Source: Bacteroidales bacterium (GTDB taxonomy: Bacteria > Bacteroidota > Bacteroidia > Bacteroidales > DTU049). From it: a stretch of DNA of 64,000 nt. The translations under genes and the position numbers were made by a program. A model generated the notes under the pieces. The model saw only the letters and a list, made by a program, of their open reading frames with translations. It did not search any database and had not been told where the DNA came from. The stretch covers positions 8,867-72,866 of the forward strand of contig JAAYOU010000029.1 in assembly GCA_012520175.1 (NCBI GenBank), in the 5' to 3' direction. Positions within the stretch are counted from its first letter, which is position 1. Each line of letters opens with the position of its first letter. Shown one piece after another: positions 1 through 64,000 of the stretch.

Positions 1-392
1 TATGTTATATAATTAATTTCATTAGTTTTCATTTTCAATGTTAGTGGAAGATCCAAAAATTGAAATTTATAAATAGAGGTTACTTTAGATAATTCTGCAA
101 CTGTATCCGGTGGATATACCTGCATTACACCTAATCTTTGTAATTTTCCACCCATATAACTTACATCAAAGCCACTTGCAAAAGAAAAGTTGTCTGCAAT
201 GGTCATTTCACCAATAAATCCCCACCCTAAACCAAGCCTCATACCTTGATATTGCAAAGAGTCTTGATCTGATTTCATCCATGAAGGACCAACATTAGCA
301 TGAATCCCGAAACGGAAAAATTTTTCATTTTGAGCATTTGCAATATTTAAAATTGCTGCAAAAACAAATATTGTTAATAGAATCTTTTTCAT
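1..392 (-). CDS. porin-family outer-membrane beta-barrel protein, N-terminal part (gene runs off the window start)
   Basis: Own reverse-strand translation from the ATG at 392: MKKILLTIFVFAAILNIANAQNEKFFRFGIHANVGPSWMKSDQDSLQYQGMRLGLGWGFIGE... It has a signal peptide followed by an alternating aromatic/glycine beta-strand pattern. It is absent from the ORF track because there is no stop inside the window. Confidence 0.6.
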   Translation of the reverse strand, partial: MKKILLTIFVFAAILNIANAQNEKFFRFGIHANVGPSWMKSDQDSLQYQGMRLGLGWGFIGEMTIADNFSFASGFDVSYMGGKLQRLGVMQVYPPDTVAELSKVTSIYKFQFLDLPLTLKMKTNEINYIT

Positions 393-399
393 ATTTTTG
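392..399 (+). promoter_or_regulatory. candidate Bacteroidota -7 box (TAnnTTTG) for gldB
   Basis: tatttttg at 392-399, 35 nt upstream of the ATG at 435. Confidence 0.35.
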
Positions 400-434
400 A
401 TTTTTATTTCATATAACACAAAGATATAAAATTT

Positions 435-1496
435 ATGAAACAGCAAAGATTTTTTTTATTAAAAAGCAGCATTTTAATTTTTTCCGTCATTTCGTTATCA
501 TTATTTATTAGCTCTTGTGGCTGCAAACGAGAAAAAAAAGAATATACAAGAGAGATAAAAGAAAGCAAAATTGATTCTATTTCAAAAATAAAAGTATCAA
601 TAATCCGCTACGAAAAAGATTTATTTGCAATACCGATTGACAGCCTAAAAGAAGGTCTCGCTGCAATGCAAAGCAAATACAGCTTTTTTTATTCAAAAGA
701 AGATTTGGAAAATCCAGCAAACATTGTTTCAATGAAGCAATATTTAAAAGATTATACTATAAAATCTTTATACGATGAAACTATGAAGCAGTATCCATCT
801 TTAACTTGGCTGGAATCTGATTTAACTGCAATGTTTCAAAAAATAAAATATATTATTCCTTCGTGGACTGTGCCACAAGTTTACACTTATATTTCAGGTG
901 GAGACATTGAATATCCAATAAAATATGCCGACAATAATTTGGTTATTGCTTTAGATTTGTTTTTAGGACAAAATTATCCGCTGTATAAAATGTGGAATAT
1001 TCCGCAATACATCAGCAATCGCATGACCCCGCAGCATATTGTTTTAAGGTGTGCAACAGAAATTGCGCAAGCATATTTAGAAAGACAAGAATTTATGCCT
1101 AAAACCATGTTAGACAAAATGATTTGGCATGGAAAATTATTATATTTTACAGACCTTGTTGTACCAGAAGCTAAAGATTCTACACGAATTGGCTATACAA
1201 CACAGCAATTAGCATGGATGGAAATAAACGAAGGTAATGTTTGGGGATTTTTTATTGAAAAAAACTTATTGCATACTTCTAACTCTAGAGAAATTGGGAA
1301 ATTTTTAGGCGAAGCTCCGTTTACAAGCACTTTTTCAAAAAACAGTGCCCCCAGAACAGGTCAATACATCGGCTGGCAAATTGTTAGAGCTTATATGGCG
1401 AGAAACAAAAACGTTACTCCCGAAGAACTTTTAAAGCTAAATAAATCGCAAGAAATATTAAACAAATCTTCTTATAAGCCTAAGAAAAATGAGTAA
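435..1496 (+). CDS. gldB: gliding motility lipoprotein GldB
   Basis: Lipoprotein signal (LFISSCG). The length (353 aa) and the C-terminal block GQYIGWQIVRAYM..NVTPEELLKLN...SSYKPKK match my memory of Flavobacterium GldB. Confidence 0.8.
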   Translation: MKQQRFFLLKSSILIFSVISLSLFISSCGCKREKKEYTREIKESKIDSISKIKVSIIRYEKDLFAIPIDSLKEGLAAMQSKYSFFYSKEDLENPANIVSMKQYLKDYTIKSLYDETMKQYPSLTWLESDLTAMFQKIKYIIPSWTVPQVYTYISGGDIEYPIKYADNNLVIALDLFLGQNYPLYKMWNIPQYISNRMTPQHIVLRCATEIAQAYLERQEFMPKTMLDKMIWHGKLLYFTDLVVPEAKDSTRIGYTTQQLAWMEINEGNVWGFFIEKNLLHTSNSREIGKFLGEAPFTSTFSKNSAPRTGQYIGWQIVRAYMARNKNVTPEELLKLNKSQEILNKSSYKPKKNE

Positions 1497-1551
1497 AAGC
1501 TACGAAATTGGTTTATAGGTTGAATTTGTGTGAAACGGGTGATGCTTGCAA

Positions 1552-1770
1552 CTACTTGATTATCAATGTGTTAGCTTCTAGGGCAATGGCATGAGCATAT
1601 CCAAATGCTTTCTCCATCTGATTCTTTCTTTAAAATCCTAATTAAACTTTTAATCCCATTCTGTCATTTGGAATCTTATCAGATGCAATAATGGATTTGT
1701 CTTAACCATTGCAAATAGCATAATCCAAAAAATTTTTTGAAATATATACTCCATAAAATAGCTTTTTCAT
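1552..1770 (-). pseudogene. IS110-family transposase N-terminal remnant (three in-frame stops, truncated)
   Basis: Reverse-strand reading from the ATG at 1770: MKKLFYGVYISKNFLDYAICNG*DKSIIASDKIPNDRMGLKV*LGF*RKNQMEKAFGYAHAIALEANTLIIK*. The M..(F/I)G(I/V)D(I/V)SK..LD start and the ME.TG.Y block resemble IS110-family N-termini. Only about 70 codons remain. Confidence 0.45.
1556..1575 (+). repeat. copy of dispersed 21-nt core repeat (ttgattatcaatgtgttagc)
   Basis: Matches the core YTGATTATCARCRAYTTAYGC seen at 10 other intergenic sites. It is closest to the copy at 29086-29106. Confidence 0.6.
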
Positions 1771-1814
1771 ACCTTTACATTTTAGGTGAATAAATTACCT
1801 GAATGAACCAAGTT

Positions 1815-1991
1815 GGATTTTAGCTAAAACTATTAATAGATCTCAAACCTAACATTCTAATTGGCTCTAAAATCCAGGAAAAAGTGAGGCCTAATACTCA
1901 GGATAAGCCTTAAAACTTAGCCGCTGAAATAGTTCACCTCTTTTTCTCTGGTTCTTCAGTTATCAATAACTGAAGAACTTCTGTAAGCGGC
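1815..1991 (-). other. structured non-coding region upstream of the IS110-like remnant (possible IS left end)
   Basis: 9-bp long-range pairing ggattttag (1815-1823) / ctaaaatcc (1867-1875). Perfect hairpin gttcttcagtt (1951-1961) / aactgaagaac (1968-1978), enclosed by gccgct (1920-1925) / agcggc (1986-1991). Confidence 0.3.
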
Positions 1992-2004
1992 AAAAACCAT
2001 AAAT

Positions 2005-2032
2005 AAAAAAGCTGCCCTTTTTTGAGACAGCC
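2005..2032 (-). terminator. candidate rho-independent terminator of the 2061-5369 gene
   Basis: On the minus strand: ggctgtc tcaaaaaa gggcagc, a 6-bp stem including one G-U pair, followed by tttttt. It lies 30 nt downstream of the stop. Confidence 0.4.
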
Positions 2033-2060
2033 TTTTATATTTTTATAAAAACTATGATTT

Positions 2061-5000
2061 TTATTTTTTTACTATTTGTATAATACCAACACTTTCACCC
2101 ATTTCTACACGCACCATATAGATTCCTGCAGGCAAGCTAGAAATATTAATTTCTCGCACATCGCCAGTGTTTTGAGCTACAATAGAGCTAAGCATATTAT
2201 ATACGCTTACAGTGGTAATTGTTTCCTTTGTTTCTATGTGCAAAATGTCTTGTACAGGGTTGGGATAAACTGTAATGTTTTGAGCAGCAAAATCTTCTAT
2301 GCTTGTTTCTACAAACTCTGCCACAATATTTACGTCTGCTACAACAATGTGTGTGCTGCCATTTTCAATTGTTTCGCCATTTAAAGTTAATGTTTGAAGT
2401 TTATAATCTGGGTTTGGTGTTGCAGTAATAATAATTGCTGCACCTTTATCAACTTTGCTGCCAATCGCTACCGGAGATCCGTTTGCTGTTACGCTAAGCG
2501 TACCGTGTTCTGGTATGTTGTAAGTTACGGTATATTGTGCTGTTTCTTCAACAAATTCTGCTACAATATTTACATCTGCCACAACAATATGAGTGTTGCC
2601 GCTTTCAAAAGGATTGCCATTTACAGTTAGAGTTTTAAGTTTGTAACCATTGTCTGGTGTAGCTGTAATAGTTATTTCGCTGTTTTTATCAACTTTGTCG
2701 CCACTTACGAGTGCTATTGTATCTAGCATTACGCTAATTGTGCCATTTTCAGGCGTTGCGAAGGCAATAGTAAACTGCTCGATTGGTATTTCCTCAAACT
2801 CAGCGGTTATTGTAACATCAAACGCAGGCATTTCAAATGTCATGCCGTTGAGCGGAACTTCTTCCGTTTCTTCGCCGGTTTTGTAAGCACGCAAAGAGCC
2901 ATCTTTCAATTTGTAGCCATCATCGGCACTAGCAGTTATGGTTACAGTTTCGCTGAATACAACTGGGCTTGCTGGTATAAATGACAGAGAACCGTTGGTA
3001 ATACCCTCAGCGATAGTAACTGCATAGCTGTTAATATCCCACTTAGCATACAACGTAAAACTGCTAGTTACCTCTGTATTAAAGTCGTATTCGTTTTGTA
3101 GCTCAGTATCAGTAAACCAGCCAATAAAGGTATAGCCCTCTTTGGTGGGAGTTTCTGGTTCAGTGAGTTTGTCTCCGTGGTTTATGGAGGTATCAGCTAT
3201 TGTGCTACCGCCATTAGTGTTAAAGGTTATGGTGTAAACCTTTATTTGCCACTTAGCATACAGTGTAAAACTGCTAGTTACCTCTGTATTAAAGTCGTAT
3301 TCGTTTTGTAGCTCGGGGTCGCTGTACCAACTCGCAAAGGTATAGCCCTCTTTAGTGGGAGCTTCTGGTTCGGTGAGTTTGTTGCCATGAGCAACGGTAA
3401 CGTTATCAACTGCAGTTCCACCATTAGTATTAAAGCTGATAATGTAAGCAGGTACTATCTTCACTGTATCTTTGATTATATTGCCAGCAGTATCGCAGAC
3501 AGCTTTTTCGTTAGGATTGAACACAGCACCAGCAGGCTCTACAATTACACAACTAATAAGTTCTACATCATTAAAGTTACGGATTGAGCCATAGTTTGTA
3601 CCAATTGCCGAAACTGTGGCATTTTCAATGGTAAGAGTATCAAGAAAATCGCCGGCAAAACCGCATGTTTTCCCTATTGTATTTACTGTACAGTTACGTA
3701 TAGTTAAAGATGAGCTATTGAAGGTAGATATCCCTGATTTATTTTTAGCGTTTATGTTAAGCGTACCGCTACCATCAATGGTTGCAGAATTTCCAGAAAA
3801 ATGAACTGTTGGGTAGTTCACACTTGATAAGTTATTATTGCCCACAATATCAATTTTTAGGTTTTCAATTTTATTGTTGATAGCATAAAGCTCTCCTGTT
3901 GCACAAATTGTAGCATCTTCAAGTTTTAGAGTTTTTGTATCAGGGTTGTAGCTTACCGAACCTTCTACACCATTTATAACGCTTAAATCATCTTTATTAA
4001 GATTTGTTACCTGTACATCACAAATCCAAAGGTCATAATAAATAATCGGCTTTATTTTTACTGTATCCGTGATGATATTACCATCAGCATCACAAATTGC
4101 CTTTATACCGTTGTTAAATACTGCTCTGGCAGGTTCAAAAATGCCACAGTTGACAAATTTTATATTTTTAAAGCCCATAATAGTACCGTCTTTTACCCCA
4201 TAAGATTTTAAAGATGCGGTTATCGTAGCGTTGTCAAAGGTAAGTGTCTTTTCGCCTGAATCACCAAAAATAGCGTTTCTACCACCAGTAACTTCAACAG
4301 TACAGTTTTTAATAGTTAGCGAGCCATTTTTCATAAATATTGCTCGGTCTTCTGCGTGAGTATTTGATAATTTAAGCGTCCCGCTACCCTGAATTGTGCC
4401 TGAAGTGTTATTTTGGAAAGCTATAGGAGACCATTCGTTACCAGTTAGATTATTAGTGCCGGAAACATCTATTTTCATATTATCAATTAGGGAAAGAATG
4501 CAGCACGTTTGCCCTGTGGTGGACATTGTTGCTCCGTTAAGCGTAAGAGTTTTCGAGTCAGAGTTGTAGCTTACCGTACCTGTTACACCATTGATAACGC
4601 TTAGGTCGTCCTTATTGGCATCAGTTACTTGCTCGCCACAAATCCATAAATCATATTTAGATATACCAATCTTTACTTCGCTTTTAATTACATTGCCATC
4701 AGCATCACAAACGGAGCCATTTATTATCTGTGCATCAGCAGGCGAGATAAAAGAGCAACCATTAAGGGTTATTCCTCCGGAAAATTTAGTAATAGAGCCA
4801 TAACTCCCTTTGGCTGTAACGGTAGCACCATTAACAATAAGAGAAGCATCCTCTGCTCCTTGGAACCCGAATCTTGCACCGATAGCGTTTACCGTACATT
4901 TCTTTATGGTAAGAGTGCTTCGATAAACCCATATCGTATTGGTGTAATATGCCTCTGAACTCACATTTAATGTGCCGCTGCCTTGGATAGTAACATCATT

Positions 5001-5369
5001 ATTAATATGTATTGCACAGGAACATCCTTCTTTAGCTGTTATCGTGTTGTTTCCTATAAGCTCTATTTTCAGTCCATTACATTGGGATGAAAAACAATAG
5101 AATGATGCAGATTTGATGGTAGCGCCGTTAAGCGTAAGGGTGTTGGTGGTAGAGTTATAGTTTACTATACCCGTTACCGTACAGCCATTTGTACCATTGA
5201 TAACGGTTAGGTCGCCCTTGTTGGCATCTGTTACCTGTACGCCGCAAATTTTAAGGTCGTACTCTGCTGCTTGCAAATTAGCAGCACCGAATAGCATCGC
5301 CACGAAAAAAGCAAGCGTAAATCTGAATTTGTAATTGTTTTTTTTCATTTTATTTTGATATTTTTTCAT
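2061..5369 (-). CDS. modular T9SS-secreted surface protein (3 N-terminal ~200 aa repeats, 2 Listeria-Bacteroides/Flg_new repeats, 3 InlB-B-like Ig repeats, T9SS C-terminal domain)
   Basis: Signal peptide. Three units begin YDL(K/W)ICG.QVT..NK.DL.VING. Two copies of the NTNGG....V..G.KLTEPE.PTKEGYTF..W..D.ELQNEYDFNTEVTSSFTLYAKW repeat. The C-terminus VYPNPVQDILHIE...GIYMVRVEMGESVGIIQIVKK is typical of a type A sorting domain. Confidence 0.9.
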   Translation of the reverse strand: MKKYQNKMKKNNYKFRFTLAFFVAMLFGAANLQAAEYDLKICGVQVTDANKGDLTVINGTNGCTVTGIVNYNSTTNTLTLNGATIKSASFYCFSSQCNGLKIELIGNNTITAKEGCSCAIHINNDVTIQGSGTLNVSSEAYYTNTIWVYRSTLTIKKCTVNAIGARFGFQGAEDASLIVNGATVTAKGSYGSITKFSGGITLNGCSFISPADAQIINGSVCDADGNVIKSEVKIGISKYDLWICGEQVTDANKDDLSVINGVTGTVSYNSDSKTLTLNGATMSTTGQTCCILSLIDNMKIDVSGTNNLTGNEWSPIAFQNNTSGTIQGSGTLKLSNTHAEDRAIFMKNGSLTIKNCTVEVTGGRNAIFGDSGEKTLTFDNATITASLKSYGVKDGTIMGFKNIKFVNCGIFEPARAVFNNGIKAICDADGNIITDTVKIKPIIYYDLWICDVQVTNLNKDDLSVINGVEGSVSYNPDTKTLKLEDATICATGELYAINNKIENLKIDIVGNNNLSSVNYPTVHFSGNSATIDGSGTLNINAKNKSGISTFNSSSLTIRNCTVNTIGKTCGFAGDFLDTLTIENATVSAIGTNYGSIRNFNDVELISCVIVEPAGAVFNPNEKAVCDTAGNIIKDTVKIVPAYIISFNTNGGTAVDNVTVAHGNKLTEPEAPTKEGYTFASWYSDPELQNEYDFNTEVTSSFTLYAKWQIKVYTITFNTNGGSTIADTSINHGDKLTEPETPTKEGYTFIGWFTDTELQNEYDFNTEVTSSFTLYAKWDINSYAVTIAEGITNGSLSFIPASPVVFSETVTITASADDGYKLKDGSLRAYKTGEETEEVPLNGMTFEMPAFDVTITAEFEEIPIEQFTIAFATPENGTISVMLDTIALVSGDKVDKNSEITITATPDNGYKLKTLTVNGNPFESGNTHIVVADVNIVAEFVEETAQYTVTYNIPEHGTLSVTANGSPVAIGSKVDKGAAIIITATPNPDYKLQTLTLNGETIENGSTHIVVADVNIVAEFVETSIEDFAAQNITVYPNPVQDILHIETKETITTVSVYNMLSSIVAQNTGDVREINISSLPAGIYMVRVEMGESVGIIQIVKK

Positions 5370-5465
5370 TTTTAGCGTTGAGTGTTTAAAGTTTGGAAAG
5401 CGTTACCTTGAGTTTCTTGAATTGTTGAAAAAGTTTTTCGCGAGTCTGTGTTTTGAAAATTTTTG

Positions 5466-5473
5466 CAAAAATA
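5466..5473 (-). promoter_or_regulatory. candidate -7 box (TAnnTTTG) for the 2061-5369 adhesin gene
   Basis: The plus strand reads caaaaata, which is tatttttg on the minus strand, about 97 nt upstream of the ATG at 5369. Confidence 0.3.
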
Positions 5474-5495
5474 TAAGAAATTAAAATTCTTTTTG

Positions 5496-5528
5496 GTGGC
5501 TAAACATAAAAATCTTAGTGGCTAAACA
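5496..5528 (-). promoter_or_regulatory. direct repeat pair gtggctaaaca x2, 22-bp period, upstream of the candidate promoter
   Basis: gtggctaaaca at 5496-5506 and 5518-5528, i.e. 23-55 nt upstream (in the minus sense) of the -7 box. Confidence 0.3.
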
Positions 5529-6159
5529 ACAAATTTTAATTAATAATTAATAAATGTGTGAATTTATTTTTATGGTTATCATTTTTTCATAAATCCGTTA
5601 ACATTCTACAACATTCATTCTGTCATCTGAACATAGTATAGCAACAATTTCACCCGCTCATCATACACAAATAATTGGTTATCAAAATCTTGCACAAAAC
5701 AACCAGTTGCGTGTAACCACTTAATTATCACCACATTACATAGTCAGCTGCAATTTTGTAATTAAATAACATTTTTTTGAACCATTAAGGCATTAAGAGA
5801 CATTAAGAAATTGACTATATTCACCTTACGTAAAGCGGATGTCTTTTTGCAATACGCTGATTATCAGCAACTTACGCAACAAAACCTTTAAACCTAACAG
5901 GTTTCTAAAACCTATCAGGTTTATACATTGTTGCATGTCTGTAACTGCTTGTGTATTAGCAATTTATGCGGGCGACAAGCGAATAGCGAGCCCCTACTAA
6001 ACACTAAAAACCATTTTATAACTCATTGATTATTAGCAATTTATGCAAAGCGGATGTCTTTTTGCAATACGCTGATTATCAGCATCTTAGGCAAAGTGGG
6101 CACCATTCGCTAAACCGTTGATTGTCAGCGACTTATATGAGTGGCAACAAAACAACCTA

Positions 6160-7197
6160 TCATGCTTTTTTCCTTATTTTTTCCAATAAGTCGCTAAAAT
6201 CTTGTGGGAATTGACTTTTAAAATAAAGTTCTTTCCCATTTTCAGGATGAACAAAACCTATAACTGCGGCATGTAAAGCCTGCCTTGGCATTATTTCAAA
6301 ACAATTATCTATAAATTGCTTAAATTTAGTAGTTGCATTTCCTTTAACAATCGTTTTTCCGCCATACATTTCGTCAGCAAACAATGGATGCCCGATATGC
6401 TTCATGTGTGCTCTTATTTGGTGCGTGCGTCCTGTTTCTAATTTACATTCAACAAGAGTTGCAAAGCCAAATCGCTCAATAACTTTATAATGAGTTAGCG
6501 ACCATTTCCCTTCATTTTCGCTTTCATACATAGTCATAACCCTTCTATCGCGCTGGCTACGTGCAATATATCCGCTAACAACTCCACTTTCGTTTTGCAA
6601 ATCTCCCCAAACAAGAGCGTAATACAATCTGTTTGTGGTGTGATTATAAAACTGTTTTGCCAAGTGCGTTTGTGCAAATTCTTCTTTTGCAACAACCAAC
6701 AATCCGCTTGTATCCTTGTCTATGCGATGAACCAATAATGGGAAAGTATCGTTTTCATTATTTGACTGAAAATGATATAAAAGTGCATTTAGCAACGTAT
6801 GCTCATAATTATTATATCCCGGATGAACCACCATTCCTGCTTTTTTATCAACAACAAGCAAGCTTTTATCTTCGTAAACAACATCAAGCGGAATGTTTTC
6901 TGGCAACAAATCAAGCTCTAGTGGCGGTTTTGGTAAAACTATAACAATTTCATCGCAAGGTTTTATCTTATAGTTTTGTTTGACTGGCTTGTCGTTCACC
7001 AACACACTATCAGCTTTTATGGCATTTTGAATTTTATTTCTGCTAACGCTTCCGCCAATGCGATCTACTAAAAATTTATCTATTCTAAGCAGAGACTGCC
7101 CTTTATCAACAATGAGTCTAAAATGTTCGTACAGTTCTTTTTCATCATCTGCCAAATCCGACTGATCTGTATAATAATTTAATTTATCAGAATCCAT
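6160..7197 (-). CDS. rluD: RluA/RluD-family 23S rRNA pseudouridine synthase
   Basis: N-terminal S4 domain (RIDKFLV....SRNKIQNAIK...VLVN). Catalytic motif HRIDKDTSGLLVVAK and the GRTHQIRAHM motif. Confidence 0.9.
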   Translation of the reverse strand: MDSDKLNYYTDQSDLADDEKELYEHFRLIVDKGQSLLRIDKFLVDRIGGSVSRNKIQNAIKADSVLVNDKPVKQNYKIKPCDEIVIVLPKPPLELDLLPENIPLDVVYEDKSLLVVDKKAGMVVHPGYNNYEHTLLNALLYHFQSNNENDTFPLLVHRIDKDTSGLLVVAKEEFAQTHLAKQFYNHTTNRLYYALVWGDLQNESGVVSGYIARSQRDRRVMTMYESENEGKWSLTHYKVIERFGFATLVECKLETGRTHQIRAHMKHIGHPLFADEMYGGKTIVKGNATTKFKQFIDNCFEIMPRQALHAAVIGFVHPENGKELYFKSQFPQDFSDLLEKIRKKA

Positions 7198-9053
7198 TTT
7201 ACATACGAAGATTTCAGATTTTTTTTATCTATTTTTAAAGTATAAAAACCGGGATTTATTCCATCTGTATCAAAATATTTTTCGCACCATTCCTGCTTTA
7301 CAACTTTGCCATTTATGTCTATAACGCTAATTTGCTTTGATTCATCATCAGAAAATTCGATTTTTTGGCAATTATAGCAAGGATTAGGAAATAATTCAAT
7401 AGGTTTCTCTTTTTCATTTGCATAAATATGTGTCGGATTCTCTTTCCCAACAACAATTCTTATCATTGGCGTTCCTGGAGTAATAGAATTATACCATGTT
7501 CCATCAACATTGTAAAACAGATTATTGCTCCTATCAGTATTTCTATCGTATCCAAGGTTCAAAAGCTCGTCAGAAGTCTGCTTCCATCCCACATATATTG
7601 TTCCACTCACAGCAATTGGTTCGTCAAGAATATAATTATGAAAAACATTAAAGCCAGCTTCAAACTCAGGTCTAACGCCACTTTTTTCATAAATTACAGA
7701 GCCTGGCACGCCGTTGTTATCATTCCAAACCCGCAATAGAAAATAGATTTGATTGGCATCATTAACAGTGCGATTAAAAAACATTTGCACAGCCCTCAAT
7801 GTATCAGGAATATTCAATTTGAATTTATATGCCGCTTGTCCACCATTTATTGTAAGTCCATAGCCAGCTTCAGCCGTTCCATCGTCTGGAGCAAAATAAT
7901 TATAAAATTGTTGATAAAAAGCTAATGTGTCATTTTTTGAAATTGGATCGCTGATTGTTGCAGTATTAACTGAAAATTTAACTAAAAATCTCGCATTTTC
8001 AGAAACAGACGAATTGTATTGATAAGGAATAGAGCTTCTATAAAATGCTGTGTCTGTTAATTGCGGCAAATTAAAAGCACTTAAACCAGAATTATAATTT
8101 GGCGTTGTGCCCGACAAATCCTCAATAGTCAACAATTCTGTTACATTAAGCAAAGACTCGGAGTGATTTGAATAAGGCACACTAACACTGCTTGACATTT
8201 CTCCTGCAACATTAGCTTTAAAATGATTCCAAGGCATGGAATAATAATTTTTCAACAAAGTTTCATTTGCTCCACGAAAAGCCAAATCATTTGGAATTGT
8301 ATCATTCAAATTTCTTTCGCTGTTTATGTAGATGTAGTCTATGTTCCAAAAGTCGCAATTTGATGCCCATGTTGGCAAAGACAAATCTGAATAGCTAGCA
8401 ATATTCATAAATCTGAATCTGAATTTGCTGTTCATAAACGCAGTATCAACAATTGGAATCATAACGCATTTCCAAGGACTTCCGTTTTTTTGAAGAAACT
8501 TATTATACGACATTCCTTCTTTCGCCCACTGTTTTATCCACTTATTTTGATTTGCTGCATAAAATTCCAAAAGCAACGAATCATCTTCCTCGGGCTTATC
8601 ACCAAGTCCTTGCGGCTGATAAAAAAAACTAAAGTATATTGAATCTGCAGGCGTTGTTTCATGCTGAGTGCCTAGAAAAACTGAATCCAGCCTTATTTCC
8701 CGTGATGTTAGAGTGTCGGCAAAAAATGCAAAGCTAGAGCCGTGGCTGTACAAAAAACCATTTTTATCAAGCCCATCAAAAGTTGCAACTCCAATCGTAA
8801 AAGGAGAAATAGCATAGGAATTATTTATAAAAACAGATTTATCAGAGAATTTTTTTGGATCTGGATATATTTTTGTGCTTGAAAAATCCTCATAAAAAGG
8901 CATTACTAACTGCGATGCATTTTTTTGCTCTATATTTTCTTTTTCAGATGTTATTAAAACTTGGTTCAACCCTGGTGGCACAAGCTTTTCCTGTGCATTT
9001 ACAGCAACAGTAAATAAAATTATTAAAAAACTAAAAAATTTTTGCATACCCAT
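7179..9053 (-). CDS. secreted protein of unknown function with T9SS C-terminal sorting domain
   Basis: Signal peptide MQKFFSFLIILFTVAVNAQ. C-terminus ELFPNPCYN..IEF....ISVIDINGKVV.....GFYTLKI. Confidence 0.8.
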   Translation of the reverse strand: MGMQKFFSFLIILFTVAVNAQEKLVPPGLNQVLITSEKENIEQKNASQLVMPFYEDFSSTKIYPDPKKFSDKSVFINNSYAISPFTIGVATFDGLDKNGFLYSHGSSFAFFADTLTSREIRLDSVFLGTQHETTPADSIYFSFFYQPQGLGDKPEEDDSLLLEFYAANQNKWIKQWAKEGMSYNKFLQKNGSPWKCVMIPIVDTAFMNSKFRFRFMNIASYSDLSLPTWASNCDFWNIDYIYINSERNLNDTIPNDLAFRGANETLLKNYYSMPWNHFKANVAGEMSSSVSVPYSNHSESLLNVTELLTIEDLSGTTPNYNSGLSAFNLPQLTDTAFYRSSIPYQYNSSVSENARFLVKFSVNTATISDPISKNDTLAFYQQFYNYFAPDDGTAEAGYGLTINGGQAAYKFKLNIPDTLRAVQMFFNRTVNDANQIYFLLRVWNDNNGVPGSVIYEKSGVRPEFEAGFNVFHNYILDEPIAVSGTIYVGWKQTSDELLNLGYDRNTDRSNNLFYNVDGTWYNSITPGTPMIRIVVGKENPTHIYANEKEKPIELFPNPCYNCQKIEFSDDESKQISVIDINGKVVKQEWCEKYFDTDGINPGFYTLKIDKKNLKSSYVKWILIN

Positions 9054-9057
9054 AATG

Positions 9058-9807
9058 TTATTCGTACCATAAATCTATTGTTTCGCCCAAATTAATTTCA
9101 GCTTCTTCGCTATATCTCGGGCTTTGCTTTACAACTCTAACATTTATAGTGTCTTTTGGATTCATAAAAACTTCCCCGCCAAGATTAAGCCCAGCATCAT
9201 TAATAATTAATCTTGCTTCATCTCTTGTTTTTCCCAATAATTTTGGAATATATACTTTACCCTCACCTTTGCCGCGTCCTATTACCAAATCCACTTTCTC
9301 TCCCTTATTCAAAACATGTCCCCATTGCAAAACGCGACCTTTGTATTTTGCTTTCAATACAGTTTTTCCAACATCTGGCACATATTCTATTCTTCCAACT
9401 TTCAATCCATGACTTTCTAGCAATGCAGAAGATTGCCTTGCTGTTAGGTCTATTAAATTAGGCAATTTTGTTTTTTCGGGTGTAAAAGCGATTAGTGTTA
9501 AATAAACTGTTCGTCCTTTTTTCACATGTGAAGCTGGGAGCGGCAATTGACTTGAGACAGAGCCCGGTTTTTTGCTGTTATCATAAACAGAATCAACCAC
9601 AACAAAATTATAGTGCCGACTTTCTCTCATTTCATCAATTTCCATCATCGTTTTCCCTACAAAATCTGGTACTTCTATTGATTGCCCGTGAAAAGTATAG
9701 AGTCTTAATATGAACATCGTAATCCAAACTAATATTATTCCTACAAGAATTATTAGGGCTAAATTTTTCCAAAAATATTTACTTTTTATAAAACTTAATT
9801 TTTTCAT
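9058..9807 (-). CDS. PASTA domain-containing membrane-anchored protein
   Basis: N-terminal TM segment, then three ~65 aa units of the form VPD(F/L)VG....A...L...GL, which are PASTA-like. Adjacency to rluD is common in Bacteroidota. Confidence 0.75.
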   Translation of the reverse strand: MKKLSFIKSKYFWKNLALIILVGIILVWITMFILRLYTFHGQSIEVPDFVGKTMMEIDEMRESRHYNFVVVDSVYDNSKKPGSVSSQLPLPASHVKKGRTVYLTLIAFTPEKTKLPNLIDLTARQSSALLESHGLKVGRIEYVPDVGKTVLKAKYKGRVLQWGHVLNKGEKVDLVIGRGKGEGKVYIPKLLGKTRDEARLIINDAGLNLGGEVFMNPKDTINVRVVKQSPRYSEEAEINLGETIDLWYE

Positions 9808-9894
9808 GTTTTTTATTATTAAAACAGATTTGGCTTACTTTTATTGTGAAAAATTTTATTATTTGCAAAAATACAATATTTATGTTTTTGCTGT

Positions 9895-10683
9895 TTATTT
9901 TAATTCATAATTATCCCAATCTCTTGCAAAAGGAAAATCATTCCTATATTTCATTAGATTATCCTTATTCAATTCAACGAAAATAATATCGTCTTCATTA
10001 GTTATTTCTGGATTCCAAATTCCATCTGGATTTGCAAGTATAGAGCTACCATTATATTTCCAGCCATTTCCATCTATTCCCTTACGATTAACTCCCACCG
10101 CAAAGCATTGATTTTCAATAGCTCTAGATACAAGTAAATTATGCCAATGACGCTGCCTTGAAGAGGGCCAATTTGCTGTAACCAATAAAATATCGTACAA
10201 AAACTCATCGTTTGCAAAAGAGTTTCGCAACCAAATTGGGAAGCGCAAATCATAACAAATTGCCAATTTTATATTCCATCCATGATAGTTAAAAATTGTT
10301 TGCTGAGTTCCACTTGTATATTCCAAGTTTTCTCTACCCAACGCAAACAAATGCTTTTTGTCGTATTGATAAAATTTTCCGTCAGGATTCACCCAGTAAA
10401 AACGATTACAATAATTGTCTTTTTCGCTTATAATAACACTTCCAGCAAGAGCCACATTCTGTTCTGCGGCTAAGTTCTTCATCCAATTTAGCGTTTCGCC
10501 ATTTGCGGTTTCAGCTACAGAAGCAGGGTTTGTTACAAATCCAGTTGTAAACATTTCTGGAAAAACAAAAACATCTGCATTTTTAGAGTGTTCTTTTACA
10601 AAGTTTTCCAGCATGTTCCTATTAAATTCTGCATCCTTCCATTTTGTGTCGGGCTGTAATAAAGCCATTCGCAATGTTTTCAT
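9895..10683 (-). CDS. carbon-nitrogen hydrolase (nitrilase superfamily, omega-amidase YafV-like)
   Basis: The E-K-C triad contexts are present: VFPEMFTTGF, YDKKHLF, LAICYDLRFP. Confidence 0.85.
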   Translation of the reverse strand: MKTLRMALLQPDTKWKDAEFNRNMLENFVKEHSKNADVFVFPEMFTTGFVTNPASVAETANGETLNWMKNLAAEQNVALAGSVIISEKDNYCNRFYWVNPDGKFYQYDKKHLFALGRENLEYTSGTQQTIFNYHGWNIKLAICYDLRFPIWLRNSFANDEFLYDILLVTANWPSSRQRHWHNLLVSRAIENQCFAVGVNRKGIDGNGWKYNGSSILANPDGIWNPEITNEDDIIFVELNKDNLMKYRNDFPFARDWDNYELK

Positions 10684-10814
10684 TTTTTTATTTTTTATTT
10701 GCTAACATACGATTTTTTTAACATATACAAATGTTAATAGGAATTTTTTAAAAAAACAACTTACTTTGTCTTTTAGAGCATAAAACAAACTATCCAAAAA
10801 TCAAATATAAAAAT

Positions 10815-11819
10815 TTATTTCAATTTTTCAGCCAGTTTTCTCATTTCTGTGCTTGGGGAAACATTATTATGACAAATATTGTAAACCGCATTTAAAATTG
10901 GCATATCTATCTTATAAAACTCATCATTAATTTCCTTCATACATTTGGAAGCGGTATAACCTTCAGCTACTTGCTTCATTTCAATGCGAGAATAATTTAC
11001 GCTATATCCTTTTCCAATAAGAGTTCCAAACATTCGGTTTCTACTAAATTGGCTATAGCAAGTAACAACAATATCTCCAGAATATGATGTCATTATTACA
11101 TCACGTTTTAAATGGTTTACAGCGTCTAAAAATCGCCTCATTTCTACAATTGCGTTTGTTGTAAGAACACTTAAAAAATTATCGCCATAACCTAAGCCTA
11201 CACTTACTCCAGCAGCAACAGCATATACGTTTTTCAACACAGAAGCATATTCTATACCTTCAACATCTTGCGATTGAGAAATTCTCATATTTCTTTTTCC
11301 CAACACATCAGCCATTATGCCACTAACATCTTCGTTTTTTGACGCAACAGTAAGGAATGAAAGTCTATCCATAACAACTTCTTCTGCATGAGTTGGTCCT
11401 GCTAAAGCGCCATAATTATCTAAAGGAACATTAAAAACCTGATTAAAATATTTGCTAATAATAAAATTATATTCTGGAACAATTCCTTTCACGGCTGAGA
11501 TTACAATTTTATCTTGTAAGATATTTTTGTCTAATTGCTCTAATTGTCTGTGCAGAAAAGCTGCTGGAATAGCAAATATAACAATATCTGATTCGTTTAT
11601 TACATCTTCAAGAACATTGCTCATATTTAGCAGTCCAATATTTAACTCTACTTGGCTTAAATATTCAGGATTATGACCATTATTTAAAATAGAATCTATT
11701 ACTTCTTGCCGGCGAATAAACCAATTTGCATTTTTTTGATGATGCTGCAAGAGTTTAATTATAGCTGTTGCCCAACTTCCGCCGCCAATAACTCCTATTT
11801 TATGAGCAATTTTAATCAT
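10815..11819 (-). CDS. gpsA: NAD(P)H-dependent glycerol-3-phosphate dehydrogenase
   Basis: N-terminal Rossmann motif IGVIGGGSWATAI. The length (334 aa) and the GLGYGDN / AEG motifs fit. Confidence 0.9.
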   Translation of the reverse strand: MIKIAHKIGVIGGGSWATAIIKLLQHHQKNANWFIRRQEVIDSILNNGHNPEYLSQVELNIGLLNMSNVLEDVINESDIVIFAIPAAFLHRQLEQLDKNILQDKIVISAVKGIVPEYNFIISKYFNQVFNVPLDNYGALAGPTHAEEVVMDRLSFLTVASKNEDVSGIMADVLGKRNMRISQSQDVEGIEYASVLKNVYAVAAGVSVGLGYGDNFLSVLTTNAIVEMRRFLDAVNHLKRDVIMTSYSGDIVVTCYSQFSRNRMFGTLIGKGYSVNYSRIEMKQVAEGYTASKCMKEINDEFYKIDMPILNAVYNICHNNVSPSTEMRKLAEKLK

Positions 11820-11897
11820 TTCTATTTAAAAATAATTCTGCGAAATTACAACATTTTATTAAAACAACACATACCTGCTTAAATAGTAGTGTTTATA

Positions 11898-11938
11898 ATT
11901 ATTTTGGGCAAAACATAAATAGCTTTGCCCAAAATAAT
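11898..11938. other. perfect 15-bp inverted repeat (attattttgggcaaa N11 tttgcccaaaataat)
   Basis: Read directly. It lies between the stop of the 11959-13608 gene and the start of gpsA. The GC core GGGCAAA/TTTGCCC is preceded by T-runs and followed by A-runs on both strands, so it is not a canonical terminator. Confidence 0.6.
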
Positions 11939-11958
11939 GTATGTTGTAATAACAGATT

Positions 11959-13608
11959 TTACAAATCAAAATTTTGTTTTCCTTGATTAAAAACTATATC
12001 AACAGGTATTTTATTTTCTTGTAGTCTGTCTAAATCTTTTTGTAATTCTGTTGAAATCACGCCATCACTTTCAACCCATTTTTTTACTTCGTCATAATTT
12101 CCGTCACCTTGCAATTCTACAATTTTCTTTACAAGAGATTCAACCACGCTTGGCATTTTGTCAAAATTAACAGTATAAAATCCTTTTTCATTACGCTGAA
12201 TAGCACCATTATTCATGAAATATTTAAAACACATCATGTTTGCCTTCCCATGAGCACTAGCAGCACCAAATCTAACTGATCTGAAAATACCTGCAACAAA
12301 TGAAACATAATTTTCTTTTATGTCGCCATCAGTAATTTCGCCTGCTTCACGTAATTTTGTAACTAAAAACAATCCCATTATATCAGCTTTGCACTCTTCA
12401 ATAGCAGAATAGGTGTCTTTTAGAGCCTCTCTAACAGTTCCTTTTCCATTAATGGTGTTTTTAACTCCAAGTCCGTGAGCTACTTCATGGAACATAACAT
12501 TTTGGAAAAAGGCATCAAACTTAACATATTGTTGCTGAGCTGGGTCGGTTAAAATTTTTGAAATTGGGAATAAAATTTTATCAAATTTCGCTTTCATTGC
12601 GTTTTTCAGTTGAAGTTTTCTTGTGCCTTTATTCAACTGTACCTTTTCGTCGTTTGGAAGATTTATAGCAATGGTTTTGCTTCCGCTATTGCAGTCACCA
12701 CCGTAAAAAATTGCTTCATAAACATTCATATCGCTGTCTATGCCAGGAGTTTCGCTTTTATAAGCATCTGCTACTGGTAATTTCTTTTGTAAATCAGGTA
12801 ATAATTTTGCAAATCTTTCCAGTTTTTTGCTCCATTCCACATCTTTAATTAAAATAAACGACTCAAACGCTGCTTTGTAGCCGTAAAGAGCATCTTCATA
12901 ATTTTCAATTGGTCCAACAATAAAGTCAATATTGGAATCTTTCATATCCATCCAAGCCATGTCGCTTTCATAATAATCAGAAGAAAGAAGGGCTTTTGCT
13001 CTCAATTCAAGATATTTTTTAAAACCGCTGTTTTCAGCTAACTCAGCTGCTTTCAGCAACAATTCAGAAGCCTTTGTAAGTTGCTCCTTATAAAACTCAT
13101 GATACCAAACAACGCTCAAAGATTTATCTTCGTTTCTCACAATCATGGTGTATAAGTTAGTTTTATCAGGATTGTCTAACTTTTCAAATTCTTCTTTTGT
13201 TATATCAGCAGGATAAAAGCCCGCTCCGGCTGGTTTTTCGCCAAATCCGCTTATAAAAGGCTTGTTATTGTCAAGTCTATCCCACGGACCATAATTTATT
13301 TCTGCAAAACGCTTTGCATCAGCATCTTTAATTGTGTCTAAAAAAGAACTTTTTTCTCCTATGGTTTGCATCCAAAAGAGGTCGTCCATAATTTCAGCAA
13401 CTTCAAATAGAATTGGAAGCATTTGCTTTTCTTTGGCGCTTAAATGGCTAATATCTGCTGTTAAATCAACCATTGCATACTGATCAACTTTTTCTTTCAT
13501 ATTGATTTTTGTTGTATCATTTTCATCTGTTTTCTTTTTGCCAGAACCGCATGAAACCATCGTTAGTACAAAAAGAGATAATGTCGGAATAAGGAATATT
13601 TTTTTCAT
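11959..13608 (-). CDS. lipoprotein, DPP3/M49-like zinc peptidase family
   Basis: Lipobox LTMVSCG. Zinc motif FHEVAHGLG and a second motif EECKADIMG, resembling the HExxH / EExxAE arrangement of the DPP3-like (Nudix-hydrolase-3 C-terminal) family. Confidence 0.65.
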   Translation of the reverse strand: MKKIFLIPTLSLFVLTMVSCGSGKKKTDENDTTKINMKEKVDQYAMVDLTADISHLSAKEKQMLPILFEVAEIMDDLFWMQTIGEKSSFLDTIKDADAKRFAEINYGPWDRLDNNKPFISGFGEKPAGAGFYPADITKEEFEKLDNPDKTNLYTMIVRNEDKSLSVVWYHEFYKEQLTKASELLLKAAELAENSGFKKYLELRAKALLSSDYYESDMAWMDMKDSNIDFIVGPIENYEDALYGYKAAFESFILIKDVEWSKKLERFAKLLPDLQKKLPVADAYKSETPGIDSDMNVYEAIFYGGDCNSGSKTIAINLPNDEKVQLNKGTRKLQLKNAMKAKFDKILFPISKILTDPAQQQYVKFDAFFQNVMFHEVAHGLGVKNTINGKGTVREALKDTYSAIEECKADIMGLFLVTKLREAGEITDGDIKENYVSFVAGIFRSVRFGAASAHGKANMMCFKYFMNNGAIQRNEKGFYTVNFDKMPSVVESLVKKIVELQGDGNYDEVKKWVESDGVISTELQKDLDRLQENKIPVDIVFNQGKQNFDL

Positions 13609-13714
13609 ATTTTCAAATTTTTAGCTAAGATAAAAAATTTTTAGAAATTTTAATATTAACATTTCAAAGTTTAGCATTTATAAAATTTTATCTTTTTAAT
13701 TAAATGTAAAATGC

Positions 13715-13722
13715 TATTTTTG
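13715..13722 (+). promoter_or_regulatory. candidate -7 box (TAnnTTTG) of the Dlt-like operon
   Basis: tatttttg at 13715-13722, 10 nt upstream of the ATG at 13733. Confidence 0.4.
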
Positions 13723-13732
13723 TACAAAAAAC

Positions 13733-15178
13733 ATGATATTTCCTTTTCTTCCAGAATTAAGCAACAATAATGCTATTTGCGTAAAAGACAAATTCTTTAC
13801 GTACACTCAATTTCGTAAAAGAATTGACAGTATCGCCTTTGAGCTTTCTACACACAATTACAAAAACGCAGCAATTGGTCTTGTAGCTTCTGACCACGTT
13901 GACACATACGCAGCAATAATGGCAATTTGGGCTACGGGAAACATATTTGTACCTTTAAATCCATATCATCCAAAAGACCGCATAGAAAGCATTGTTAGCC
14001 AATCAGAAATTAAATTGATTTTGTATAGTGTCGAAAAAGTTAATTCTGATAAAAATTTTGTTTGCACCTTAGACTTAGAAGAAAAAGGATTTACCGACAT
14101 TGCACAACCTAAAAATGAAGACATAGCCTACATTTTATTTACATCAGGAAGCACTGGTTTGCCAAAAGGTGTGCCTGTTTCCTACGGCAACGTGCGTTCC
14201 TTCCTAAAAGGATTAGATGCAATTCAATACGAGCTAGATGTTGACAGCAAGTTTTTGCAAATGTTTGATTTAAGTTTTGATTTGAGCATTGTTTCCATTT
14301 TAGCTCCAATGATTTTTAAAGGCTGCATGTTCACAGTCCCTAACAACGACATAAAGTATCAAACTGTTTACAGATTGCTAGAAGAATACGATATAGAGTT
14401 TGCTATTGTAGTTCCAAGCATTATTACATACCTACGCCCTTATTTTGAAGAAATTTGTCTCGAAAAAATGAAACATCTTTGCTTTTCTGCCGAGGCATCG
14501 AAAGATACAATAACTTCTGAATTTATGAAATGCTGCCCAAATGCGAAATTTTATAATTTATACGGACCAACAGAAGCAACCATTTTCGCACTATGGTATA
14601 ACATTCCAACAAAAAATATTCCTTCCCAAAACGGCATTATAAGCATTGGACAGCCTACAATTGAAACAGAAGCACTTATTGTTGACGATGAAAATAATAT
14701 TGTTAAAGACGGAGAAAAAGGCGAATTATTGCTGAGTGGAAACCAAGTTATAAGCTCATATTTAAAAGACGAAGAAAAGGACAAAGAAGCTTTTGTTTAC
14801 ATAAACAATAAAAGATATTACCGAACTGGCGATATTTGCTCAAAAGACGGAGACCTTTACTTTTATCTTGGAAGAAAAGACTATCAAGTAAAAGTTCGCG
14901 GATTCCGCGTAGAACTTAGCGAAATTGAACACCATATTACATCGTATTGCAATGAAAATCGCACTGTAGCTCTTGCTTCAAAAGACGAAAACGAAAGCGA
15001 AATAATTGTAGCAATAATTGAAAGTGAAGAAATTGACACTAAAAAACTAAACGAATATTTAAAAAGCAAAATGCCTTTTTACATGATTCCGTCAAAATAT
15101 TATTTCATGTCTAATTTTCCGCTAAATAACAATGGCAAAATAAACAGAAAAGAAATAGAAAAAATATTTTTAAACTAA
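13733..15178 (+). CDS. stand-alone adenylation enzyme, DltA-like (amino acid/acid--carrier protein ligase)
   Basis: ANL-superfamily core motifs LFTSGSTGLPKGV, NLYGPTEAT, YRTGD, GRKDYQVKVRGFRVELSEIE and NNNGKINRK. At 481 aa it is about the size of DltA. Confidence 0.85.
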   Translation: MIFPFLPELSNNNAICVKDKFFTYTQFRKRIDSIAFELSTHNYKNAAIGLVASDHVDTYAAIMAIWATGNIFVPLNPYHPKDRIESIVSQSEIKLILYSVEKVNSDKNFVCTLDLEEKGFTDIAQPKNEDIAYILFTSGSTGLPKGVPVSYGNVRSFLKGLDAIQYELDVDSKFLQMFDLSFDLSIVSILAPMIFKGCMFTVPNNDIKYQTVYRLLEEYDIEFAIVVPSIITYLRPYFEEICLEKMKHLCFSAEASKDTITSEFMKCCPNAKFYNLYGPTEATIFALWYNIPTKNIPSQNGIISIGQPTIETEALIVDDENNIVKDGEKGELLLSGNQVISSYLKDEEKDKEAFVYINNKRYYRTGDICSKDGDLYFYLGRKDYQVKVRGFRVELSEIEHHITSYCNENRTVALASKDENESEIIVAIIESEEIDTKKLNEYLKSKMPFYMIPSKYYFMSNFPLNNNGKINRKEIEKIFLN

Positions 15179-15867
15179 TGAAACCAGATTACACAATTAG
15201 ACGAGCAACAAAAAGCGACTATATGTTTTTAGCCGAAGCCGTTATTAAAGCTGACTTAGGAACAGAAGGCAAAAACTCAAGCTATGCTGCTTTGTTGGGT
15301 GTAAGCAACGAAACGGCGATTAATTCTATTGCTGCAATGATGGACGAAGAGGTTGGCGGCTGCGAATTTTGCCCAACGACATTTCTTGTCGCAGAGTGCG
15401 AAAACAAGCCTGTTGCCTGCGTTTCATCATGGATTGAAGGAGAAAACGACATTTCGTCATGGCAAATTCGCACTGCTCTAATAAGAGAATATTTCCCAAA
15501 AGGCTCTATTGAACACATTTTAAAACTTAGCGAGCTAACTAATGAAGTAATGGTGCACAGAACTGATGGAGCTTTGCAAATAGAGTCAGTGTTTGTTTCT
15601 CCGGAACATCGAGGACATGGATTGGCGTCAGAACTTATTAAAGCTCATGTTATTGACGCTCACAATAAAAATACTAGTGCAAAAATTGTAGAATTAATGA
15701 CTTATACAAACAATGAATCTGCTATTAATTCTTATTCAAAACTTGGATTTTCTATTATAAGCAAAACATGTAGTAATGATTCTAAAGCTTTGGATTTTTT
15801 TCCGCACAACAGCATGGTTTTGATGCAAGTTGAATTTGAAAAATTATTAAAACATATAAAAATATGA
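15178..15867 (+). CDS. GNAT-family N-acetyltransferase
   Basis: Acetyl-CoA binding motif VSPEHRGHGLASELI. The start overlaps the upstream stop (TAATG). Confidence 0.7.
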   Translation: MKPDYTIRRATKSDYMFLAEAVIKADLGTEGKNSSYAALLGVSNETAINSIAAMMDEEVGGCEFCPTTFLVAECENKPVACVSSWIEGENDISSWQIRTALIREYFPKGSIEHILKLSELTNEVMVHRTDGALQIESVFVSPEHRGHGLASELIKAHVIDAHNKNTSAKIVELMTYTNNESAINSYSKLGFSIISKTCSNDSKALDFFPHNSMVLMQVEFEKLLKHIKI

Positions 15868-16109
15868 AAAACGAAGAAATATCAAATAAGGTTCAAGAAA
15901 TATTTAGAGATGTATTTCAAGCTCCAACCTTAGAAATAAACCCTGAAATGACAGCATCTGATGTTGAAAAATGGGACAGCCTAACGCATTTAACTATGAT
16001 TGCAAAAGTGGAAGAGGTTTTCGGGTTTAAATTTAAATTGAAAGAAATGATCAAGATGAAAAACGTGGGAGATATGTTAAATATTATAAGCGAAAAAACT
16101 AATTCATAA
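15864..16109 (+). CDS. acyl/aminoacyl carrier protein (DltC-like)
   Basis: 81 aa with a phosphopantetheine attachment context EKWDSLTHLTMI. ATGA overlap with the upstream gene. Confidence 0.8.
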   Translation: MKNEEISNKVQEIFRDVFQAPTLEINPEMTASDVEKWDSLTHLTMIAKVEEVFGFKFKLKEMIKMKNVGDMLNIISEKTNS

Positions 16110-16110
16110 A

Positions 16111-17583
16111 ATGAAAAGATTTCAAGTATTATTAATTATTTTATTAAGTGGATTATTATTGCTTGCTGCATCATATTTTTGGCCCAAAGATGATGTTAAA
16201 TTTGGCAAACATGTAATAAAATTTATACCTAAAAATGAAATATTAAGGTTTAAAGTTCAAGAAAGCTCTCAAAATGTGGACAGCATCATTGCGGCGTTGG
16301 AATCGCGTGCGTATGGCATTAACGAAGATAATATAAAACGCATGAGTATATTAGATGAATCCATTTTTTCATCAAGTCTTTTTTTAGAAAATCCTGAAAC
16401 TGGCAATGGAGAAACAGCTTTAAGCAACTTCTTTAAAGCTCTACAAAAAACAGACTCAACACTTATTCGCATAGGGCATTATGGCGATTCGCAGATAGAG
16501 GGAGACCGCATTACAAGCATTATTCGAATAATGTTTCAAGATAAATTTGGCGGAAACGGCGTGGGATATGTTCCTATAGATGACATAACAGATCCTGTAA
16601 GCTACACTAGAAGCTGTAGTCCGAACTGGGTGCGATATACTGTTTTTCACAATAGATCTTCAAAAGGGCTTTACAACAATGGAGGCTGTGTTTTTCGCTA
16701 TCGTTTTGTAGTGCCAGAAAGCACTAGAGACAGCATTTCAGACAAAGGCGACACAATAAAAATAAAAGTTCCTGCTGCGTCATATTCTGACGCTACTCTT
16801 TTTCTAAGGCTTTTCAGAGGCTATAGCAGTATGTCTATTTGGTACGGCAATGGGACAGAAAAATCAAATTTAAAAATATATAATAGCAAAAACAATGAGC
16901 TTTTAGCTAATGTTTCCTTAAACTCAGAAGACCTTTTTAATGTTTTAAAAATTCCGCTAACGCAAAATGCCACAACAATAAAATGCGTGTTTACTGGTCC
17001 TAGCCCAGAAATATATGGATTTAGCTTTGACCCGCTAAAAGGCGTTCAGTTTGACAATTACGGACTACGCGGTCATGGCGGCGAAGGAATTTTAAGTATT
17101 TCATCAAGCTTTTTAAATGTTCAATTCGTAAAACTTAATAATCAACTAGCTATTTTACAATTTGGCGGCAATGTAACACCATACGTTAAAAACGAATCAT
17201 CTTTAAATGGCGTAAAGCAAAGCTATAATAGGCTGTATGCACATTTCCGAAAAGCTATGCCTTCCGGCTCTGTATTGGCAATTGGCGTAAACGATGTAGC
17301 ACGCAGCGTTGGAGGCACATACGTGTCTTATCCAATGGTGGGTCGCATTCGTGATGTTCAAAAAGAAGTTGCCCTACAAAACGGATGTGCGTTTTTTGAC
17401 CTTTACAAGCTGATGGGTGGCGAAAACTCCGTGTTGTCTTGGCATAAAAAAGGCTGGGCATCAAGAGATGGGCATTTTAGCGATCGCGGTCGCGAAATTG
17501 TTGTAAACGAATTATTTATTGCAATAATGAGTGAGTACAACAAATTTCTTATTCATGGAACTAATTTAAAAAATGAGAAATAA
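16111..17583 (+). CDS. membrane-anchored SGNH/GDSL-fold protein (DltD/PatB-like candidate transferase)
   Basis: N-terminal TM segment. SGNH blocks GHYGDSQIEGD, QFGGN, GVNDV and RDGHFSDRG. Confidence 0.7.
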   Translation: MKRFQVLLIILLSGLLLLAASYFWPKDDVKFGKHVIKFIPKNEILRFKVQESSQNVDSIIAALESRAYGINEDNIKRMSILDESIFSSSLFLENPETGNGETALSNFFKALQKTDSTLIRIGHYGDSQIEGDRITSIIRIMFQDKFGGNGVGYVPIDDITDPVSYTRSCSPNWVRYTVFHNRSSKGLYNNGGCVFRYRFVVPESTRDSISDKGDTIKIKVPAASYSDATLFLRLFRGYSSMSIWYGNGTEKSNLKIYNSKNNELLANVSLNSEDLFNVLKIPLTQNATTIKCVFTGPSPEIYGFSFDPLKGVQFDNYGLRGHGGEGILSISSSFLNVQFVKLNNQLAILQFGGNVTPYVKNESSLNGVKQSYNRLYAHFRKAMPSGSVLAIGVNDVARSVGGTYVSYPMVGRIRDVQKEVALQNGCAFFDLYKLMGGENSVLSWHKKGWASRDGHFSDRGREIVVNELFIAIMSEYNKFLIHGTNLKNEK

Positions 17584-19561
17584 AACAAACATATTATTTT
17601 TCTTCTTATTTGGATTTTTTGCATTCACTTTCAATTGCTATGCACAAAAGGATTATAGCAATGTTGAGTATTTAAAAGAATCCTTAGCTTATAGTGATTT
17701 TTACGAATTTATCAAATACGATAAAAACATGCTCGAATGGCAGGATGTAAACGTAATTTCTCCTTTTTTTGAAAAATTAAAAAACGCTGACAAAGATAAA
17801 GTTGTTATTCTTCATATTGGCGACTCACATATTCAAAGCGACATTGGAGCAGGCACAACAAGAGCTTTGTTGCAAAAAATTTTTGGTGTTGGTGGTAGAG
17901 GAATTGTGTTTCCATATCAAATTGCAAAAACACATTCAGCATTTGACTATTATGCTAAATATTCAGGAACATGGATTGCTTCAAAAAATGTTGAACTAAA
18001 GCCAAAGCTAAATATTGGAATTAGCGGTATCACTTGTTTTACAAATGATTCCTCTGCAAACTTTCAATTAATTTTTAAAAACCGTTATTACTCAATTCAT
18101 CCAAGTTTTACCAAACTGCGCTTGTATTGCCATAAAGGAAAAGAAAGTTTTGATATAAAAATACGCTCTGACAAAACAAAAGAATGGATTGATGTAAATT
18201 GCAGTTCAAAAGACACTTTGCCCTACGTGGAAATCTTATTACCAATTTCTTTTGATACTTTGTTCGTGGAAATAAACAAAACTTCAGAAGAACAAAAATA
18301 TTTTGAACTTTATGGTATAGAAATTCAAGGAATAAAAAATTCAGGAATTCAGTATATAAGTGTTGGTATTAATGGTGCTGGATATAATAGTTTTTTCAAT
18401 CAAAATTTGATGAAAAATCAATTGAAATTTATTAATCCAGACATGGTTATTTTTGATCTTGGAATAAATGATTTTTACAGAGGTGCATTTAATTACCAAT
18501 ACGTGATGAGTAGCATAAACAAGGCTATTGCTCTTTTTAAAGAAACATGCCCTAACTCCGTTTTTGTTTTACCAAACGCACAAGACATTTATTATAGAGG
18601 CAGGAACATTACAAACTGCAAAAATTACAGCACACTTACCCGACTAATTGCCAAAGAACAAAACATTGTCCTGTATGATTATTTTAATATTTCAGGAGGA
18701 CCTCAATCAATGCTTCTTTGGTCGAAAAATGGACTTTCTCAACGAGATAAAGTTCATTTAAGCTACACTGGCTACAAAACAAAAGGAGAACTTTTTTGTA
18801 ACGCTATTTTAAACTCATACATAACATATTTATCCAAAAAACCTGATAGCTTATTGGTGTTGAACGACTGTATAGACACAACAAATTTCCACAATTGGAT
18901 AATAAACAAATCTACTTACTATAACCGAAAACAAATAGAAACATCTGACAAGATAAATAGTTATAAAGACAAACCAATTGTTGCCAGCAAACCAGCTTTA
19001 TCAAGCGATGGAAAATATTATATTGTTCGTTCTGGAGACAACTTGGGCGTTATAGCTAATAAATTTGGCGTTAGCGTATCCAATTTGCAAAACTGGAACA
19101 ATTTAAAATCAACCACTATTTATCCTGGGCAAAAACTTTTGGTGGGCAGCGGTTCAAGCGGAAGTGTAAGTGTTAGCGCCAATACAAAAACAGGAGTTAA
19201 AACAACAACTCAGCAAGGTGCAAAAAAAATCGTTTACACAATAAAAAAAGGCGACAATTTATTTGCTATTGCCAAAAATTTTAATGTTTCAATAGACAAT
19301 ATAAAACAATGGAACGGGCTCTCTTCCAACAATATTACTGCGGGTAAAAGTTTAGTTATTTATTCTTCTGTATCCGCTCCAAAAACTACAACTCAAACTA
19401 GCAGTTCATCAAAACCCAGAAATATATCTTATGTGGTAAAAAGCGGTGATTCTTTATGGTCAATAGCAAATAAATACGGAACAACCGTAGAGCGCATAAA
19501 AAAAGATAATAAATTAAATTCTGACAAACTGATTTTAGGACAAAAATTAATCATTAATTAA
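17573..19561 (+). CDS. secreted SGNH/GDSL-fold protein with three C-terminal LysM domains
   Basis: Signal peptide. SGNH blocks LHIGDSHIQSD, GINDF and RDKVHLS. Three LysM units: YYIVRSGDNLGVIANKFGV..., VYTIKKGDNLFAIAKNFNV... and SYVVKSGDSLWSIANKYGT... Confidence 0.8.
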   Translation: MRNKTNILFFFLFGFFAFTFNCYAQKDYSNVEYLKESLAYSDFYEFIKYDKNMLEWQDVNVISPFFEKLKNADKDKVVILHIGDSHIQSDIGAGTTRALLQKIFGVGGRGIVFPYQIAKTHSAFDYYAKYSGTWIASKNVELKPKLNIGISGITCFTNDSSANFQLIFKNRYYSIHPSFTKLRLYCHKGKESFDIKIRSDKTKEWIDVNCSSKDTLPYVEILLPISFDTLFVEINKTSEEQKYFELYGIEIQGIKNSGIQYISVGINGAGYNSFFNQNLMKNQLKFINPDMVIFDLGINDFYRGAFNYQYVMSSINKAIALFKETCPNSVFVLPNAQDIYYRGRNITNCKNYSTLTRLIAKEQNIVLYDYFNISGGPQSMLLWSKNGLSQRDKVHLSYTGYKTKGELFCNAILNSYITYLSKKPDSLLVLNDCIDTTNFHNWIINKSTYYNRKQIETSDKINSYKDKPIVASKPALSSDGKYYIVRSGDNLGVIANKFGVSVSNLQNWNNLKSTTIYPGQKLLVGSGSSGSVSVSANTKTGVKTTTQQGAKKIVYTIKKGDNLFAIAKNFNVSIDNIKQWNGLSSNNITAGKSLVIYSSVSAPKTTTQTSSSSKPRNISYVVKSGDSLWSIANKYGTTVERIKKDNKLNSDKLILGQKLIIN

Positions 19562-19566
19562 TAAAC

Positions 19567-21057
19567 ATGAATTTTTCAATTTCTGAATTCATATCATCTT
19601 TAAGGTATTTACCAGACCAACCTTTGTTGTTTCAATCGGTAACTTTTTTTATACTTTTCGCATTCTTTTATTTACTGTATGCTTTATGCTTCAACAACAG
19701 AGCTATGCGCAATGGGGTTTTGCTCCTGTTCGGATTATATTTTTATTATAAAATCAGTGGTTTTTTTGTAGGCGTAATGGTTTTAATGGCTACAATAGAC
19801 TATTTTATTGGTATTGGCATTTATAAAAGCAAAAATCCGGCAAGTAAAAAATTTCTTTTAGTTTTATCTGTTTTAATAAATGTTGGAGCTCTTTTTTACT
19901 TTAAATACACCAATTTTTTAATTGAAACATGGACAGGAATTTTCCACCCGGGCACAGAGCCATTAGTTTTAAAAATTGTTCAACCGCTCGGAATTTCTTA
20001 TTATGTTTTTAAATCTTTAACATACATCTTTGATATACACAGAGAAGTAATAGAATATCCTGAGAAAAATTGGTTTAGATACGTTTTGTATGTCTCTTTC
20101 TTCCCAAATATTTTAGCAGGACCTATCTCAAAAGCAAGAGATTTATTGCCTCAATTTGTCCAAAAACCAATCATTGACAAAGAGACACTTAGCAAAGGCT
20201 TTTTCTTAATAATGCTTGGGCTTATAAAAAAAGTAGTTTTTGCCGATTATTTAGGTTCAAACCTTGTTGATAGAGTTTTTGAAAGCCCACAATATTTCAC
20301 AGGTATAGACGCACTCATGGCTGCTTACGGTGGTTTGATTCAATTATACTTTGACTTTGCAGGATATACTGACATGATGGTAGGCTTTGCTCTTTTGCTT
20401 GGATATACTATCCAGCACAACTTCAACAAACCATTCCTAGCAGGCAATATAACAGCGTTTTGGAGAAGATGGCACATTACACTTTACAGTTGGCTAAATG
20501 AATATTTATATCAACCAATGGCTTTTGCATGGCGACGAGGCGGAAAAATAATGATATTGCTTGCTGTTTTTATTACATTTTTTGTCTCCGGATTATGGCA
20601 TGGAGCTTCACTTACGTTTGTGGTTTGGGGTTTGCTGCACGGCGCTGCAATTTCGTGGGACGTAGTCAGCCAAAAAGGAAGAGATAATGTTAAAAAATGG
20701 ATGCCAAAAGCAATATACAGCTTTTTAAGTATTTTTATAACCTTCCATTTTTTGGTATTTTCAGCAGTTTTGATAAATGTGCCCAACTTAAGTGAAGCAT
20801 CTAATTTTTACAATCTTATCTTGCAAACAGATCTTTCATTGTTTCCAAAGTGGCTCGACATCTATTTTTATCCGTTTTTAATAATGGTTATTGGGCTGTT
20901 TTTGCAGTATTTGCCAATAAAATTTTACACGGGAATTTTTAACAGCTATTCAAAACTGCACTGGACGTTAAAAGCTATTGTTTTTTCATTGCTAGTTATT
21001 GTGCTTTATCAGCTATATAGCTCAGACGCGATGCCTTTTATTTATATACAGTTCTAA
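19567..21057 (+). CDS. MBOAT-family membrane O-acyltransferase (DltB/AlgI/PatA-like)
   Basis: Polytopic, 496 aa. It has the conserved FWRRWHITL and GLWHG (catalytic His region) motifs typical of AlgI/DltB. Confidence 0.85.
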   Translation: MNFSISEFISSLRYLPDQPLLFQSVTFFILFAFFYLLYALCFNNRAMRNGVLLLFGLYFYYKISGFFVGVMVLMATIDYFIGIGIYKSKNPASKKFLLVLSVLINVGALFYFKYTNFLIETWTGIFHPGTEPLVLKIVQPLGISYYVFKSLTYIFDIHREVIEYPEKNWFRYVLYVSFFPNILAGPISKARDLLPQFVQKPIIDKETLSKGFFLIMLGLIKKVVFADYLGSNLVDRVFESPQYFTGIDALMAAYGGLIQLYFDFAGYTDMMVGFALLLGYTIQHNFNKPFLAGNITAFWRRWHITLYSWLNEYLYQPMAFAWRRGGKIMILLAVFITFFVSGLWHGASLTFVVWGLLHGAAISWDVVSQKGRDNVKKWMPKAIYSFLSIFITFHFLVFSAVLINVPNLSEASNFYNLILQTDLSLFPKWLDIYFYPFLIMVIGLFLQYLPIKFYTGIFNSYSKLHWTLKAIVFSLLVIVLYQLYSSDAMPFIYIQF

Positions 21058-21062
21058 TAAAA

Positions 21063-22904
21063 TTACTCAACAGTAACAGATTTTGCTAAGTTTCTTGGCT
21101 GGTCAACATTACAACCACGCAATATTGCAATATGATAAGCCAAAAGTTGCAATGGAATTGTAGCTAAGATTGGAACTAAAAACTCCTCTGTTTCTGGAAT
21201 TTCTATTGAATAATCGCTCATTTCTTTCACTGTGGTATCGCCAGCAGTAACGATTGAAATAATGCTACCATTTCTTGCTTTTACCTCTTGGATATTTGAA
21301 ACAATTTTTTCATATGTTCCTTTGTTTGTTGCAATTACAACCACAGGCATCTGTTCATCAATTAATGCTATTGGACCATGCTTCATTTCTGCTGCTGGAT
21401 AGCCTTCTGCATGAATATAGCTTATTTCTTTTAGTTTTAAAGCACCTTCCATTGCTACAGGATAATTATATCCACGGCCTAAATAAAGGAAGTTGCGAGC
21501 ATCTTTAAAATTTTGAGCAATTTTTTCTACAATACCTTCTACATTTTTCAATGTCGTTTTTACTTTTTCAGGAATTGAGTGAAACTCCTCTATATATTTT
21601 ATGTATTTCTCTTCATCAATAATATTTCGTTTTCTTCCAAGCATTAATGCTATCATAGTTAAAATTGTAACCTGAGCCGTAAATGCTTTTGTAGAAGCCA
21701 CTCCTATTTCCGGACCAGCATGGGTATAACTTCCTGCATGTGTTGCTCTTGCTATTGAAGATCCAACAACATTACAAATGCCAAAAATTGTAGCACCTTT
21801 AGATTTTGCGAGATTAACCGCTGCCAAAGTATCAGCTGTTTCTCCAGACTGGCTTATTGCAAAAACAATATCATCTTTATTGATTATAGGATTTCTATAC
21901 CTAAATTCTGAAGCGTATTCAACCTCAACACTAATTCTAGCTAAATCTTCAAATAAATATTCTCCCACCAAACCCGCATGCCAAGAGGTTCCACACGCAA
22001 CAATAATAATTCTTTTTGCCTCACATAGCTTATCAATATATCTCTCTATGCCTCCAACCAAAATTTCTTTTTTTGATATCGACAATCTTCCCCTCATGCT
22101 ATCTCGAATAGAATTAGGCTGCTCATTAATTTCTTTAAGCATAAAATGAGGATAGCCACCTTTTTCAATTGCTTCAATATTCAATTCTAACTTCTGAATA
22201 TAAGGTGTTTTATCAATGTTTTTTATTGTTTTTATCCTAACATCTTTTCCTCTTTCAATAATCGCCATTTCTTCGTCTTCCAAATAGATTACATCTTTTG
22301 TGTATTCTACAATAGGCGTAGCATCTGAAGCAACAAAAAACTCATCTTTTCCAATACCAATTACCATTGGACTCGCCTTTTTTGCAATAATTAGCATATC
22401 TGGATTTTCTTCGGAGATAACCACGATAGCATAAGCTCCAACAACTTGATTTAAAGATATTCTAACAGCTTCTTCCAAGCTTGTTTTTTCATTTTTTTGA
22501 ATATCTTCAATTAATAGAATTAAAACTTCAGTGTCTGTATTGCTTTTAAACTCATATCCTCTGTTTATAAGTTCAGCTTTTAATACTGCATAGTTTTCAA
22601 TAATTCCGTTATGAATTATTGCATGTTTTCCTGATTGCGACAAATGAGGATGTGCATTAATATCATTTGGCTCTCCGTGAGTAGCCCAGCGCGTATGGCC
22701 AATTCCCATCGTACCTTTAATGTTTTTGTCTGCAACAAGATTTTCAAGGTCATTAACCTTGCCATGACTTTTATAAACCCTTAAGTCTCCATTTAAAATG
22801 GCAATTCCAGCACTATCATATCCACGATATTCGAGCCTTTTAAGTCCGTTTATAATTATCGGGTAAGCTTCATTATTACCCAAGTAACCAACTATTCCAC
22901 ACAT
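21063..22904 (-). CDS. glmS: glutamine--fructose-6-phosphate aminotransferase (isomerizing)
   Basis: N-terminal MCGIVGY (catalytic Cys2), two SIS domains and the C-terminal ..AKSVTVE. Confidence 0.97.
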   Translation of the reverse strand: MCGIVGYLGNNEAYPIIINGLKRLEYRGYDSAGIAILNGDLRVYKSHGKVNDLENLVADKNIKGTMGIGHTRWATHGEPNDINAHPHLSQSGKHAIIHNGIIENYAVLKAELINRGYEFKSNTDTEVLILLIEDIQKNEKTSLEEAVRISLNQVVGAYAIVVISEENPDMLIIAKKASPMVIGIGKDEFFVASDATPIVEYTKDVIYLEDEEMAIIERGKDVRIKTIKNIDKTPYIQKLELNIEAIEKGGYPHFMLKEINEQPNSIRDSMRGRLSISKKEILVGGIERYIDKLCEAKRIIIVACGTSWHAGLVGEYLFEDLARISVEVEYASEFRYRNPIINKDDIVFAISQSGETADTLAAVNLAKSKGATIFGICNVVGSSIARATHAGSYTHAGPEIGVASTKAFTAQVTILTMIALMLGRKRNIIDEEKYIKYIEEFHSIPEKVKTTLKNVEGIVEKIAQNFKDARNFLYLGRGYNYPVAMEGALKLKEISYIHAEGYPAAEMKHGPIALIDEQMPVVVIATNKGTYEKIVSNIQEVKARNGSIISIVTAGDTTVKEMSDYSIEIPETEEFLVPILATIPLQLLAYHIAILRGCNVDQPRNLAKSVTVE

Positions 22905-22916
22905 AGCAAATATTTT

Positions 22917-24227
22917 TTATTTTTGAATAGGGGTGTATGTTATTTCTAGACGCATTGGGTTTGTGCTTTTTGGGCCATTTAAAACGACTCGATTTGCATA
23001 AACCGAAGAGCCACTTACCAACAAAACAAATCCAAAAGGTGTTTCACCCCCAGTAATTATTTTTTGAATCTGCTTTGTCATTATAAAACGATAAGCGTTC
23101 TTTCCTTTGTCAAACTTGCCAAAAGGATCGCTGCTAGCGTCTAATAATGTAAAATATTTTCCTGCTTCATTCATTTTTACTAAACCCAATGCAGCTGGGC
23201 GAGGATATTCTTCTTCATTAACAGAAGCATCTACGGGCAAAATTAATTCTGCTCTGTTTATTACTATTGAAAAATCCTTATTTAATAATTTTATGCTTGG
23301 AAGTTTAAATACTACTTCTGTTCCAGCAAGCGGTTGTAAAAACAATTTTTGTTGTCCAAGCAATGTATCACCGTTTAATTGTCCTAACAAATCGGCAGAA
23401 GCTCCTGCATAAGCAAAATGCTCAAAATTGCAGTAACGAGCTGATTTTGTAGAAATATTTAGTCTGTATTTTGAAGTATCTAAGTCATTATGGTAGTATA
23501 TTGTCAGCCCAGAATATTGCGAAACAATGTTTAACACTGATATTGAGCCATTTGCTCCCGAAACAGGCAGAACGCAAATGCCATGAAAAAACTGCTGGAA
23601 AACATTATCAGATGCTAAGTGTCCTGCTAAATTAGCATCAATTATTCTTTGTCCAAAACTTTTGTCAAGAGGAATTCTTAATTGAGGTCCAAGTTTTTTC
23701 CCTTCAACAATAACGCTGTCTTTCGCATTAGGCGTATAAGTGTAAGTTCCCAATAACTCTCCTGCATTTATCGGCGAAAAAGAATAATAATTACTATCTA
23801 TTTTAATATTGTTTTGCAAATCCCTTACCTCCACCGTTACAGGATTATTTTGGGCTACATTTCCATAAATAGAATGATACTGTAAATGCAAAATCACGGA
23901 ATCAATTACAGGATTTGTACCAAAATCAACATTTGTGCTAGATAAAAGCAGTTGAGTGCAAAAGGAGGCTTTTAATTCTCCAAAAATTGGGTCAGTATAA
24001 TGTCCAAGAAGACTTAAGCTCGTTTCATCAGTTCTAAGGCTATCTACTTTTCTTGTATATGCATTAATAAGAATAGTGTCTGTTTTAACAACATTCAATT
24101 CATCTCCCGGTGGCTGCACATCAAGTCCAAAATCATTTTCAGGAGTACACGATACCAAAACAATAACGCAAGAAATGATACTTACAAATGCTGTTATTGT
24201 ATTTTTTATTATTTTTTTATAATTCAC
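22917..24227 (-). CDS. DUF4270-like lipoprotein
   Basis: Lipobox VLVSCT. The size (436 aa) and the position directly upstream of glmS are as commonly seen in Bacteroidota. The family call is from memory of that context. Confidence 0.55.
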   Translation of the reverse strand: MNYKKIIKNTITAFVSIISCVIVLVSCTPENDFGLDVQPPGDELNVVKTDTILINAYTRKVDSLRTDETSLSLLGHYTDPIFGELKASFCTQLLLSSTNVDFGTNPVIDSVILHLQYHSIYGNVAQNNPVTVEVRDLQNNIKIDSNYYSFSPINAGELLGTYTYTPNAKDSVIVEGKKLGPQLRIPLDKSFGQRIIDANLAGHLASDNVFQQFFHGICVLPVSGANGSISVLNIVSQYSGLTIYYHNDLDTSKYRLNISTKSARYCNFEHFAYAGASADLLGQLNGDTLLGQQKLFLQPLAGTEVVFKLPSIKLLNKDFSIVINRAELILPVDASVNEEEYPRPAALGLVKMNEAGKYFTLLDASSDPFGKFDKGKNAYRFIMTKQIQKIITGGETPFGFVLLVSGSSVYANRVVLNGPKSTNPMRLEITYTPIQK

Positions 24228-24281
24228 TTTTGTTTATTAAAATATTTGCAAAATTAGCAAAATAACTTTAATTATTTGTTT

Positions 24282-25547
24282 TTATTGTGCTTCGTCCAAT
24301 TCTTCTTTATTATTTAACTCTTCTTCTGTCTTGTTTTGCTCATCTGAAGCCAAAACAACCGGCTCTTGCCCGCCCTCTACTATATCCATTTTTTTATTAA
24401 CCATTAAACCTATCATCATCACAAACGAAGAAAGAATAACAATTTGAGTTACCAAAGGCTTGTTTACAGTAGGAACAACTTCTTCCGGAACAATGGACAA
24501 AAAAAGCAAAATTGTAATCAATCCTCGAGGAGCGATGTAATACAAAGTTTTTTCCTTTACCTTGAAAAACTTTAAAAAAATAAATCTTATAATGAAAATA
24601 GCAAAAGTAATTCCAATAGCCCAAGGAAGTGCTGATAAATTTAACAATTCGCTTGTTTCAATTAAAAAACCAAACAACAAGAAAAACAAAGTGCGAACCA
24701 AAAACGTTGTTTCTGCCACAATTTCACTAAACCTAACAAATTCCTTTTTTAAAGATTCTACGTGAAAAGCTTGTGCCCATTTTGTTTTATGTAATAAATT
24801 CAAATTTCCTAAAAACATTCCAAAAAGCAAAATAAAAATTAGCCCTGGCAAATGGAAATACTTTGTAATTGCATAAAAAAGCACCAACAAAATTATTATT
24901 GGAATAAATTTTACCGAATGATTTATTTTATTCAACAATACTGAAAGTCCTATTATACCTGCAAAAGAAATAAATAACGTAAGTAAAATTTGTAAAAAGA
25001 AATTTCCAAACGTTGCCCAACCAAAAACCTCATTTAACGAAATGAAATTAAAAGCTATCACGCCAATAATATCAGAAATACTCGTTTCATAAGTAACAAA
25101 CTCCCTGTCTTTTTTAGATAAAGCGTGCACACTTGGAATTGCTATTGCGCTACTAATAATACATAGCGGCAAAGCATTTGTTAAAGCTATTTTAAATGGC
25201 ACATCATCAACATATTGTATAATATAAGCTAATACTACTCCTAGCACAGCCATTGGCAATATTGCCATTAACACAGATTTAATTATTAATGTTTTTTTAG
25301 ACTTCTTTAGTTCCAATTCCATTGAGCCTTCTAACACTATCAAAATCAATCCAATAGTTCCAACAATAGGCAAAATCTCGCTCAAATCGGGAACATTTAT
25401 ACCTAAATAATAGGAAATTTGCCTCACTCCCCAGCCAACTAAAAGTAATAAAATTACAGAAGGTATTCTTGTTTTCTTAGACGTTAAATCAAAAAAATAA
25501 GAAAGCAACACTAATACACAAAGAGTAATTATTATACTTATTGTCAT
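24282..25547 (-). CDS. cation:proton antiporter (CPA-type Na+/H+ exchanger family)
   Basis: About 11 hydrophobic segments. The N-terminus ...LLSYFFDLTSKKTRIPSVILLLLVGWG is typical of Na_H_exchanger proteins. It has an acidic C-terminal tail. Confidence 0.7.
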   Translation of the reverse strand: MTISIIITLCVLVLLSYFFDLTSKKTRIPSVILLLLVGWGVRQISYYLGINVPDLSEILPIVGTIGLILIVLEGSMELELKKSKKTLIIKSVLMAILPMAVLGVVLAYIIQYVDDVPFKIALTNALPLCIISSAIAIPSVHALSKKDREFVTYETSISDIIGVIAFNFISLNEVFGWATFGNFFLQILLTLFISFAGIIGLSVLLNKINHSVKFIPIIILLVLFYAITKYFHLPGLIFILLFGMFLGNLNLLHKTKWAQAFHVESLKKEFVRFSEIVAETTFLVRTLFFLLFGFLIETSELLNLSALPWAIGITFAIFIIRFIFLKFFKVKEKTLYYIAPRGLITILLFLSIVPEEVVPTVNKPLVTQIVILSSFVMMIGLMVNKKMDIVEGGQEPVVLASDEQNKTEEELNNKEELDEAQ

Positions 25548-25640
25548 TTTTTAAAAATTTTTACCATTCAAAAATAATGTTTTTTTTACAAAAGAATAAA
25601 TTGTTTGCTTTAATACTATTTTTAATCAATTATTAATTAT

Positions 25641-25648
25641 TAATTTTG
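25641..25648 (+). promoter_or_regulatory. candidate -7 box (TAnnTTTG) for glyQS
   Basis: taattttg at 25641-25648, 30 nt upstream of the ATG at 25679. Confidence 0.35.
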
Positions 25649-25678
25649 CATGGATTTAAAACATTATAAACAAAAACG

Positions 25679-27208
25679 ATGAGTGAAGATCTTTTTAGAA
25701 AAATAATTTCCCATGCCAAAGAATATGGCTTTGTGTTTCCTTCTTCTGAAATATATGACGGACTAAGCGCTGTTTACGACTATGGACAATATGGCTCTGA
25801 GCTAAAAAACAACATCAGAAACTATTGGTGGAAAAGCATGGTGCAAAAACACAGCAATATTGTTGGCATAGACGCATCTATCTTTATGCATCCTACCACG
25901 TGGAAAGCATCTGGACATATAGATGCATTCAACGACCCGCTAATAGACAATAAAGACAGCAAAAAACGCTATCGTGCTGATGTTTTAATCGAAGATTATG
26001 CTGAAAAACAACACGAAAAAGCTGAAAAAGAAGTTGAAAAAGCAAGAAAAAGATTTGGAGAAAGTTTTGATGAAACCTTGTTCAGAAACACAAATCCAAG
26101 AGTAATTGAATACAGAAAAAAAGGAGAAGATGCTGTTAAAAAAATGGCTCAGTCTCTTGAAAACAACAATCTTGACGAAATAAAACAACTAATAATAGAC
26201 CTTGAAATTGCTTGCCCCATCAGCGGTACACGCAATTGGACCGATGTTCGCCAATTTAACCTAATGTTTAAAACAAACATGGGCTCTGTAACTGACGATT
26301 CCGATTCCATTTATTTACGTCCAGAAACAGCACAAGGAATTTTTGTAAACTTCATGAATGTTTATAAAACGGGTCGTATGAAAATTCCTTTTGGTATAGC
26401 ACAAACAGGAAAAGCTTTTAGAAACGAGATTGTTGCTCGCCAATTCATTTTCAGAATGCGCGAATTTGAGCAAATGGAAATGCAATTCTTTGTAAAACCC
26501 GGCGAAGAAATGAAATGGTATGAATATTGGCGAGAAGAGCGAATGAAATGGCATTTGGAAATGGGCATTCCAAAAACAAAATATCGTTGGCACAAACACG
26601 AAAAACTTGCCCACTATGCAAATGCCGCAGCCGACATCGAATTCGACTTCCCATTTGGATTTAAAGAACTTGAAGGAATACACAGCAGAACAGATTTTGA
26701 CTTGAATGCTCATCAAAAATTTAGTGGAAAAAAACTTCAATATTTTGATTCCGAAACAAACGAAAGTTACGTGCCATACGTGATTGAAACTTCTATTGGC
26801 TTAGATAGAACCTTCCTATGCGTTTTAAGCCATGCCTACGAAGAGCAACAACTCGAAGATGGCTCTGTAAGAACAGTTTTACACATACCTGACTTTTTAG
26901 CTCCAATAAAAGCTGCGGTTTTACCTCTTGTAAAAAAAGACGGAATGCCAGAAATAGCAGAAAAAATAGCTGACGAACTCAGAGAAGATTATATGGTTCA
27001 ATACGATGAAAAAGATGCTATTGGAAGACGCTATCGCAGGCAAGATGCTATCGGCACACCATTTTGCATCACAGTTGATAATGAGACATTAGAAAACCAA
27101 ACTGTTACAATTCGAGAGCGAGATAGTATGCAACAAACAAGAATTTCATACGACTCAATAAGCTCATTTTTAAAAGACAAATTAAAACCTCAAAAACATG
27201 AAGACTGA
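25679..27208 (+). CDS. glyQS: glycine--tRNA ligase (homodimeric class II type)
   Basis: [11 protein letters not shown]-like start, [33 protein letters not shown], and a C-terminal anticodon-binding domain. Confidence 0.95.
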
Positions 27209-27377
27209 AGAAAAAATTATTGACGCTATGAAAAAAGCTGGCAAAGCTCTTTCTGCTGGCGAAATTGCTGAACTCACGCAAATTGACAGAAAAGAAGTGG
27301 ATAAAGCAATGAAAATTTTAAAAGAAAGCGAAAAAATCGAATCCCCTAAAAGATGCTATTGGCAACCTAAAAAATAG
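27198..27377 (+). CDS. small winged-helix DNA-binding protein (59 aa), not in ORF track
   Basis: Own translation: [59 protein letters not shown]. This has the classic small wHTH layout (..G.pl.a.EIAe.tg.dkkeV.KA.K.Lk.eGkI.SPKRCyy). It overlaps the glyQS end by 11 nt and ends 5 nt before the next ATG. Confidence 0.55.
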
Positions 27378-27382
27378 ATTTG

Positions 27383-28960
27383 ATGCAAAGACCACAACAA
27401 CCTTTAATTTATTCCATATTAATTGCCTCCAGTTTTGTTTTAGGTTTTTATTTTTCTAAATATTCTCCTAAAAACAACATAAAATCTTCTAACAACAAAA
27501 TAGACGAAGTAATTCAGTATGCTTACGACAATTACGTTGACAGCATAAGCAAAGAAAAACTCACTGAAGATGCTATTGCAGGAATGCTAGAAAGGCTAGA
27601 CCCACATTCTGTATATATTCCAAAAACAGAGGCAGAAGCCATCAACAACCAATTAAGTGGCTCATTCGAAGGCATTGGCATTCAATTCAGAATTGAAAGC
27701 GACACTATTATTGTAATAGACCCTATTGCAAACGGACCGAGTGCAAAAAAAGGAATTATGCCCGGAGACCGCATTGTGAAAGTAGATGGCAAAAATGTTG
27801 CCGGTATAGGAATAAAAAACGAAGATGTAATGAAGTTGCTTAAAGGAAAAAAAGGAACAAAAGTAACTCTAAGCATTCTCAGAAGAGGCGTTGTTGGACT
27901 TAAAGATTTCGTAATCATTAGAGATGTTATTCCGCTAAACAGCTTAGATGCTTCTTTTATGATTGACAAAAACACCGGATATATAAAATTAAACGCTTTT
28001 ACCTCCACTACATACGATGAGTTTTCTGCTGCCATGAATGATTTGCTAAACGTAGGAATGAACAATTTAATTTTAGACCTACGTGATAATGGCGGTGGAT
28101 ATTTAGACCACGCTGTTAATATTTGCGATGATTTCTTAAAAAAAGGAAATGTAATCGTTTACACAAAAGGCAATAATAGAAAAGAAAGATTTTACAGGTC
28201 ACATAGTCATGGCAAATTTGAATATGGTAAAGTTGCTGTGCTAATTGATGAATTTTCCGCTTCTGCAAGCGAAATTGTTGCTGGAGCAATACAAGACAAT
28301 GACAGAGGGTTAATTATCGGGAGACGCTCTTTTGGAAAAGGTCTTGTTCAGGAGCAAAAAGATTTAAGAGACGGCTCTGCATTCAGGCTTACTGTTGCAC
28401 GTTATTACACGCCAAGCGGACGTTGCATACAGCGACCATACCAAAAAGGTTATGAAGAATATTATTTAGATTTTTACAAATCTCTTATGCTGAACGACTC
28501 TACAGCAAAAGAACACAACCTGAAAAAGAACGACTCGCTTGTTTATTACACCACCAAAGGTCGTCCTGTTTATGGCGGCGGAGGAATTATTCCAGACTCG
28601 CTTGTATTGCACGATTTCACTATGTCCATTGGTTTTCAAAATACATTTTTTTCTTCAGGAAAATTATTGGAAGAGGTTTTTCATTTTGCAGATGTAAATC
28701 GAACAGAAATAAAAACTAAATACCAAAACACTTCTGTTTTTGTAAACTCTTTCACAGTGCCAGAATCATTGGTTAATTCAATTTTTTCAAGTTCGGGAAT
28801 AAATATTGCTAACGTAAATCCTCAGGATAAAAAAATTGGCACAATGTTTATAAAAGCATTTTTAGCAAGAGAACTTTATGGCTTAAATGCTTATTTCAAA
28901 ACAATTACACCGCACGACAATATGGTGAAAGTGGCTTTGGGGTATTTTTATGAAAAATAA
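27383..28960 (+). CDS. ctp: S41-family carboxy-terminal processing peptidase
   Basis: PDZ region (GIMPGDRIVKVDG), LDLRDNGGGYL, catalytic Ser context SASASEIVAGAIQD, and GRRSFGKG. The ATG at 27383 is preferred over the track's TTG at 27380. Confidence 0.9.
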   Translation: MQRPQQPLIYSILIASSFVLGFYFSKYSPKNNIKSSNNKIDEVIQYAYDNYVDSISKEKLTEDAIAGMLERLDPHSVYIPKTEAEAINNQLSGSFEGIGIQFRIESDTIIVIDPIANGPSAKKGIMPGDRIVKVDGKNVAGIGIKNEDVMKLLKGKKGTKVTLSILRRGVVGLKDFVIIRDVIPLNSLDASFMIDKNTGYIKLNAFTSTTYDEFSAAMNDLLNVGMNNLILDLRDNGGGYLDHAVNICDDFLKKGNVIVYTKGNNRKERFYRSHSHGKFEYGKVAVLIDEFSASASEIVAGAIQDNDRGLIIGRRSFGKGLVQEQKDLRDGSAFRLTVARYYTPSGRCIQRPYQKGYEEYYLDFYKSLMLNDSTAKEHNLKKNDSLVYYTTKGRPVYGGGGIIPDSLVLHDFTMSIGFQNTFFSSGKLLEEVFHFADVNRTEIKTKYQNTSVFVNSFTVPESLVNSIFSSSGINIANVNPQDKKIGTMFIKAFLARELYGLNAYFKTITPHDNMVKVALGYFYEK

Positions 28961-28968
28961 GAGAGTTT

Positions 28969-29106
28969 GTAGTGCTTAGTGTTGAGTGCTTAGTTTTTAG
29001 TTGGGGCGGCGGGCGCCCGTAATCGCTTGATTATCAGCGACTTATGCAATACATGACTAGAAAGCTGTCGCCACCACACAACTGATTGATTATCAATGTT
29101 TTATAA
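28969..29106 (+). repeat. mosaic intergenic repeat copy (left arm plus two 21-nt cores)
   Basis: gtagtgcttagtgttgagtgcttagtttttagttgg (28969-29004) parallels 32608-32632. Cores at 29027-29047 (ttgattatcagcgacttatgc) and 29086-29106. Confidence 0.75.
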
Positions 29107-29206
29107 AAGTGTTAGTTCATATGCTAAAAATTGTAGCATTTATAAAACTAATTCACATACCATATTCTACAACATTGACAATAAATTGTAATTAACTTCG
29201 TTTTTC

Positions 29207-29236
29207 AGGGAGTTGTTTTTTTCTAACTCCCTTTTT
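29207..29236 (+). terminator. rho-independent terminator-like hairpin
   Basis: agggagtt (29207-29214) / aactccct (29225-29232), then a T-run. It lies downstream of the glyQS-wHTH-ctp unit and only 11 nt before the ATG at 29248. Confidence 0.5.
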
Positions 29237-29247
29237 AAAATAAATAT

Positions 29248-30150
29248 ATGAGATTATTTTGCTTTAGCTGTCTGTTATTTTTATTATTTGCTTGCACCAA
29301 AGAAATAAATATTGAATTGCCTAAGCAAGAGCCAAAAATAGTAGTTAATTCTTTATTTACTAATAAAGAGCCTTTTCAAGTTTATCTTACTAAAACAAGA
29401 ACTCCTTTTGAAACTAAAGAGTTTTTTATTGATAATGCTAAAGTCATTATTTATTCTGGAAATATAGCTGATACTCTTCAATATACGGGTGATGGAATTT
29501 ACACGTCAAGTGTTTTAGGGTTGGCAAATTCTGAATATAGAATAGAAGTAATATCTGATGGTTTTGATAAGGTTACATCTAAAGATTATATTCCTAAGCA
29601 AATAGAGCAACCTATGATAAGTGGTTTTAGAGATAGTGTTGGGGTGGATGAAGAAGGGTATTATTATTCGCAGTTTACTATTGCTTTTAAAGATGATGCA
29701 AGCGAAAGAAACTTCTATGAAATTTCCATTAAAGATTTAGTTTTTGGTGATGAAACATGGGTTAAGCCTTGTTTTTCAAATGACCCCATTATTGTTGCAG
29801 AGGGTTTAAACGATTATTATCCAAAGACAATAGTGTTTTCAGATGCTTTTTTTAATGGAAAAGAAAAGGAGTTAGCAATAAATTATTATCCTGTAGCCTA
29901 TGGCAAACCAAGTGGAGGAAGTGGCGAATTAGTTGATGCTAACTATAAAGTAATTGTTCGTTTTAAAAATATTTCGGAGAATTATTATAAATACAAGAAG
30001 AAGTTAGAAGTTCATTTATCCGGACAAGATTTTGATTTTTGGGAAGGTTCAGGAGATCCTGTGCAAATGTTTTCAAACATTACAGATGGTTATGGCATAT
30101 TTGCAGGCTATACCGAAATAGTAGATACGATACAAAAGTTAAAAAAATAA
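29248..30150 (+). CDS. DUF4249-like lipoprotein (TonB-receptor-associated)
   Basis: Lipobox LLFACT. The size (300 aa) and adjacency to a CarboxypepD_reg-type TonB-dependent receptor fit. The family call is from context memory. Confidence 0.55.
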   Translation: MRLFCFSCLLFLLFACTKEINIELPKQEPKIVVNSLFTNKEPFQVYLTKTRTPFETKEFFIDNAKVIIYSGNIADTLQYTGDGIYTSSVLGLANSEYRIEVISDGFDKVTSKDYIPKQIEQPMISGFRDSVGVDEEGYYYSQFTIAFKDDASERNFYEISIKDLVFGDETWVKPCFSNDPIIVAEGLNDYYPKTIVFSDAFFNGKEKELAINYYPVAYGKPSGGSGELVDANYKVIVRFKNISENYYKYKKKLEVHLSGQDFDFWEGSGDPVQMFSNITDGYGIFAGYTEIVDTIQKLKK

Positions 30151-30267
30151 TCATGAACAAAAAAATCATTTTATTATTCTTTGCCGTTTTGCCAATATTG
30201 CCTATAGGGCAAGAAGCTAAGCGAAATAGATTTATTGAAATTGTTTCATGCTAATTATAATTTTTTT

Positions 30268-32607
30268 ATGAAAAGGCTGTTTTTCTTTTTCTTTATAATT
30301 TATCAAAGTTGTTTGTTTGCTCAAAATATTACTGTTAGCGGTTATATAGAAGATGAACAAACAGGAGAGCGACTAATAGGAGCAAGTGTTTTCGATGCTT
30401 CGTCTAAAACAGGTACAACATCAAATAGCTATGGTTTTTTTAGCATTTCTTTTGCCAAAGGCAGCGTTGTTAACTTACGCTTTTCTTATGTTGGCTATGA
30501 ATCAATAGAAAAAACTTTGATTGTAACAGAAAACAAGCAGCTAAGTATCAAACTTAAGCCTAATTTAATGCTTAATGAAGTTGTGGTTGTTGCTAGCCAA
30601 GATAAGCCTATAGAGCAGAAATTAGAAATGGGCGTTGTTTCCATTCCGATTAAACAAGTTAAGCTACTTCCTGCGTTGGGTGGCGAAAGTGATGTTCTAA
30701 AAGCCATACAATTAATGCCCGGTGTGCAATCGGGAAATGAAGGCACTAGCGGGCTGTATGTTAGAGGTGGTAGCCCTGACCAGAATTTAATGGTGCTAGA
30801 CGATGTGCCTTTGTATTATGTGAATCACTTAGGTAGCTTGGTTTCAATTTTTAATTCTGATGCAATAAGTAACATAAGTCTTATCAAAGGAGGCTTCCCA
30901 GCACGATATGGCAATCGCTTATCTTCTGTTATGGACATAAGAATGAAAGATGGCAATTTAAAAGAATTTAAAGGCAACGCTATGATTGGCATGGTGGCAT
31001 CAAAAATATCTGTTGAAGGTCCAATTAAAAAAGATACTAGTTCTTACATTGTTTCGTTTCGTAGGTTTATGTATGATTTAATCACAAGACCTTTATCTAA
31101 GATTGTTTTTAAAAATGTATCTGCGGGCTACACTTTTTATGATTTTAATGCAAAACTAAATTATAAGTTGTCTGATAAGGATAGGCTGTATTTTAGCGTC
31201 TATTCTGGAAAAGATAAAATGATTACTAAAATTAAAGATAAATCAGATAATAGTAAATACAAGAACATAGCTTCTTTGGGTTGGGGTAATAATTTAGTTG
31301 CTATTAGGTGGAATCACTTATTTAATACAAAGCTGTTTTGCAACAATACGATTTCTTACTCACAATACAAATACAAAACTGGACTTGAAAATATAGAAAA
31401 TATAGGGCAATATGAAGAATCTATATTTAATGGGTTTACTTCCGGAATAAACGATTTATCAATAAAATTTGATTTTGAATACTATCTTTCAAAAAGATAC
31501 AAATTAATTTTTGGTGTCAACAGCATTTATCATACTTTTATTCCTAATAAAGAAAAGTATAGACATAGCATAAATGACTCGTCTATTACAGATACTTTAT
31601 TTGGCAATTATTCATTAAAAGCTCTCGATAATGCTTTTTACGTGGAAAATCTTTTTCAAATTGGGAAAAGTCTTTCTGTAAATGCAGGTGGTCGTCTTTC
31701 TCATTATTACGTAGAAGACACGAACTTTGTTAATTTGGAGCCGCGGATTTTGGTGAATTACCTTGTTGGTGAGAAAAATTCGATAAAAGCATCGTATTCT
31801 CAAATGTTTCAGAACATTCATTTGCTAACAAGTTCTGGAACAGGTGTGCAAACTGATTTATGGCTACCAGCGACAAAAAAAGTAATACCTCAAAAATCTT
31901 CGCAATATTCATTGGGAGCAGCTTCAACTCGAAATATCAATAATCAGACTTACGAAATATCAATAGAGTTTTTTTTCAAGAAACTTCAAAATTTAATTGC
32001 ATATAAAACGGGTGCTAGTATTTATGGTTCTTCTTTTGATTGGCAAGATAAAATAGAAAAAAACGGCAAAGGTGTTTCAAAAGGAATTGAGCTGCTAATT
32101 AATAAGAAAACAGGCAAGACTACAGGCTGGATAGGCTATACATATTCAAAAACAACTCATAAATTTGAAAATATTAATGAAGGTGCTGAATATCTTTTTA
32201 AATATGACAGACCTCATGATATAAGTATTGTTATAATACATAAATTGAATAAAAATATTAATTTTTCATTAACGTGGGTTTATGGGACAGGAAATCCAAT
32301 TACTTTGCCAGTTGGCTCATATTCTATAATGACCGAAATGGGTTTAGGGCAAATATATATTTATGAAGGTATAAATACATTTAGGATGAGGGATTATCAT
32401 AAATTGGATATTGGTTTTAATTTTAGTAAAGAAAAAAAATGGGGCACAAGAACTTGGAATGTGAGTGTTTACAATTTATATAATCGCAAAAATCCTTATT
32501 TTTATTATTTTGAAAGCAAATATTATTATGTTGGCAGCGAAACTGTATTAAAGCAATTAAGCTTGTTTCCAATAATGCCTTCTGTAAGTTATAGTATTAG
32601 TTTTTAG
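30268..32607 (+). CDS. TonB-dependent receptor with N-terminal carboxypeptidase-regulatory-like domain
   Basis: Signal peptide MKRLFFFFFIIYQSCLFAQ. ITVSGYIEDEQTGERLIGASV (CarboxypepD_reg). Plug motifs DVLKAIQLMPGVQSG and GLYVRGGSPDQNLMVLDDVPLY. Terminal F residue. The start is moved to the ATG at 30268. Confidence 0.9.
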   Translation: MKRLFFFFFIIYQSCLFAQNITVSGYIEDEQTGERLIGASVFDASSKTGTTSNSYGFFSISFAKGSVVNLRFSYVGYESIEKTLIVTENKQLSIKLKPNLMLNEVVVVASQDKPIEQKLEMGVVSIPIKQVKLLPALGGESDVLKAIQLMPGVQSGNEGTSGLYVRGGSPDQNLMVLDDVPLYYVNHLGSLVSIFNSDAISNISLIKGGFPARYGNRLSSVMDIRMKDGNLKEFKGNAMIGMVASKISVEGPIKKDTSSYIVSFRRFMYDLITRPLSKIVFKNVSAGYTFYDFNAKLNYKLSDKDRLYFSVYSGKDKMITKIKDKSDNSKYKNIASLGWGNNLVAIRWNHLFNTKLFCNNTISYSQYKYKTGLENIENIGQYEESIFNGFTSGINDLSIKFDFEYYLSKRYKLIFGVNSIYHTFIPNKEKYRHSINDSSITDTLFGNYSLKALDNAFYVENLFQIGKSLSVNAGGRLSHYYVEDTNFVNLEPRILVNYLVGEKNSIKASYSQMFQNIHLLTSSGTGVQTDLWLPATKKVIPQKSSQYSLGAASTRNINNQTYEISIEFFFKKLQNLIAYKTGASIYGSSFDWQDKIEKNGKGVSKGIELLINKKTGKTTGWIGYTYSKTTHKFENINEGAEYLFKYDRPHDISIVIIHKLNKNINFSLTWVYGTGNPITLPVGSYSIMTEMGLGQIYIYEGINTFRMRDYHKLDIGFNFSKEKKWGTRTWNVSVYNLYNRKNPYFYYFESKYYYVGSETVLKQLSLFPIMPSVSYSISF

Positions 32608-32790
32608 TGTTGAGTGTTTAGTTTTTAGTTGGTGCGGCGGGCGCTCATAATCGCTTGATTATCAACGACTTACGCCGCCGCACCCAAAACAACTAAACTA
32701 AACGGTCGCCACTCTGTAACTACTTGTGTATTAGTAATTTATATAAGGCGAACGCTACTCGCTAATTCGCTGAGTATCAACACTTTACGC
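32608..32790 (+). repeat. mosaic intergenic repeat copy: long imperfect hairpin plus two further cores
   Basis: ggtgcggcgg (32631-32640) pairs perfectly with ccgccgcacc (32675-32684). The 34-nt loop carries part of the core at 32655-32675. The flanking arms gtttagtttttagtt / caaaacaactaaactaaac extend the stem imperfectly. Further cores at 32724-32744 and 32770-32790 (46-nt unit 32745-32790). Confidence 0.8.
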
Positions 32791-32828
32791 GAACAACAAA
32801 AAGCAACAACACGTTACACACAAAAAAA

Positions 32829-33032
32829 TTATTTTTTTACTGTGGTATCTACAGCAGCAGAATCGTTGCTTAGGAAAGCATTTGCAGCATCAACACTGGA
32901 GCTAATGGAAGTGTCTTGTTTAATACTATCTTGGAATTTATCCATTTCTTCTTGCTCGCTTTTATTTGCACTTCCGCAAGAACATAAAACAGCCATTGAT
33001 AAGGCTGCGAATAAAAACATTATTTTTTTCAT
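32829..33032 (-). CDS. small lipoprotein (67 aa), unknown function
   Basis: Lipobox MKKIMFLFAALSMAVLCSCG followed by a low-complexity acidic/Ser-rich tail. Confidence 0.5.
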   Translation of the reverse strand: MKKIMFLFAALSMAVLCSCGSANKSEQEEMDKFQDSIKQDTSISSSVDAANAFLSNDSAAVDTTVKK

Positions 33033-33061
33033 TTTTTGGCTTTTTTATTTGAACTTTCTTT

Positions 33062-33850
33062 TTATTTCTTATAGTCTTTCAAAGCTTCTTTAGCTTTAAT
33101 TCTATTTTCTTCATCGTCAAAGAATCCTTTTGGATATTTCATTTTTAACGATTCTAATTTTTTTACAACTGCTGTTGCAATAATATTATTTCTATACCAC
33201 TTGTCATCAGCAGGAACAATCGTCCAAGGAATTTTTGAGCTACATTTTTTGAAGATTTTTTCGTAAACAGCCATATATTTATCCCAACTTCTAGACTCTT
33301 CAATATCAGCAGGATTATATTTCCAATATTTTTCCGGTCTTACCAATCTGCTTTGAAATCTTCTCACTTGCTCATCTCTAGACATGTGCAAATAAAATTT
33401 CATAACATGAGTATTATTATCTATCAGCATTGCCTCAAACGAATTAATATAATCGTATCTGCGTGCGATAATATCAGACTTAAATGTTTTATGCACTTCA
33501 GGCACAAGCACATCTTCGTAATGAGAGCGATTAAAAATATGTATCATTCCTTTTGGCGGAGTGTGTTTGTGCACTCTGCGTAAAAAATCATACGAATATT
33601 CTTCGATTGTAGGCTTTTTAAAGGATTTTACATAAATACTCATTGGATTTAGGTCTCCAAAGACGTGCCTAACAGTGCTGTCTTTTCCAGAAGCATCCAT
33701 TCCTTGCAAGACAATAAGGAGGCTGTTTTTGTTTTCGGCATATAAAACATCTTGCAGCTTCTTCATTTTTTCTATAAGCGCTGCTGTTTCTTTTTTCGTT
33801 GATTCTTCATCAACACTTTTCGGAGCTTTTGTTGAAATTGATTCGAGCAT
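33062..33850 (-). CDS. ppk2: polyphosphate kinase 2 family protein (polyphosphate:nucleotide phosphotransferase)
   Basis: Walker-A-like LQGMDASGKDS, FNRSHYEDVL and the lid region. Confidence 0.9.
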   Translation of the reverse strand: MLESISTKAPKSVDEESTKKETAALIEKMKKLQDVLYAENKNSLLIVLQGMDASGKDSTVRHVFGDLNPMSIYVKSFKKPTIEEYSYDFLRRVHKHTPPKGMIHIFNRSHYEDVLVPEVHKTFKSDIIARRYDYINSFEAMLIDNNTHVMKFYLHMSRDEQVRRFQSRLVRPEKYWKYNPADIEESRSWDKYMAVYEKIFKKCSSKIPWTIVPADDKWYRNNIIATAVVKKLESLKMKYPKGFFDDEENRIKAKEALKDYKK

Positions 33851-33862
33851 ATTATTGTTGTT

Positions 33863-34813
33863 TTAAATTTTAATTTCACTAGTTGTTTTTTCTTTCCCGA
33901 AATAAAGTGCTGCATTTATTTCGAAGCCGATTAGCATTATCATTGAAACAATAAAAATGTAGAGCATTAAAATAAACAAAGCAGAAATTCCTCCATATAT
34001 TTCTTTATATCTTGTAAATTCATTTATAAAAAAATCAAATCCCACAGATGCGATAACTATTAATAAAGCCGCTAGTGCTGTGCCCGGACTAAACAAATAA
34101 AAGCGATGTTTTTTTGCCGGCGCCACAAAATATATAGCTGTTAAAATAACAGAGACAAACAAAAAGAAAAACACATATTTTATAATAAAGACAATGCCTG
34201 TTGACCAAAACGAAGATAAAACATTATTTCCAATAAGCCAAGAAATAACTTTTTGGTTTAAAAAGAACACTGGAACTGAAACAATTACTACTAACAATAA
34301 AATACATACTAGCAAAAGGGCTACAGTAAATTGTTTTAGCAAAGGTCTGTTTTCCTTTACGTGATAAGAATTGTTAAAAATAGCAATGCAAGCACGCATA
34401 CTATTTACAGCAAAATAAAAAGCTACAATTGCTGTAACAGAAATCACGCTTCCGACAGCTCCAGAAGCCACTTCCGACACAGGGTCTGCGATTGATAAAA
34501 ATATTTGCTCTGGCAAAAATGTGCCTAAAATTTCCATCAACAAATATTTGCTTTCATCAGGCAGCAAAAGCGGAATAACTGTATTAACAAGAATTAATGC
34601 AGGAATTGCAGCCATCATAAGTTTAAAAGATAAAGCTGACGCTCTTATTGCTAATACAGAATTTCTAAATCCTTCAATTAATAAATTTAAAACCTCGTTT
34701 ACACTTTTTCCTCCACTACCGGGAAATTTATGTGTTTTCGCATAGAGTAGTAGCTTGTTGTAAACAATTCTTTTTTTTGCTTTTAACCGATTTAAAAATT
34801 TATTTTTAGTCAA
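33863..34813 (-). CDS. YihY/BrkB-family (ribonuclease BN-like) inner-membrane protein
   Basis: About 6 TM segments, with the typical start ..A.ALSF.L.M...PALI. Confidence 0.7.
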   Translation of the reverse strand: MTKNKFLNRLKAKKRIVYNKLLLYAKTHKFPGSGGKSVNEVLNLLIEGFRNSVLAIRASALSFKLMMAAIPALILVNTVIPLLLPDESKYLLMEILGTFLPEQIFLSIADPVSEVASGAVGSVISVTAIVAFYFAVNSMRACIAIFNNSYHVKENRPLLKQFTVALLLVCILLLVVIVSVPVFFLNQKVISWLIGNNVLSSFWSTGIVFIIKYVFFFLFVSVILTAIYFVAPAKKHRFYLFSPGTALAALLIVIASVGFDFFINEFTRYKEIYGGISALFILMLYIFIVSMIMLIGFEINAALYFGKEKTTSEIKI

Positions 34814-35669
34814 TGGCTTTTAAACTTAAATCCAAACTTTTTATATGGTGAGTAAGTGCTCCTGACGAAATATAATCTACACCTGTTTCGGCAAATTCTC
34901 TCAAATTATCAATATTGATGCCTCCGCTAGCTTCTGTTTTCAATCGCCCATCTATAAAAGTAACAGCCTCTTTTAGTTTTTGAGGTGTAAAATTATCCAA
35001 TAGAACTCTATTTGCAATATTTGTGTCTAAAACTTCTTTTAACTCATCCATTGTCCGAACTTCTATTTCTATTTCTAAGTCAAGGCTTTTGTCTTTAAGA
35101 TATTGGGCAGCCTTTGTTAATGCAGCTTTTATTCCTCCGGCAAAATCCACATGATTGTCTTTTATAAGAATCATGTCATAAAGCCCAATTCTATGATTGC
35201 AGCCTCCACCAATTCTTACAGCCATTTTTTCCAACTCTCTAAGCAATGGAGTTGTTTTTCTGGTGTCTAATATTTTTGTATTTGTTCCTTCTAATATTTT
35301 CACCATTTTATTTGTTTGAGTAGCAATTCCACTCAATCTTTGCATAAAATTAAGCACTAGTCGCTCGCATGAAAGCAAGTTTATTACTGGACCTTCTACA
35401 ATAAAAGCAATATCTCCTTTGTTTACCCAATTTCCATCTTGCAAAATCACTTGCATTGATATGTCAGGGTTATAATGGTGGAAAATTTGCCTAGCAAGAC
35501 TAACTCCCGCTAAAGCGCCCTCCTCTTTTACAAACAAAGCCATTTTTCCTCTTTTATCTGCCGGAATTGTACTTAATGAGGTATGATCTCCATTTCCAAT
35601 ATCCTCTATTAAAGCATAATCAATAATTTGATTTATTGTTAGTCCACTATGCATATTATTGTATTTCAA
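34806..35669 (-). CDS. nadC: nicotinate-nucleotide diphosphorylase (carboxylating), quinolinate phosphoribosyltransferase
   Basis: EDIG.GD.T, RKT.P..R..EK.AV..GG...HR.GL.D..LIKDNH, LLDNF and E.SGGI motifs. Confidence 0.93.
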   Translation of the reverse strand: MKYNNMHSGLTINQIIDYALIEDIGNGDHTSLSTIPADKRGKMALFVKEEGALAGVSLARQIFHHYNPDISMQVILQDGNWVNKGDIAFIVEGPVINLLSCERLVLNFMQRLSGIATQTNKMVKILEGTNTKILDTRKTTPLLRELEKMAVRIGGGCNHRIGLYDMILIKDNHVDFAGGIKAALTKAAQYLKDKSLDLEIEIEVRTMDELKEVLDTNIANRVLLDNFTPQKLKEAVTFIDGRLKTEASGGINIDNLREFAETGVDYISSGALTHHIKSLDLSLKAID

Positions 35670-36069
35670 ATTTTAGAATGTGAAGAGTTATTTTATTTTC
35701 TATATTTTGCATAACATAATAAACCTTAAAAACAACATCTCCGGAGACATACGAACCCAAAACATAAAAGTTTGACCCAGAAGTTTTTCCTTCAGAATTT
35801 ATTGTAAATGATGATGGTGGGTATTTTTTGAAAAAATCTTGCATTATTACACCTGCCTGTGTTTTGCTAAAAACGTCTTTTTTCCCTGGCACGCTTAATT
35901 GGATTGTTTGTGCAAAATAAGATGCAAGTTTTGAAGCGTCTCCAGCCTTTATAGCATCTGCAATTACATCATTTACACTATAAAAAGACATTGTATCATG
36001 CTCTTCGTTTGTTGCAGCATGTCCATAAATAGTTCCTAAGCTTAGTAGTATGATAATAAAAATTTTCAT
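35656..36069 (-). CDS. secreted DUF4783-like protein
   Basis: Signal peptide MKIFIIILLSLGTIYGHA when the start is moved to the ATG at 36069. It sits between nadC and rlmH as in many Bacteroidota. The family call is from context memory. Confidence 0.55.
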   Translation of the reverse strand: MKIFIIILLSLGTIYGHAATNEEHDTMSFYSVNDVIADAIKAGDASKLASYFAQTIQLSVPGKKDVFSKTQAGVIMQDFFKKYPPSSFTINSEGKTSGSNFYVLGSYVSGDVVFKVYYVMQNIENKITLHILKFEIQ

Positions 36070-36146
36070 TATTTTGTATTTTGAACTTTTTAAATTCAAA
36101 TTTTGAGCCAAAGATACAATTTTTAAACAGTTATGAATTATTTTTT

Positions 36147-36617
36147 ATGAAAATTACATTAATTTCAGCAGGAAAAACACGTGTCCCGTTTATATCAGAA
36201 GGATTGAAATTCTACGGAACTAAAATAAATAATTATTTTCAGTGGGAAATTATTGAAACGCAAGATTTGAAAGGTATTTCCGACATTAAAAGAATGACCG
36301 AAAGCGAAGGCGAAAAAATTATTAAACATATTCAAGAAAAAGACACAGTAATACTTCTAGACGAAAAAGGCAATCTTTACAACAGTATTGAATTTTCGGA
36401 AAATCTTGAGAAGATTATTCAAAACAGTTCGGTAAAAAAAATTGTATTTGTAATAGCTGGAGCTTATGGAGCTAGCGAGCAATTAAAGAAACGTGCAAAC
36501 TATATTTGGTCTCTTTCGCCACTAACTTTTCCTCATCAACTTGTACGACTTATACTAGTAGAGCAAATTTATAGAGCATTAACTATAATGAAAAAAGAGC
36601 CGTACCATCATATTTAA
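36147..36617 (+). CDS. rlmH: 23S rRNA (pseudouridine1915-N3)-methyltransferase
   Basis: 156 aa SPOUT protein: MKITLISAGKT..., LDEKG...S.EF, F.IAGAYG, SLS.LTFPHQL.R..L.EQ.YRA. The start is moved to 36147. Confidence 0.92.
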   Translation: MKITLISAGKTRVPFISEGLKFYGTKINNYFQWEIIETQDLKGISDIKRMTESEGEKIIKHIQEKDTVILLDEKGNLYNSIEFSENLEKIIQNSSVKKIVFVIAGAYGASEQLKKRANYIWSLSPLTFPHQLVRLILVEQIYRALTIMKKEPYHHI

Positions 36618-36644
36618 AAACTCGTGTTTTCACTGCACTGTGCT

Positions 36645-37628
36645 TTATGTATTGTTTTTCATAAGTTTTTCAACTGCATCAACAATTAAATCTGCTTCTA
36701 TTTTTTGCATACAATCAAAATGTTTTTTTGGACAACTATCAAAGCCTAATTTGCTGCAAGGGCGGCACTTTAAATTTTTATTTTCAATAATAACGTAATT
36801 TTCTTTTATCTCTTTTGGGAAATATGGATACATGCCAAAAGCGGGCACAGTGTTTCCCCATATTGAAACTGTTGGCTTATGCAAAGCTGCCGCAATGTGC
36901 ATCATGCCTGTGTCGTTTGAAACAACAACACTTGCATTTTTTATTATTTCAGCAGACCCATACAATGAAAGTTTTGCACAAAGATTAAATACTTTATCTG
37001 AATTGCTTTTTTCAATAAAAGAAGCATTTTCCTTATCTTTTTTTCCACCCAATAACACAACAGGTAAGCTTGATTTTTTTACAAACTCAACAATTTTTTC
37101 TTTTGGATATCGCTTTGTGAAAAAAGTGCCACCAATAGCAAAAACAATATATTTTTCTGGAATTTTAGCGTCTATTTGAATGTTTTTTGGCATAAAAAAA
37201 TCCAATCCTAAATCATCATTTTTAACATTTAAGTTTTTTACAGCTTTGAAATAGCGATCAACAATATGAATGTCTGGGAGTAAGTTTTTCTTAAATTTTG
37301 TAAAAATCCATTTGTAAAAATTAAGTTTATTGAATGTATAGTATCTTATTCTAAGCCGTGCTAACAAAGAAAAACTTCTAATGTTTTTATGCAAATCTAT
37401 CATGCAGTCAAAGTTTTCTTTTTTAAGATTGTCTGCAATTTCCATTGGCGATTTTTTTACAGTCCAGAGCTTTGTTATATAAGGATTTTCCGACATGGTT
37501 TCAGCATAACATTCCCTTGTTAAGAAATGCAATTCGTCTTCTGGTCGTTGTTTTTTCAAACATCGCACTATTGGGGAAGTTAGCACTATATCACCAATTG
37601 AACTTATTCTGTATATCAGAATTTTCAT
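36645..37628 (-). CDS. glycosyltransferase family 9 (heptosyltransferase-like)
   Basis: MKILIYRISSIGDIVLTSP start and the NDTGMMHIAAA motif. Confidence 0.8.
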   Translation of the reverse strand: MKILIYRISSIGDIVLTSPIVRCLKKQRPEDELHFLTRECYAETMSENPYITKLWTVKKSPMEIADNLKKENFDCMIDLHKNIRSFSLLARLRIRYYTFNKLNFYKWIFTKFKKNLLPDIHIVDRYFKAVKNLNVKNDDLGLDFFMPKNIQIDAKIPEKYIVFAIGGTFFTKRYPKEKIVEFVKKSSLPVVLLGGKKDKENASFIEKSNSDKVFNLCAKLSLYGSAEIIKNASVVVSNDTGMMHIAAALHKPTVSIWGNTVPAFGMYPYFPKEIKENYVIIENKNLKCRPCSKLGFDSCPKKHFDCMQKIEADLIVDAVEKLMKNNT

Positions 37629-37701
37629 TAAATTATTTTATTTTTCAAATTTTATTTTGAATACATTGCAAATTTAACTATTTTTGTATAAGCATTTACT
37701 T

Positions 37702-37827
37702 ATGAAAAAAACGAAATTTATATATTTTTTAATTTTTGTACTTGTTTTAAGTGTTTCTTTTTCTGCTTGTAATACAAAAAAGAAATTTAATCCCAAAAAA
37801 TGTAAAACTTGTCCACATTTTAATTGA
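37702..37827 (+). CDS. possible tiny lipoprotein (41 aa) with CxxC, not in ORF track
   Basis: Own translation MKKTKFIYFLIFVLVLSVSFSACNTKKKFNPKKCKTCPHFN. It has a lipobox SFSAC. There is no other support. Confidence 0.3.
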   Translation: MKKTKFIYFLIFVLVLSVSFSACNTKKKFNPKKCKTCPHFN

Positions 37828-37871
37828 TTTTAAGATATTATTTTAAAAACATATTATTTCAATGTGTTTTA

Positions 37872-37879
37872 TAAATTTG
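37872..37879 (+). promoter_or_regulatory. candidate -7 box (TAnnTTTG)
   Basis: taaatttg at 37872-37879, 4 nt before the ATG at 37884. This implies either a leaderless mRNA or use of a downstream Met. Confidence 0.3.
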
Positions 37880-37883
37880 CAAC

Positions 37884-39248
37884 ATGTTTAACCCATCGGA
37901 TTATATAACAATTTGGGACTGGTTATTGTCTTTTATATACATGGGCTTTATAATAATTGCAATGTATGTATATACTTTATTTAAAAGAAAAAACGACCCT
38001 ATATATAAATGGTTAATCCCAGCTTTTATTGTTAAATGCTTTGGAGGTATTGCTGTTTTAATGATTTATGCATATTACTATACCGAAGGCGGAGATACGT
38101 ATTCATATTTTGACAATACAAAAAAACTTCTTTTACTTACCTTTGAAAATCCACAAGGAACACTTAGGCTTCTTTTGGGAGAAAACACATACGAAACTTT
38201 TTCGTTTTTTCCATATTCAATAGGCAAACCTTGGGCAGATCTTTTTTTTGATGATAAAACTTGGGCTGTAAGTCGTTTTACCTATCCTTTTGTTCTTTTA
38301 GGATTTGGCAGAATAATGACCTCCACAATATTATTCAACGCCTACGCATTAATTGGTCCATGGAAATTGTTCAGACTGTTATGTGAGCAATATCCAGACT
38401 ATAGAAAAAAACTAGCTTTTGCAATGTTTTTTATCCCTTCGTGTATATTTTGGGGCTCTGGTCTTTATAAAGATAGCTTTACCCTATCATCTACTCTTTG
38501 GATTTTTTATTCTATTTTGCAAATTACTTTAAATAGAAAAAAAATTGGCATTAATTTATTTTTAATAATATTAAATTCATACATAATCATAAGTGTAAAA
38601 CCTTATATTTTTGTTGTTTTACTACCTGCAGTTCTTATTTTATTCACATATTCATCTGTTAAAAAAATTAAAAACAAAGCCTTAAGAATTCTTGCTCTTC
38701 CATCCTTGACAATAATAGTTTTTGCTGGAGGTCTTTTACTTTTTTCATCATTGTCTTCTTCGCTTGGACAATATGGCAACATGACTTCTATGATAAACAA
38801 ATTAATTATTACAAGAGAAGATTTTATACATAATAAGACATATAGTACAAATTTTTTTGATATTGGAGAGTTTGAGCCTTCTTTTTTAGGTGTCTTAAAA
38901 AAAGTACCATTAGCTTTTTTGTATGGATTGCTTGGTCCATTTCCGTGGCAAGTAACAAATCCCGTTATTGCAATAAGTTCTTTAGAAGGATCGTTGTTTT
39001 TAATTCTTTTTATTTTGTCTTTAAGGGCTGTTTTATTTCAAAAAAATGTATTCAAAAATCTTTCCGACCCAATCTTTATTAGTTTTCTTTTTTTCTCTGT
39101 TATTTTAGTAATTTTTGTAGGATTAAGCACCCCAAATTTTGGTTCATTAGTTCGCTATAGAATACCAGCTCTCCCTTTGTATCTTTTCTGTATGATACAT
39201 GTAATTTCATTATCAAAAAAAGAAAGCCAAAAAAGAAATATTTATTGA
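37884..39248 (+). CDS. polytopic membrane protein, unknown (candidate polymerase/ligase-type protein of the polysaccharide locus)
   Basis: More than 10 hydrophobic segments and aromatic-rich. I recognise no catalytic motif. The function is inferred only from the locus context. Confidence 0.6.
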   Translation: MFNPSDYITIWDWLLSFIYMGFIIIAMYVYTLFKRKNDPIYKWLIPAFIVKCFGGIAVLMIYAYYYTEGGDTYSYFDNTKKLLLLTFENPQGTLRLLLGENTYETFSFFPYSIGKPWADLFFDDKTWAVSRFTYPFVLLGFGRIMTSTILFNAYALIGPWKLFRLLCEQYPDYRKKLAFAMFFIPSCIFWGSGLYKDSFTLSSTLWIFYSILQITLNRKKIGINLFLIILNSYIIISVKPYIFVVLLPAVLILFTYSSVKKIKNKALRILALPSLTIIVFAGGLLLFSSLSSSLGQYGNMTSMINKLIITREDFIHNKTYSTNFFDIGEFEPSFLGVLKKVPLAFLYGLLGPFPWQVTNPVIAISSLEGSLFLILFILSLRAVLFQKNVFKNLSDPIFISFLFFSVILVIFVGLSTPNFGSLVRYRIPALPLYLFCMIHVISLSKKESQKRNIY

Positions 39249-40423
39249 GAAAGTCCCTGTTCTTGCTTTGTTTTATTTTTTATGTTTTTCTTAAATTTTT
39301 TTATGAGTTTCAAGGATTGATATTCAACCACATAATAAAATAAATATGAAACTCCTACAGCAATCACAACACCAATCCAATAAATTCTAGAATAAAATAC
39401 TTCTACTCCTGTAAACTTAACCAGCAATGAATACAGCAATATAAACAATGGAAAATGAATTAAATACATAGAATAAGAAATTTTACCCATAGAAATAAAA
39501 AAATTGTTTATCCAAGTGGTTTTTACAGGATAATTTATTACTCTGTAAATAGCTATAACAGTGAAGAAACCTCCTAATAAATATGTATATTTATAAGAAA
39601 TAAAAAAACTTCCGTAAACAGCTACTAGCAATAAGATTATGGCACTAATATTATAAAACCAAACATTTATTCTTTTTATTTTATTTTGTAATTTATATTC
39701 AAAAATTAGCCAATAAGTAAAATAACCTAATGCAAAAAAGAAAGCATAATATGTAATAAAATTTGATAACGGTTCAAAACCTAAATATTTAAAAAATATA
39801 TTTTTAAAAATAAATCCAGTTATTAATAATACACTAGTTACAAGCAAAAACATTCTTTTTCTTTTTATGAAAAATGGTGCTGTTAAATAAAAGAAAGCCT
39901 CTATCAGCAAAGACCAGTAAGAGTCATTATAGCCAATATAACAAGGTTTTGCAACAAAAATTAAATTCCAAGCTACAGTTTCTAAGTTAAAATTTTGATA
40001 ATTACTAACCAAGCGTTGGCTATACTCCCTGTCCGTAGCGTTATGAAAAAGTTCATTGTTTATTAATGTTGCAGAATAAAACAATATTATTGTTAGAATT
40101 ATTGAAGCAATATAAGGAATATAGATTCTTATAGCTCTATTTATGTAAAAGTGCTTTGTTTTCCATTTGTTGTTCTGAAAACTATATGCAATAAAGAATC
40201 CGCTTAATACAAAAAACACAATAACCATTAAAGCAGGATTTGAGCTAAACATATCTAATCCAAACAATAATTTGTCAAAAATATTCCAATCTTCTTTTGG
40301 AAACTTTTTGATATATTCTATGCCACCACTCCAAAAGTGAAATTTTGCATGACCTATAACAACCATCAGTGCAGCAAAGCCTCTTATTGAGTGTAATAAT
40401 TTGAATTTTTCTTTATCTATCAT
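39242..40423 (-). CDS. acyltransferase family 3 (OafA-like sugar O-acyltransferase)
   Basis: IRGFAALMVVIGH start motif and about 10 TM segments. Confidence 0.8.
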   Translation of the reverse strand: MIDKEKFKLLHSIRGFAALMVVIGHAKFHFWSGGIEYIKKFPKEDWNIFDKLLFGLDMFSSNPALMVIVFFVLSGFFIAYSFQNNKWKTKHFYINRAIRIYIPYIASIILTIILFYSATLINNELFHNATDREYSQRLVSNYQNFNLETVAWNLIFVAKPCYIGYNDSYWSLLIEAFFYLTAPFFIKRKRMFLLVTSVLLITGFIFKNIFFKYLGFEPLSNFITYYAFFFALGYFTYWLIFEYKLQNKIKRINVWFYNISAIILLLVAVYGSFFISYKYTYLLGGFFTVIAIYRVINYPVKTTWINNFFISMGKISYSMYLIHFPLFILLYSLLVKFTGVEVFYSRIYWIGVVIAVGVSYLFYYVVEYQSLKLIKKFKKNIKNKTKQEQGLSQ

Positions 40424-40523
40424 TTACGCTTTTTATTATTTTTAAATTAGGCAAATAAAAATAATTGACGCAAAGATAATTTTTTAATTCTATAAAGTTG
40501 TTCTTGTTATAATATAAAAACTA

Positions 40524-41636
40524 TTATGAAAACAGCTTATATAATCGAAACAACCTACTAATAAGTCTCTCTTGATTTGGAAAATCCTTATATGTTTTAG
40601 GTGGAAGTTTTAAGTATTTATCAAATTCTTCTTCGCTGATTTCCCATTTTTTACAGATATATGCTTTATCTTTAAGAACTTTTTCATCATCAAAAGGTTT
40701 AGCTTCCAAAATTCTCAATGCATCATCTCTACTAACTTGTCCATTACAAATTTGCGATGAAAGTGTAGCTCTTCTGTAATCCATATTATATTTTACAGGC
40801 ATTACATACGACTGTAAAAAACCTGTTATGGTTGATTCTTGATGTTTGCCTCCATACTCCTTAAATCCATATGTTTCTATCAAAAATTTACGAGCTTTAT
40901 CCTTATCATAATCAATATAATTCAATGGATAATAAGTTTTTATTCCATGTATAAATTTATTTATAAAATTTTCCTTTAAGCCTGCATACGGAGTCTTTCT
41001 AATTTTAACATTAGAATATTTTTTAACAATATGTCTATATAATTTCATATCGCTTTTTACATGATAGCCCCAAGTTAAAGGCAAAATTCCTTCTGCCGCA
41101 AAATTTCCTCCTGACAAAATACTTGAGATTTTAAACTTTTTGGCAATCTCATAATTTGCTCCCAAAATTGCTAAATCTGTAGGTGTTTCTAAATCAACTA
41201 TTGAAGATTTAAAAAATGCAAGCTGAATTTCTTTAAACTCTTGCCAATCCATTTTATATTCATAATAATCAAAACCTAATTTTTTGACCATTATTTGAAT
41301 GTTTTCTTCAGCTATAGGGGTATTCCATCCATTATTCATATGCATAAGTAAAGGATGTAAACCATAAGTTTTACATAAATGAGCAACAAAACAAGAATCA
41401 ACTCCTCCACTTATTCCAACAAGACAATCATATTTATTATTTTTACTTCTTTTTTTAATTTTAAGTAAAATGTTTTTAAAAATTTTTTCAGATTGCCCTT
41501 CAACATACTTGTGGTTTTCCAATAATTGTAAAAAATCAGTACAATGATTACAATATCCATTTTCATCAAATATAATATCTTCATCAGAGGTGTCCATTAC
41601 ACAACGTTGGCATATTTGATAAGATTTTTTTTCCAT
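40524..41636 (-). CDS. N-acetyl sugar amidotransferase (PP-loop ATPase, WbpG/LPS-biosynthesis type)
   Basis: N-terminal Cys pairs CQRCVMD...CNHC and PP-loop GISGGVDS. Confidence 0.85.
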   Translation of the reverse strand: MEKKSYQICQRCVMDTSDEDIIFDENGYCNHCTDFLQLLENHKYVEGQSEKIFKNILLKIKKRSKNNKYDCLVGISGGVDSCFVAHLCKTYGLHPLLMHMNNGWNTPIAEENIQIMVKKLGFDYYEYKMDWQEFKEIQLAFFKSSIVDLETPTDLAILGANYEIAKKFKISSILSGGNFAAEGILPLTWGYHVKSDMKLYRHIVKKYSNVKIRKTPYAGLKENFINKFIHGIKTYYPLNYIDYDKDKARKFLIETYGFKEYGGKHQESTITGFLQSYVMPVKYNMDYRRATLSSQICNGQVSRDDALRILEAKPFDDEKVLKDKAYICKKWEISEEEFDKYLKLPPKTYKDFPNQERLISRLFRLYKLFS

Positions 41637-41640
41637 AAAT

Positions 41641-42966
41641 TTAATTAATATTTTTTAATGCTTCTACTAATTTTTCAGTTTGTATTTTTCTTGAATAATT
41701 CTCTACTCCAATTGTATGATTTTCTATATAATGCTTTTCTTCAAACTCACTAAACAAATCGTCTAAAACTTTATATAAATGCTCCTTATCTTTTACAACA
41801 ATTCCACTATTTGTTTTTCTAATTAAATCTGCTTGTGAGTTTTCGCTTAAACCTTTAATAGTTTGTGTTTTAAAATATTTTTTCTTTAATAAATTTGCCT
41901 CTTTGTCGTTTTCAAAGCATAGAATAATCTTTCGGTTTAAAGCTAAATAATCATATATTTTTGCTCCCATAATAGAATAGTGATTAAACAGAAGCAATAC
42001 GTTTGATTTTGATATTTCTTTAATAAATTGGTAATTAGGAATTTTAGGAAATATTTTAATCTCGTTTTTTAAAATATCAAGTTCTTTTATAATATCAGAC
42101 ACATCTTTTTTATCACTAATGCCATAAAAATTAACTCTGATTTTTCTGTCAGGATTCATTTTTAAGTAATCTAAAAGTACAGAGAAGAATAACCTATAAG
42201 GATGAAATTTGTAAATTGTTCCAGTTAAAGATATAGTTAATAAATCATTGTTTTGATTAACTTTAATATTATTAATTAAGATATTTTCATCATATCCATT
42301 AGGAATAACTAAAAATGGTTTGTTTTTAATTAGCTTTTTAATTATAAACATATAATATTCAGATACAGTGCATATTAATTTAACATTTCTCAAATATTTC
42401 TTTTCCAAAATTTGTGATATTATTTTTTTTTTGGGATTGTTATTAAAAGAGACATTTGACCAAGGATCTCTATAATCTGCAACCCAAGGAATATTAAATT
42501 TTTTACTTAATTTTGAAGCGTATTTGAATAATACAAAAGGGTCACCTGTAGCTATAATTACATCTACTTTATTGTCTTTTAAAAATTTTTTAGCAGCTTT
42601 ATATAATTCATATTTTGTTCCTATTGGCAAAAACCATTGCCCAATTTCATTATAACCAGCAGAAATTTTCTTTAAAACATTTGATAATAGGTCTTTTTTA
42701 CCTTTTAGGTTTAAACGATTTGAAAGAGTCGCCTTATAAGGTGTTTTTATTAAAATGCCTTTTTCTGTTTCTTCAATTTCTACATCTTTTGTTTTACTTG
42801 GCTGTATGTAATCTAAATCGTTACCATGAATAGGATTCCAATTGCGAGTAATTACAATTGGAAAAAGTCCCATTTCCTTAAAATTCTCGTACCAATAACT
42901 AGGACGCAATCCTCCTACTGAAACATACGGCGGAAAATCATAAGCTAATATTAATATTTTTTTCAT
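41641..42966 (-). CDS. glycosyltransferase (GT4-like)
   Basis: MKKILILAYDFPPYVSVGGLRP start, typical of GT4 N-terminal domains. 441 aa. Confidence 0.65.
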   Translation of the reverse strand: MKKILILAYDFPPYVSVGGLRPSYWYENFKEMGLFPIVITRNWNPIHGNDLDYIQPSKTKDVEIEETEKGILIKTPYKATLSNRLNLKGKKDLLSNVLKKISAGYNEIGQWFLPIGTKYELYKAAKKFLKDNKVDVIIATGDPFVLFKYASKLSKKFNIPWVADYRDPWSNVSFNNNPKKKIISQILEKKYLRNVKLICTVSEYYMFIIKKLIKNKPFLVIPNGYDENILINNIKVNQNNDLLTISLTGTIYKFHPYRLFFSVLLDYLKMNPDRKIRVNFYGISDKKDVSDIIKELDILKNEIKIFPKIPNYQFIKEISKSNVLLLFNHYSIMGAKIYDYLALNRKIILCFENDKEANLLKKKYFKTQTIKGLSENSQADLIRKTNSGIVVKDKEHLYKVLDDLFSEFEEKHYIENHTIGVENYSRKIQTEKLVEALKNIN

Positions 42967-43042
42967 TGTGCCAAATAATATTTGTATTTATAAAATAAAA
43001 ATGCATGTTTTTTGAAAAATTTTTATTATTCTCATTAAAAAG

Positions 43043-43945
43043 TTATTTGTTAGAGTGTTTATTTCTTTTTTTTATTTTCGACAAAGCTCCTTTAAACAAA
43101 AGTTTTGTCTGATTTGTTGATGGAATAACAAACCAATACCACCACAGCATTGGATATAATGATATTGCAAAACCCGCGTTTTTCGCAATTCTAATCATTT
43201 TAACAGAAAAATGAACTAAATTTAAACGGCGAATATAAAACGCAAAAGATTCAAGTATTCCATTTGATTGAAAAGTTATTTTATGATTTGTATTTGCTGG
43301 CGTTTTTACTCGTTTAAAAAACAACGGTTGTTCGTTATACACATGAGTATAATTACCTTTGGATAAATAAAATAACAAACTAGGGTAAATATTATTATAG
43401 GCACATTTCCTATTAGGCCAGTGCCAAACAGGAAAGCGAACACCTTTAATTTCATCAGTTTTAAAAACAGCATAACCAAATTCATCATGTGAATTTTTTA
43501 TGAAATTTTTTATTCTTTTTCGGATGTGCTTTTCTGAATAGTCAAAGTTAAGATTTTCTGAAATTCTATGGTCATTCTCATCAATATGTATAAATGTTGA
43601 AAAAGCAACAATGGCATCAGAATTATTTTCTAAAGCTAAGATCATTTTTTCAACATAAGAATCTGCCATTAAATCATCATCTCCTGCCCACATAAAATAT
43701 TTTGAATTAGCCAAAGACAATAGAAATTCCATATTGCGAGATATTCCAATATTTTCTTTTTGTTTGATATATTTAATTCTATTGTCAATTTTAGCATACT
43801 TAAGACAAATATCGGCACTACCATCTGTTGAGCAATCATCAGATATTATCAATTTAAAATCAGTATATGATTGTTTCAATATGCTTAATATTGACTGCTC
43901 TATAAATTTAACATCGTTATATACTGGCAAACCTATTGTTAGCAT
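43043..43945 (-). CDS. glycosyltransferase family 2
   Basis: LTIGLPVYN...SILKQ.Y.DF.LIISDD.STDGS and a DDD motif. Confidence 0.85.
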   Translation of the reverse strand: MLTIGLPVYNDVKFIEQSILSILKQSYTDFKLIISDDCSTDGSADICLKYAKIDNRIKYIKQKENIGISRNMEFLLSLANSKYFMWAGDDDLMADSYVEKMILALENNSDAIVAFSTFIHIDENDHRISENLNFDYSEKHIRKRIKNFIKNSHDEFGYAVFKTDEIKGVRFPVWHWPNRKCAYNNIYPSLLFYLSKGNYTHVYNEQPLFFKRVKTPANTNHKITFQSNGILESFAFYIRRLNLVHFSVKMIRIAKNAGFAISLYPMLWWYWFVIPSTNQTKLLFKGALSKIKKRNKHSNK

Positions 43946-43947
43946 TA

Positions 43948-44748
43948 TTAAAATATTTTCTTTAAAATTTTATATCTAATAAATCTGTATGGAAATTTTA
44001 TTATATTTAAAAATACAGAATATGGTGAAAGTGGTATTTTAACATATTTATGCATTTTAGAATGTTGAAATGCAATATGTTGATTTTCTCCATAGAAAAC
44101 AACAGCTTCTTTTTTTAGAGCTGAAGCTAATGTTGCAGTTCCAGATGTTAAACAATATAATTTTTTGCTTGAAAAAATCAAATCACAAAAATCTTGCAAA
44201 GTTGGGGTTGTAATATAATGACATTTAGGATCATATTTATGAAGAGCCTTAGGGCTTGTTAACTTCATTACAGAGTCAATCTGTATTTTGTGTTTCTTAA
44301 TAAAATAAGAAGCGTCATGATGAGTTATATCTCCAACATATGAAAAAAAGTTGGGGTCAAAAATACTTTTATTAAAGTCTGGATTAAATACTGGATTATA
44401 AAACACTTCAGGATCATGCATCCTTTTACCATCATCTAATCCATAATGCAACATAACCAAATCTAGTAAATTGATATTCGTTTTTGGGTTCTTTTTAAGC
44501 TCTGGACTAAGTTTTTCAACTATTTCTGCAATGCTGCATGTTATTCCCTTTTCATCTACAAATCCATCTACAAATGGATTTAAAGACCAAACAATATATT
44601 TGTTATCATTGTTTCTAAATAAAGAATGCTCAGAAATAAACACTTTTTCAAAGGCTCCTGTTTCTTTTGCAATACGCGGAATATGGCTGTGAAACAAGTG
44701 GTCTCCAAGTCCATAATATTGAATTTCAATTATAAGTGTTTTTCCCAT
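43948..44748 (-). CDS. hypothetical protein of the polysaccharide locus
   Basis: Long ORF tightly packed (2-nt gap) within the glycosyltransferase operon. No motif recognised. Confidence 0.6.
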   Translation of the reverse strand: MGKTLIIEIQYYGLGDHLFHSHIPRIAKETGAFEKVFISEHSLFRNNDNKYIVWSLNPFVDGFVDEKGITCSIAEIVEKLSPELKKNPKTNINLLDLVMLHYGLDDGKRMHDPEVFYNPVFNPDFNKSIFDPNFFSYVGDITHHDASYFIKKHKIQIDSVMKLTSPKALHKYDPKCHYITTPTLQDFCDLIFSSKKLYCLTSGTATLASALKKEAVVFYGENQHIAFQHSKMHKYVKIPLSPYSVFLNIIKFPYRFIRYKILKKIF

Positions 44749-44786
44749 ATTTATAGTAAAATTAAAACATTTTTATATACATTTTA

Positions 44787-45710
44787 TCACTTTGCCTTTA
44801 ATTGTCTTTTCCCTTTACCTATTTTTCTTCTATATAATATTGGAATCGAAATATACTTAAAAAATCCACTAAAATAAAATTTTGTTTCTTTAAAAAAATC
44901 TTTTCTGTATTGGTTATCTAACAGCCACATTAAGAAAAAATTTGTACAAATATTAAATACATAGATAAAATGATATAATAAATAACCAAAAAAACCATGT
45001 ACTTTGTAAAATAATAAAGCTGTTGATAATTTACTTTGTTTATTTGCCCAAATTCTATTTGGAGTACTTCCACCGTTTTTATGAATAACGCTCACATCCT
45101 CTAAAAACACAATTTTATAGCCAAGTTTGCGAATTCTATTACATAAATCAATTTCTTCAGAATACATAAAAAAATCTGGATCAAATCCTTTACATTCTTT
45201 CATTATCTTTGATGGAATAAACATAAAGGCTCCCATTATTGCTTCTATTTTATATTTTTTAGGAGGAATAATTTTTGAAAACAAAAGATTTCTATCTAGT
45301 ATTTTTCCATATCTAGCAATAGTTGATGTAAACGATTGAACACTTCTATCTTCGTTCAACATTTTGCATCCTAAAACACCAATAGTTTCATCTTCTTCTG
45401 CCTTATGTAAACAAGCTGTTATCGCTTTTTCATCTTCAATAATCACATCGGGATTTATCAAAAGCAAATATTTGCCAGAAGATACATTAACTCCAATATT
45501 ATTTCCCGCACCAAAACCAACATTGTTAGCAGACCCAATATACTTTATATTTTTGCATTTTTCTATTATTTGCTTAGAATCATCTTGGGAATTATTATCA
45601 ACAACAATTATTTCATAAGACATTGATTTGATGTTTTTAACAATACTATCAATACACTTAACTGTTAAAAGTGGTTTTTTGTAGTTTACTATAATGAATG
45701 ATATTAGCAA
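44787..45710 (-). CDS. glycosyltransferase family 2
   Basis: SFIIVNYK......C..S......YEIIVVDNNS.D, and GFG.GNN and NPD motifs. Confidence 0.85.
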   Translation of the reverse strand: MLISFIIVNYKKPLLTVKCIDSIVKNIKSMSYEIIVVDNNSQDDSKQIIEKCKNIKYIGSANNVGFGAGNNIGVNVSSGKYLLLINPDVIIEDEKAITACLHKAEEDETIGVLGCKMLNEDRSVQSFTSTIARYGKILDRNLLFSKIIPPKKYKIEAIMGAFMFIPSKIMKECKGFDPDFFMYSEEIDLCNRIRKLGYKIVFLEDVSVIHKNGGSTPNRIWANKQSKLSTALLFYKVHGFFGYLLYHFIYVFNICTNFFLMWLLDNQYRKDFFKETKFYFSGFFKYISIPILYRRKIGKGKRQLKAK

Positions 45711-45739
45711 GGTATATTATTTTAGTTTTTATTTTTGAC

Positions 45740-46093
45740 CTAAGTTCTAAAATCTACAAATATTCTGATACAAAATAAAGTTTTTAATAGTTCTAAACAA
45801 TATTTAAAGTACATAGATTTAGAAAAATATTCCAATGTAAGATTGCCGTGCCATGCAAAAAATCGTTTAATTAACTCTTTTTTATATTTAGAGCCAAAGT
45901 GTTTTTTTAGTGCCTTAAATAACACTAATATTTTTAAAGTACTACTCCTTGAGGAAATTCCTGCTGAATAATTTCTATAAGCATTCATGATTTCTGGCAT
46001 ATATTTGAAACTTCCAACAGAAGTCATTGCAGCAACAAATAATCTCTCCCCTTTTATTATATTATGCTTATATGATAATTTAAACAATTTCAT
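45740..46093 (-). pseudogene. probable C-terminal remnant of a GT2 paralog
   Basis: The 117 aa ORF lacks any GT2 catalytic region. Its segment EIMNAYRNYSAGISSRSS parallels AKMAAYRVHLGGIFSLKR in the C-terminal part of the adjacent GT2 (46118-47116). Confidence 0.35.
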
Positions 46094-46117
46094 TGTTTTT
46101 GTAATATTTAAACAAAC

Positions 46118-47116
46118 TTAATAATATTTAACTTTGTTAGTATTAATTCTTTTTGCCATATATCTCGGAACTATCAAAGAAGCAATTGCTCCAATAAAAA
46201 TTTTTAAATTAAAACCACGTTTGGGAGTATATTTAATTTGCCTTAAAGCTAATTGTTTTGCTACAGGAATATCATTGTTTTCAAAAGCATATATTCTTAA
46301 AATATTAATTAGAGAATATATGGTCTTATTTAAAAATTGTTTTTGTTTTCTATTTAGTTTATAGTTGTTTAAAAGATGGAAATAACCATTTAGTTGTTTT
46401 GTCCAAAAATTGAAATTTTCTTTACTTGACCAATTTCTACGTTTCAATGAAAAAATACCGCCTAAATGTACTCTGTATGCTGCCATTTTCGCTTCAAAAC
46501 GCTTAATTTTACCATTATATGCATTATGTAAATGTAAAAAATAATCTCCTGTTACAACATTAGACAAAATAAAGTTTTCAATGTTTTTTGCTCTAAAAAC
46601 TACAGAAGGGGTGTGAATGTGATTACCTCTGAATAGGAAATCATCAAAATCAAAATCAGTTTGATTATCAATATATTTTATTTCATAATTATCTTTGTTT
46701 TCCAAAGGTTTATTATCTTTATCGACAATTTCAACATCATGGAAACAAGCTGAATATTCTTGGTTTTTCTCCAAAAAATCAACCTGCTTTTGCAATTTTA
46801 ATGGGTCTGTCCAATAATCGTCTCCTTCGCACATGGCAAAGTATTTGCCTTTGGCTCGAGGGAACTGATAAGTTTTTGTTATTCCAATTCCTTTTGAGTA
46901 TTTATTTTCTGTTTGATAGATTGGTTTAATGATATCAGGATATTTTGCCTCGTATTCCCGAATTATATCTGCTGTTCTATCAGTAGAAGCATCATCGTGA
47001 ATAAGTACTTCAAAAAGGAAATCGGTTTTTTGCATTATAAAACCATCTAAACACTTGCGGATGTAAGGTTCATGATTATAAGTTAAGCAACAAATTGAAA
47101 CTATTGTAGTTTTCAT
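46118..47116 (-). CDS. glycosyltransferase family 2
   Basis: VSICCLTYNHE.YI..CLDG...Q.T.F.FEVLIHDDASTD and the CEGDDYW motif. Confidence 0.88.
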   Translation of the reverse strand: MKTTIVSICCLTYNHEPYIRKCLDGFIMQKTDFLFEVLIHDDASTDRTADIIREYEAKYPDIIKPIYQTENKYSKGIGITKTYQFPRAKGKYFAMCEGDDYWTDPLKLQKQVDFLEKNQEYSACFHDVEIVDKDNKPLENKDNYEIKYIDNQTDFDFDDFLFRGNHIHTPSVVFRAKNIENFILSNVVTGDYFLHLHNAYNGKIKRFEAKMAAYRVHLGGIFSLKRRNWSSKENFNFWTKQLNGYFHLLNNYKLNRKQKQFLNKTIYSLINILRIYAFENNDIPVAKQLALRQIKYTPKRGFNLKIFIGAIASLIVPRYMAKRINTNKVKYY

Positions 47117-47553
47117 TTTATTATGTATTCAAGTGTTAATTTGTCATATTCTTTAATTATACTAAAGTTATGTTTTAAATAAAAATTTATCGCTCTTTTG
47201 TTCTCTACTTTTACCTCTAGTAATATTTTATTTAATTCATTATGTTTAGCATAATCTATTGCTTGTCTAAGTAATGTCGTTGCTATTCCTCTACGAGCAT
47301 ATTGTTCTGATACACTTAAGTTTGTTATAAAAGCGTATCTTCCGTCTTTATTTATATAAATTGCTAGTAAAGCTACTAAAGTTTTATCCGAAAACACCTC
47401 GAATCTATTTGCTAATTTATAAAGTTTATCTGCATAAAGTTCTATATCAACATAAGATTCAAGTTTTGGGTCAAAGCTTGTATTTACATCATGCAAATGT
47501 GTTTTTATTTGATTTACATCTGATTGATTAAAGCTAAAACTTAAGTCATCCAT
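47113..47553 (-). CDS. GNAT-family N-acetyltransferase
   Basis: 146 aa with VSEQYARRGIATTLL (the Q/R-x-x-G-x-A motif). 4-nt overlap with the downstream GT2. Confidence 0.8.
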   Translation of the reverse strand: MDDLSFSFNQSDVNQIKTHLHDVNTSFDPKLESYVDIELYADKLYKLANRFEVFSDKTLVALLAIYINKDGRYAFITNLSVSEQYARRGIATTLLRQAIDYAKHNELNKILLEVKVENKRAINFYLKHNFSIIKEYDKLTLEYIIK

Positions 47554-47577
47554 AATAAATACTAAACTCTTATTGCT

Positions 47578-48288
47578 TTAAAAGTGATACTCAAAATTGT
47601 TTAACATCTCATAAATTGTCTCTTTTTCATTAAACATTGCTACATCAATAATAGAGAGCCAAGGTACGAATGTGTTTTTGAACTGTTGATATACTATATC
47701 TTTTGATTTTATAAAATTTAATTTTATGTTATGCTCTTTGAATCGATCTACAGAATACAACTCTAAGCCACCTATAGGATTTATATATATATCTGCGTTC
47801 AAATTCTTACAAATAGCTATAACTTTATTTTCTCCTTTATACTTTTCTATATCAATAGATAAATTAGAAGATTTTATTATTTCAGTGTTTATATTTAAAA
47901 AATCTTTCCATATTAATAAAGAATTGTAAATATAATCAAATAAATTTTTATTATGACAAAGCAATATTTTTTCAACCATTGGCATTATTTCATTAAACAT
48001 TGGTGCTTTTCTATATGCTTCAGTTATCTTATTCATTATTTTTTCAACCTCTTTTAAATGAAATTGTTCTGATAAAAATCGCTCATTAACATTTAAATAA
48101 TCTGAATCTTTTTTTAACGAAAGAGAAATATATTCATCTTTTCCATCAACCAAAATTCTATTTCTATTTATCCATCCTTTTTTTGTGTACTCAATGTTGT
48201 CATAAACTACAAAAACATCTACTAATTTCATTAATTGCCAATATCCTATGTATGGACAAAAATATGGTTGCATTATGGCTATTGTCAT
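47578..48288 (-). CDS. WbqC-family protein
   Basis: N-terminal IAIMQPYFCPYIGYWQLM is the WbqC signature as I recall it. 236 aa. Confidence 0.8.
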   Translation of the reverse strand: MTIAIMQPYFCPYIGYWQLMKLVDVFVVYDNIEYTKKGWINRNRILVDGKDEYISLSLKKDSDYLNVNERFLSEQFHLKEVEKIMNKITEAYRKAPMFNEIMPMVEKILLCHNKNLFDYIYNSLLIWKDFLNINTEIIKSSNLSIDIEKYKGENKVIAICKNLNADIYINPIGGLELYSVDRFKEHNIKLNFIKSKDIVYQQFKNTFVPWLSIIDVAMFNEKETIYEMLNNFEYHF

Positions 48289-48296
48289 ATCATAAA

Positions 48297-49616
48297 CTAT
48301 TGTTTATACTTTATTTTACTTAATATATCAAAATTTTTTCGAGCTTTAGCTTTTACCAATGGAATTTGTTTATCTAGCATTTTTCTATACTCTTCAAGAT
48401 TACTAAATGCTCGTTCTATCTTTTCATTTAAATCGTTTTGTTTTGCCGGATCTGCTAGAAAGTCTTCAACACCTGCTTCTATGCAAAAGCCCTTCAACTT
48501 ATGTGCTTTAGGTTCATGACCATAGTCTATTACTACAGTAGGAACACTTTGTGAAAGTCCTGCTACTGCTCCATGTACTCTTCCAGACACAATCATATCA
48601 AACTTTCCAATAACAGCTTTTGTCTCCCATGCATTACAAACTCTATCAATAAGATGAACATTTTTAGCTATACCCCTATGTTTTAGCACATTATATAATT
48701 GTTGTGCGGTTTCATAATCCCGTCCATGTATAAGTTTAAATTCAAGTGGGGGTATAGGAAAACCATTTGAGTGCGACATCAAGAACACGCTAGCACCAAG
48801 TTTCTCTGTTATGAATTCAACAGCTTCTGCAAATATTGTAAATTCATCAACTCTTCTATTTTTTTTATCGAAAGGTGCCTCCAAAAAGTTCCATCCGCAC
48901 AGTATAAATCCGACTGTTTTTTGTTTGTTTCCAACTATCCCCAATTCTGTTGCAATAGCTGTAGCCACGTTATCATCTGACGGCTCAAACAAAAAAGCAG
49001 GACAAGCAAAGCTTTGAGTGTTTGACACATCAAATCCATATGATTTCATCAGCCCAATACTTAATGATTCTCTGTTAGTAACAAGTGTAAAGTTTTTATA
49101 AACTTCACGTGCAAACTCTAAATTGTTTAAATTACTAAATGGACCTGGTGAGCCAGCTAACATTACATTGGGTTTACCCATTAGCTGTGCTACTCTATCC
49201 TTTAAAAGACCTATAAGTAATCTATTTTTTCCTAAAAAGTCAGCATTATCGCCCCAAATATCACCGCTAAAATCTATTACAAGATCAGAACGCATTACGG
49301 CATCTATGTAAGGTGTAGTTTCCTTAAGTTCCCCTGTTTGAGCATATTTTTTAGCTATATTATATTCTCTTTCTGCTATAGGGAGATTATCTATTCCAAA
49401 GTCATAGTAATAGCCTATTGGCAATACTTCTACTTGCTCATCTTGACAAAAACGATCACTCATTTGAAATGTGGTAGAAATTTTTGCTTGGGGAAATACT
49501 CTATGTAATTCTCTTACAAAAGGTTCTATGATGTAGTAGTTACCTATATTTCCAAATTCCATTCGTCCCCAATGTAATGTGCATTGTCCTATTAGTAATA
49601 TATTTTTCATAAACAT
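48297..49616 (-). CDS. polysaccharide pyruvyl transferase family protein
   Basis: SGD.WGDN, and a late SGR.HG...G.S..VP motif (IVSGRVHGAVAGLSQSVPTV). Confidence 0.7.
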   Translation of the reverse strand: MFMKNILLIGQCTLHWGRMEFGNIGNYYIIEPFVRELHRVFPQAKISTTFQMSDRFCQDEQVEVLPIGYYYDFGIDNLPIAEREYNIAKKYAQTGELKETTPYIDAVMRSDLVIDFSGDIWGDNADFLGKNRLLIGLLKDRVAQLMGKPNVMLAGSPGPFSNLNNLEFAREVYKNFTLVTNRESLSIGLMKSYGFDVSNTQSFACPAFLFEPSDDNVATAIATELGIVGNKQKTVGFILCGWNFLEAPFDKKNRRVDEFTIFAEAVEFITEKLGASVFLMSHSNGFPIPPLEFKLIHGRDYETAQQLYNVLKHRGIAKNVHLIDRVCNAWETKAVIGKFDMIVSGRVHGAVAGLSQSVPTVVIDYGHEPKAHKLKGFCIEAGVEDFLADPAKQNDLNEKIERAFSNLEEYRKMLDKQIPLVKAKARKNFDILSKIKYKQ

Positions 49617-49669
49617 CTAAATTGTTTTAATAAAACATTTTTCATAGCTTTAGCTTTATCTTTATTTTA

Positions 49670-49957
49670 TTATTGGCTATTTTCTTTTGTATCAGGTTCA
49701 ATAATTTGCCAATAACCGCTTTTTGCAGGTCCAATACGTTGCAAAAATCCCATAGTTTTAAGTTTTGCTATATTTTCTTTGGTTTTTCTTAATGAAATTT
49801 GCAATATGTTTGATAGTTCTTGTGTTGTAATACGATTGTTTTTAGCTATTTCATTTATAATTATTTTTTGGTTATCGGTGACCTTATCGGTGACCTTATC
49901 TTTTAATTCAGCATTATCCTTTTCAGCAATTATATTATATATATCTTGTTGTGTCAT
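49670..49957 (-). CDS. orphan winged-helix DNA-binding protein (95 aa)
   Basis: ITTQELSNILQISLRKTKENIAKLKTMGFLQRIGPAKSGYWQIIE resembles the C-terminal wHTH of AlbA_2/ATPase-type regulators. It contains a perfect in-frame 12-bp tandem duplication at 49877-49900. Confidence 0.6.
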   Translation of the reverse strand: MTQQDIYNIIAEKDNAELKDKVTDKVTDNQKIIINEIAKNNRITTQELSNILQISLRKTKENIAKLKTMGFLQRIGPAKSGYWQIIEPDTKENSQ

Positions 49958-50007
49958 TTTATAATTACATTTAGTTTAGGTTATCTGCATTATTCTTAAT
50001 TTCATCA

Positions 50008-51129
50008 CTATCTTGTTTTAATAAGTTCAATAACTCTATCTATATCCTCTGCTTGTAATTCATGATACATAGGCAAGCAAATCACACTATTAGCCAACTT
50101 ATGTGCATTTGGCAGGTTAGATTTTTTTGCCGAAGGCAAACCCTTATAAGTAGGAAACTCACTAATCAATGGATAAAAGTATCTTCTACCAAATATATTT
50201 TTTTCTTGAAGTTTAAAGTAAAGTTCATCTCGAGTCATACCATAAGCAATTTCATCTACAAATATTGGAAAATAGGAATAGTTGTGTTTAACACCTGGTA
50301 TATCTTCCATAAATGAAATTCCTTCTACACTTTTTAATTCTTTACGATATTTTTCAGCTACTTGTTGACGTTGCGAAATTGCTTTGTTGACATGCTTTAA
50401 TTGTAATAAACCGTAAGCAGCACGCACTTCGTCTATTTTTCCATTTATACCGGGAGCAATAACTGTTGTCTCGCCAGCAAATCCAAAGTTTTTTAAGTAA
50501 TCAATTCGTTTTTTTGTCTCTGCATCGCGACAAACAAGGGCTCCACCCTCTATTGTATTATAAGTTTTTGTGGCATGGAAACTAAGAGTTGCCATATCAC
50601 CAGCTTCTAAAATTGATTTTCCATTTATTTCTACACCAAAAGCATGTGCAGCATCATAAATTACTTTTAGTCCATAAATGTCTGCAATTTCCTTAATACG
50701 CTCTATATTGCATGGATTACCATAGACATGCACAGGCATGATAGCAGTAGTTTTTGGTGTTATTGCAGCTTCTATCTTTTCGGGGTCAAGGTTTCCAGTT
50801 TTTAAGTCAACATCTACAAACACAGGTTTTATACCATTCCACCAGAGAGAATGGGTTGTTGCTACAAAGCTATATGGTGTTGTAATAACCTCGCCAGTAA
50901 TACGCAATGCTTGCAGAGCTACCATAATAGGTAGTGTACCATTAGTAAAAAGGCTTATATATTTAACTCCTAAATATTCCTGTAATTCTTCTTCTAATTT
51001 TTTATGAAACTGTCCAACATTTGTAATATGCTTGCTATTCCATATTTCTTTTAAATATACAACAAAATCTTCGAGAGGAGGAAGAAGTGGAGAAGTAACT
51101 GTAAGTTTTTTATTGTCTTTTTTATTCAT
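50008..51129 (-). CDS. DegT/DnrJ/EryC1/StrS-family sugar aminotransferase
   Basis: PLP-lysine context SFHATKTYNTIEGG. The start is moved to the ATG at 51129 (MNKKDNKKLTVTSPLLP...) because candidate -7 boxes lie inside the longer ORF. Confidence 0.9.
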   Translation of the reverse strand: MNKKDNKKLTVTSPLLPPLEDFVVYLKEIWNSKHITNVGQFHKKLEEELQEYLGVKYISLFTNGTLPIMVALQALRITGEVITTPYSFVATTHSLWWNGIKPVFVDVDLKTGNLDPEKIEAAITPKTTAIMPVHVYGNPCNIERIKEIADIYGLKVIYDAAHAFGVEINGKSILEAGDMATLSFHATKTYNTIEGGALVCRDAETKKRIDYLKNFGFAGETTVIAPGINGKIDEVRAAYGLLQLKHVNKAISQRQQVAEKYRKELKSVEGISFMEDIPGVKHNYSYFPIFVDEIAYGMTRDELYFKLQEKNIFGRRYFYPLISEFPTYKGLPSAKKSNLPNAHKLANSVICLPMYHELQAEDIDRVIELIKTR

Positions 51130-51154
51130 AATATCAGACGATAAAATTATTTGC

Positions 51155-51162
51155 CAAAAATA
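51155..51162 (-). promoter_or_regulatory. candidate -7 box (TAnnTTTG) for the minus-strand polysaccharide operon
   Basis: The plus strand reads caaaaata, which is tatttttg on the minus strand, 26 nt upstream of the ATG at 51129. A second copy lies at 51193-51200. Confidence 0.35.
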
Positions 51163-51385
51163 ACATCTTTTTGCAAAGATAGGTTTAATGTTCAAAAATA
51201 ATGATAAAATCTTCTGTAATCAAGTACAAATAATATTTTCAATGTGTTTTTAATGGTAAAATATCATTACTTTTGAACATTACCCTCAAAGATATAAAAT
51301 ATATTTTTAAAATTTGATTCTTTTGTACACACCGTCCTTTTTAAAAAATTAAACAAAATTTTTGGTTGCGTTAGAGATTAAATAT

Positions 51386-51393
51386 TATTTTTG
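51386..51393 (+). promoter_or_regulatory. candidate -7 box (TAnnTTTG) with upstream TTG for the flippase gene
   Basis: tatttttg at 51386-51393, with TTG at 51366-51368 (17-nt spacer). The ATG is at 51412. Confidence 0.35.
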
Positions 51394-51411
51394 TGTTGCT
51401 AATTGATAAGT

Positions 51412-52884
51412 ATGGGTACATCCGTAAAAGATTCTTTTTTTAAAGGAATATTTTGGAATGCGACAGGAAAAATTAGCCATCAAGGAATATCTTTTGTCGT
51501 ATCCATTATTCTTTCTCGAATACTTGTTCCCGCAGAATTTGGAATGATAGCAATGCTAACAATTTTTACTGAAATTGCGAAGTGCTTTATAGATTCAGGT
51601 CTCGGAGCTGCTCTTATTCAAAAAAAAGACTGTACCTCCAAAGATTTTTCTACTGTTTTTTACTTTAATATTACTGTAAGTTTTATTTTCTACCTTATAC
51701 TTTTTTTTACAGCTCCTTTCATTGCAAAATTTTATGAGCTACCTGAACTCACAAACATAACTCGTCTTATTGCTCTTGTCTTTTTGATAAACTCATTTGG
51801 AACTATTCAGTCAACAATACTTTCAAAAAGTCTTAATTTTAAAAGTCTTAACATCGTGGCTGTTATTGCAGTAACAGTATCGGCAATAGTTGCTATAATC
51901 ATGTCGTTAAACGGTTTTGGTGTTTATTCAATAGTTGGTCAACACATATCTTATGCTCTTGTATCAAATTTATTATATTGGATTTTATCAGATTGGCGAC
52001 CCAGTTTTGTATTTTCAAAAAAATCATTCCGCGAACTTTTTGGTTTTGGATATAAACTTTTATTTTCAGCAATACTTAACCAAATATTTACACACCTTGA
52101 CAGCTTGCTGATTGGTAAAATATTTTCAGCAAAATCTCTGGGGCTTTATACAAGAGCAAAAACAACAAAAGATTTACCCATAAACAGCACAACAGGAATT
52201 GTACAATCCATACTTCTTCCTATTTTTTCAAAAATCAATAACGATGAACAACTTGCAGCTGTTGGATTAAAAATATATCGTATGTTTTTCTACATTATTT
52301 CCCCATTAATGGTTGGATTAATTATTACCGCCGAACCATTTATTATTACTCTTTTTTCTGACAAATGGCTCCCTTCTGCTCCTTGGATGCAAATAATTTG
52401 TATATCAGGAATTACATACCCACTGTCAGTTACATTATGTCATCTTATATTAGCAAAAGGGAAATCAGGTACTTTTTTAAAATTAGAAATAATAAAAAAA
52501 ACACTCACTTTATTAGCAATGATAATAGGATTATATTTTGGAATTAACGAGTTTCTTTGGTGTACTGTAATAGCCTCATATATAGGACTATATCTTAACT
52601 TAATTTATGCAGCAAACGCATTAAAAACAATAAAAAAGACTAAGTTTATAACCGCATTATTACCAGCTTTAGCAATATCTATCATAATGGGAATTTGTGT
52701 TTTTGGCATTAATTATCTTCAAATTGGCACACCTTGGATTAAATTAATTGTTATGACTTTTATTGGAATGTTAATATATGTCTTATTATCAAAGCTTTTC
52801 AATTTATGGGAGTATGGGTATATTAAGCAATTTATTATTGATAAGTTTAAGGAATATAAAGAATATAAAGCAAAAAAAATATAA
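51412..52884 (+). CDS. wzx: MOP-superfamily polysaccharide flippase (Wzx-like)
   Basis: About 14 TM segments. The N-terminal ...GIFWNATGKISHQGISFVVSIILSRILVPAEFGMIAM is typical of Polysacc_synt proteins. Confidence 0.85.
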   Translation: MGTSVKDSFFKGIFWNATGKISHQGISFVVSIILSRILVPAEFGMIAMLTIFTEIAKCFIDSGLGAALIQKKDCTSKDFSTVFYFNITVSFIFYLILFFTAPFIAKFYELPELTNITRLIALVFLINSFGTIQSTILSKSLNFKSLNIVAVIAVTVSAIVAIIMSLNGFGVYSIVGQHISYALVSNLLYWILSDWRPSFVFSKKSFRELFGFGYKLLFSAILNQIFTHLDSLLIGKIFSAKSLGLYTRAKTTKDLPINSTTGIVQSILLPIFSKINNDEQLAAVGLKIYRMFFYIISPLMVGLIITAEPFIITLFSDKWLPSAPWMQIICISGITYPLSVTLCHLILAKGKSGTFLKLEIIKKTLTLLAMIIGLYFGINEFLWCTVIASYIGLYLNLIYAANALKTIKKTKFITALLPALAISIIMGICVFGINYLQIGTPWIKLIVMTFIGMLIYVLLSKLFNLWEYGYIKQFIIDKFKEYKEYKAKKI

Positions 52885-52958
52885 ATATTTAAAATAAACT
52901 TTTACAATAAACGCTAAAACAAAAACACTCTTTTTAATAATTTATTTATATTTGTCAA

Positions 52959-52966
52959 TATTTTTG
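52959..52966 (+). promoter_or_regulatory. candidate -7 box (TAnnTTTG)
   Basis: tatttttg at 52959-52966, 12 nt upstream of the ATG at 52979. Confidence 0.35.
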
Positions 52967-52978
52967 ATTAAATTCAAA

Positions 52979-55900
52979 ATGAAAAAATTATTTACTATAA
53001 TTCTCATAATATTATCAATAATAGATACTGTAAACTCACAGTCACTTCCGCAAGAAAATCTTCAACTCTGGTTACGAGCCGATTCTGTAGAAATTATTGA
53101 TGGAAAAGTTGCTCGTTGGTATGACCTTAGTTCAAATGAACATGTTATACAACAAACAAATCCTGAATATAGACCGATACAAATTATAAGCGAACTTAAT
53201 TCTCAACCAAGCATTTATTTTAATGGCACAAATAATTATTTTGATGGTGGAAATATCTTAAATATTGGATATGCTTCTCAAACTATGTTTGTAATTGCAA
53301 AATCTGAAAAAAACAGAGGTTCTATTTTGTCAAAAACTTTAACAGGACCAGCAGCAAATCGTTATGGATTACTCTTTTCAGATAATATTTCTTTTTTCTT
53401 TTGGGACAATACAGAGCGTAGGATAGCAACTGATTTAATAATGAATAAATTTTTATATTTAAACACTATAATTGATAAACAAATTAATAAAAACTTTTTT
53501 AATGTTAATAATGATTTAATTGGAGAAAAAACAATAGTTGCAAACCACAATATGACTTCTTCGTATAATTTTCTTATAGGAGCATCTGCAAATAACACAG
53601 GCGGTTTACCACCTTATAATGCATCTTATTTTCAAGGAGAAATTTCTGAAATTTTAATTTTTGATACGGTTTTGTCCCCAGAAAATTTTAATTTGGTTGA
53701 AAATTATTTGTTCGATAAATACACAGAAAAATTAGATCTTGGCGAAGATATAAATATTGACTATGGTTTTTGTGATACAAGTTTAACTGTTAGTGATAGT
53801 TTTACAGATATACTATGGTCAACAGGAGATACTTCAAAAAGTATACAAGTTAATAAATCTGGTTATTATTCTGTTTCTGCTAAAGATATTTTTGGCAGGA
53901 CTCAATATGATACTGTTTTTGTAAAATTTCCTTCACCAAATATTTCTAATTCAAATATTTGTTTAGGAGATTCTATTTTATACTCTCCTATTTTAACAGG
54001 AACTTATTTTTATTTATGGTCTGATTTAAGTTCTGAACCTGAAAAATATTATTCAGAACAAGGAGATTACTGGCTTAGAATAGAGGATAATAAAGCTTGC
54101 GTTGACACAGTGTTTTTTTCTATAACCTTTGACTATTTTAAAGACAGTATTGATTTGGGTTCAGACACCTCTCTATGTGCAGGAAACACTTTAAAACTCA
54201 AAAAAGGAGAAAACTTATGCTCAAGTTTTTTATGGTCGCCATCGGGCAATACTAATTCTTCAGAAATAGTAAATGAAACTGGTTGGTATAAATTAGAAGT
54301 TTATAATGAAAACTCTTGTTATGCTAGAGATTCTATTTTTGTAAATATTATAGGAACAGCTCCGTCTATTAATTATTCTGTAGAGAATCTTTGCTTTGGC
54401 GATACTACAGTTTTTTATGATAATTCTTCGCCTTCACCCGATATCTTGAGTTGGAAGTGGATAATAAATGAAAATGATACTATTTTTTCGCAAAATGCAG
54501 AATATGTCTTTTCCGATATTGGTCAACAAAATATTCAGTTGTTTATAAAAACATCAGGGTGTGATAATAATTTAGATTTTAGCGTAAACATAAAACCTAA
54601 AGCTCAGATAAGTTTCACAGCATTACCTTCTTGCTCTGGCATAGAAAATCAATTTATATCTTCTGTAAATATTCCAAGTTTTACAAATGTTTCTTCTTAT
54701 TCATGGCAAATGAATAATATTAAAATTGGCACAGAAGTAAATCTTTCTTATTTATTTCCTTCGGTCGGAGATTATAATTTGAATTTTGAGCTTGTTCTTG
54801 ATAATGGCTGTGTCTCAAGTTATGATTCTATAATAAATGTACAGAATTCTTATCCTTTGCCAGAATATTTTTCTGCAATATTTCCTAAAAATAATTATTT
54901 ACTAAGCTCTGACTCACAAAAAATTGATTTTACATGGAATTTTCCTCCAGATGCAAAGTTTTTTAAACTTCAGTTTTCTGATACTCAAAATTTTTCTAAT
55001 ATACTTTATGAAACTGAAAATATTTTTAATAATACATATTCTTACGACTTAAGTTTATTGCCAATAGACTCAATATTTTGGCGTATTCAGGCTTATAATT
55101 TTTGTGAAGATTTTGCAACTTCAAATACTTATTTAATTTATAAATTTTCTCCTACAAATTTATCAAATCTTGCTTTATGGCTCAGAGCCGACTCGGTAGA
55201 AATTATTGACGGAAAAGTTGTACGTTGGTATGACCTTAGTTCAAATGAACATATTATACAACAAACAAATCCTGAATATAGACCGATAAAAATTATAAGC
55301 GAACTTAATTCTCAACCATCAGTTTATTTTAACGGTACAAATAATTATTTTGATGGTGGAAATATCTTAAATATTGGATATGCTTCTCAAACTATGTTTG
55401 TAATTGCAAAATCTGAAAAAAATAGAGGTTCTATTTTGTCAAAAACTTTAACAGGACCAACAGCAAATCGTTATGGATTACTCTTTTCAGATAATATTTC
55501 TTTTTTCTTTTGGGACAATACAGAACGTAGGATAGCAACTGATTTAATAATGAATAAATTTTTATATTTAAACACTATAGTTGATAAACAAATTAATAAA
55601 ATCTTTTTCAATGTTAATAATGATTATATTGGGGAAAAAATAATAGCTGCAAACTACGATATGACTTCTACATATAATTTTCTTATTGGCGCATCGGCAA
55701 ATAACACAGGTGGTTTACCACCTTATAATACATCATATTTTCAAGGAGAAATTTCTGAAATTTTAATTTTTGATACAGTTTTGTCTTCAAAAGATTTTAC
55801 TTTAGTTGAAAATTACTTATTGAGTAAATATATTCCGCCCGTCAATTTAGGTGCTGATATAAATATTCCATACGGATTATGTCCGCAGACCTTAAAAACT

Positions 55901-58288
55901 AAAAACAGCTATACTTCGTATCTTTGGTCAACTGGAGAAACAACTGATTCTATAACTGTAAACAAATCTGGCGAATATTGGATAAAAACTGTTGATATTT
56001 TTGGTAAAACATCTTATGATACTATAAATGTTAAATACCAATATAAACCTATACCAGACACCTTTCTCTGTATTGATGATACAATAAATATTCCCTCAGG
56101 ACTTGATAATACATATTCTTTTTTATGGAGTAATGGTGATACAAATAATGTTGCTACAGTTTTCACTCCCGGAAAATGGTGGGTTGATATTACAGACAAA
56201 AGCTCTAATCTTTGTTCAATCAGAGATTCTTTTGTTGTAGCTATAGACTCCTTCCCTGCAAAAGCAACGTTAGGACAAGATACTTCTTTATGTTCAGGAA
56301 ATAGTATTTCTTTAGTTTCAGGAGTTGAACCAGATATTAATTATTTGTGGAGTACAGGCAGCACAGAAAATTCAGCTATTGTATCCTCTGCAGGGAACTA
56401 TTGGGTATCTGCTACGAACAAAAACAATTGTGTTTTAAAAGACACCATTAATGTGTCCATAAAAGGTATTAAACCAACCGTCGCTTTTACAGCAACAACA
56501 TCGTGCCAAAATGAGCAAACATTATTTACAGACATGTCTTTTACACAACTACCTGACAATATTGCAACATGGCAATGGGATTTTGATAATCAGGGCTTTT
56601 CTGTTTTACAAAACCCTAGTTTTAAATTTAATTCTCATGGCGATTATAATGTAAAGCTGGTTGTTTCAAGTGTTAATGGCTGCATTGGCGACACCACAAT
56701 AACTGTCCATGTTCGTTCTTTACCAGAGGTGGATTTTTCACCAATTAACGGATGTAATAACAAAAGTATTGAATTTAAGGATCAGTCTAAAATTGGCGAG
56801 GGTCCTTTGTTTTCATGGCAATGGAGCTTTGGTGACGGGCAAACCTCAAATACTCAAAACCCTACATATACTTATTTAGACACAGGTTTATATACAATAA
56901 AACTAATAGCTCAAGATATTTTTGGCTGTAAAGACTCTCTAGAAAAAAACATAAAAATCAAGCTCAGTCCAAAGACAACATTTGAATTTAAAAATGGCTG
57001 CATTGAACAGCCTATAAACTTTTATGAAACAACCTGCATGCCTGTATGGGCAAAAATAATAAATAGAAAATGGGAGTTTGGTGATGGATCATATTCTTGG
57101 TCAAAAAACCCAACCCATATTTACAATTCCTCTGGCGAATATACTGTAACTCTAAAAAATTACTCCATTAATGGGTGCATGGATTCTATAAGTAAAAATA
57201 TTATAATTCAAAAAACACCAACAGCTAACTTTAGCACAGGCAATACTTGTGAAGGACAATATGTGCAATTTGAAGACCAAAGTTTTGTAGAAAATGGAAG
57301 CATTGTTAAATGGCTTTGGGATTTTGGAAATAAACATACAGACTCTATTTCAAATCCAAAGATAATTTATCCAGACACAGGAACATACAATGTTAAACTT
57401 TCTGTTTTTTCTGAATTTGAATGCAAAAAAACTATTTCAAAAGATATAACTATTCACCCCATTACACCAAACGACTTTTCTTTTACCCCTGAATATGGTA
57501 TTCACCCTCTAAGTGTACAGTTTACAAACCTTAGCGAAGGAAACTTAACTCATCAATGGTTTTTTGGAGACGGAACATCATCTACAGAAACCAATCCATC
57601 TCACACATTCATAAACGAAAACATTTACGATGTATTATTAGTAAGCAAAAACGAGTTTAATTGCGTTGATTCTGCTTTTGGAATAGTTTTTGTTATTCCA
57701 TCTAAACTTGACTTAGTACTGGCAAAAATGAATGTTAAAGATAGCCTCAACAGCATATATATAGATGCTCTTTTTTTCAACAATGGCACACGAAATATTC
57801 GCCAAATAGCTCTTGATGCCAAAATAAACAACGGTTTGCCATTAAGAGAAGTTTGGAATGGGCTTATAAAGCCTGGAGAATATGGCTATTATAAGTTTGT
57901 TTCATCATTTCCAAAAGTGAATGAGAGTTCTATTCGCATGATTTGCTTGACAATTTCCGCTTTAGATGCAATTGGGCAAGAAGATATTGACCTTCAAAAT
58001 AATTCCGCTTGCTACACTCTTTCAGATGATTTCTTTGCAGAACAAGTTATGCCAAATCCTGCAAAAGAAAGCATTTATACTGATATTGCTTTACCAATTT
58101 CAGGAAATATTATTGCTTCAATAATAAGCCTAGAAGGAAAAGAAATTTGGAAAGAAAGCATAGATTCAGAAGCTGGTATTTTGCGTTTAAAAATAGATAT
58201 TTCTTCTTTTACTGATGGAATATACGTATTAAAAATACAATATAAAGACAAAGCTGAATTCTTTAAATTTGTTAAAGTTTCCCATTAA
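52979..58288 (+). CDS. giant T9SS-secreted protein with two LamG-like (concanavalin-A-like lectin) domains and multiple PKD domains
   Basis: Signal peptide MKKLFTIILIILSIIDTVNSQ. Two LamG-type blocks (L.LWLRADS......V..W.D.S.N.......RP.......N..P...F.G...). At least 8 PKD-like units carrying the W.FGDG......NP.H.Y signature. C-terminal sorting domain (VMPNPAKESIYTDI...GIYVLKIQYKDKAEFFKFVKV). Confidence 0.9.
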   Translation: MKKLFTIILIILSIIDTVNSQSLPQENLQLWLRADSVEIIDGKVARWYDLSSNEHVIQQTNPEYRPIQIISELNSQPSIYFNGTNNYFDGGNILNIGYASQTMFVIAKSEKNRGSILSKTLTGPAANRYGLLFSDNISFFFWDNTERRIATDLIMNKFLYLNTIIDKQINKNFFNVNNDLIGEKTIVANHNMTSSYNFLIGASANNTGGLPPYNASYFQGEISEILIFDTVLSPENFNLVENYLFDKYTEKLDLGEDINIDYGFCDTSLTVSDSFTDILWSTGDTSKSIQVNKSGYYSVSAKDIFGRTQYDTVFVKFPSPNISNSNICLGDSILYSPILTGTYFYLWSDLSSEPEKYYSEQGDYWLRIEDNKACVDTVFFSITFDYFKDSIDLGSDTSLCAGNTLKLKKGENLCSSFLWSPSGNTNSSEIVNETGWYKLEVYNENSCYARDSIFVNIIGTAPSINYSVENLCFGDTTVFYDNSSPSPDILSWKWIINENDTIFSQNAEYVFSDIGQQNIQLFIKTSGCDNNLDFSVNIKPKAQISFTALPSCSGIENQFISSVNIPSFTNVSSYSWQMNNIKIGTEVNLSYLFPSVGDYNLNFELVLDNGCVSSYDSIINVQNSYPLPEYFSAIFPKNNYLLSSDSQKIDFTWNFPPDAKFFKLQFSDTQNFSNILYETENIFNNTYSYDLSLLPIDSIFWRIQAYNFCEDFATSNTYLIYKFSPTNLSNLALWLRADSVEIIDGKVVRWYDLSSNEHIIQQTNPEYRPIKIISELNSQPSVYFNGTNNYFDGGNILNIGYASQTMFVIAKSEKNRGSILSKTLTGPTANRYGLLFSDNISFFFWDNTERRIATDLIMNKFLYLNTIVDKQINKIFFNVNNDYIGEKIIAANYDMTSTYNFLIGASANNTGGLPPYNTSYFQGEISEILIFDTVLSSKDFTLVENYLLSKYIPPVNLGADINIPYGLCPQTLKTKNSYTSYLWSTGETTDSITVNKSGEYWIKTVDIFGKTSYDTINVKYQYKPIPDTFLCIDDTINIPSGLDNTYSFLWSNGDTNNVATVFTPGKWWVDITDKSSNLCSIRDSFVVAIDSFPAKATLGQDTSLCSGNSISLVSGVEPDINYLWSTGSTENSAIVSSAGNYWVSATNKNNCVLKDTINVSIKGIKPTVAFTATTSCQNEQTLFTDMSFTQLPDNIATWQWDFDNQGFSVLQNPSFKFNSHGDYNVKLVVSSVNGCIGDTTITVHVRSLPEVDFSPINGCNNKSIEFKDQSKIGEGPLFSWQWSFGDGQTSNTQNPTYTYLDTGLYTIKLIAQDIFGCKDSLEKNIKIKLSPKTTFEFKNGCIEQPINFYETTCMPVWAKIINRKWEFGDGSYSWSKNPTHIYNSSGEYTVTLKNYSINGCMDSISKNIIIQKTPTANFSTGNTCEGQYVQFEDQSFVENGSIVKWLWDFGNKHTDSISNPKIIYPDTGTYNVKLSVFSEFECKKTISKDITIHPITPNDFSFTPEYGIHPLSVQFTNLSEGNLTHQWFFGDGTSSTETNPSHTFINENIYDVLLVSKNEFNCVDSAFGIVFVIPSKLDLVLAKMNVKDSLNSIYIDALFFNNGTRNIRQIALDAKINNGLPLREVWNGLIKPGEYGYYKFVSSFPKVNESSIRMICLTISALDAIGQEDIDLQNNSACYTLSDDFFAEQVMPNPAKESIYTDIALPISGNIIASIISLEGKEIWKESIDSEAGILRLKIDISSFTDGIYVLKIQYKDKAEFFKFVKVSH

Positions 58289-58316
58289 TAAAATTAAGTC
58301 CTAAAAAACTTTTTAT

Positions 58317-58823
58317 ATGAAAAATCTAAAAAAAGCACCAAAAATTTCTTTTCCTGTAATCATTTTGTTTTTTTTATTACCCTTTGTAACTGTTAAATGT
58401 GGCGATTATAAAATTGCAAGACTTAACGGAATAGATTTGGTTACTGGAACTCAGATTACACCTCAAAATTCAGGTGAAGATCCTGTAAAAGTTGACCCAA
58501 ATATTTTTGTAATTGCTGCACTATCATTAGCTGTTATAGGCGGAATATTAGCGTTTTTAAAATTCAAATTAAAAAACATTATTCTACTTGTTATTTGCAT
58601 TTTAGGTGTTGCAGCTCTAATTGCTTTTTATTTCAACGCTAAAGATTCTGAAGCCGGGCAAGGAACATTTGTTATAATTATCTCAATGGGAGTTGGATAT
58701 TACCTGACTTTGCTGGGATTTTTATTTAATTCTTTTGTTTTTGGCTATGAATTAGCAAATAAAGAAAACTCGGAAATTCAAAAAACTACTGATAACGCTG
58801 CTGGAAACGAAACAAATATTTAA
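58317..58823 (+). CDS. small membrane protein, unknown function
   Basis: 168 aa, with an N-terminal hydrophobic segment plus 3 further TM segments. 28 nt downstream of the giant gene. Confidence 0.6.
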   Translation: MKNLKKAPKISFPVIILFFLLPFVTVKCGDYKIARLNGIDLVTGTQITPQNSGEDPVKVDPNIFVIAALSLAVIGGILAFLKFKLKNIILLVICILGVAALIAFYFNAKDSEAGQGTFVIIISMGVGYYLTLLGFLFNSFVFGYELANKENSEIQKTTDNAAGNETNI

Positions 58824-59005
58824 ATCATTGGGGATGTTTATTTTTTCTTCCAATTTTTTACAATATCCATGACATAATCTTCGTCAGTAGTACCTCTAAC
58901 AGCTGAATGCCAAGCATGAATATATAATTTCTCTTTTATATCATAATAATGATTATTATATTCTGTTATTTGTTTTTCTGCATTTTCTAAACCATAAAAG
59001 TCATA

Positions 59006-59812
59006 TTAAGGTAGTGTCCAAAAAAGTGTGTAATTTTTCTTTTCTTTACTAGGGAAAACAGCCTGTATATTCCTTTTTAAATGAACAACGTAGAATTGAT
59101 GTTTGCTGTTTGGAAAGACACGTTTAACTGCATCTTCAATGCCTGCAAGAGCGTCCGATACAAATAAACCTACACTCTCAACGCCGCGTTCTTTAAGATT
59201 ACACAATTCTTCTTCCCATTGCAAAGAGCCTTCTGTGGGATGATTTACAACTGATAATACTTCTCGTGTTCCGTCTTCTTTAACACCAAGAAGTGTGTAG
59301 TAACCCTCTTTGCTGACACTATCTTCTCTACGTGTATGAACAAAGGTTGCATCAAAGAAAACAACTAAATAATGACTTTCCAAACGGCGAGATAACCATG
59401 TGTGAACATGGGCTTTGCTTGCTTTCATTAAATAGCTGATTTGTTGCTTACTGTAATCTTTGCCATATAAATCATTAAATACATCGCCGATTTGTTCGGT
59501 AGTCAAACCCTTTGAATACAAGCTAAATATCAATTTGCGACGCTCTTCATCTTCATTGCGGATTATAGCAAGAAGCGTCGGATAAAACAAACCACTGCGA
59601 GTGTGAGGAACCTTTAAAACTAGTTCTTTTGAATGTCCCATAGCTTTACAGTAACGATAACCATTACCGTATTCTTTTGGGTTTTCTCGCTGATGCAGAT
59701 CTCGTTCTGCTTTCATAAATACATCCAAGGTTAAATTTAATAACAAATGAGTTCCTCCCTCTTTTGCTAATTCAACTAAAATTTCCGAAATTTGTTCTTG
59801 TGTAAAGTTCAT
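59006..59812 (-). pseudogene. truncated IS256-family (mutator-type) transposase, C-terminal third missing
   Basis: The 268 aa ORF carries YGNGYR, R.RSGLFYP.LL, LYSKGLTTEQIGD, FFDATFV and VSDALAGIEDAV..VFP....Q.YVVHLKRN. The ORF reads into the terminal repeat (..TLFWTLP*), so the region normally carrying the catalytic E is absent. Confidence 0.75.
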
Positions 59813-59886
59813 TTTTGAAAAATTTTTTTGTTTAGAATTTAAATATAATCAAATTTGACTTTACACACTTCTTTAGGACAGTATCC
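59010..59886 (-). mobile_element. internally deleted IS256-family element with both terminal inverted repeats (877 bp)
   Basis: ggtagtgtccaaaaaagtgtgtaa (59010-59033) compared with the reverse complement of 59861-59886, ggatactgtcctaaagaagtgtgtaa. About 22 positions match, with two 1-nt indels. The element encloses a truncated Transposase_mut ORF. Confidence 0.75.
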
Positions 59887-59900
59887 TTTTTATTACATAT

Positions 59901-59942
59901 TTAGTCAGTCCTTAAAAAATGCCTTTTTTAAGGACTGACTAA
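59901..59942 (-). terminator. strong hairpin downstream of the giant repeat-protein gene
   Basis: ttagtcagtcctt (59901-59913) / aaggactgactaa (59930-59942), a perfect 13-bp stem with a 16-nt A/T loop. It lies 22 nt after the stop at 59964. Confidence 0.55.
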
Positions 59943-59963
59943 ATAATAATGTAATATTAAAAC

Positions 59964-62900
59964 CTATTTTTCAATAATTACTTTATAAGTAAATGTTTTT
60001 TCCTCATTTATAAATCTAATATTATAAATACCTGGCTCAACATTACTTATGTCTAAACTAACAACACTTCCATGTTTCATTTCAGACAAATCTTCTGTTT
60101 TTATTAATTTGCCTATAACATCATAAACTTCAACATATAAGTTTCCTTTTTTATTTCCTAATATTTCAATATTTACAATACCATTTGAAGGATTTGGATA
60201 TACAGAAATACTTGATCCTTCAAATTCCATAATAGATGATTCTACATCAATAAGTATTGAAATTTCACTTTGACACATTTCATTATAAGCAATCAATGAT
60301 ACATCATATATTCTATTATCAGTATAAACATGAACAGGATTTTCTTCTGTTGAAGTTGTTCCATCTCCAAATGACCATTGATATGAAGTAGCATTTAAAG
60401 AAGTATTTGTAAAGGAAACTGTTAAACCATTCACATCATATGCAAATGACGCTGTTGGAATAGCAAGAACATTGATTGCTGTTGAAGTAGAGTATTCTAC
60501 ATTGCATTCTCCACTTTGAACAACAGCTCTATATTCCCATGTTGCTGCTAAACCCACAACAGCTAAGTCTGCAATCTCAGAGAATGATTCAAAACCTGCA
60601 GATCCTGGTATATTTATCCATGCCCCACCATTAATTCTGCGTTGCCATGTTAAAACATCTCCAACATTACCACTTAACATAATCATGCCTGTAGATTCTC
60701 CTTGGCAAATTTCTGTTTGCACACTGCTCATTGAGCCTCCTACTGTTACTGGAGAAATTGAAACACTTACAATATCTGAAGAAACAGGACTATTTACAAC
60801 GCAAGTAGCATTAGATGTTAAAATACATTTTACTTCATCCCCATTATTAAGTGTACTTGAAGTAAAAGTACTTGTGCTAATTCCAACATCCACATTATTT
60901 ATAAGCCATTGATATGTTGGATTTGTACCTCCATTTGTAATATTAGTGTTGAAAGATATTGGTGTTCCTTCACAAACAGATGTAGATGGAGAAGCTATAA
61001 CCTCAATACCTGCTTTAATAGATTCTATTACACTCATGGTTATACTTTCTGTCGCTGGATTATTAGTTGCACAAACAAGATCTGATGTTACAGAACAAGC
61101 AACAACATCACCATTTAACAATGCATCTGTGCTAAATTCATTGCTGTTTGTACCAACATTATTTCCATTTACTGTCCATTGATATACAGGATTTGCTCCT
61201 CCATTAGTTGGTGTTGCAATAAAGTTTACTAATGTTCCTGAACAAATAGTAGTTTCACTTGCAACAACATTTAAACTTACAGCATGGCTTTCTATAACAG
61301 ACATTGTTACTGAATTACTTGCTACAGCATTACTTGTTACACAAGTCACACTTGATGTAAGAATACAAGACACAACATCGCCATCTGATAATGAAGTACT
61401 AGTATATGTAGCACTGTTTGATCCTACATTAGTTCCATTTAATTTCCATTGATAGGTTGGGGTAGTACCGCCATTGATAGGTGTTGCAACAAAGGTTACT
61501 AAAGTTCCTGAACAAATAGAGGTTTCACTGGCAACAATACTTATACTTGGTGTTACATTGGCTATAACAGACATCGTTACTGGGTCACTTGTTGCAGTAC
61601 TGCTTATTACACAAGTTAAACTTGATGTGAGAACACATGTTACAACATCGCCATTTGATAATGATGCATTAGTATATGTAGCACTATCTGTTCCTACATC
61701 TGAGCCATTAAGCTTCCATTGATAAGAAGGCGCTATTCCTCCATTAGTTGGGGTTGCAGTAAAGGTCACAGATTCGCCTTCACAAACTGTTGTACCTGTA
61801 TTTGCAGATATACTTACAGATACTGGTAGATTTGAACCTACGGTCATTGATAAGCTATTCGATGTAGCTGGATTACCTGTTGCACAAACCGCATTCGATG
61901 TAAGAATACATGTTACAACATCGCCATTTGATAATGATGCATTAGTATATGTAGCACTATTTGTTCCTACATTAAATCCATTGAGCTTCCATTGATAAGA
62001 TGGTGTTGTACCACCATTGGTTGGTATCGCAGTAAAGGTTGCAGATTCGCCTTCACAAACTGTTGTGCCTGTATTTGCAGATATGCTTACAGAAACTGGT
62101 AAATTTGGATTTACAGTCATTAACAAGCTATTCGATGTTGCTGGACTTTCTGCTGCACAGGTTGCACTTGAAGTAAGAACACAAGTTACTGCATCACCAT
62201 TCAATAAAGATGTACTAGTATATGTAGAACTATTCGTGCCTACATCCGATCCATTAACCTGCCATTGATAGGTAGGAGCAGTACCACCATTGGTTGGAGT
62301 TGCGGTAAAAGTTACAGATTCGCCTTCACAAATTGTAGTGCCCGGATTTGCTGAGATACTTACTGATACTGGTAAATTCGGATTTACAGTCATTGTTAAG
62401 ATATTAGATGTTGCTGGACTGCCTGTTGCACAGGTTGCACTTGAAGTAAGAACACAAGTTACTACATCTCCATCTGCTAATGATGCATTGGTATATGTGG
62501 AACTATTGCTGCCTACAGCTGATCCATTAAGCTTCCATTGATATGTTGGGGCTGTTCCTCCATTAATTGGAGTTGCTGTAAAGATTACAGATTCGCCTTC
62601 ACAAATTGTAGTGCCAGGATTTGCTGAGATGCTTACTGATACTGGTAAATTTGGATTTACAGTCATTGTTAAGATATTAGATGTTGCTGGACTACCTGTT
62701 GCACAAGTTGCATTGGAGGTAAGAACACAAGTTATAGTATCTCCGTCCGATAACGATGCATTAGTATATGTAGTATTGTTGGTACCAACATCGGTTCCAT
62801 TAAGTTTCCATTGATAAAAAGGTGTTGTGCCTCCATTGGTTGGTATTGCGGTAAAAGTTACAGATTCGCCTTCACAAATGGTGGTCCCCGGATTTGCTGA

Positions 62901-64000
62901 AATACTTACAGAAGCTGGTAAATTCGGATTTACAGTCATTGTTAAGATATTAGATGTTGCTGGACTTCCTGTTGCACAGGTTGCACTTGAAGTAAGAACA
63001 CAAGTTACTATATCTCCATCTGCTAATGATGCATTGGTATATGTGGAGCTATTACTACCTACAGCTGATCCATTAAGATGCCATTGATATGTTGGTGCTG
63101 TTCCTCCATTAGTTGGAATTGCGGTAAAGATTACAGATTCACCATCACAAATTGTAGTGCCCGGATTTGCCGAGATGCTTACTGATACTGGTAAATTTGG
63201 ATTTACAGTCATTGTTAAGATATTAGATGTAGCTGGACTACCGGTTGCACAAACTGCATTTGAGGTAAGAATACAAGTTACTGTATCTCCGTCTGATAAT
63301 GATGCATTAGTATATGTAGCATTGTTGCTGCCTACAGCTAATCCATTAAGCTGCCATTGATATGTCGGGGCTGTACCACCATTGGTTGGGATTGCGGTAA
63401 AGGTTACAGATTCACCTTCACAAATTGTAGTGCCCGGATTTGCCGAGATGCTTACAGAAACTGGTAAGTTTGGATTTACGGTCATTGTTAAGATATTAGA
63501 TGTAGCTAAACTATCCGTTACACAAACCGCATTTGATGTAAGAACACAGATTACTGTATCTCCATCTGATAATGAAGCATTTGTATATGTGGCAATATTG
63601 CTGCCTACATCTAATCCATTAAGCTGCCATTGATATGTCGGGGCTGTTCCTCCATTTATTGGTGTTGCTGTAAAGATTACAGATTCGCCTTCACAAATGG
63701 TGGTACCCGGATTTGCTGAAATACTTACAGAAGCTGGTAAATTCGGATTTACAGTCATTGTTAAGATATTAGAAGTAGCTGGACTACCGGTTGCACAAGT
63801 TGCATTGGAGGTGAGAACACAAGTTACTGTATCTCCGTCTGATAATGATGCATTTGTATATGTAGTATTGTTGGTACCAACATCAGTTCCATTAAGTTTC
63901 CACTGATAAGAAGGTGTTGTACCTCCATTGGTTGGTATTGCGGTAAAGGTTACAGATTCGCCTTCACAAATGGTGGTACCCGGATTTGCTGAAATACTTA
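59964..64000 (-). CDS. giant T9SS-secreted adhesin-like protein with tandem 91-aa Ig-like repeats, a PKD domain and a C-terminal sorting domain (5' end outside the window)
   Basis: At least 11 in-frame units of ..TVNPNLPVSVSISANPGTTICEGESVTFTA.PTNGGTAPTYQW.LNG..VG.....YTNASL.DGD.VTC.LTS.A.CATGSPATSN. Then a PKD unit (YQWSFGDGTTSTEENPVHVY) and the CTD (VYPNPSNGIVNIE...GIYNIRFINEEKTFTYKVIIEK). The repeat sequence continues to nt 64000, so the Met at 63758 is not the true start. Confidence 0.9.
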   Translation of the reverse strand, partial: SISANPGTTICEGESVTFTAIPTNGGTTPSYQWKLNGTDVGTNNTTYTNASLSDGDTVTCVLTSNATCATGSPATSNILTMTVNPNLPASVSISANPGTTICEGESVIFTATPINGGTAPTYQWQLNGLDVGSNIATYTNASLSDGDTVICVLTSNAVCVTDSLATSNILTMTVNPNLPVSVSISANPGTTICEGESVTFTAIPTNGGTAPTYQWQLNGLAVGSNNATYTNASLSDGDTVTCILTSNAVCATGSPATSNILTMTVNPNLPVSVSISANPGTTICDGESVIFTAIPTNGGTAPTYQWHLNGSAVGSNSSTYTNASLADGDIVTCVLTSSATCATGSPATSNILTMTVNPNLPASVSISANPGTTICEGESVTFTAIPTNGGTTPFYQWKLNGTDVGTNNTTYTNASLSDGDTITCVLTSNATCATGSPATSNILTMTVNPNLPVSVSISANPGTTICEGESVIFTATPINGGTAPTYQWKLNGSAVGSNSSTYTNASLADGDVVTCVLTSSATCATGSPATSNILTMTVNPNLPVSVSISANPGTTICEGESVTFTATPTNGGTAPTYQWQVNGSDVGTNSSTYTSTSLLNGDAVTCVLTSSATCAAESPATSNSLLMTVNPNLPVSVSISANTGTTVCEGESATFTAIPTNGGTTPSYQWKLNGFNVGTNSATYTNASLSNGDVVTCILTSNAVCATGNPATSNSLSMTVGSNLPVSVSISANTGTTVCEGESVTFTATPTNGGIAPSYQWKLNGSDVGTDSATYTNASLSNGDVVTCVLTSSLTCVISSTATSDPVTMSVIANVTPSISIVASETSICSGTLVTFVATPINGGTTPTYQWKLNGTNVGSNSATYTSTSLSDGDVVSCILTSSVTCVTSNAVASNSVTMSVIESHAVSLNVVASETTICSGTLVNFIATPTNGGANPVYQWTVNGNNVGTNSNEFSTDALLNGDVVACSVTSDLVCATNNPATESITMSVIESIKAGIEVIASPSTSVCEGTPISFNTNITNGGTNPTYQWLINNVDVGISTSTFTSSTLNNGDEVKCILTSNATCVVNSPVSSDIVSVSISPVTVGGSMSSVQTEICQGESTGMIMLSGNVGDVLTWQRRINGGAWINIPGSAGFESFSEIADLAVVGLAATWEYRAVVQSGECNVEYSTSTAINVLAIPTASFAYDVNGLTVSFTNTSLNATSYQWSFGDGTTSTEENPVHVYTDNRIYDVSLIAYNEMCQSEISILIDVESSIMEFEGSSISVYPNPSNGIVNIEILGNKKGNLYVEVYDVIGKLIKTEDLSEMKHGSVVSLDISNVEPGIYNIRFINEEKTFTYKVIIEK
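60755..64000 (-). repeat. 273-bp tandem coding repeat array (at least 12 units)
   Basis: The unit-start codons (ATG of ..LTMTVNP..) recur every 273 nt at 63758, 63485, 63212, 62939, 62666, 62393, 62120 and 61847. The distal units (61847-64000) are nearly identical at the DNA level by eye, and the proximal three are diverged. Confidence 0.9.

Follow-up and report, generated by a model that had tools for sequence, protein, structure and literature searches.

A BIME-like intergenic mosaic in a Bacteroidales genome, built around a candidate protein-binding palindrome

We analysed a 64-kb stretch of a Bacteroidales genome (hereafter the window), which holds 13 copies of a 31-bp unit, all on the + strand and all intergenic. 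The original prediction had listed eleven copies of a 21-nt core, which makes up the right two-thirds of this unit; the unit starts 10 nt before it. All eleven copies are real and reach 20.7-41.1 bits each when scored with a position weight matrix of the extended 31-nt unit. Against a degenerate consensus of the 21-nt core, three copies fit exactly (5857, 29027 and 32655), the copy at 6026 has one mismatch, those at 6072 and 32770 have two, those at 5949 and 6118 three, that at 29086 four, and those at 1556 and 32724 six; the number expected by chance in the window is 0.0 at up to two mismatches and 0.11 at up to three. Two further, degenerate units start at 5665 and 5711 and were absent from the list.

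The region 5371-6138 had been described as a five-copy array; the array is real, but it comprises seven units when these two weak ones are counted. A weak left-arm copy (TTAGCGTTGAGTGTTTAA, 5372-5396, + strand) adjoins the start codon of a T9SS cargo gene; it stands alone, about 290 nt from the nearest unit, differs from TTAGTGTTGAGTGTTTAG at two positions and has no other match in the genome by blastn-short. The two degenerate units follow, 46 nt apart (5665-5695 and 5711-5741; 15.6 and 18.7 bits), and then a repeated A+T-rich module (CATTTTTTTGAACCATTAAGGCATTAAGAGACATTAAGAAATT, 5770-5812, + strand) with about 12 other genome copies by blastn-short. At 5832-5877, a 46-nt repeat on the + strand joins a 15-nt spacer, AAAGCGGATGTCTTT, to a unit at 5847-5877 (35.9 bits). 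Behind it lie an unstranded double-hairpin module (5889-5923), in which AAACCTnnCAGGTTT occurs twice and which has 43 blast matches, and a unit with a degenerate centre (TGTGTATTAG, 5939-5969, 29.0 bits). The segment 5970-6015 (+ strand) is a spacer module, GGGCGACAAGCGAATAGCGAGCCCC, followed by an inverted arm copy (CTACTAAACACTAAAAACC); it has 6-11 other genome copies and is also found in the 91-nt class of unit spacing. Three units in strict 46-nt register, forming a direct-repeat family, complete the array (6016-6046, 6062-6092 and 6108-6138; 29.7, 30.7 and 21.0 bits) and are set apart by 15-nt G+C-rich spacers. The 46-nt unit reported earlier is one such spacer plus one 31-nt unit; its copies at 5832-5877 and 6047-6092 agree with each other at 44 of their 46 positions, and the sibling copies match at 28/46 and 30/46, both beginning AARG(C/T)G as stated. 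The array is partly a local duplication, 5810-5879 and 6025-6094 being 86% identical.

Elsewhere in the window, likewise on the + strand, a solitary unit (1546-1576, 25.2 bits) occupies the convergent gap between gldB and a T9SS cargo gene. A second array (28976-29106) runs from an arm (28976-29005) through a G+C-rich stretch to a unit (29017-29047), a 28-nt spacer and another unit (29076-29106). A third (32597-32790) contains an arm (32597-32632), a unit (32645-32675), a 38-nt spacer of the CGCCGCACCCAAAAC...AAAC family and two more units (32714-32744 and 32760-32790). The left-arm module reported at three places exists, but its copies start at 5372, 28976 and 32597/32604, a few bases off the coordinates first given.

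Arrays of this kind are mosaics of units, G+C-rich spacer families, the TTAGTGTTGAGTG arm and small hairpin modules. The arm TTAGTGTTGAGTGTTTAG has 256 genome matches at up to three mismatches, against 5 in shuffled sequence; it lies mostly on the 5' side of arrays, and inverted copies sometimes occur at array ends. The hairpin module of 5889-5923, which has a 16-bp stem and then a T-rich tail on the − strand and so resembles a terminator there, recurs in the genome as 28 full copies and 64 half-copies; a role as an oriented terminator was rejected, as its G·T/A·C asymmetry follows no gene-orientation rule. Preferred centre-to-centre distances between units are 46, 50, 58, 69, 80 and 91 bp, in classes about 11 bp apart; the period, about 11-11.5 bp rather than 10.5, could simply reflect a small number of spacer families. 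The short array spacers are 60% G+C, compared with 32.5% for the genome and 26% for other intergenic DNA.

Genome-wide, the position weight matrix at a threshold of at least 10 bits finds about 802 units, which group into 263 clusters with 1-11 members each, against about 4 units in a shuffled genome. The family takes up 1.7% of the genome and 14% of its non-coding DNA. Hundreds of further copies thus bear out the proposal of a BIME-like, dispersed mosaic family, and its intergenic restriction persists on this scale, 788 of the 802 units lying outside ORF calls even though ORFs cover 87% of the genome. Clusters follow stop codons, at a distance of about 85 nt from the closest 3' end, and 34% of them fall in convergent gaps, against 12% of all gaps. 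An extragenic, clustered and mosaic organisation with enrichment at 3' ends and between convergent genes is that of a BIME-like family, as had been proposed. Proximity to tRNAs is at chance level: four of the 40 tRNAs in the genome lie no more than 300 nt from a unit.

The constant orientation noted earlier is real within the window, but genome-wide it is a local tendency: units are found in either direction, slightly more often antisense to genes than sense. Orientation agrees between units inside a cluster (519 against 20) and between neighbouring clusters (123 against 43). With respect to the upstream gene, 34 units are sense and 70 antisense, and convergent gaps are also occupied. A link of orientation to replication or transcription was considered and set aside: the correlations are weak and negative (gene strand, r = -0.28; GC skew, r = -0.24), and no rule emerges. 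The unit is not a promoter, in agreement with the original prediction. It contains no TTTG, against the Bacteroidota sigma-A TTTG / TAnnTTTG, its orientation is not tied to the downstream gene, and units, in either orientation, are closer to the 3' ends of genes than to their starts.

What is conserved in the unit? Its consensus is YRTAACTnnYTGATTATCARyrnyTTAYGC, with an invariant skeleton, TAA-N4-YTGAT-W-ATCAR-N4-TTA, that forms an imperfect palindrome. Among the units of this genome, TAA, TGAT, ATCA and TTA are 90-100% conserved and the remaining positions are scrambled; the central 9 bp are the most conserved part. TAA and TTA are kept at 99-100% while the N4 blocks include A/T positions that change freely, and the G and C within TGAT/ATCA are kept at 93% while the other G/C positions have changed in about half of cases. 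At most of the positions that vary, the alternatives are C/T or G/A where the ancestral base was G or C. Conservation of the four blocks is a position-specific constraint. The unit is not truly symmetric, the central base being T in 97% of copies and positions 6, 7 and 9 on either side of the centre being strand-specific.

We found no trace of base pairing. At all 25 mirrored pairs, the variable Y/R positions included, Watson-Crick pairing within the unit equals the expectation for independent columns (mutual information at most 0.03 bit); true partners in the flanks show no greater complementarity than permuted ones; and neighbouring units yield 4887 complementary pairs where 4921 are expected. 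Neighbouring units are also no more alike than random units (20.8 against 20.7 identical positions of 31). The variable positions are therefore scrambled. Rfam gives no match over the 64 kb at gathering thresholds and none over 5300-6250 at E<=1. The Y1 transposase domain (PF01797) has no match in the genome, which is 98.7% complete, and was found in 6 of 14 control genomes. An all-against-all blastp of the ORF set revealed no multicopy gene beside the arrays in this 166-contig assembly, in which contig ends hold 68 of the 263 clusters; no paralogue family exceeds eight members, and the eight in the largest one are all secreted proteins. Because covariation, Rfam matches, a Y1/RAYT gene and an adjoining multicopy gene are all lacking, the family is very probably no REP hairpin, structured RNA or IS end. 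The units also show no link to a coding gene or an IS-like multicopy gene. Two of the earlier suggestions do not survive these results: a family of small structured RNAs, and the analogy to REP elements in so far as it implied a RAYT. Each of the refutation tests proposed with the original prediction came out in favour of a repeat family. Full-text literature searches returned no description of the motif or of REP-like repeats in Bacteroidetes.

Amplification is a feature of this one species, which is present in the biogas-fermenter projects PRJNA311377-9 and PRJEB8813. Exact copies of the 25-bp palindrome number 282 in this genome, and they occur 0-5 times in 30 relatives (0-1 within the same genus) and 0-6 times per genome in about 430 other Bacteroidota genomes. 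Those few copies nearly all belong to the same class, about a third of whose genomes have 1-6 palindromes, and other classes have almost none; a reversed control pattern gave one match in 400 genomes. The scattered palindromes are intergenic, and one of 23 abuts a tRNA. We rejected a regulon as their explanation, because the neighbouring genes are unrelated. In other Bacteroidia, and in phages without any spacer sequence in common, the same skeleton turns up well above the control level. At least two units were present in 47 of the 114 phage loci fetched and in none of 72 control loci, and in two uncultured phage contigs (L138 and L070) pairs of units 48-50 bp apart, separated by a G+C-rich spacer, fill nearly every gene gap. 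A phage-encoded HU was dismissed as the binder, since only one of the 114 phage loci encodes an HU-like protein.

Because the array at 5360-6165 is identical except for one SNP in eight other metagenome assemblies, there is no sign of current mobility. Nor did the three window arrays show copy-number or inversion polymorphism in 7-8 independent assemblies. In one strain (L049), the gap of the second array (28961-29247) is densely substituted without a change in copy number; it holds 15 of the 23 differences over 6.4 kb and carries G/C-to-T changes. Congeners, at 66-72% amino-acid identity, are too diverged for an empty-site comparison; synteny with them breaks directly after rluD, and the relocated neighbour has no array.

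What could bind such a unit? The established consensus of E. coli IHF is WATCARNNNNTTR, and the skeleton of the unit reads this consensus on both strands, as T-ATCA-R-N4-TTA in the right half and as A-ATCA-R-N4-TTA on the other strand of the left half; the match is a resemblance to a consensus of nine positions. The 21-nt core is a real repeat, as claimed, and it is part of a larger imperfect palindrome with this double match, which the original prediction had missed. DnaA (TTATNCACA) and Fur boxes, judged by eye, were rejected, as both leave the outer TAA/TTA blocks and the array context unexplained. In the IHF-H' complex (PDB 1IHF), the two kinks are separated by 9 bp, and WATCAR begins 1 bp outside the dyad. 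The half-sites of the unit share its central base, which leaves only 7 bp between the C-A steps; this would be too few for a single dimer to read both halves in canonical register. In that case the unit would comprise either two overlapping sites or one site for a protein of different geometry. The canonical IHF site resembles either strand of the unit in its pattern of six conserved, four free and three conserved positions, as in lambda H' (PDB 1IHF), and in the bases themselves; unlike the unit, it is asymmetric and read by a heterodimer, with an A-tract on the other side.

The genome encodes a candidate binder, HU3, an IHF-like HU-family protein of 94 aa (contig C25, 18431-18712), alongside two classical HU paralogues; its best matches in PDB and in NCBIfam are IHF. 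It lacks the intercalating proline, having R-N-I instead of R-N-P at the arm tip, and is presumed to form a homodimer, with Ile in place of the Pro of IHF. Single-copy orthologues occur in 49 of 49 sampled genomes of the same class, compared with weak matches in 10 of 151 genomes of other classes; this distribution amounts to a weak correlation, given how many genes are restricted to one class. Of 16 aligned orthologues, 15 have the R-N-I tip and one (L255) has R-D-I. A symmetric homodimer does not explain the orientation kept within arrays or the strand-specific positions; shared descent could. To our knowledge, no sequence-specific site has been described for any HU/IHF-family protein of Bacteroidota. 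Two reviews (PMC5499826, PMC6606824), citing Ringwald and Gardner (2015), describe BHFa of Bacteroides thetaiotaomicron as an HU/IHF-family host factor that serves CTnDOT integration, and they give no sequence-specific site for it. BHFa is a protein of classical size that serves mobile elements as an architectural factor. HU3 falls in the same small clade of one to three classical HU/IHF paralogues per genome, which does not imply that HU3 and BHFa are orthologues.

On this evidence, the unit is quite probably a double-stranded DNA site for a protein, set inside BIME-like mosaics. With moderate confidence, we read the whole family as a BIME-like mosaic around a protein-binding site that was amplified in one species only, with an IHF-like protein as the probable binder. 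Whether the binder really is IHF-like is a closer call, for which we put the chances slightly below even. Each unit would act as a docking site in duplex form, as neither hairpin nor RNA, and HU3 would bind and bend the DNA there. Units are strung together with G+C-rich spacers, and the arm and hairpin modules link them into arrays that are non-autonomous. The arrays show signs of block copying and of local duplication, and no dedicated transposase was found in the genome. The units may have an effect on nucleoid structure, transcription or mobile-element integration. More speculatively, and with a probability well below even, the class Bacteroidia may possess a sequence-specific architectural protein, of the single-copy R-N-I IHF-like clade and possibly of BHFa type, that prefers TAA-N4-YTGATWATCAR-N4-TTA; phages would place pairs of its sites in almost all of their gene gaps, and about 800 sites, assembled into mosaic arrays, would have colonised one biogas-digester species.

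The unit could instead be the site of another DNA-binding protein, such as the core site of a tyrosine or serine recombinase, which like lox or dif would have inverted arms flanking a conserved centre, the operator of a phage or mobile-element repressor, or the target of a ribbon-helix-helix or other dimer reading TGATWATCA. A double-stranded, palindromic and non-covarying pattern fits any dimeric DNA binder; the most conserved part is the central 9 bp, and the half-site register is 2 bp tighter than in IHF. Fixed unit polarity recalls recombination sites, arrays bracket gene cassettes in the window, and the single site pair per gene gap in phage contigs recalls mycobacteriophage stoperators, which are many repressor sites dispersed through gene gaps. 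However, the distance from ATCAR to the outer TAA and TTA blocks is exactly 4 bp, the same as in WATCARNNNNTTR, and a 9-bp operator leaves these blocks unexplained. The three window arrays show neither copy-number changes nor inversions in the 7-8 independent assemblies, and sites scattered through the class beside unrelated genes point to a conserved factor of the host rather than to a repressor specific to phages. Only one of the 114 phage loci encodes an HU-like protein. The likeness to stoperators has further limits, as the motif is shared by unrelated phage contigs and by the chromosomes of hosts throughout the class, and its sites are paired around a G+C-rich spacer. We regard such a protein as unlikely, though a serious contender.

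If nothing were bound at all, the family would be a decaying, functionless MITE-like repeat and its pattern a by-product of A+T-biased mutation acting on one ancestor. The C/T and G/A alternatives at ancestral G or C, the low G+C content of the genome and of its other intergenic DNA, the G/C-to-T changes in the L049 array gap, the restriction of the amplification to one species and the arm-like inverted ends all suit this account. Yet mutation bias would not spare the G and C of TGAT/ATCA while about half of the other G/C positions changed, nor hold TAA/TTA nearly fixed; the skeleton persists in 800 copies even though neighbours are as diverged as random pairs, it exceeds control in other Bacteroidia and phages without common spacers, and the short spacers have stayed G+C-rich against an A+T-rich background. 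Decay on its own is therefore quite improbable.

It is very improbable that the arrays act as RNA, whether as small structured RNAs, 3'-UTR stabilisers, terminators or sites for RNA-binding proteins. They do lie shortly after stop codons, they fold somewhat better than shuffled sequence (z = -2.7 and -3.5), and the embedded 5889-5923 module is terminator-like on the gene strand; but the fold excess comes mostly from that module and not from the units, the module obeys no gene-orientation rule, units are both sense and antisense to the upstream gene and also sit in convergent gaps, Rfam and covariation are silent, and a palindromic consensus has no rationale in a single-stranded RNA motif. The strict REP/BIME reading, in which single-strand DNA hairpins are recognised and spread by a RAYT (Y1, IS200/IS605 type), accounts for the intergenic clustered mosaic, its G+C-rich segments and its enrichment after 3' ends and between convergent genes, but is largely refuted and has hardly any probability left, since PF01797 is absent from a nearly complete genome while 6 of 14 control genomes contain it, nothing covaries in the unit, its flanks or between units, and the conserved part is A+T-rich and read as sequence.

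Among known systems, the family invites comparison with E. coli BIME-1 (RIB/RIP), which consists of REP y, a linker L with an IHF site, and REP z1. Both are non-coding mosaics of few module types in intergenic clusters, both occur preferentially behind 3' ends and in convergent gaps, and both have a site fitting WATCARNNNNTTR and hundreds of copies per genome. In BIME-1, however, a single IHF site lies in the linker between conserved REP hairpins, whereas here the IHF-like site, itself putative, is the repeated unit and is doubled into a palindrome, the G+C-rich segments are diverged spacer families without conserved stems, and the host belongs to Bacteroidota and has no RAYT. REP/RAYT systems and MITEs are likewise short, non-autonomous, intergenic and of high copy number, and the arms here are sometimes inverted at array ends; unlike them, this family lacks covarying hairpins, a Y1 transposase and any transposase-like gene in multiple copies.

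The family indicates that BIME-like mosaics can arise outside Proteobacteria and without a RAYT, around a protein site instead of a hairpin, and that they can reach 14% of the non-coding DNA of one species when relatives have almost none. A motif that is strongly over-represented, does not covary and is common to chromosomes and phages supplies a 25-31-bp candidate site, together with a candidate protein, for an uncharacterised factor. Bacteroidota dominate guts and digesters, and their mobile elements, CTnDOT among others, need a host factor. If the architectural-protein reading is true, the arrays would be a large share of the high-affinity sites in the cell and for that reason might influence how the nucleoid folds; they might also, by titration, keep the factor from phages and integrative elements that invade the cell, or else attract such elements. 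The arrays have a practical consequence as well, in that they break short-read assemblies, as seen in the 68 of 263 clusters at contig ends.

All 11 copies of the 21-nt core described in the original prediction are present in the window, although their fit to its consensus is uneven: three are exact, and the others carry one (one copy), two (two copies), three (two), four (one) or six (two) mismatches. Alignment of all genome matches on the core revealed 10 more conserved nucleotides to its left, giving a 31-nt unit, YRTAACTnnYTGATTATCARyrnyTTAYGC. A weight matrix of this unit recovers 13 copies in the window, starting at 1546, 5665, 5711, 5847, 5939, 6016, 6062, 6108, 29017, 29076, 32645, 32714 and 32760; as predicted for the core, all 13 are intergenic and lie on the + strand, by large margins over the opposite strand. 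The 46-nt repeat noticed earlier resolves into the 31-nt unit preceded by a G+C-rich spacer of 15 nt, with 44 of 46 positions identical between 5832–5877 and 6047–6092. The main array lies in a 790-bp gap between a T9SS-secreted repeat protein gene (2061–5369, − strand) and rluD (6160–7197, − strand) and is in part a local duplication (86% identity, 5810–5879 versus 6025–6094).

Does the family extend beyond the window? The Bacteroidota assembly that holds the window as C134:8867–72866 (2.68 Mb, 166 contigs, 32.5% G+C; it has GldB and T9SS genes) contains about 802 units that score 10 bits or more on the weight matrix, where shuffled sequence yields about 4, which confirms a dispersed repeat family genome-wide. 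Its intergenic restriction holds at the same scale: 788 of the 802 units lie outside ORF calls, though these take up 87% of the genome. The family is grouped into 263 clusters of 1–11 units, which together span 46.7 kb (1.7% of the genome, 13.7% of non-ORF DNA). Clusters are enriched three-fold in convergent gaps; their nearest stop codon is about 85 nt away, and starts are at about 180–220 nt. In co-directional gaps, 70 are antisense and 34 sense. Orientation is uniform inside clusters (519 same versus 20) and mostly shared by adjacent ones (123 agree, 43 disagree), and four + clusters in one window are therefore unremarkable. The predicted constant orientation is real locally but not genome-wide, where both orientations are common and weakly linked to gene strand (r = −0.28) and GC skew (r = −0.24).

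Between the units, the arrays are mosaics. Centre-to-centre spacings peak genome-wide at 46, 50, 58, 69, 79–81 and 91 bp, and every peak corresponds to one family of diverged spacers, which average 60% G+C versus 26% in other intergenic DNA. The spacing classes are about 11 bp apart (period ~11.0–11.5 bp, Rayleigh R = 0.47), which could reflect helical phasing or be a mere consequence of the few spacer families. The predicted left-arm module, (TTAGTGT/TGAGTGT)n-TTAGTTGG, is genuine, with 256 genome matches versus 5 in shuffled sequence; 147 point the same way as the units and lie on the 5′ side of arrays, and 56 are inverted copies within arrays or on their 3′ side. In direct orientation it begins both of the arrays (28976–32790) that flank a DUF4249/TonB-dependent-receptor gene pair (29248–32607). 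A 33-nt double hairpin consists of AAACCTnnCAGGTTT twice (AAACCT-nnC-AGGTTT ×2), almost always with one G·T on one strand, which the opposite strand carries as an A·C mismatch; its 28 full genome copies, one of them at 5889–5923, occur in both orientations, and their direction is not tied to that of genes or units. The arrays further contain an A+T-rich palindrome, TTTCTGCAAAATTTTTTG...CAAAAAATTTTGCAGAAA, and several other modules. Embedded in arrays, too, is an A+T-rich module whose long inverted repeats read TTTCTGCAAAATTTTTTGTA...TACAAAAAATTTTGCAGAAA, with about 30 genome copies (for example C9:654–967, C17:38487–38789 and C52:11292–11563, on three contigs of this genome). Finally, multi-unit blocks of 200–400 nt are repeated whole on different contigs at 75–94% identity.

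Is the symmetry of the unit that of a hairpin or of a double-stranded site? The skeleton is an imperfect palindrome, TAA-N4-YTGAT-W-ATCAR-N4-TTA, with a central T in 97% of units and strand-specific bases at positions 6, 7 and 9 from the centre. None of its 25 mirrored pairs covaries: Watson-Crick pairing equals the product of column frequencies, and mutual information never exceeds 0.03 bit, Y/R-variable positions included. Complementarity between the two flanks of a unit is no higher than between flanks paired by permutation. Neighbouring units likewise show no covariation (4887 complementary pairs observed versus 4921 expected) and are no more similar than random units. Conservation is position-specific and not driven by composition: TAA/TTA are kept in 99–100% of units, the T beside the core in 100% and the G and C of TGAT/ATCA in 93%, the remaining G/C positions are changed in about half, and within the N4 blocks some A/T positions are free to vary. 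Together, this conservation and the lack of covariation suggest that the symmetry is that of a double-stranded sequence with a protein-like readout.

We compared exact 25-bp palindromes across 30 relatives and a phylum sample of 400 genomes, about 100 of the same class (Bacteroidia) and about 300 of other classes. This genome has 282, 30 relatives have 0–5 each and eight genomes of the same GTDB genus 0–1 each; about a third of the ~100 other same-class genomes have 1–6, the ~300 of other classes yield about 8 single matches in total, and a reversed control pattern matches once in all 400. Thus, the motif genuinely occurs at low copy number in the class, and its amplification is confined to this species. 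The scattered palindromes of other genomes are intergenic in 17 of 20 cases, beside unrelated genes. A tRNA association was rejected both for the scattered sites (1 of 23 abuts a tRNA) and in this genome (4 of 40 tRNAs, the chance rate).

Which protein might read the unit? Read on either strand, its skeleton matches the IHF consensus WATCARNNNNTTR, and the genome has three HU/IHF-family genes. Two encode classical HUs with an N-P-R-T-G arm; the two genes are same-strand tandem neighbours (C51:15685–16423), and their products may form a heterodimer. The third encodes a 94-aa protein (C25:18431–18712) for which IHF is the top match in both PDB and NCBIfam, at scores below the equivalog cut-offs. 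All 49 same-class genomes sampled carry a single orthologue of it, and of 151 genomes from other classes 10 give matches, all weak; this distribution mirrors that of the palindrome, the phylogenetic match being a correlation. In 15 of 16 aligned orthologues (loci L241–L256) the arm tip is R-N-I in place of the R-N-P that bears the intercalating proline of HU/IHF; the remaining one, L255, has R-D-I. The unit is thus far a candidate site for an IHF-like binder, judged from sequence, with a candidate protein that lacks the intercalating proline and a unit that has polarity. Going by the geometry of 1IHF, the spacing of the half-sites is presumably 2 bp short of what a single dimer would need for a canonical readout of both. 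A serious rival is that the unit is the site of a different dimeric binder, such as a recombinase core, a phage repressor (stoperator-like sites) or a ribbon-helix-helix protein. A scan of IMG/VR found the palindrome at no fewer than 114 loci, against 72 for the reversed control, all singletons; among the matches listed, 47 of 114 loci carry at least two units by weight matrix, versus 0 of 72 controls, and 1 of 114 encodes an HU-like protein. In two phage-like contigs, L138 (an IMGVR_UViG contig, 8.7 kb) and L070:2493–8381, unit/G+C-rich spacer/unit pairs 48–50 bp apart occupy nearly every gene gap, an architecture shared with the 46–50-bp spacing class of this genome. These pairs usually begin just past a stop codon, 70–150 nt ahead of the next start, and their spacer is partly palindromic. 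Bacteroidetes have 1–3 classical HU/IHF proteins each (PMC5499826, PMC6606824). One of these, BHFa, is the host factor for CTnDOT integration, and the same papers give no specific site for it.

The suggestion of a BIME/REP-like family stands for its BIME-like organisation and falls for a REP/RAYT system, as PF01797 (Y1/RAYT) is absent from the genome and the unit shows no hairpin covariation. We found no multicopy gene family beside the arrays; IS copies may be missing from this MAG, where 68 of the 263 clusters lie at contig ends. Several public contigs (L051 and L054 among them) also terminate within arrays, and short-read assemblies are fragmented by the repeats. The alternative of a small structured RNA family fails, with no Rfam match even at E ≤ 1 and no covariation in or around the unit, and the slightly better fold of the array than of shuffles (z = −2.7 and −3.5) is due mainly to the separate double-hairpin module. 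The most apt description of the family is a new variety of mosaic extragenic repeat whose building block is a putative protein-site palindrome.

How stable are the arrays? In eight independent biogas-fermenter assemblies, 5360–6165 is identical but for a single SNP, which falls on a variable position of a unit, and four assemblies show no difference in the remaining two arrays of the window. In strain L049 (a Logan assembly), 15 of 23 differences over 6.4 kb fall in the 288-nt gap 28961–29247, with no copy-number change of units there; many of them turn a spacer G/C into T, and five lie within 10 nt of a G+C-rich spacer. Between L049:3192–3513 and window 28940–29260, divergence reaches 5.2% in the gap, against 0.13% in the genes on either side, a roughly 40-fold faster rate. 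Congeners share 66–72% amino-acid identity and have 36–48% G+C at the main-array locus, versus 32.5% for this genome. In all eight congeners, rluD is followed by a 10–80-nt gap and then a 415-aa membrane protein, the orthologue of which is here on contig C139. The main array therefore marks a synteny break or an insertion. Its neighbour, the 1102-aa T9SS cargo gene at 2061–5369, has units on both sides, all + (1546–6138).

Follow-up and report, generated by a model that had tools for sequence, protein, structure and literature searches.

What reaction could be carried out by a cluster in which an amino-acid adenylase, an acetyltransferase, a carrier protein, two SGNH proteins and an MBOAT are encoded one after another? 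Such a cluster lies at 13733-21057 of the window analysed here (a 64,000-nucleotide stretch of a Bacteroidales contig), and its host lineage is uncultured. The features considered are as follows.

13715-13722, + strand: TATTTTTG, TAnnTTTG box, putative -7 element of a Bacteroidota promoter, 10 nt 5' of the first ATG
13733-15178, + strand: adenylase (ANL, DltA-like), 481 aa
15178-15867, + strand: GNAT acetyltransferase, 229 aa
15864-16109, + strand: carrier protein (CP), 81 aa
15978-15980, + strand: phosphopantetheine attachment Ser39 of CP, PP-binding domain
16111-17583, + strand: SGNH1, 490 aa
16489-16491, + strand: catalytic Ser127 of SGNH1
17573-19561, + strand: SGNH2 (LysM), 662 aa
17825-17827, + strand: catalytic Ser85 of SGNH2
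~19010-19555, + strand: three C-terminal LysM domains of SGNH2 (Pfam LysM x3, 8.5e-47)
19567-21057, + strand: MBOAT, 496 aa
20599-20601, + strand: catalytic His345 of MBOAT
21037-21054, + strand: C-terminal acyl-shuttle motif F491-I-Y493-I-Q-F496 of MBOAT

The six consecutive ORFs are separated by -1, -4, +1, -11 and +5 nt (overlaps negative), and all six products exceed the Pfam gathering thresholds (AMP-binding, GNAT, PP-binding, Lipase_GDSL_2 twice, LysM three times, MBOAT), so that the same-strand cluster, its junctions and its domain calls agree with the description given in an earlier note on this DNA. Six matching gene calls with matching flanks are present in a near-identical relative from an independent public assembly. 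With the genes lettered A (ANL), B (GNAT), C (CP), D (SGNH1), E (SGNH2) and F (MBOAT), the order A-B-C-D-E-F was found in 26 of 80 fetched loci (in 18 cases with complete flanks); it occurs in 26 or more Bacteroidota genomes that are distinct at species level and come from several orders, at identities down to ~33%, and the flanking genes differ among loci. This co-conservation, which the gene-neighbourhood survey suggested in the earlier note has now established among relatives, is far beyond chance. Since the genes overlap or abut and keep their order in 26 loci despite varying flanks, the set is regarded as a single conserved unit. The TAnnTTTG box is indeed present, and no other + strand match lies in the divergent intergenic region of 124 nt. 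It would suit a Bacteroidota promoter; however, the window contains 125 copies of the motif where chance predicts 122 ± 11, hence its occurrence is no evidence for one.

One may ask whether two unrelated modules are simply adjacent, ANL-GNAT-CP making a metabolite derived from an N-acetyl-amino acid and SGNH1-SGNH2-MBOAT being an independent, acetyl-CoA-dependent OAP cluster. D-E-F clusters devoid of CP and ANL exist (L017 and L024), so the core may work alone. However, the gap between the CP stop and the SGNH1 start is 1 nt, the adjacency persists across species while the flanks vary, a different loader and CP pair also joins the core, directly after the MBOAT, and the ANL-CP-MBOAT triad recurs elsewhere, which makes this arrangement very improbable.

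The membrane component (Pfam MBOAT, 3.3e-23) scores 172 bits against the DltB model TIGR04091, the cut-off of which is 375. Conservation of H303, H345, F491 and Y493 reaches at least 95%, and the C-terminus reads FxYxx[F/Y] in 60 of 61 orthologues. The protein is thus of PatA type (PatA/AlgI-type), judging from its fused C-terminal FxYxxF acyl-shuttle and both conserved histidines, which narrows the former DltB/AlgI/PatA-like label. The acyl-shuttle mechanism is established for PatA, which takes acetyl-CoA directly and does not need a CP, such pathways being stated to operate without a carrier protein (PMC12148441).

SGNH1 (Pfam Lipase_GDSL_2), a proposed partner of the MBOAT, begins with a hydrophobic anchor (helix 2-23 in the predicted model, pLDDT 80), whereas SGNH2 (Pfam Lipase_GDSL) begins with a signal peptide and ends in the three LysM domains, in line with the secreted LysM protein described before; in both, the SGNH domain has the Ape1 fold and is interrupted by a beta-sandwich. 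In Foldseek searches the top matches of SGNH1 were Ape1 structures (8gkd, 8gld, 4k3u; E ~1e-20, TM 0.73-0.78), and those of SGNH2 were Ape1 (4k3u, 8gkd; E ~2e-20, TM 0.74-0.80) followed by LysM structures, Ape1 being the only strong match for both. Ape1 is a peptidoglycan O-acetylesterase. The two proteins are thus, by their predicted folds, Ape1-like paralogues; DltD, AlgX/AlgJ and PatB, against which a structural comparison had been suggested, were rejected as identities, and of the supposed resemblance of the anchored protein to DltD the topology holds and the fold does not. The catalytic Ser and His are present in both: homologues keep S127, G321, N354, D453 and H455 of SGNH1 and S85, G265/G268, N299, D392 and H395 of SGNH2 with few exceptions or none. 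SGNH2 also carries the Ape motifs GDSH and DxVH (defined in PMC1199599). Neither SGNH1 nor SGNH2 has the Gly-to-Ser/Asn substitution in block II by which the proven transferases, PatB and OatA, are recognised; both look esterase-like by motif, and a transferase step is assumed.

On the donor side, the core is constant and the loading module is interchangeable across genomes. The loader may be the DltA-like enzyme with GNAT and CP, an acetate-CoA-ligase-like enzyme with CP, GNAT with CP, or CP alone, and CP stands beside the MBOAT in most loci regardless of loader type. In L081-type loci the acetate-CoA-ligase-like enzyme (NF003313, 683 bits) and CP come directly after the MBOAT, and GNAT and CP without any adenylase were found in three loci with full flanks. 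The steady company of CP and MBOAT, seen also in the ANL-CP-MBOAT triad of the Aquimarina cassette described below, is taken as a link between the two.

The adenylase (Pfam AMP-binding, 7.7e-58) reaches 1e-87 and 2e-80 with the NCBIfam DltA models, each under the cut-off, and its best PDB matches are the A-domain of LgrA module 2 (Gly) and DltA. Its pocket residues spell DLVSCSLIFK, D235 and K517 being retained, and the family code is D-L-x-S-x-[C/S]-[V/L]-I-[F/Y]-K, of which DLMSLC..K is common to DltA (3E7W, 3FCC) and ..IIYK to the LgrA glycine module; the DLMSLC stretch occurs in many orthologues. The code therefore reads as intermediate between those of DltA (D-Ala) and of a glycine module, and does not tell apart Gly, D-Ala, L-Ala and Ser. 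In the pocket comparison with DltA that had been called for, the code is partly common, but in the window's own clade Ser replaces the DltA enantioselectivity Cys. The claim of a DltA-like amino-acid adenylase stands, and we propose that it loads a small alpha-amino acid onto CP.

CP (Pfam PP-binding, 1.8e-06) keeps W37-D38-S39-L40 at 90% or above among 54 orthologues. DltC is absent from its PDB matches, all of which are generic ACPs, and membership of the DltC family was rejected; what remains of the proposed DltC-like carrier is a generic ACP-like protein with the conserved DSL serine. The GNAT (Pfam Acetyltransf_1, 3.5e-12) has a conserved acetyl-CoA loop R145-G146-x-G148 and Y186, among PDB entries it is closest to PaiA, SpeG and Naa, which N-acetylate primary amines, and its position is always between ANL and CP. 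Fusion of ANL to GNAT in three genomes (L029, L034, L044) supports the view that the carrier-bound intermediate of ANL is also the substrate of GNAT, and N-acetylation of the CP-bound aminoacyl group is proposed as its activity. Given the GNAT and CP clusters without adenylase, loading of acetyl onto CP by GNAT fits at least as well.

That possibility leads to ordinary peptidoglycan O-acetylation, in which a Bacteroidota OAP system (Ape1b-Ape1c-Pat) would use an acetyl donor, GNAT or the acetate-CoA-ligase-like enzyme would load CP, and the adenylase would be accessory or regulatory. GNAT loading of acetyl onto an ACP has a precedent in the CurA loading module, the L081-type clusters join the core to an acetate-activating enzyme and CP, and clusters of GNAT and CP lacking ANL speak for it as well. 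The layout is identical to ape1b-ape1c-pat, and peptidoglycan of Bacteroides is heavily O-acylated (27-69% O-acetylated). Yet a bystander role is hard to reconcile with an adenylase that is conserved, translationally coupled and in three genomes fused to GNAT, and that keeps the alpha-amino-binding D235; moreover, the relatives of GNAT acetylate primary amines and are not ACP loaders, and PatA itself dispenses with a CP (PMC12148441). We consider this explanation quite unlikely.

The SGNH-SGNH-MBOAT core is not new, since its layout, in which the likeness consists, matches that of the 'OAP' cluster (ape1b-ape1c-pat) which a 2005 paper predicted in Bacteroides and Porphyromonas (PMC1199599). 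With PatA/PatB/Ape1 systems the operon shares the invariant MBOAT His and the fused shuttle, SGNH partners that have the Ape1 fold and a beta-sandwich insertion, the order of the genes and an implied peptidoglycan target. It differs in lacking a PatB-type transferase (block II Ser/Asn, beta-hairpin wings) and in the three LysM and beta-rich insert of SGNH2, the Ape1c of 2005 having no insert (PMC1199599). Furthermore, it has a dedicated CP, adenylase and GNAT, whereas PatA runs on acetyl-CoA, and its implied acyl group is other than acetate.

DltABCD(X) carries out D-alanylation of teichoic acids in Firmicutes. Both systems pass an amino acid from a stand-alone adenylase through a small CP to an MBOAT, with a Tyr shuttle and an SGNH protein completing the transfer, and their pocket codes are partly common (D-L-x-S...K; DLMSLC in many orthologues). 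The operon proteins, however, are under the cut-off in all Dlt equivalog models, the CP does not resemble DltC, the SGNH proteins resemble Ape1 and not DltD, the MBOAT bears its own shuttle motif where Dlt uses DltX, a GNAT and a second, LysM-bearing SGNH protein are added, and the host, a diderm, has no teichoic acids. Alginate O-acetylation by AlgI/AlgJ/AlgF/AlgX likewise combines an MBOAT, an anchored SGNH-like protein and a soluble one with a carbohydrate-binding module, but AlgJ and AlgX folds are absent among the structural matches of the operon SGNH proteins, AlgF is missing, LysM replaces the AlgX CBM and the donor comes from CP. In AlmEFG, which adds glycine to lipid A of Vibrio cholerae, a DltA-like adenylase and CP also supply a small amino acid for a Gram-negative envelope ester, but AlmG is a cytoplasmic-face LpxL-type acyltransferase and there are no MBOAT, SGNH, LysM or GNAT components. 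In line with the earlier note, no characterised system of such composition was found in the literature, and neither was any publication describing the cluster.

The same mechanism could also serve another acceptor, a GlcNAc-containing or periplasmic or surface glycan (exopolysaccharide, capsule, LPS, a PNAG/chitin-like polymer), with LysM only localising SGNH2. Uncharacterised four-gene ANL-CP-MBOAT-SGNH cassettes occur in Bacteroidota polysaccharide loci, e.g., in the cultured Aquimarina macrocephali (L083), where the cassette sits among glycosyltransferases, a flippase and a polymerase, the ANL (42% identity) has the pocket code of many six-gene orthologues, the CP is 40-44% identical and the PatA-type MBOAT has an FxYxxF tail; since close relatives of the ANL-CP-MBOAT triad lie in such loci, the donor module is not peptidoglycan-specific. 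Nor is peptidoglycan the sole possible acceptor for LysM-based targeting, as these domains have affinity for chitin and further GlcNAc polymers. A polysaccharide locus is located ~15 kb from the operon within the window. On the other hand, the Aquimarina cassette lacks GNAT and has a single, different anchored protein without Ape1 insert or LysM (its GDS...DGHH motifs were seen in the Aquimarina copy only), while the six-gene unit is flanked by housekeeping genes and lies within a polysaccharide locus in none of the loci examined, and Ape1, a peptidoglycan esterase, is the sole match of its two SGNH proteins. A different acceptor is thus considered rather unlikely.

From the gene content, motifs, folds, synteny and loader modularity we infer a CP-dependent MBOAT-SGNH trans-envelope acylation system, aimed at peptidoglycan and esterifying it with a small, probably N-acetylated amino acid, a reading that we hold to have an even chance of being right. 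Peptidoglycan is suggested as the target by Ape1 as the only strong match, by the LysM domains and Ape motifs of SGNH2, and by the ape1b-ape1c-pat-like order together with the strong O-acylation of peptidoglycan in Bacteroides. In the cytoplasm, the adenylase would activate a small alpha-amino acid, most likely glycine or alanine, and thioesterify it to the phosphopantetheine on Ser39 of CP, where GNAT would N-acetylate it with acetyl-CoA. The MBOAT would take the acyl group from CP, with His345 as a base, and pass it to Tyr493 of its own shuttle at the periplasmic face. Ser127 of the anchored SGNH1 would then accept the acyl group and esterify the glycan, most plausibly at MurNAc O-6, and the soluble SGNH2, held on the sacculus by LysM, may remove the ester (the Ape1 role) or act as the terminal transferase (the AlgX role). 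The amino acid, its N-acetylation on the carrier, the acceptor and the division of SGNH roles into writer and eraser are what we infer within this scheme. The reading of the locus as a Dlt/Pat hybrid is upheld, with a Dlt-like donor side (the D235/K517 adenylase and a phosphopantetheinyl carrier) and a Pat-like membrane and periplasmic side (the FxYxxF MBOAT, Ape1-fold SGNH proteins and three LysM). The operon joins amino-acid loading in the style of teichoic acid pathways to a membrane machine in the style of peptidoglycan O-acetylation, and this hybrid composition predicts a cell-wall ester modification so far undescribed.

Six genes were recovered by ORF calling exactly at the positions that had been read from the sequence in the earlier note, all of them on the forward strand:

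Genes of the operon
13733-15178, +, ORF A, adenylase (ANL), 481 aa
15178-15867, +, ORF B, GNAT, 229 aa
15864-16109, +, ORF C, carrier protein (CP), 81 aa
16111-17583, +, ORF D, anchored SGNH protein (SGNH1), 490 aa
17573-19561, +, ORF E, secreted SGNH protein (SGNH2), 662 aa
19567-21057, +, ORF F, MBOAT, 496 aa

The junctions of the six ORFs are, in order, -1, -4, +1, -11 and +5 nt, and the Pfam domains AMP-binding, GNAT, PP-binding, Lipase_GDSL_2 (twice), LysM (three times) and MBOAT were all found above thresholds. The gene upstream, which encodes an M49-type peptidase, is divergent, and the end of the convergent glmS (GlmS) and the stop codon of the MBOAT are separated by 5 nt (window 21057-21063), a gap so short that a terminator hairpin has no space there; no terminator-like site was seen in this interval. 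The divergent upstream gene and the convergent glmS thus delimit a self-contained six-gene transcription unit. A relative that is 96-98% identical, known from an independent public assembly (ENA ERZ3460576), has the same six gene calls and the same neighbours. Horizontal acquisition of the operon was rejected, since its GC content (0.31-0.35) matches that of the flanks. The box that had been noted in front of the operon, TATTTTTG at 13715-13722, is present, but the window contains TAnnTTTG about as often as chance predicts (125 observed vs 122 +/- 11 expected), and the box is therefore compatible with a Bacteroidota promoter and counts as no evidence for one. Scans of the window for sigma-70-type promoters stayed at or below chance, and Rfam gave zero RNA families in it.

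The host is an uncultured organism. Three large proteins of the window combine PKD, Ig or Listeria-Bacteroides repeats with a C-terminal Por_Secre_tail, which makes them type IX secretion cargo and thus confirms a Bacteroidota host:

Large Por_Secre_tail proteins
2061-5369, -, 1102 aa
52952-58288, +, 1778 aa
59964-63758, -, 1264 aa

Beside glmS there is a DUF4270 protein (22917-24227, -), to which the precomputed annotation of a public collection gives the label BamH (PF14092). A polysaccharide locus, mostly on the reverse strand, occupies 36645-49616 with a GC content of 26-27% (about 33% elsewhere) and encodes a GT9 heptosyltransferase-like protein, an AT3 acyltransferase, a GT4, two GT2 and a pyruvyl transferase.

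The MBOAT had been described as DltB/AlgI/PatA-like, and it is the PatA-type part of this description that stands. PatA-type enzymes are defined by an invariant His and a C-terminal FxYxxF with an invariant Tyr; PatA auto-acetylates this shuttle Tyr from acetyl-CoA via the invariant His and then hands the acyl group to its SGNH partner (PMC12148441). Both features are found in the window MBOAT, the 496 aa of which end in F491-I-Y493-I-Q-F496: the FxYxx[F/Y] C-terminus is shared by 60 of the 61 complete orthologues, and H303 (in WRRWH), H345 (in WHG), F491 and Y493 each show conservation of 95% or more. DltB, on the other hand, is an MBOAT of about 400 aa that has no C-terminal shuttle and has the DltX microprotein as partner. 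It is DltX that supplies the FxYxxF motif missing from DltB (PMC12148441). A DltX-like ORF is not needed here and was not seen among the ORF calls of the operon, and a DltB identity was ruled out by the fused FxYxxF tail together with a score of 171.8 bits against the DltB model TIGR04091 (cut-off 375). In one respect the gene content departs from PatA, which takes acyl-CoA directly in a pathway with no carrier protein, as a CP is encoded in the operon and in most related loci. A PatA-type architecture, marked by the fused FxYxxF, is therefore joined here to a carrier protein, and this is the central novelty of the cluster.

The CP has a conserved W-D-S39-L motif and resembles ordinary ACPs. 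The proposal that it is DltC-like was ruled out, since DltC models are absent from its NCBIfam matches and no DltC chain is among its 30 PDB matches with E up to 1. For the adenylase the proposed likeness to DltA holds only in part: the best-scoring NCBIfam models are indeed those of DltA, but the scores are far under the equivalog and subfamily cut-offs (TIGR01734, 270.8 bits, cut-off 559.85; NF003417, 294.6 bits, cut-off 476). Among PDB sequences, DltA (207 bits) and the second, glycine-activating module of LgrA (195 bits for the domain) are matched about equally well. The automatic annotations of homologues of the adenylase read 'AMP-binding protein', 'amino acid adenylation domain-containing protein' or 'DltA'. 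Pocket codes were read at positions 235, 236, 239, 278, 299, 301, 322, 330, 331 and 517 (PheA numbering), after DltA sequences taken from PDB alignments had been aligned with the adenylase orthologues:

Pocket codes
Window adenylase: DLVSCSLIFK
Six-gene family consensus: D-L-x-S-x-[C/S]-[V/L]-I-[F/Y]-K
DltA (four structures): D-L-M-S-[M/L/F]-C-T-V-A-K
LgrA glycine module: DIASLCIIYK

The window code is identical to that of DltA at four of the ten positions and differs at 301, 322, 330 and 331, among others, so the D-Ala code is not the one found here; distant orthologues (DLMSLCVIFK) match the DltA code at seven of ten. The upper part of the pocket is DltA-like and the lower part is filled as in the glycine module. 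D235, which is the alpha-amino contact in adenylation domains, and K517 are invariant in the family, and the substrate should therefore be an alpha-amino acid; from the pocket residues we infer a small one, Gly or Ala, possibly Ser. The D-selectivity of DltA is conferred by a pocket Cys, which is replaced by Ser in the window's clade.

The gene of the GNAT is located between those of the ANL and the CP, and the protein keeps the acetyl-CoA loop R145-G146-x-G148 and Y186. When its family profile was searched against the PDB, only primary-amine N-acetyltransferases were obtained (PaiA, SpeG, diamine and N-alpha-acetyltransferases/Naa), with alignments confined to the generic acetyl-CoA-binding half, and no specific subfamily was assigned by this search. 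In three genomes of relatives the ANL and the GNAT form a single polypeptide of 715-735 aa:

Fused ANL-GNAT ORFs in homologous loci fetched from relatives' genomes
L029, 5856-8006
L034, 465-2672
L044, 5956-8103

The position between ANL and CP and these fusions favour a GNAT that would act on the same tethered intermediate as the ANL, that is, one that N-acetylates aminoacyl-S-CP.

The two SGNH proteins are paralogues (21-25% identity in cross-matches), and the retention of all four SGNH blocks in both bears out their reading as SGNH-fold proteins with catalytic residues in place: S127, G321, N354 and D453/H455 are invariant in SGNH1 (20 diverse sequences), as are S85, G265/G268, N299 and D392/H395 in SGNH2 (15 diverse sequences). 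AlphaFold models of the two (pLDDT 80 for SGNH1 and 74 for SGNH2, cores 85-95) have a sole strong structural relative in the PDB according to Foldseek, namely Ape1, which is the O-acetylpeptidoglycan esterase in N. meningitidis and C. jejuni. SGNH2 matches 4k3u and 8gkd with E about 2e-20 and TM 0.74-0.80 over about 375 columns, and SGNH1 matches 8gkd and 4k3u with E about 1e-20 and TM 0.73-0.78, all TM values being target-normalised. Since the alignments span about 375-395 columns, they include the inserted beta-sandwich of Ape1, and both proteins thus have the Ape1 fold, with a CBM35-like beta-sandwich inserted after block I. The anchored SGNH1 had been likened to DltD, which found no support: Foldseek gives it 36 matches with E up to 1e-3, headed by Ape1 and continued by CE2 esterases and CBMs, and DltD is not one of them. 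No DltD, PatB, AlgX, AlgJ or OatA chain was matched in the PDB by either model at E <= 1e-3, and the DltD, AlgX/AlgJ and PatB identities were ruled out, because the fold searches bring only Ape1 close.

Ape motifs I and VII read GDS(H/F) and Dx(V/T)H (PMC1199599), and SGNH2 carries GDSH and D392-K-V-H395. SGNH1 departs from these motifs (GDSQ, D453-G-H455); its block V is D-G-H in the window's clade and DxxH, one residue longer, in distant members and in Ape1. An N-terminal hydrophobic helix (residues 2-23) is present in SGNH1, with no further targeting domain, and SGNH2 is, as had been proposed, secreted and equipped with LysM domains, for a signal peptide is present and three LysM stretches lie at the C-terminus (PF01476, 157.3 bits vs gathering cut-off 20.9). 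The proven transferases PatB and OatA have Ser or Asn in place of the block II Gly, and PatB-type enzymes are further marked by two beta-hairpin 'wings'. Both SGNH1 (G321) and SGNH2 (G268) appear to keep a conserved Gly there, block II being assigned by sequence pattern, so that sequence gives no writer or eraser assignment. By analogy, SGNH1 is likelier than SGNH2 to be the MBOAT partner, since PatB remains with PatA and lacks a glycan-binding module, and the LysM-bearing SGNH2 is the likelier eraser, since Ape1 carries a peptidoglycan-binding module; an AlgJ/AlgX-type relay would be an alternative for the pair. The AlgI/J/F/X system differs from the operon in that AlgX and AlgJ are absent from the SGNH fold matches and an AlgF-like gene is missing.

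An alignment of SGNH2+LysM homologues led to relatives in 288 species-representative genomes, nearly all of uncultured Bacteroidota; the best 80 loci were fetched, and gene order was scored in them with each of the six proteins as query in tblastn and profile searches. One contig of 1.45x coverage (L086), in which the cluster is fragmented, was set aside as assembly noise.

Gene arrangements among the best 80 loci, from 288 genomes with relatives
A-B-C-D-E-F (window type): 26 loci
C-D-E-F (CP only): 6 loci with full flanks
B-C-D-E-F (GNAT and CP, without adenylase): 3 loci with full flanks, 2 partial
D-E-F, then a different adenylase, usually with CP: about 9 loci
D-E-F alone: 2 loci with full flanks
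E-F, or E alone: several loci

The six genes are thus co-conserved in their order, with complete flanks in 18 of the 26 loci, at identities down to about 33% and under labels that include Bacteroidales, Marinilabiliales, Marinifilum, Lentimicrobiaceae, Chitinophagaceae, Sphingobacteriia and others. As the flanking genes are conserved between close relatives only, it is the six-gene unit itself that is held together by selection, and the idea of two unrelated modules that are adjacent only, which loci with the core alone might bring to mind, is highly improbable. The flanks vary by clade, and in the fetched loci no gene, such as one for a PPTase or an alanine racemase, was found to travel with the operon as a conserved partner. 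Several MAG records (L048, L060, L063, L064, L080) bear the title Rhizobium sp., Agrobacterium sp. or 'Candidatus Planktophila lacus'; MAGs with a Bacteroidota-type cluster under such titles are probably mislabelled bins.

The SGNH1-SGNH2-MBOAT core stays the same across loci, and the loader is a module that varies. On the complete chromosome OY782882 (L030 and L081) the alternative adenylase is acetate-CoA-ligase-like (NF003313, 683 bits, E 3e-205) and is followed by an 80-aa PP-binding protein:

Acetate-CoA-ligase-like enzyme (NF003313) after the core
L030, 13255-15137
L081, 13375-15257

The same kind of enzyme and a CP also come directly after SGNH1-SGNH2(LysM)-MBOAT in five other loci (L021, L023, L026, L027, L037), with two CP genes each in L026 and L037, which implies that in these sister clusters a PatA-type MBOAT would be fed by acetyl-CP. 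The clusters with CP only or with GNAT and CP only have unrelated genes upstream (OmpA-like, histidine kinase, TPP enzyme, epimerase), and no third loader was found there. The GNAT+CP-only clusters leave room for a GNAT that may put acetyl on the CP; plain peptidoglycan O-acetylation through acetyl-CP, set beside an operon that also encodes an adenylase with the invariant D235, is quite unlikely.

A further cassette, in cultured Aquimarina macrocephali (L083) and in a Bacteroidota contig (L084), has four genes and an ANL 42% identical to the window adenylase:

ANL-CP-MBOAT-anchored-protein cassettes
L083, 9001-13141
L084, 9001-13159

The pocket of the Aquimarina ANL, DLMSLCVIFK, is the code of many six-gene orthologues, the MBOAT tails of the two cassettes are FIYFQF or FIYVQF, and the fourth protein is TM-anchored and without a Pfam match, with an SGNH-like GDS...DGHH in the L083 copy. 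The L083 cassette is followed, about 5 kb downstream, by a second MBOAT, and the L084 cassette adjoins divergent OlsB-like/OlsA-like (Acetyltransf_5/Acyltransf_2) lipid genes. From these sequences, CP-fed PatA-type MBOATs seem to be a general and so far unstudied Bacteroidota device, and the window cluster is the version of it with Ape1/LysM proteins and a GNAT. The Aquimarina cassette is located in a polysaccharide-synthesis locus; for the window cluster, with its Ape1-fold and LysM-bearing proteins, an acceptor glycan other than peptidoglycan is rather unlikely, and peptidoglycan is a reasonable expectation.

Taken by parts, the operon is very probably a CP-fed MBOAT-SGNH system of trans-envelope acyl transfer, and the transferred group is probably aminoacyl. 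The full statement, that a CP-dependent PatA-like system esterifies peptidoglycan with a small amino acid, has an even chance of being right. The ester would be an O-linked glycyl or alanyl group on the glycan strand, probably N-acetylated, which the LysM-tethered Ape1-like enzyme would edit or erase; sister clusters would exchange the loading cassette (e.g., for an acetate-activating ligase) and pass another acyl group through the same periplasmic machinery. Only tentatively can all this be joined into one proposal, a modular family of CP-fed PatA-type MBOATs in Bacteroidota, of which the window type writes an undescribed peptidoglycan ester that a LysM-tethered enzyme edits or erases, and the sisters vary the acyl group.

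Each part comes from a known family, and MBOAT-SGNH envelope acylation is as a kind already known, such systems being the general route of bacterial envelope polymer acylation. The pairing of a PatA-type MBOAT and a donor on a carrier protein is new, as are two Ape1-fold proteins without PatB, a LysM-tethered SGNH member, an embedded and sometimes fused GNAT, and interchangeable loaders; no description of the six-gene composition was found in full-text literature searching. According to the 2025 PatAB paper, a carrier protein is used in Dlt only and all fused-shuttle MBOATs take acyl-CoA, a rule that the cluster and its relatives would break, and the donor cassette would be shown as an exchangeable module.

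The D-E-F core has the same layout as the ape1b-ape1c-pat (OAP) cluster described in B. thetaiotaomicron, B. fragilis and P. gingivalis (Weadge et al. 2005, PMC1199599), although SGNH2 contains an insert of ~100 aa that is missing from Ape1c of OAP clusters (PMC1199599). The cluster shows that two Ape1-like proteins without PatB are the standard Bacteroidota arrangement, and it bears on the origin of the heavy O-acylation of Bacteroides peptidoglycan, in which 27-69% O-acetylation was measured (Weadge et al. 2005, PMC1199599; 56-66% per a later review). An aminoacyl or N-acetyl-aminoacyl ester on peptidoglycan, if this is what the operon makes, would be a new entry in the short list of glycan-strand modifications, and it would probably influence how sensitive the wall is to lysozyme and lytic transglycosylases, as well as innate immune sensing of Bacteroidota cell walls.
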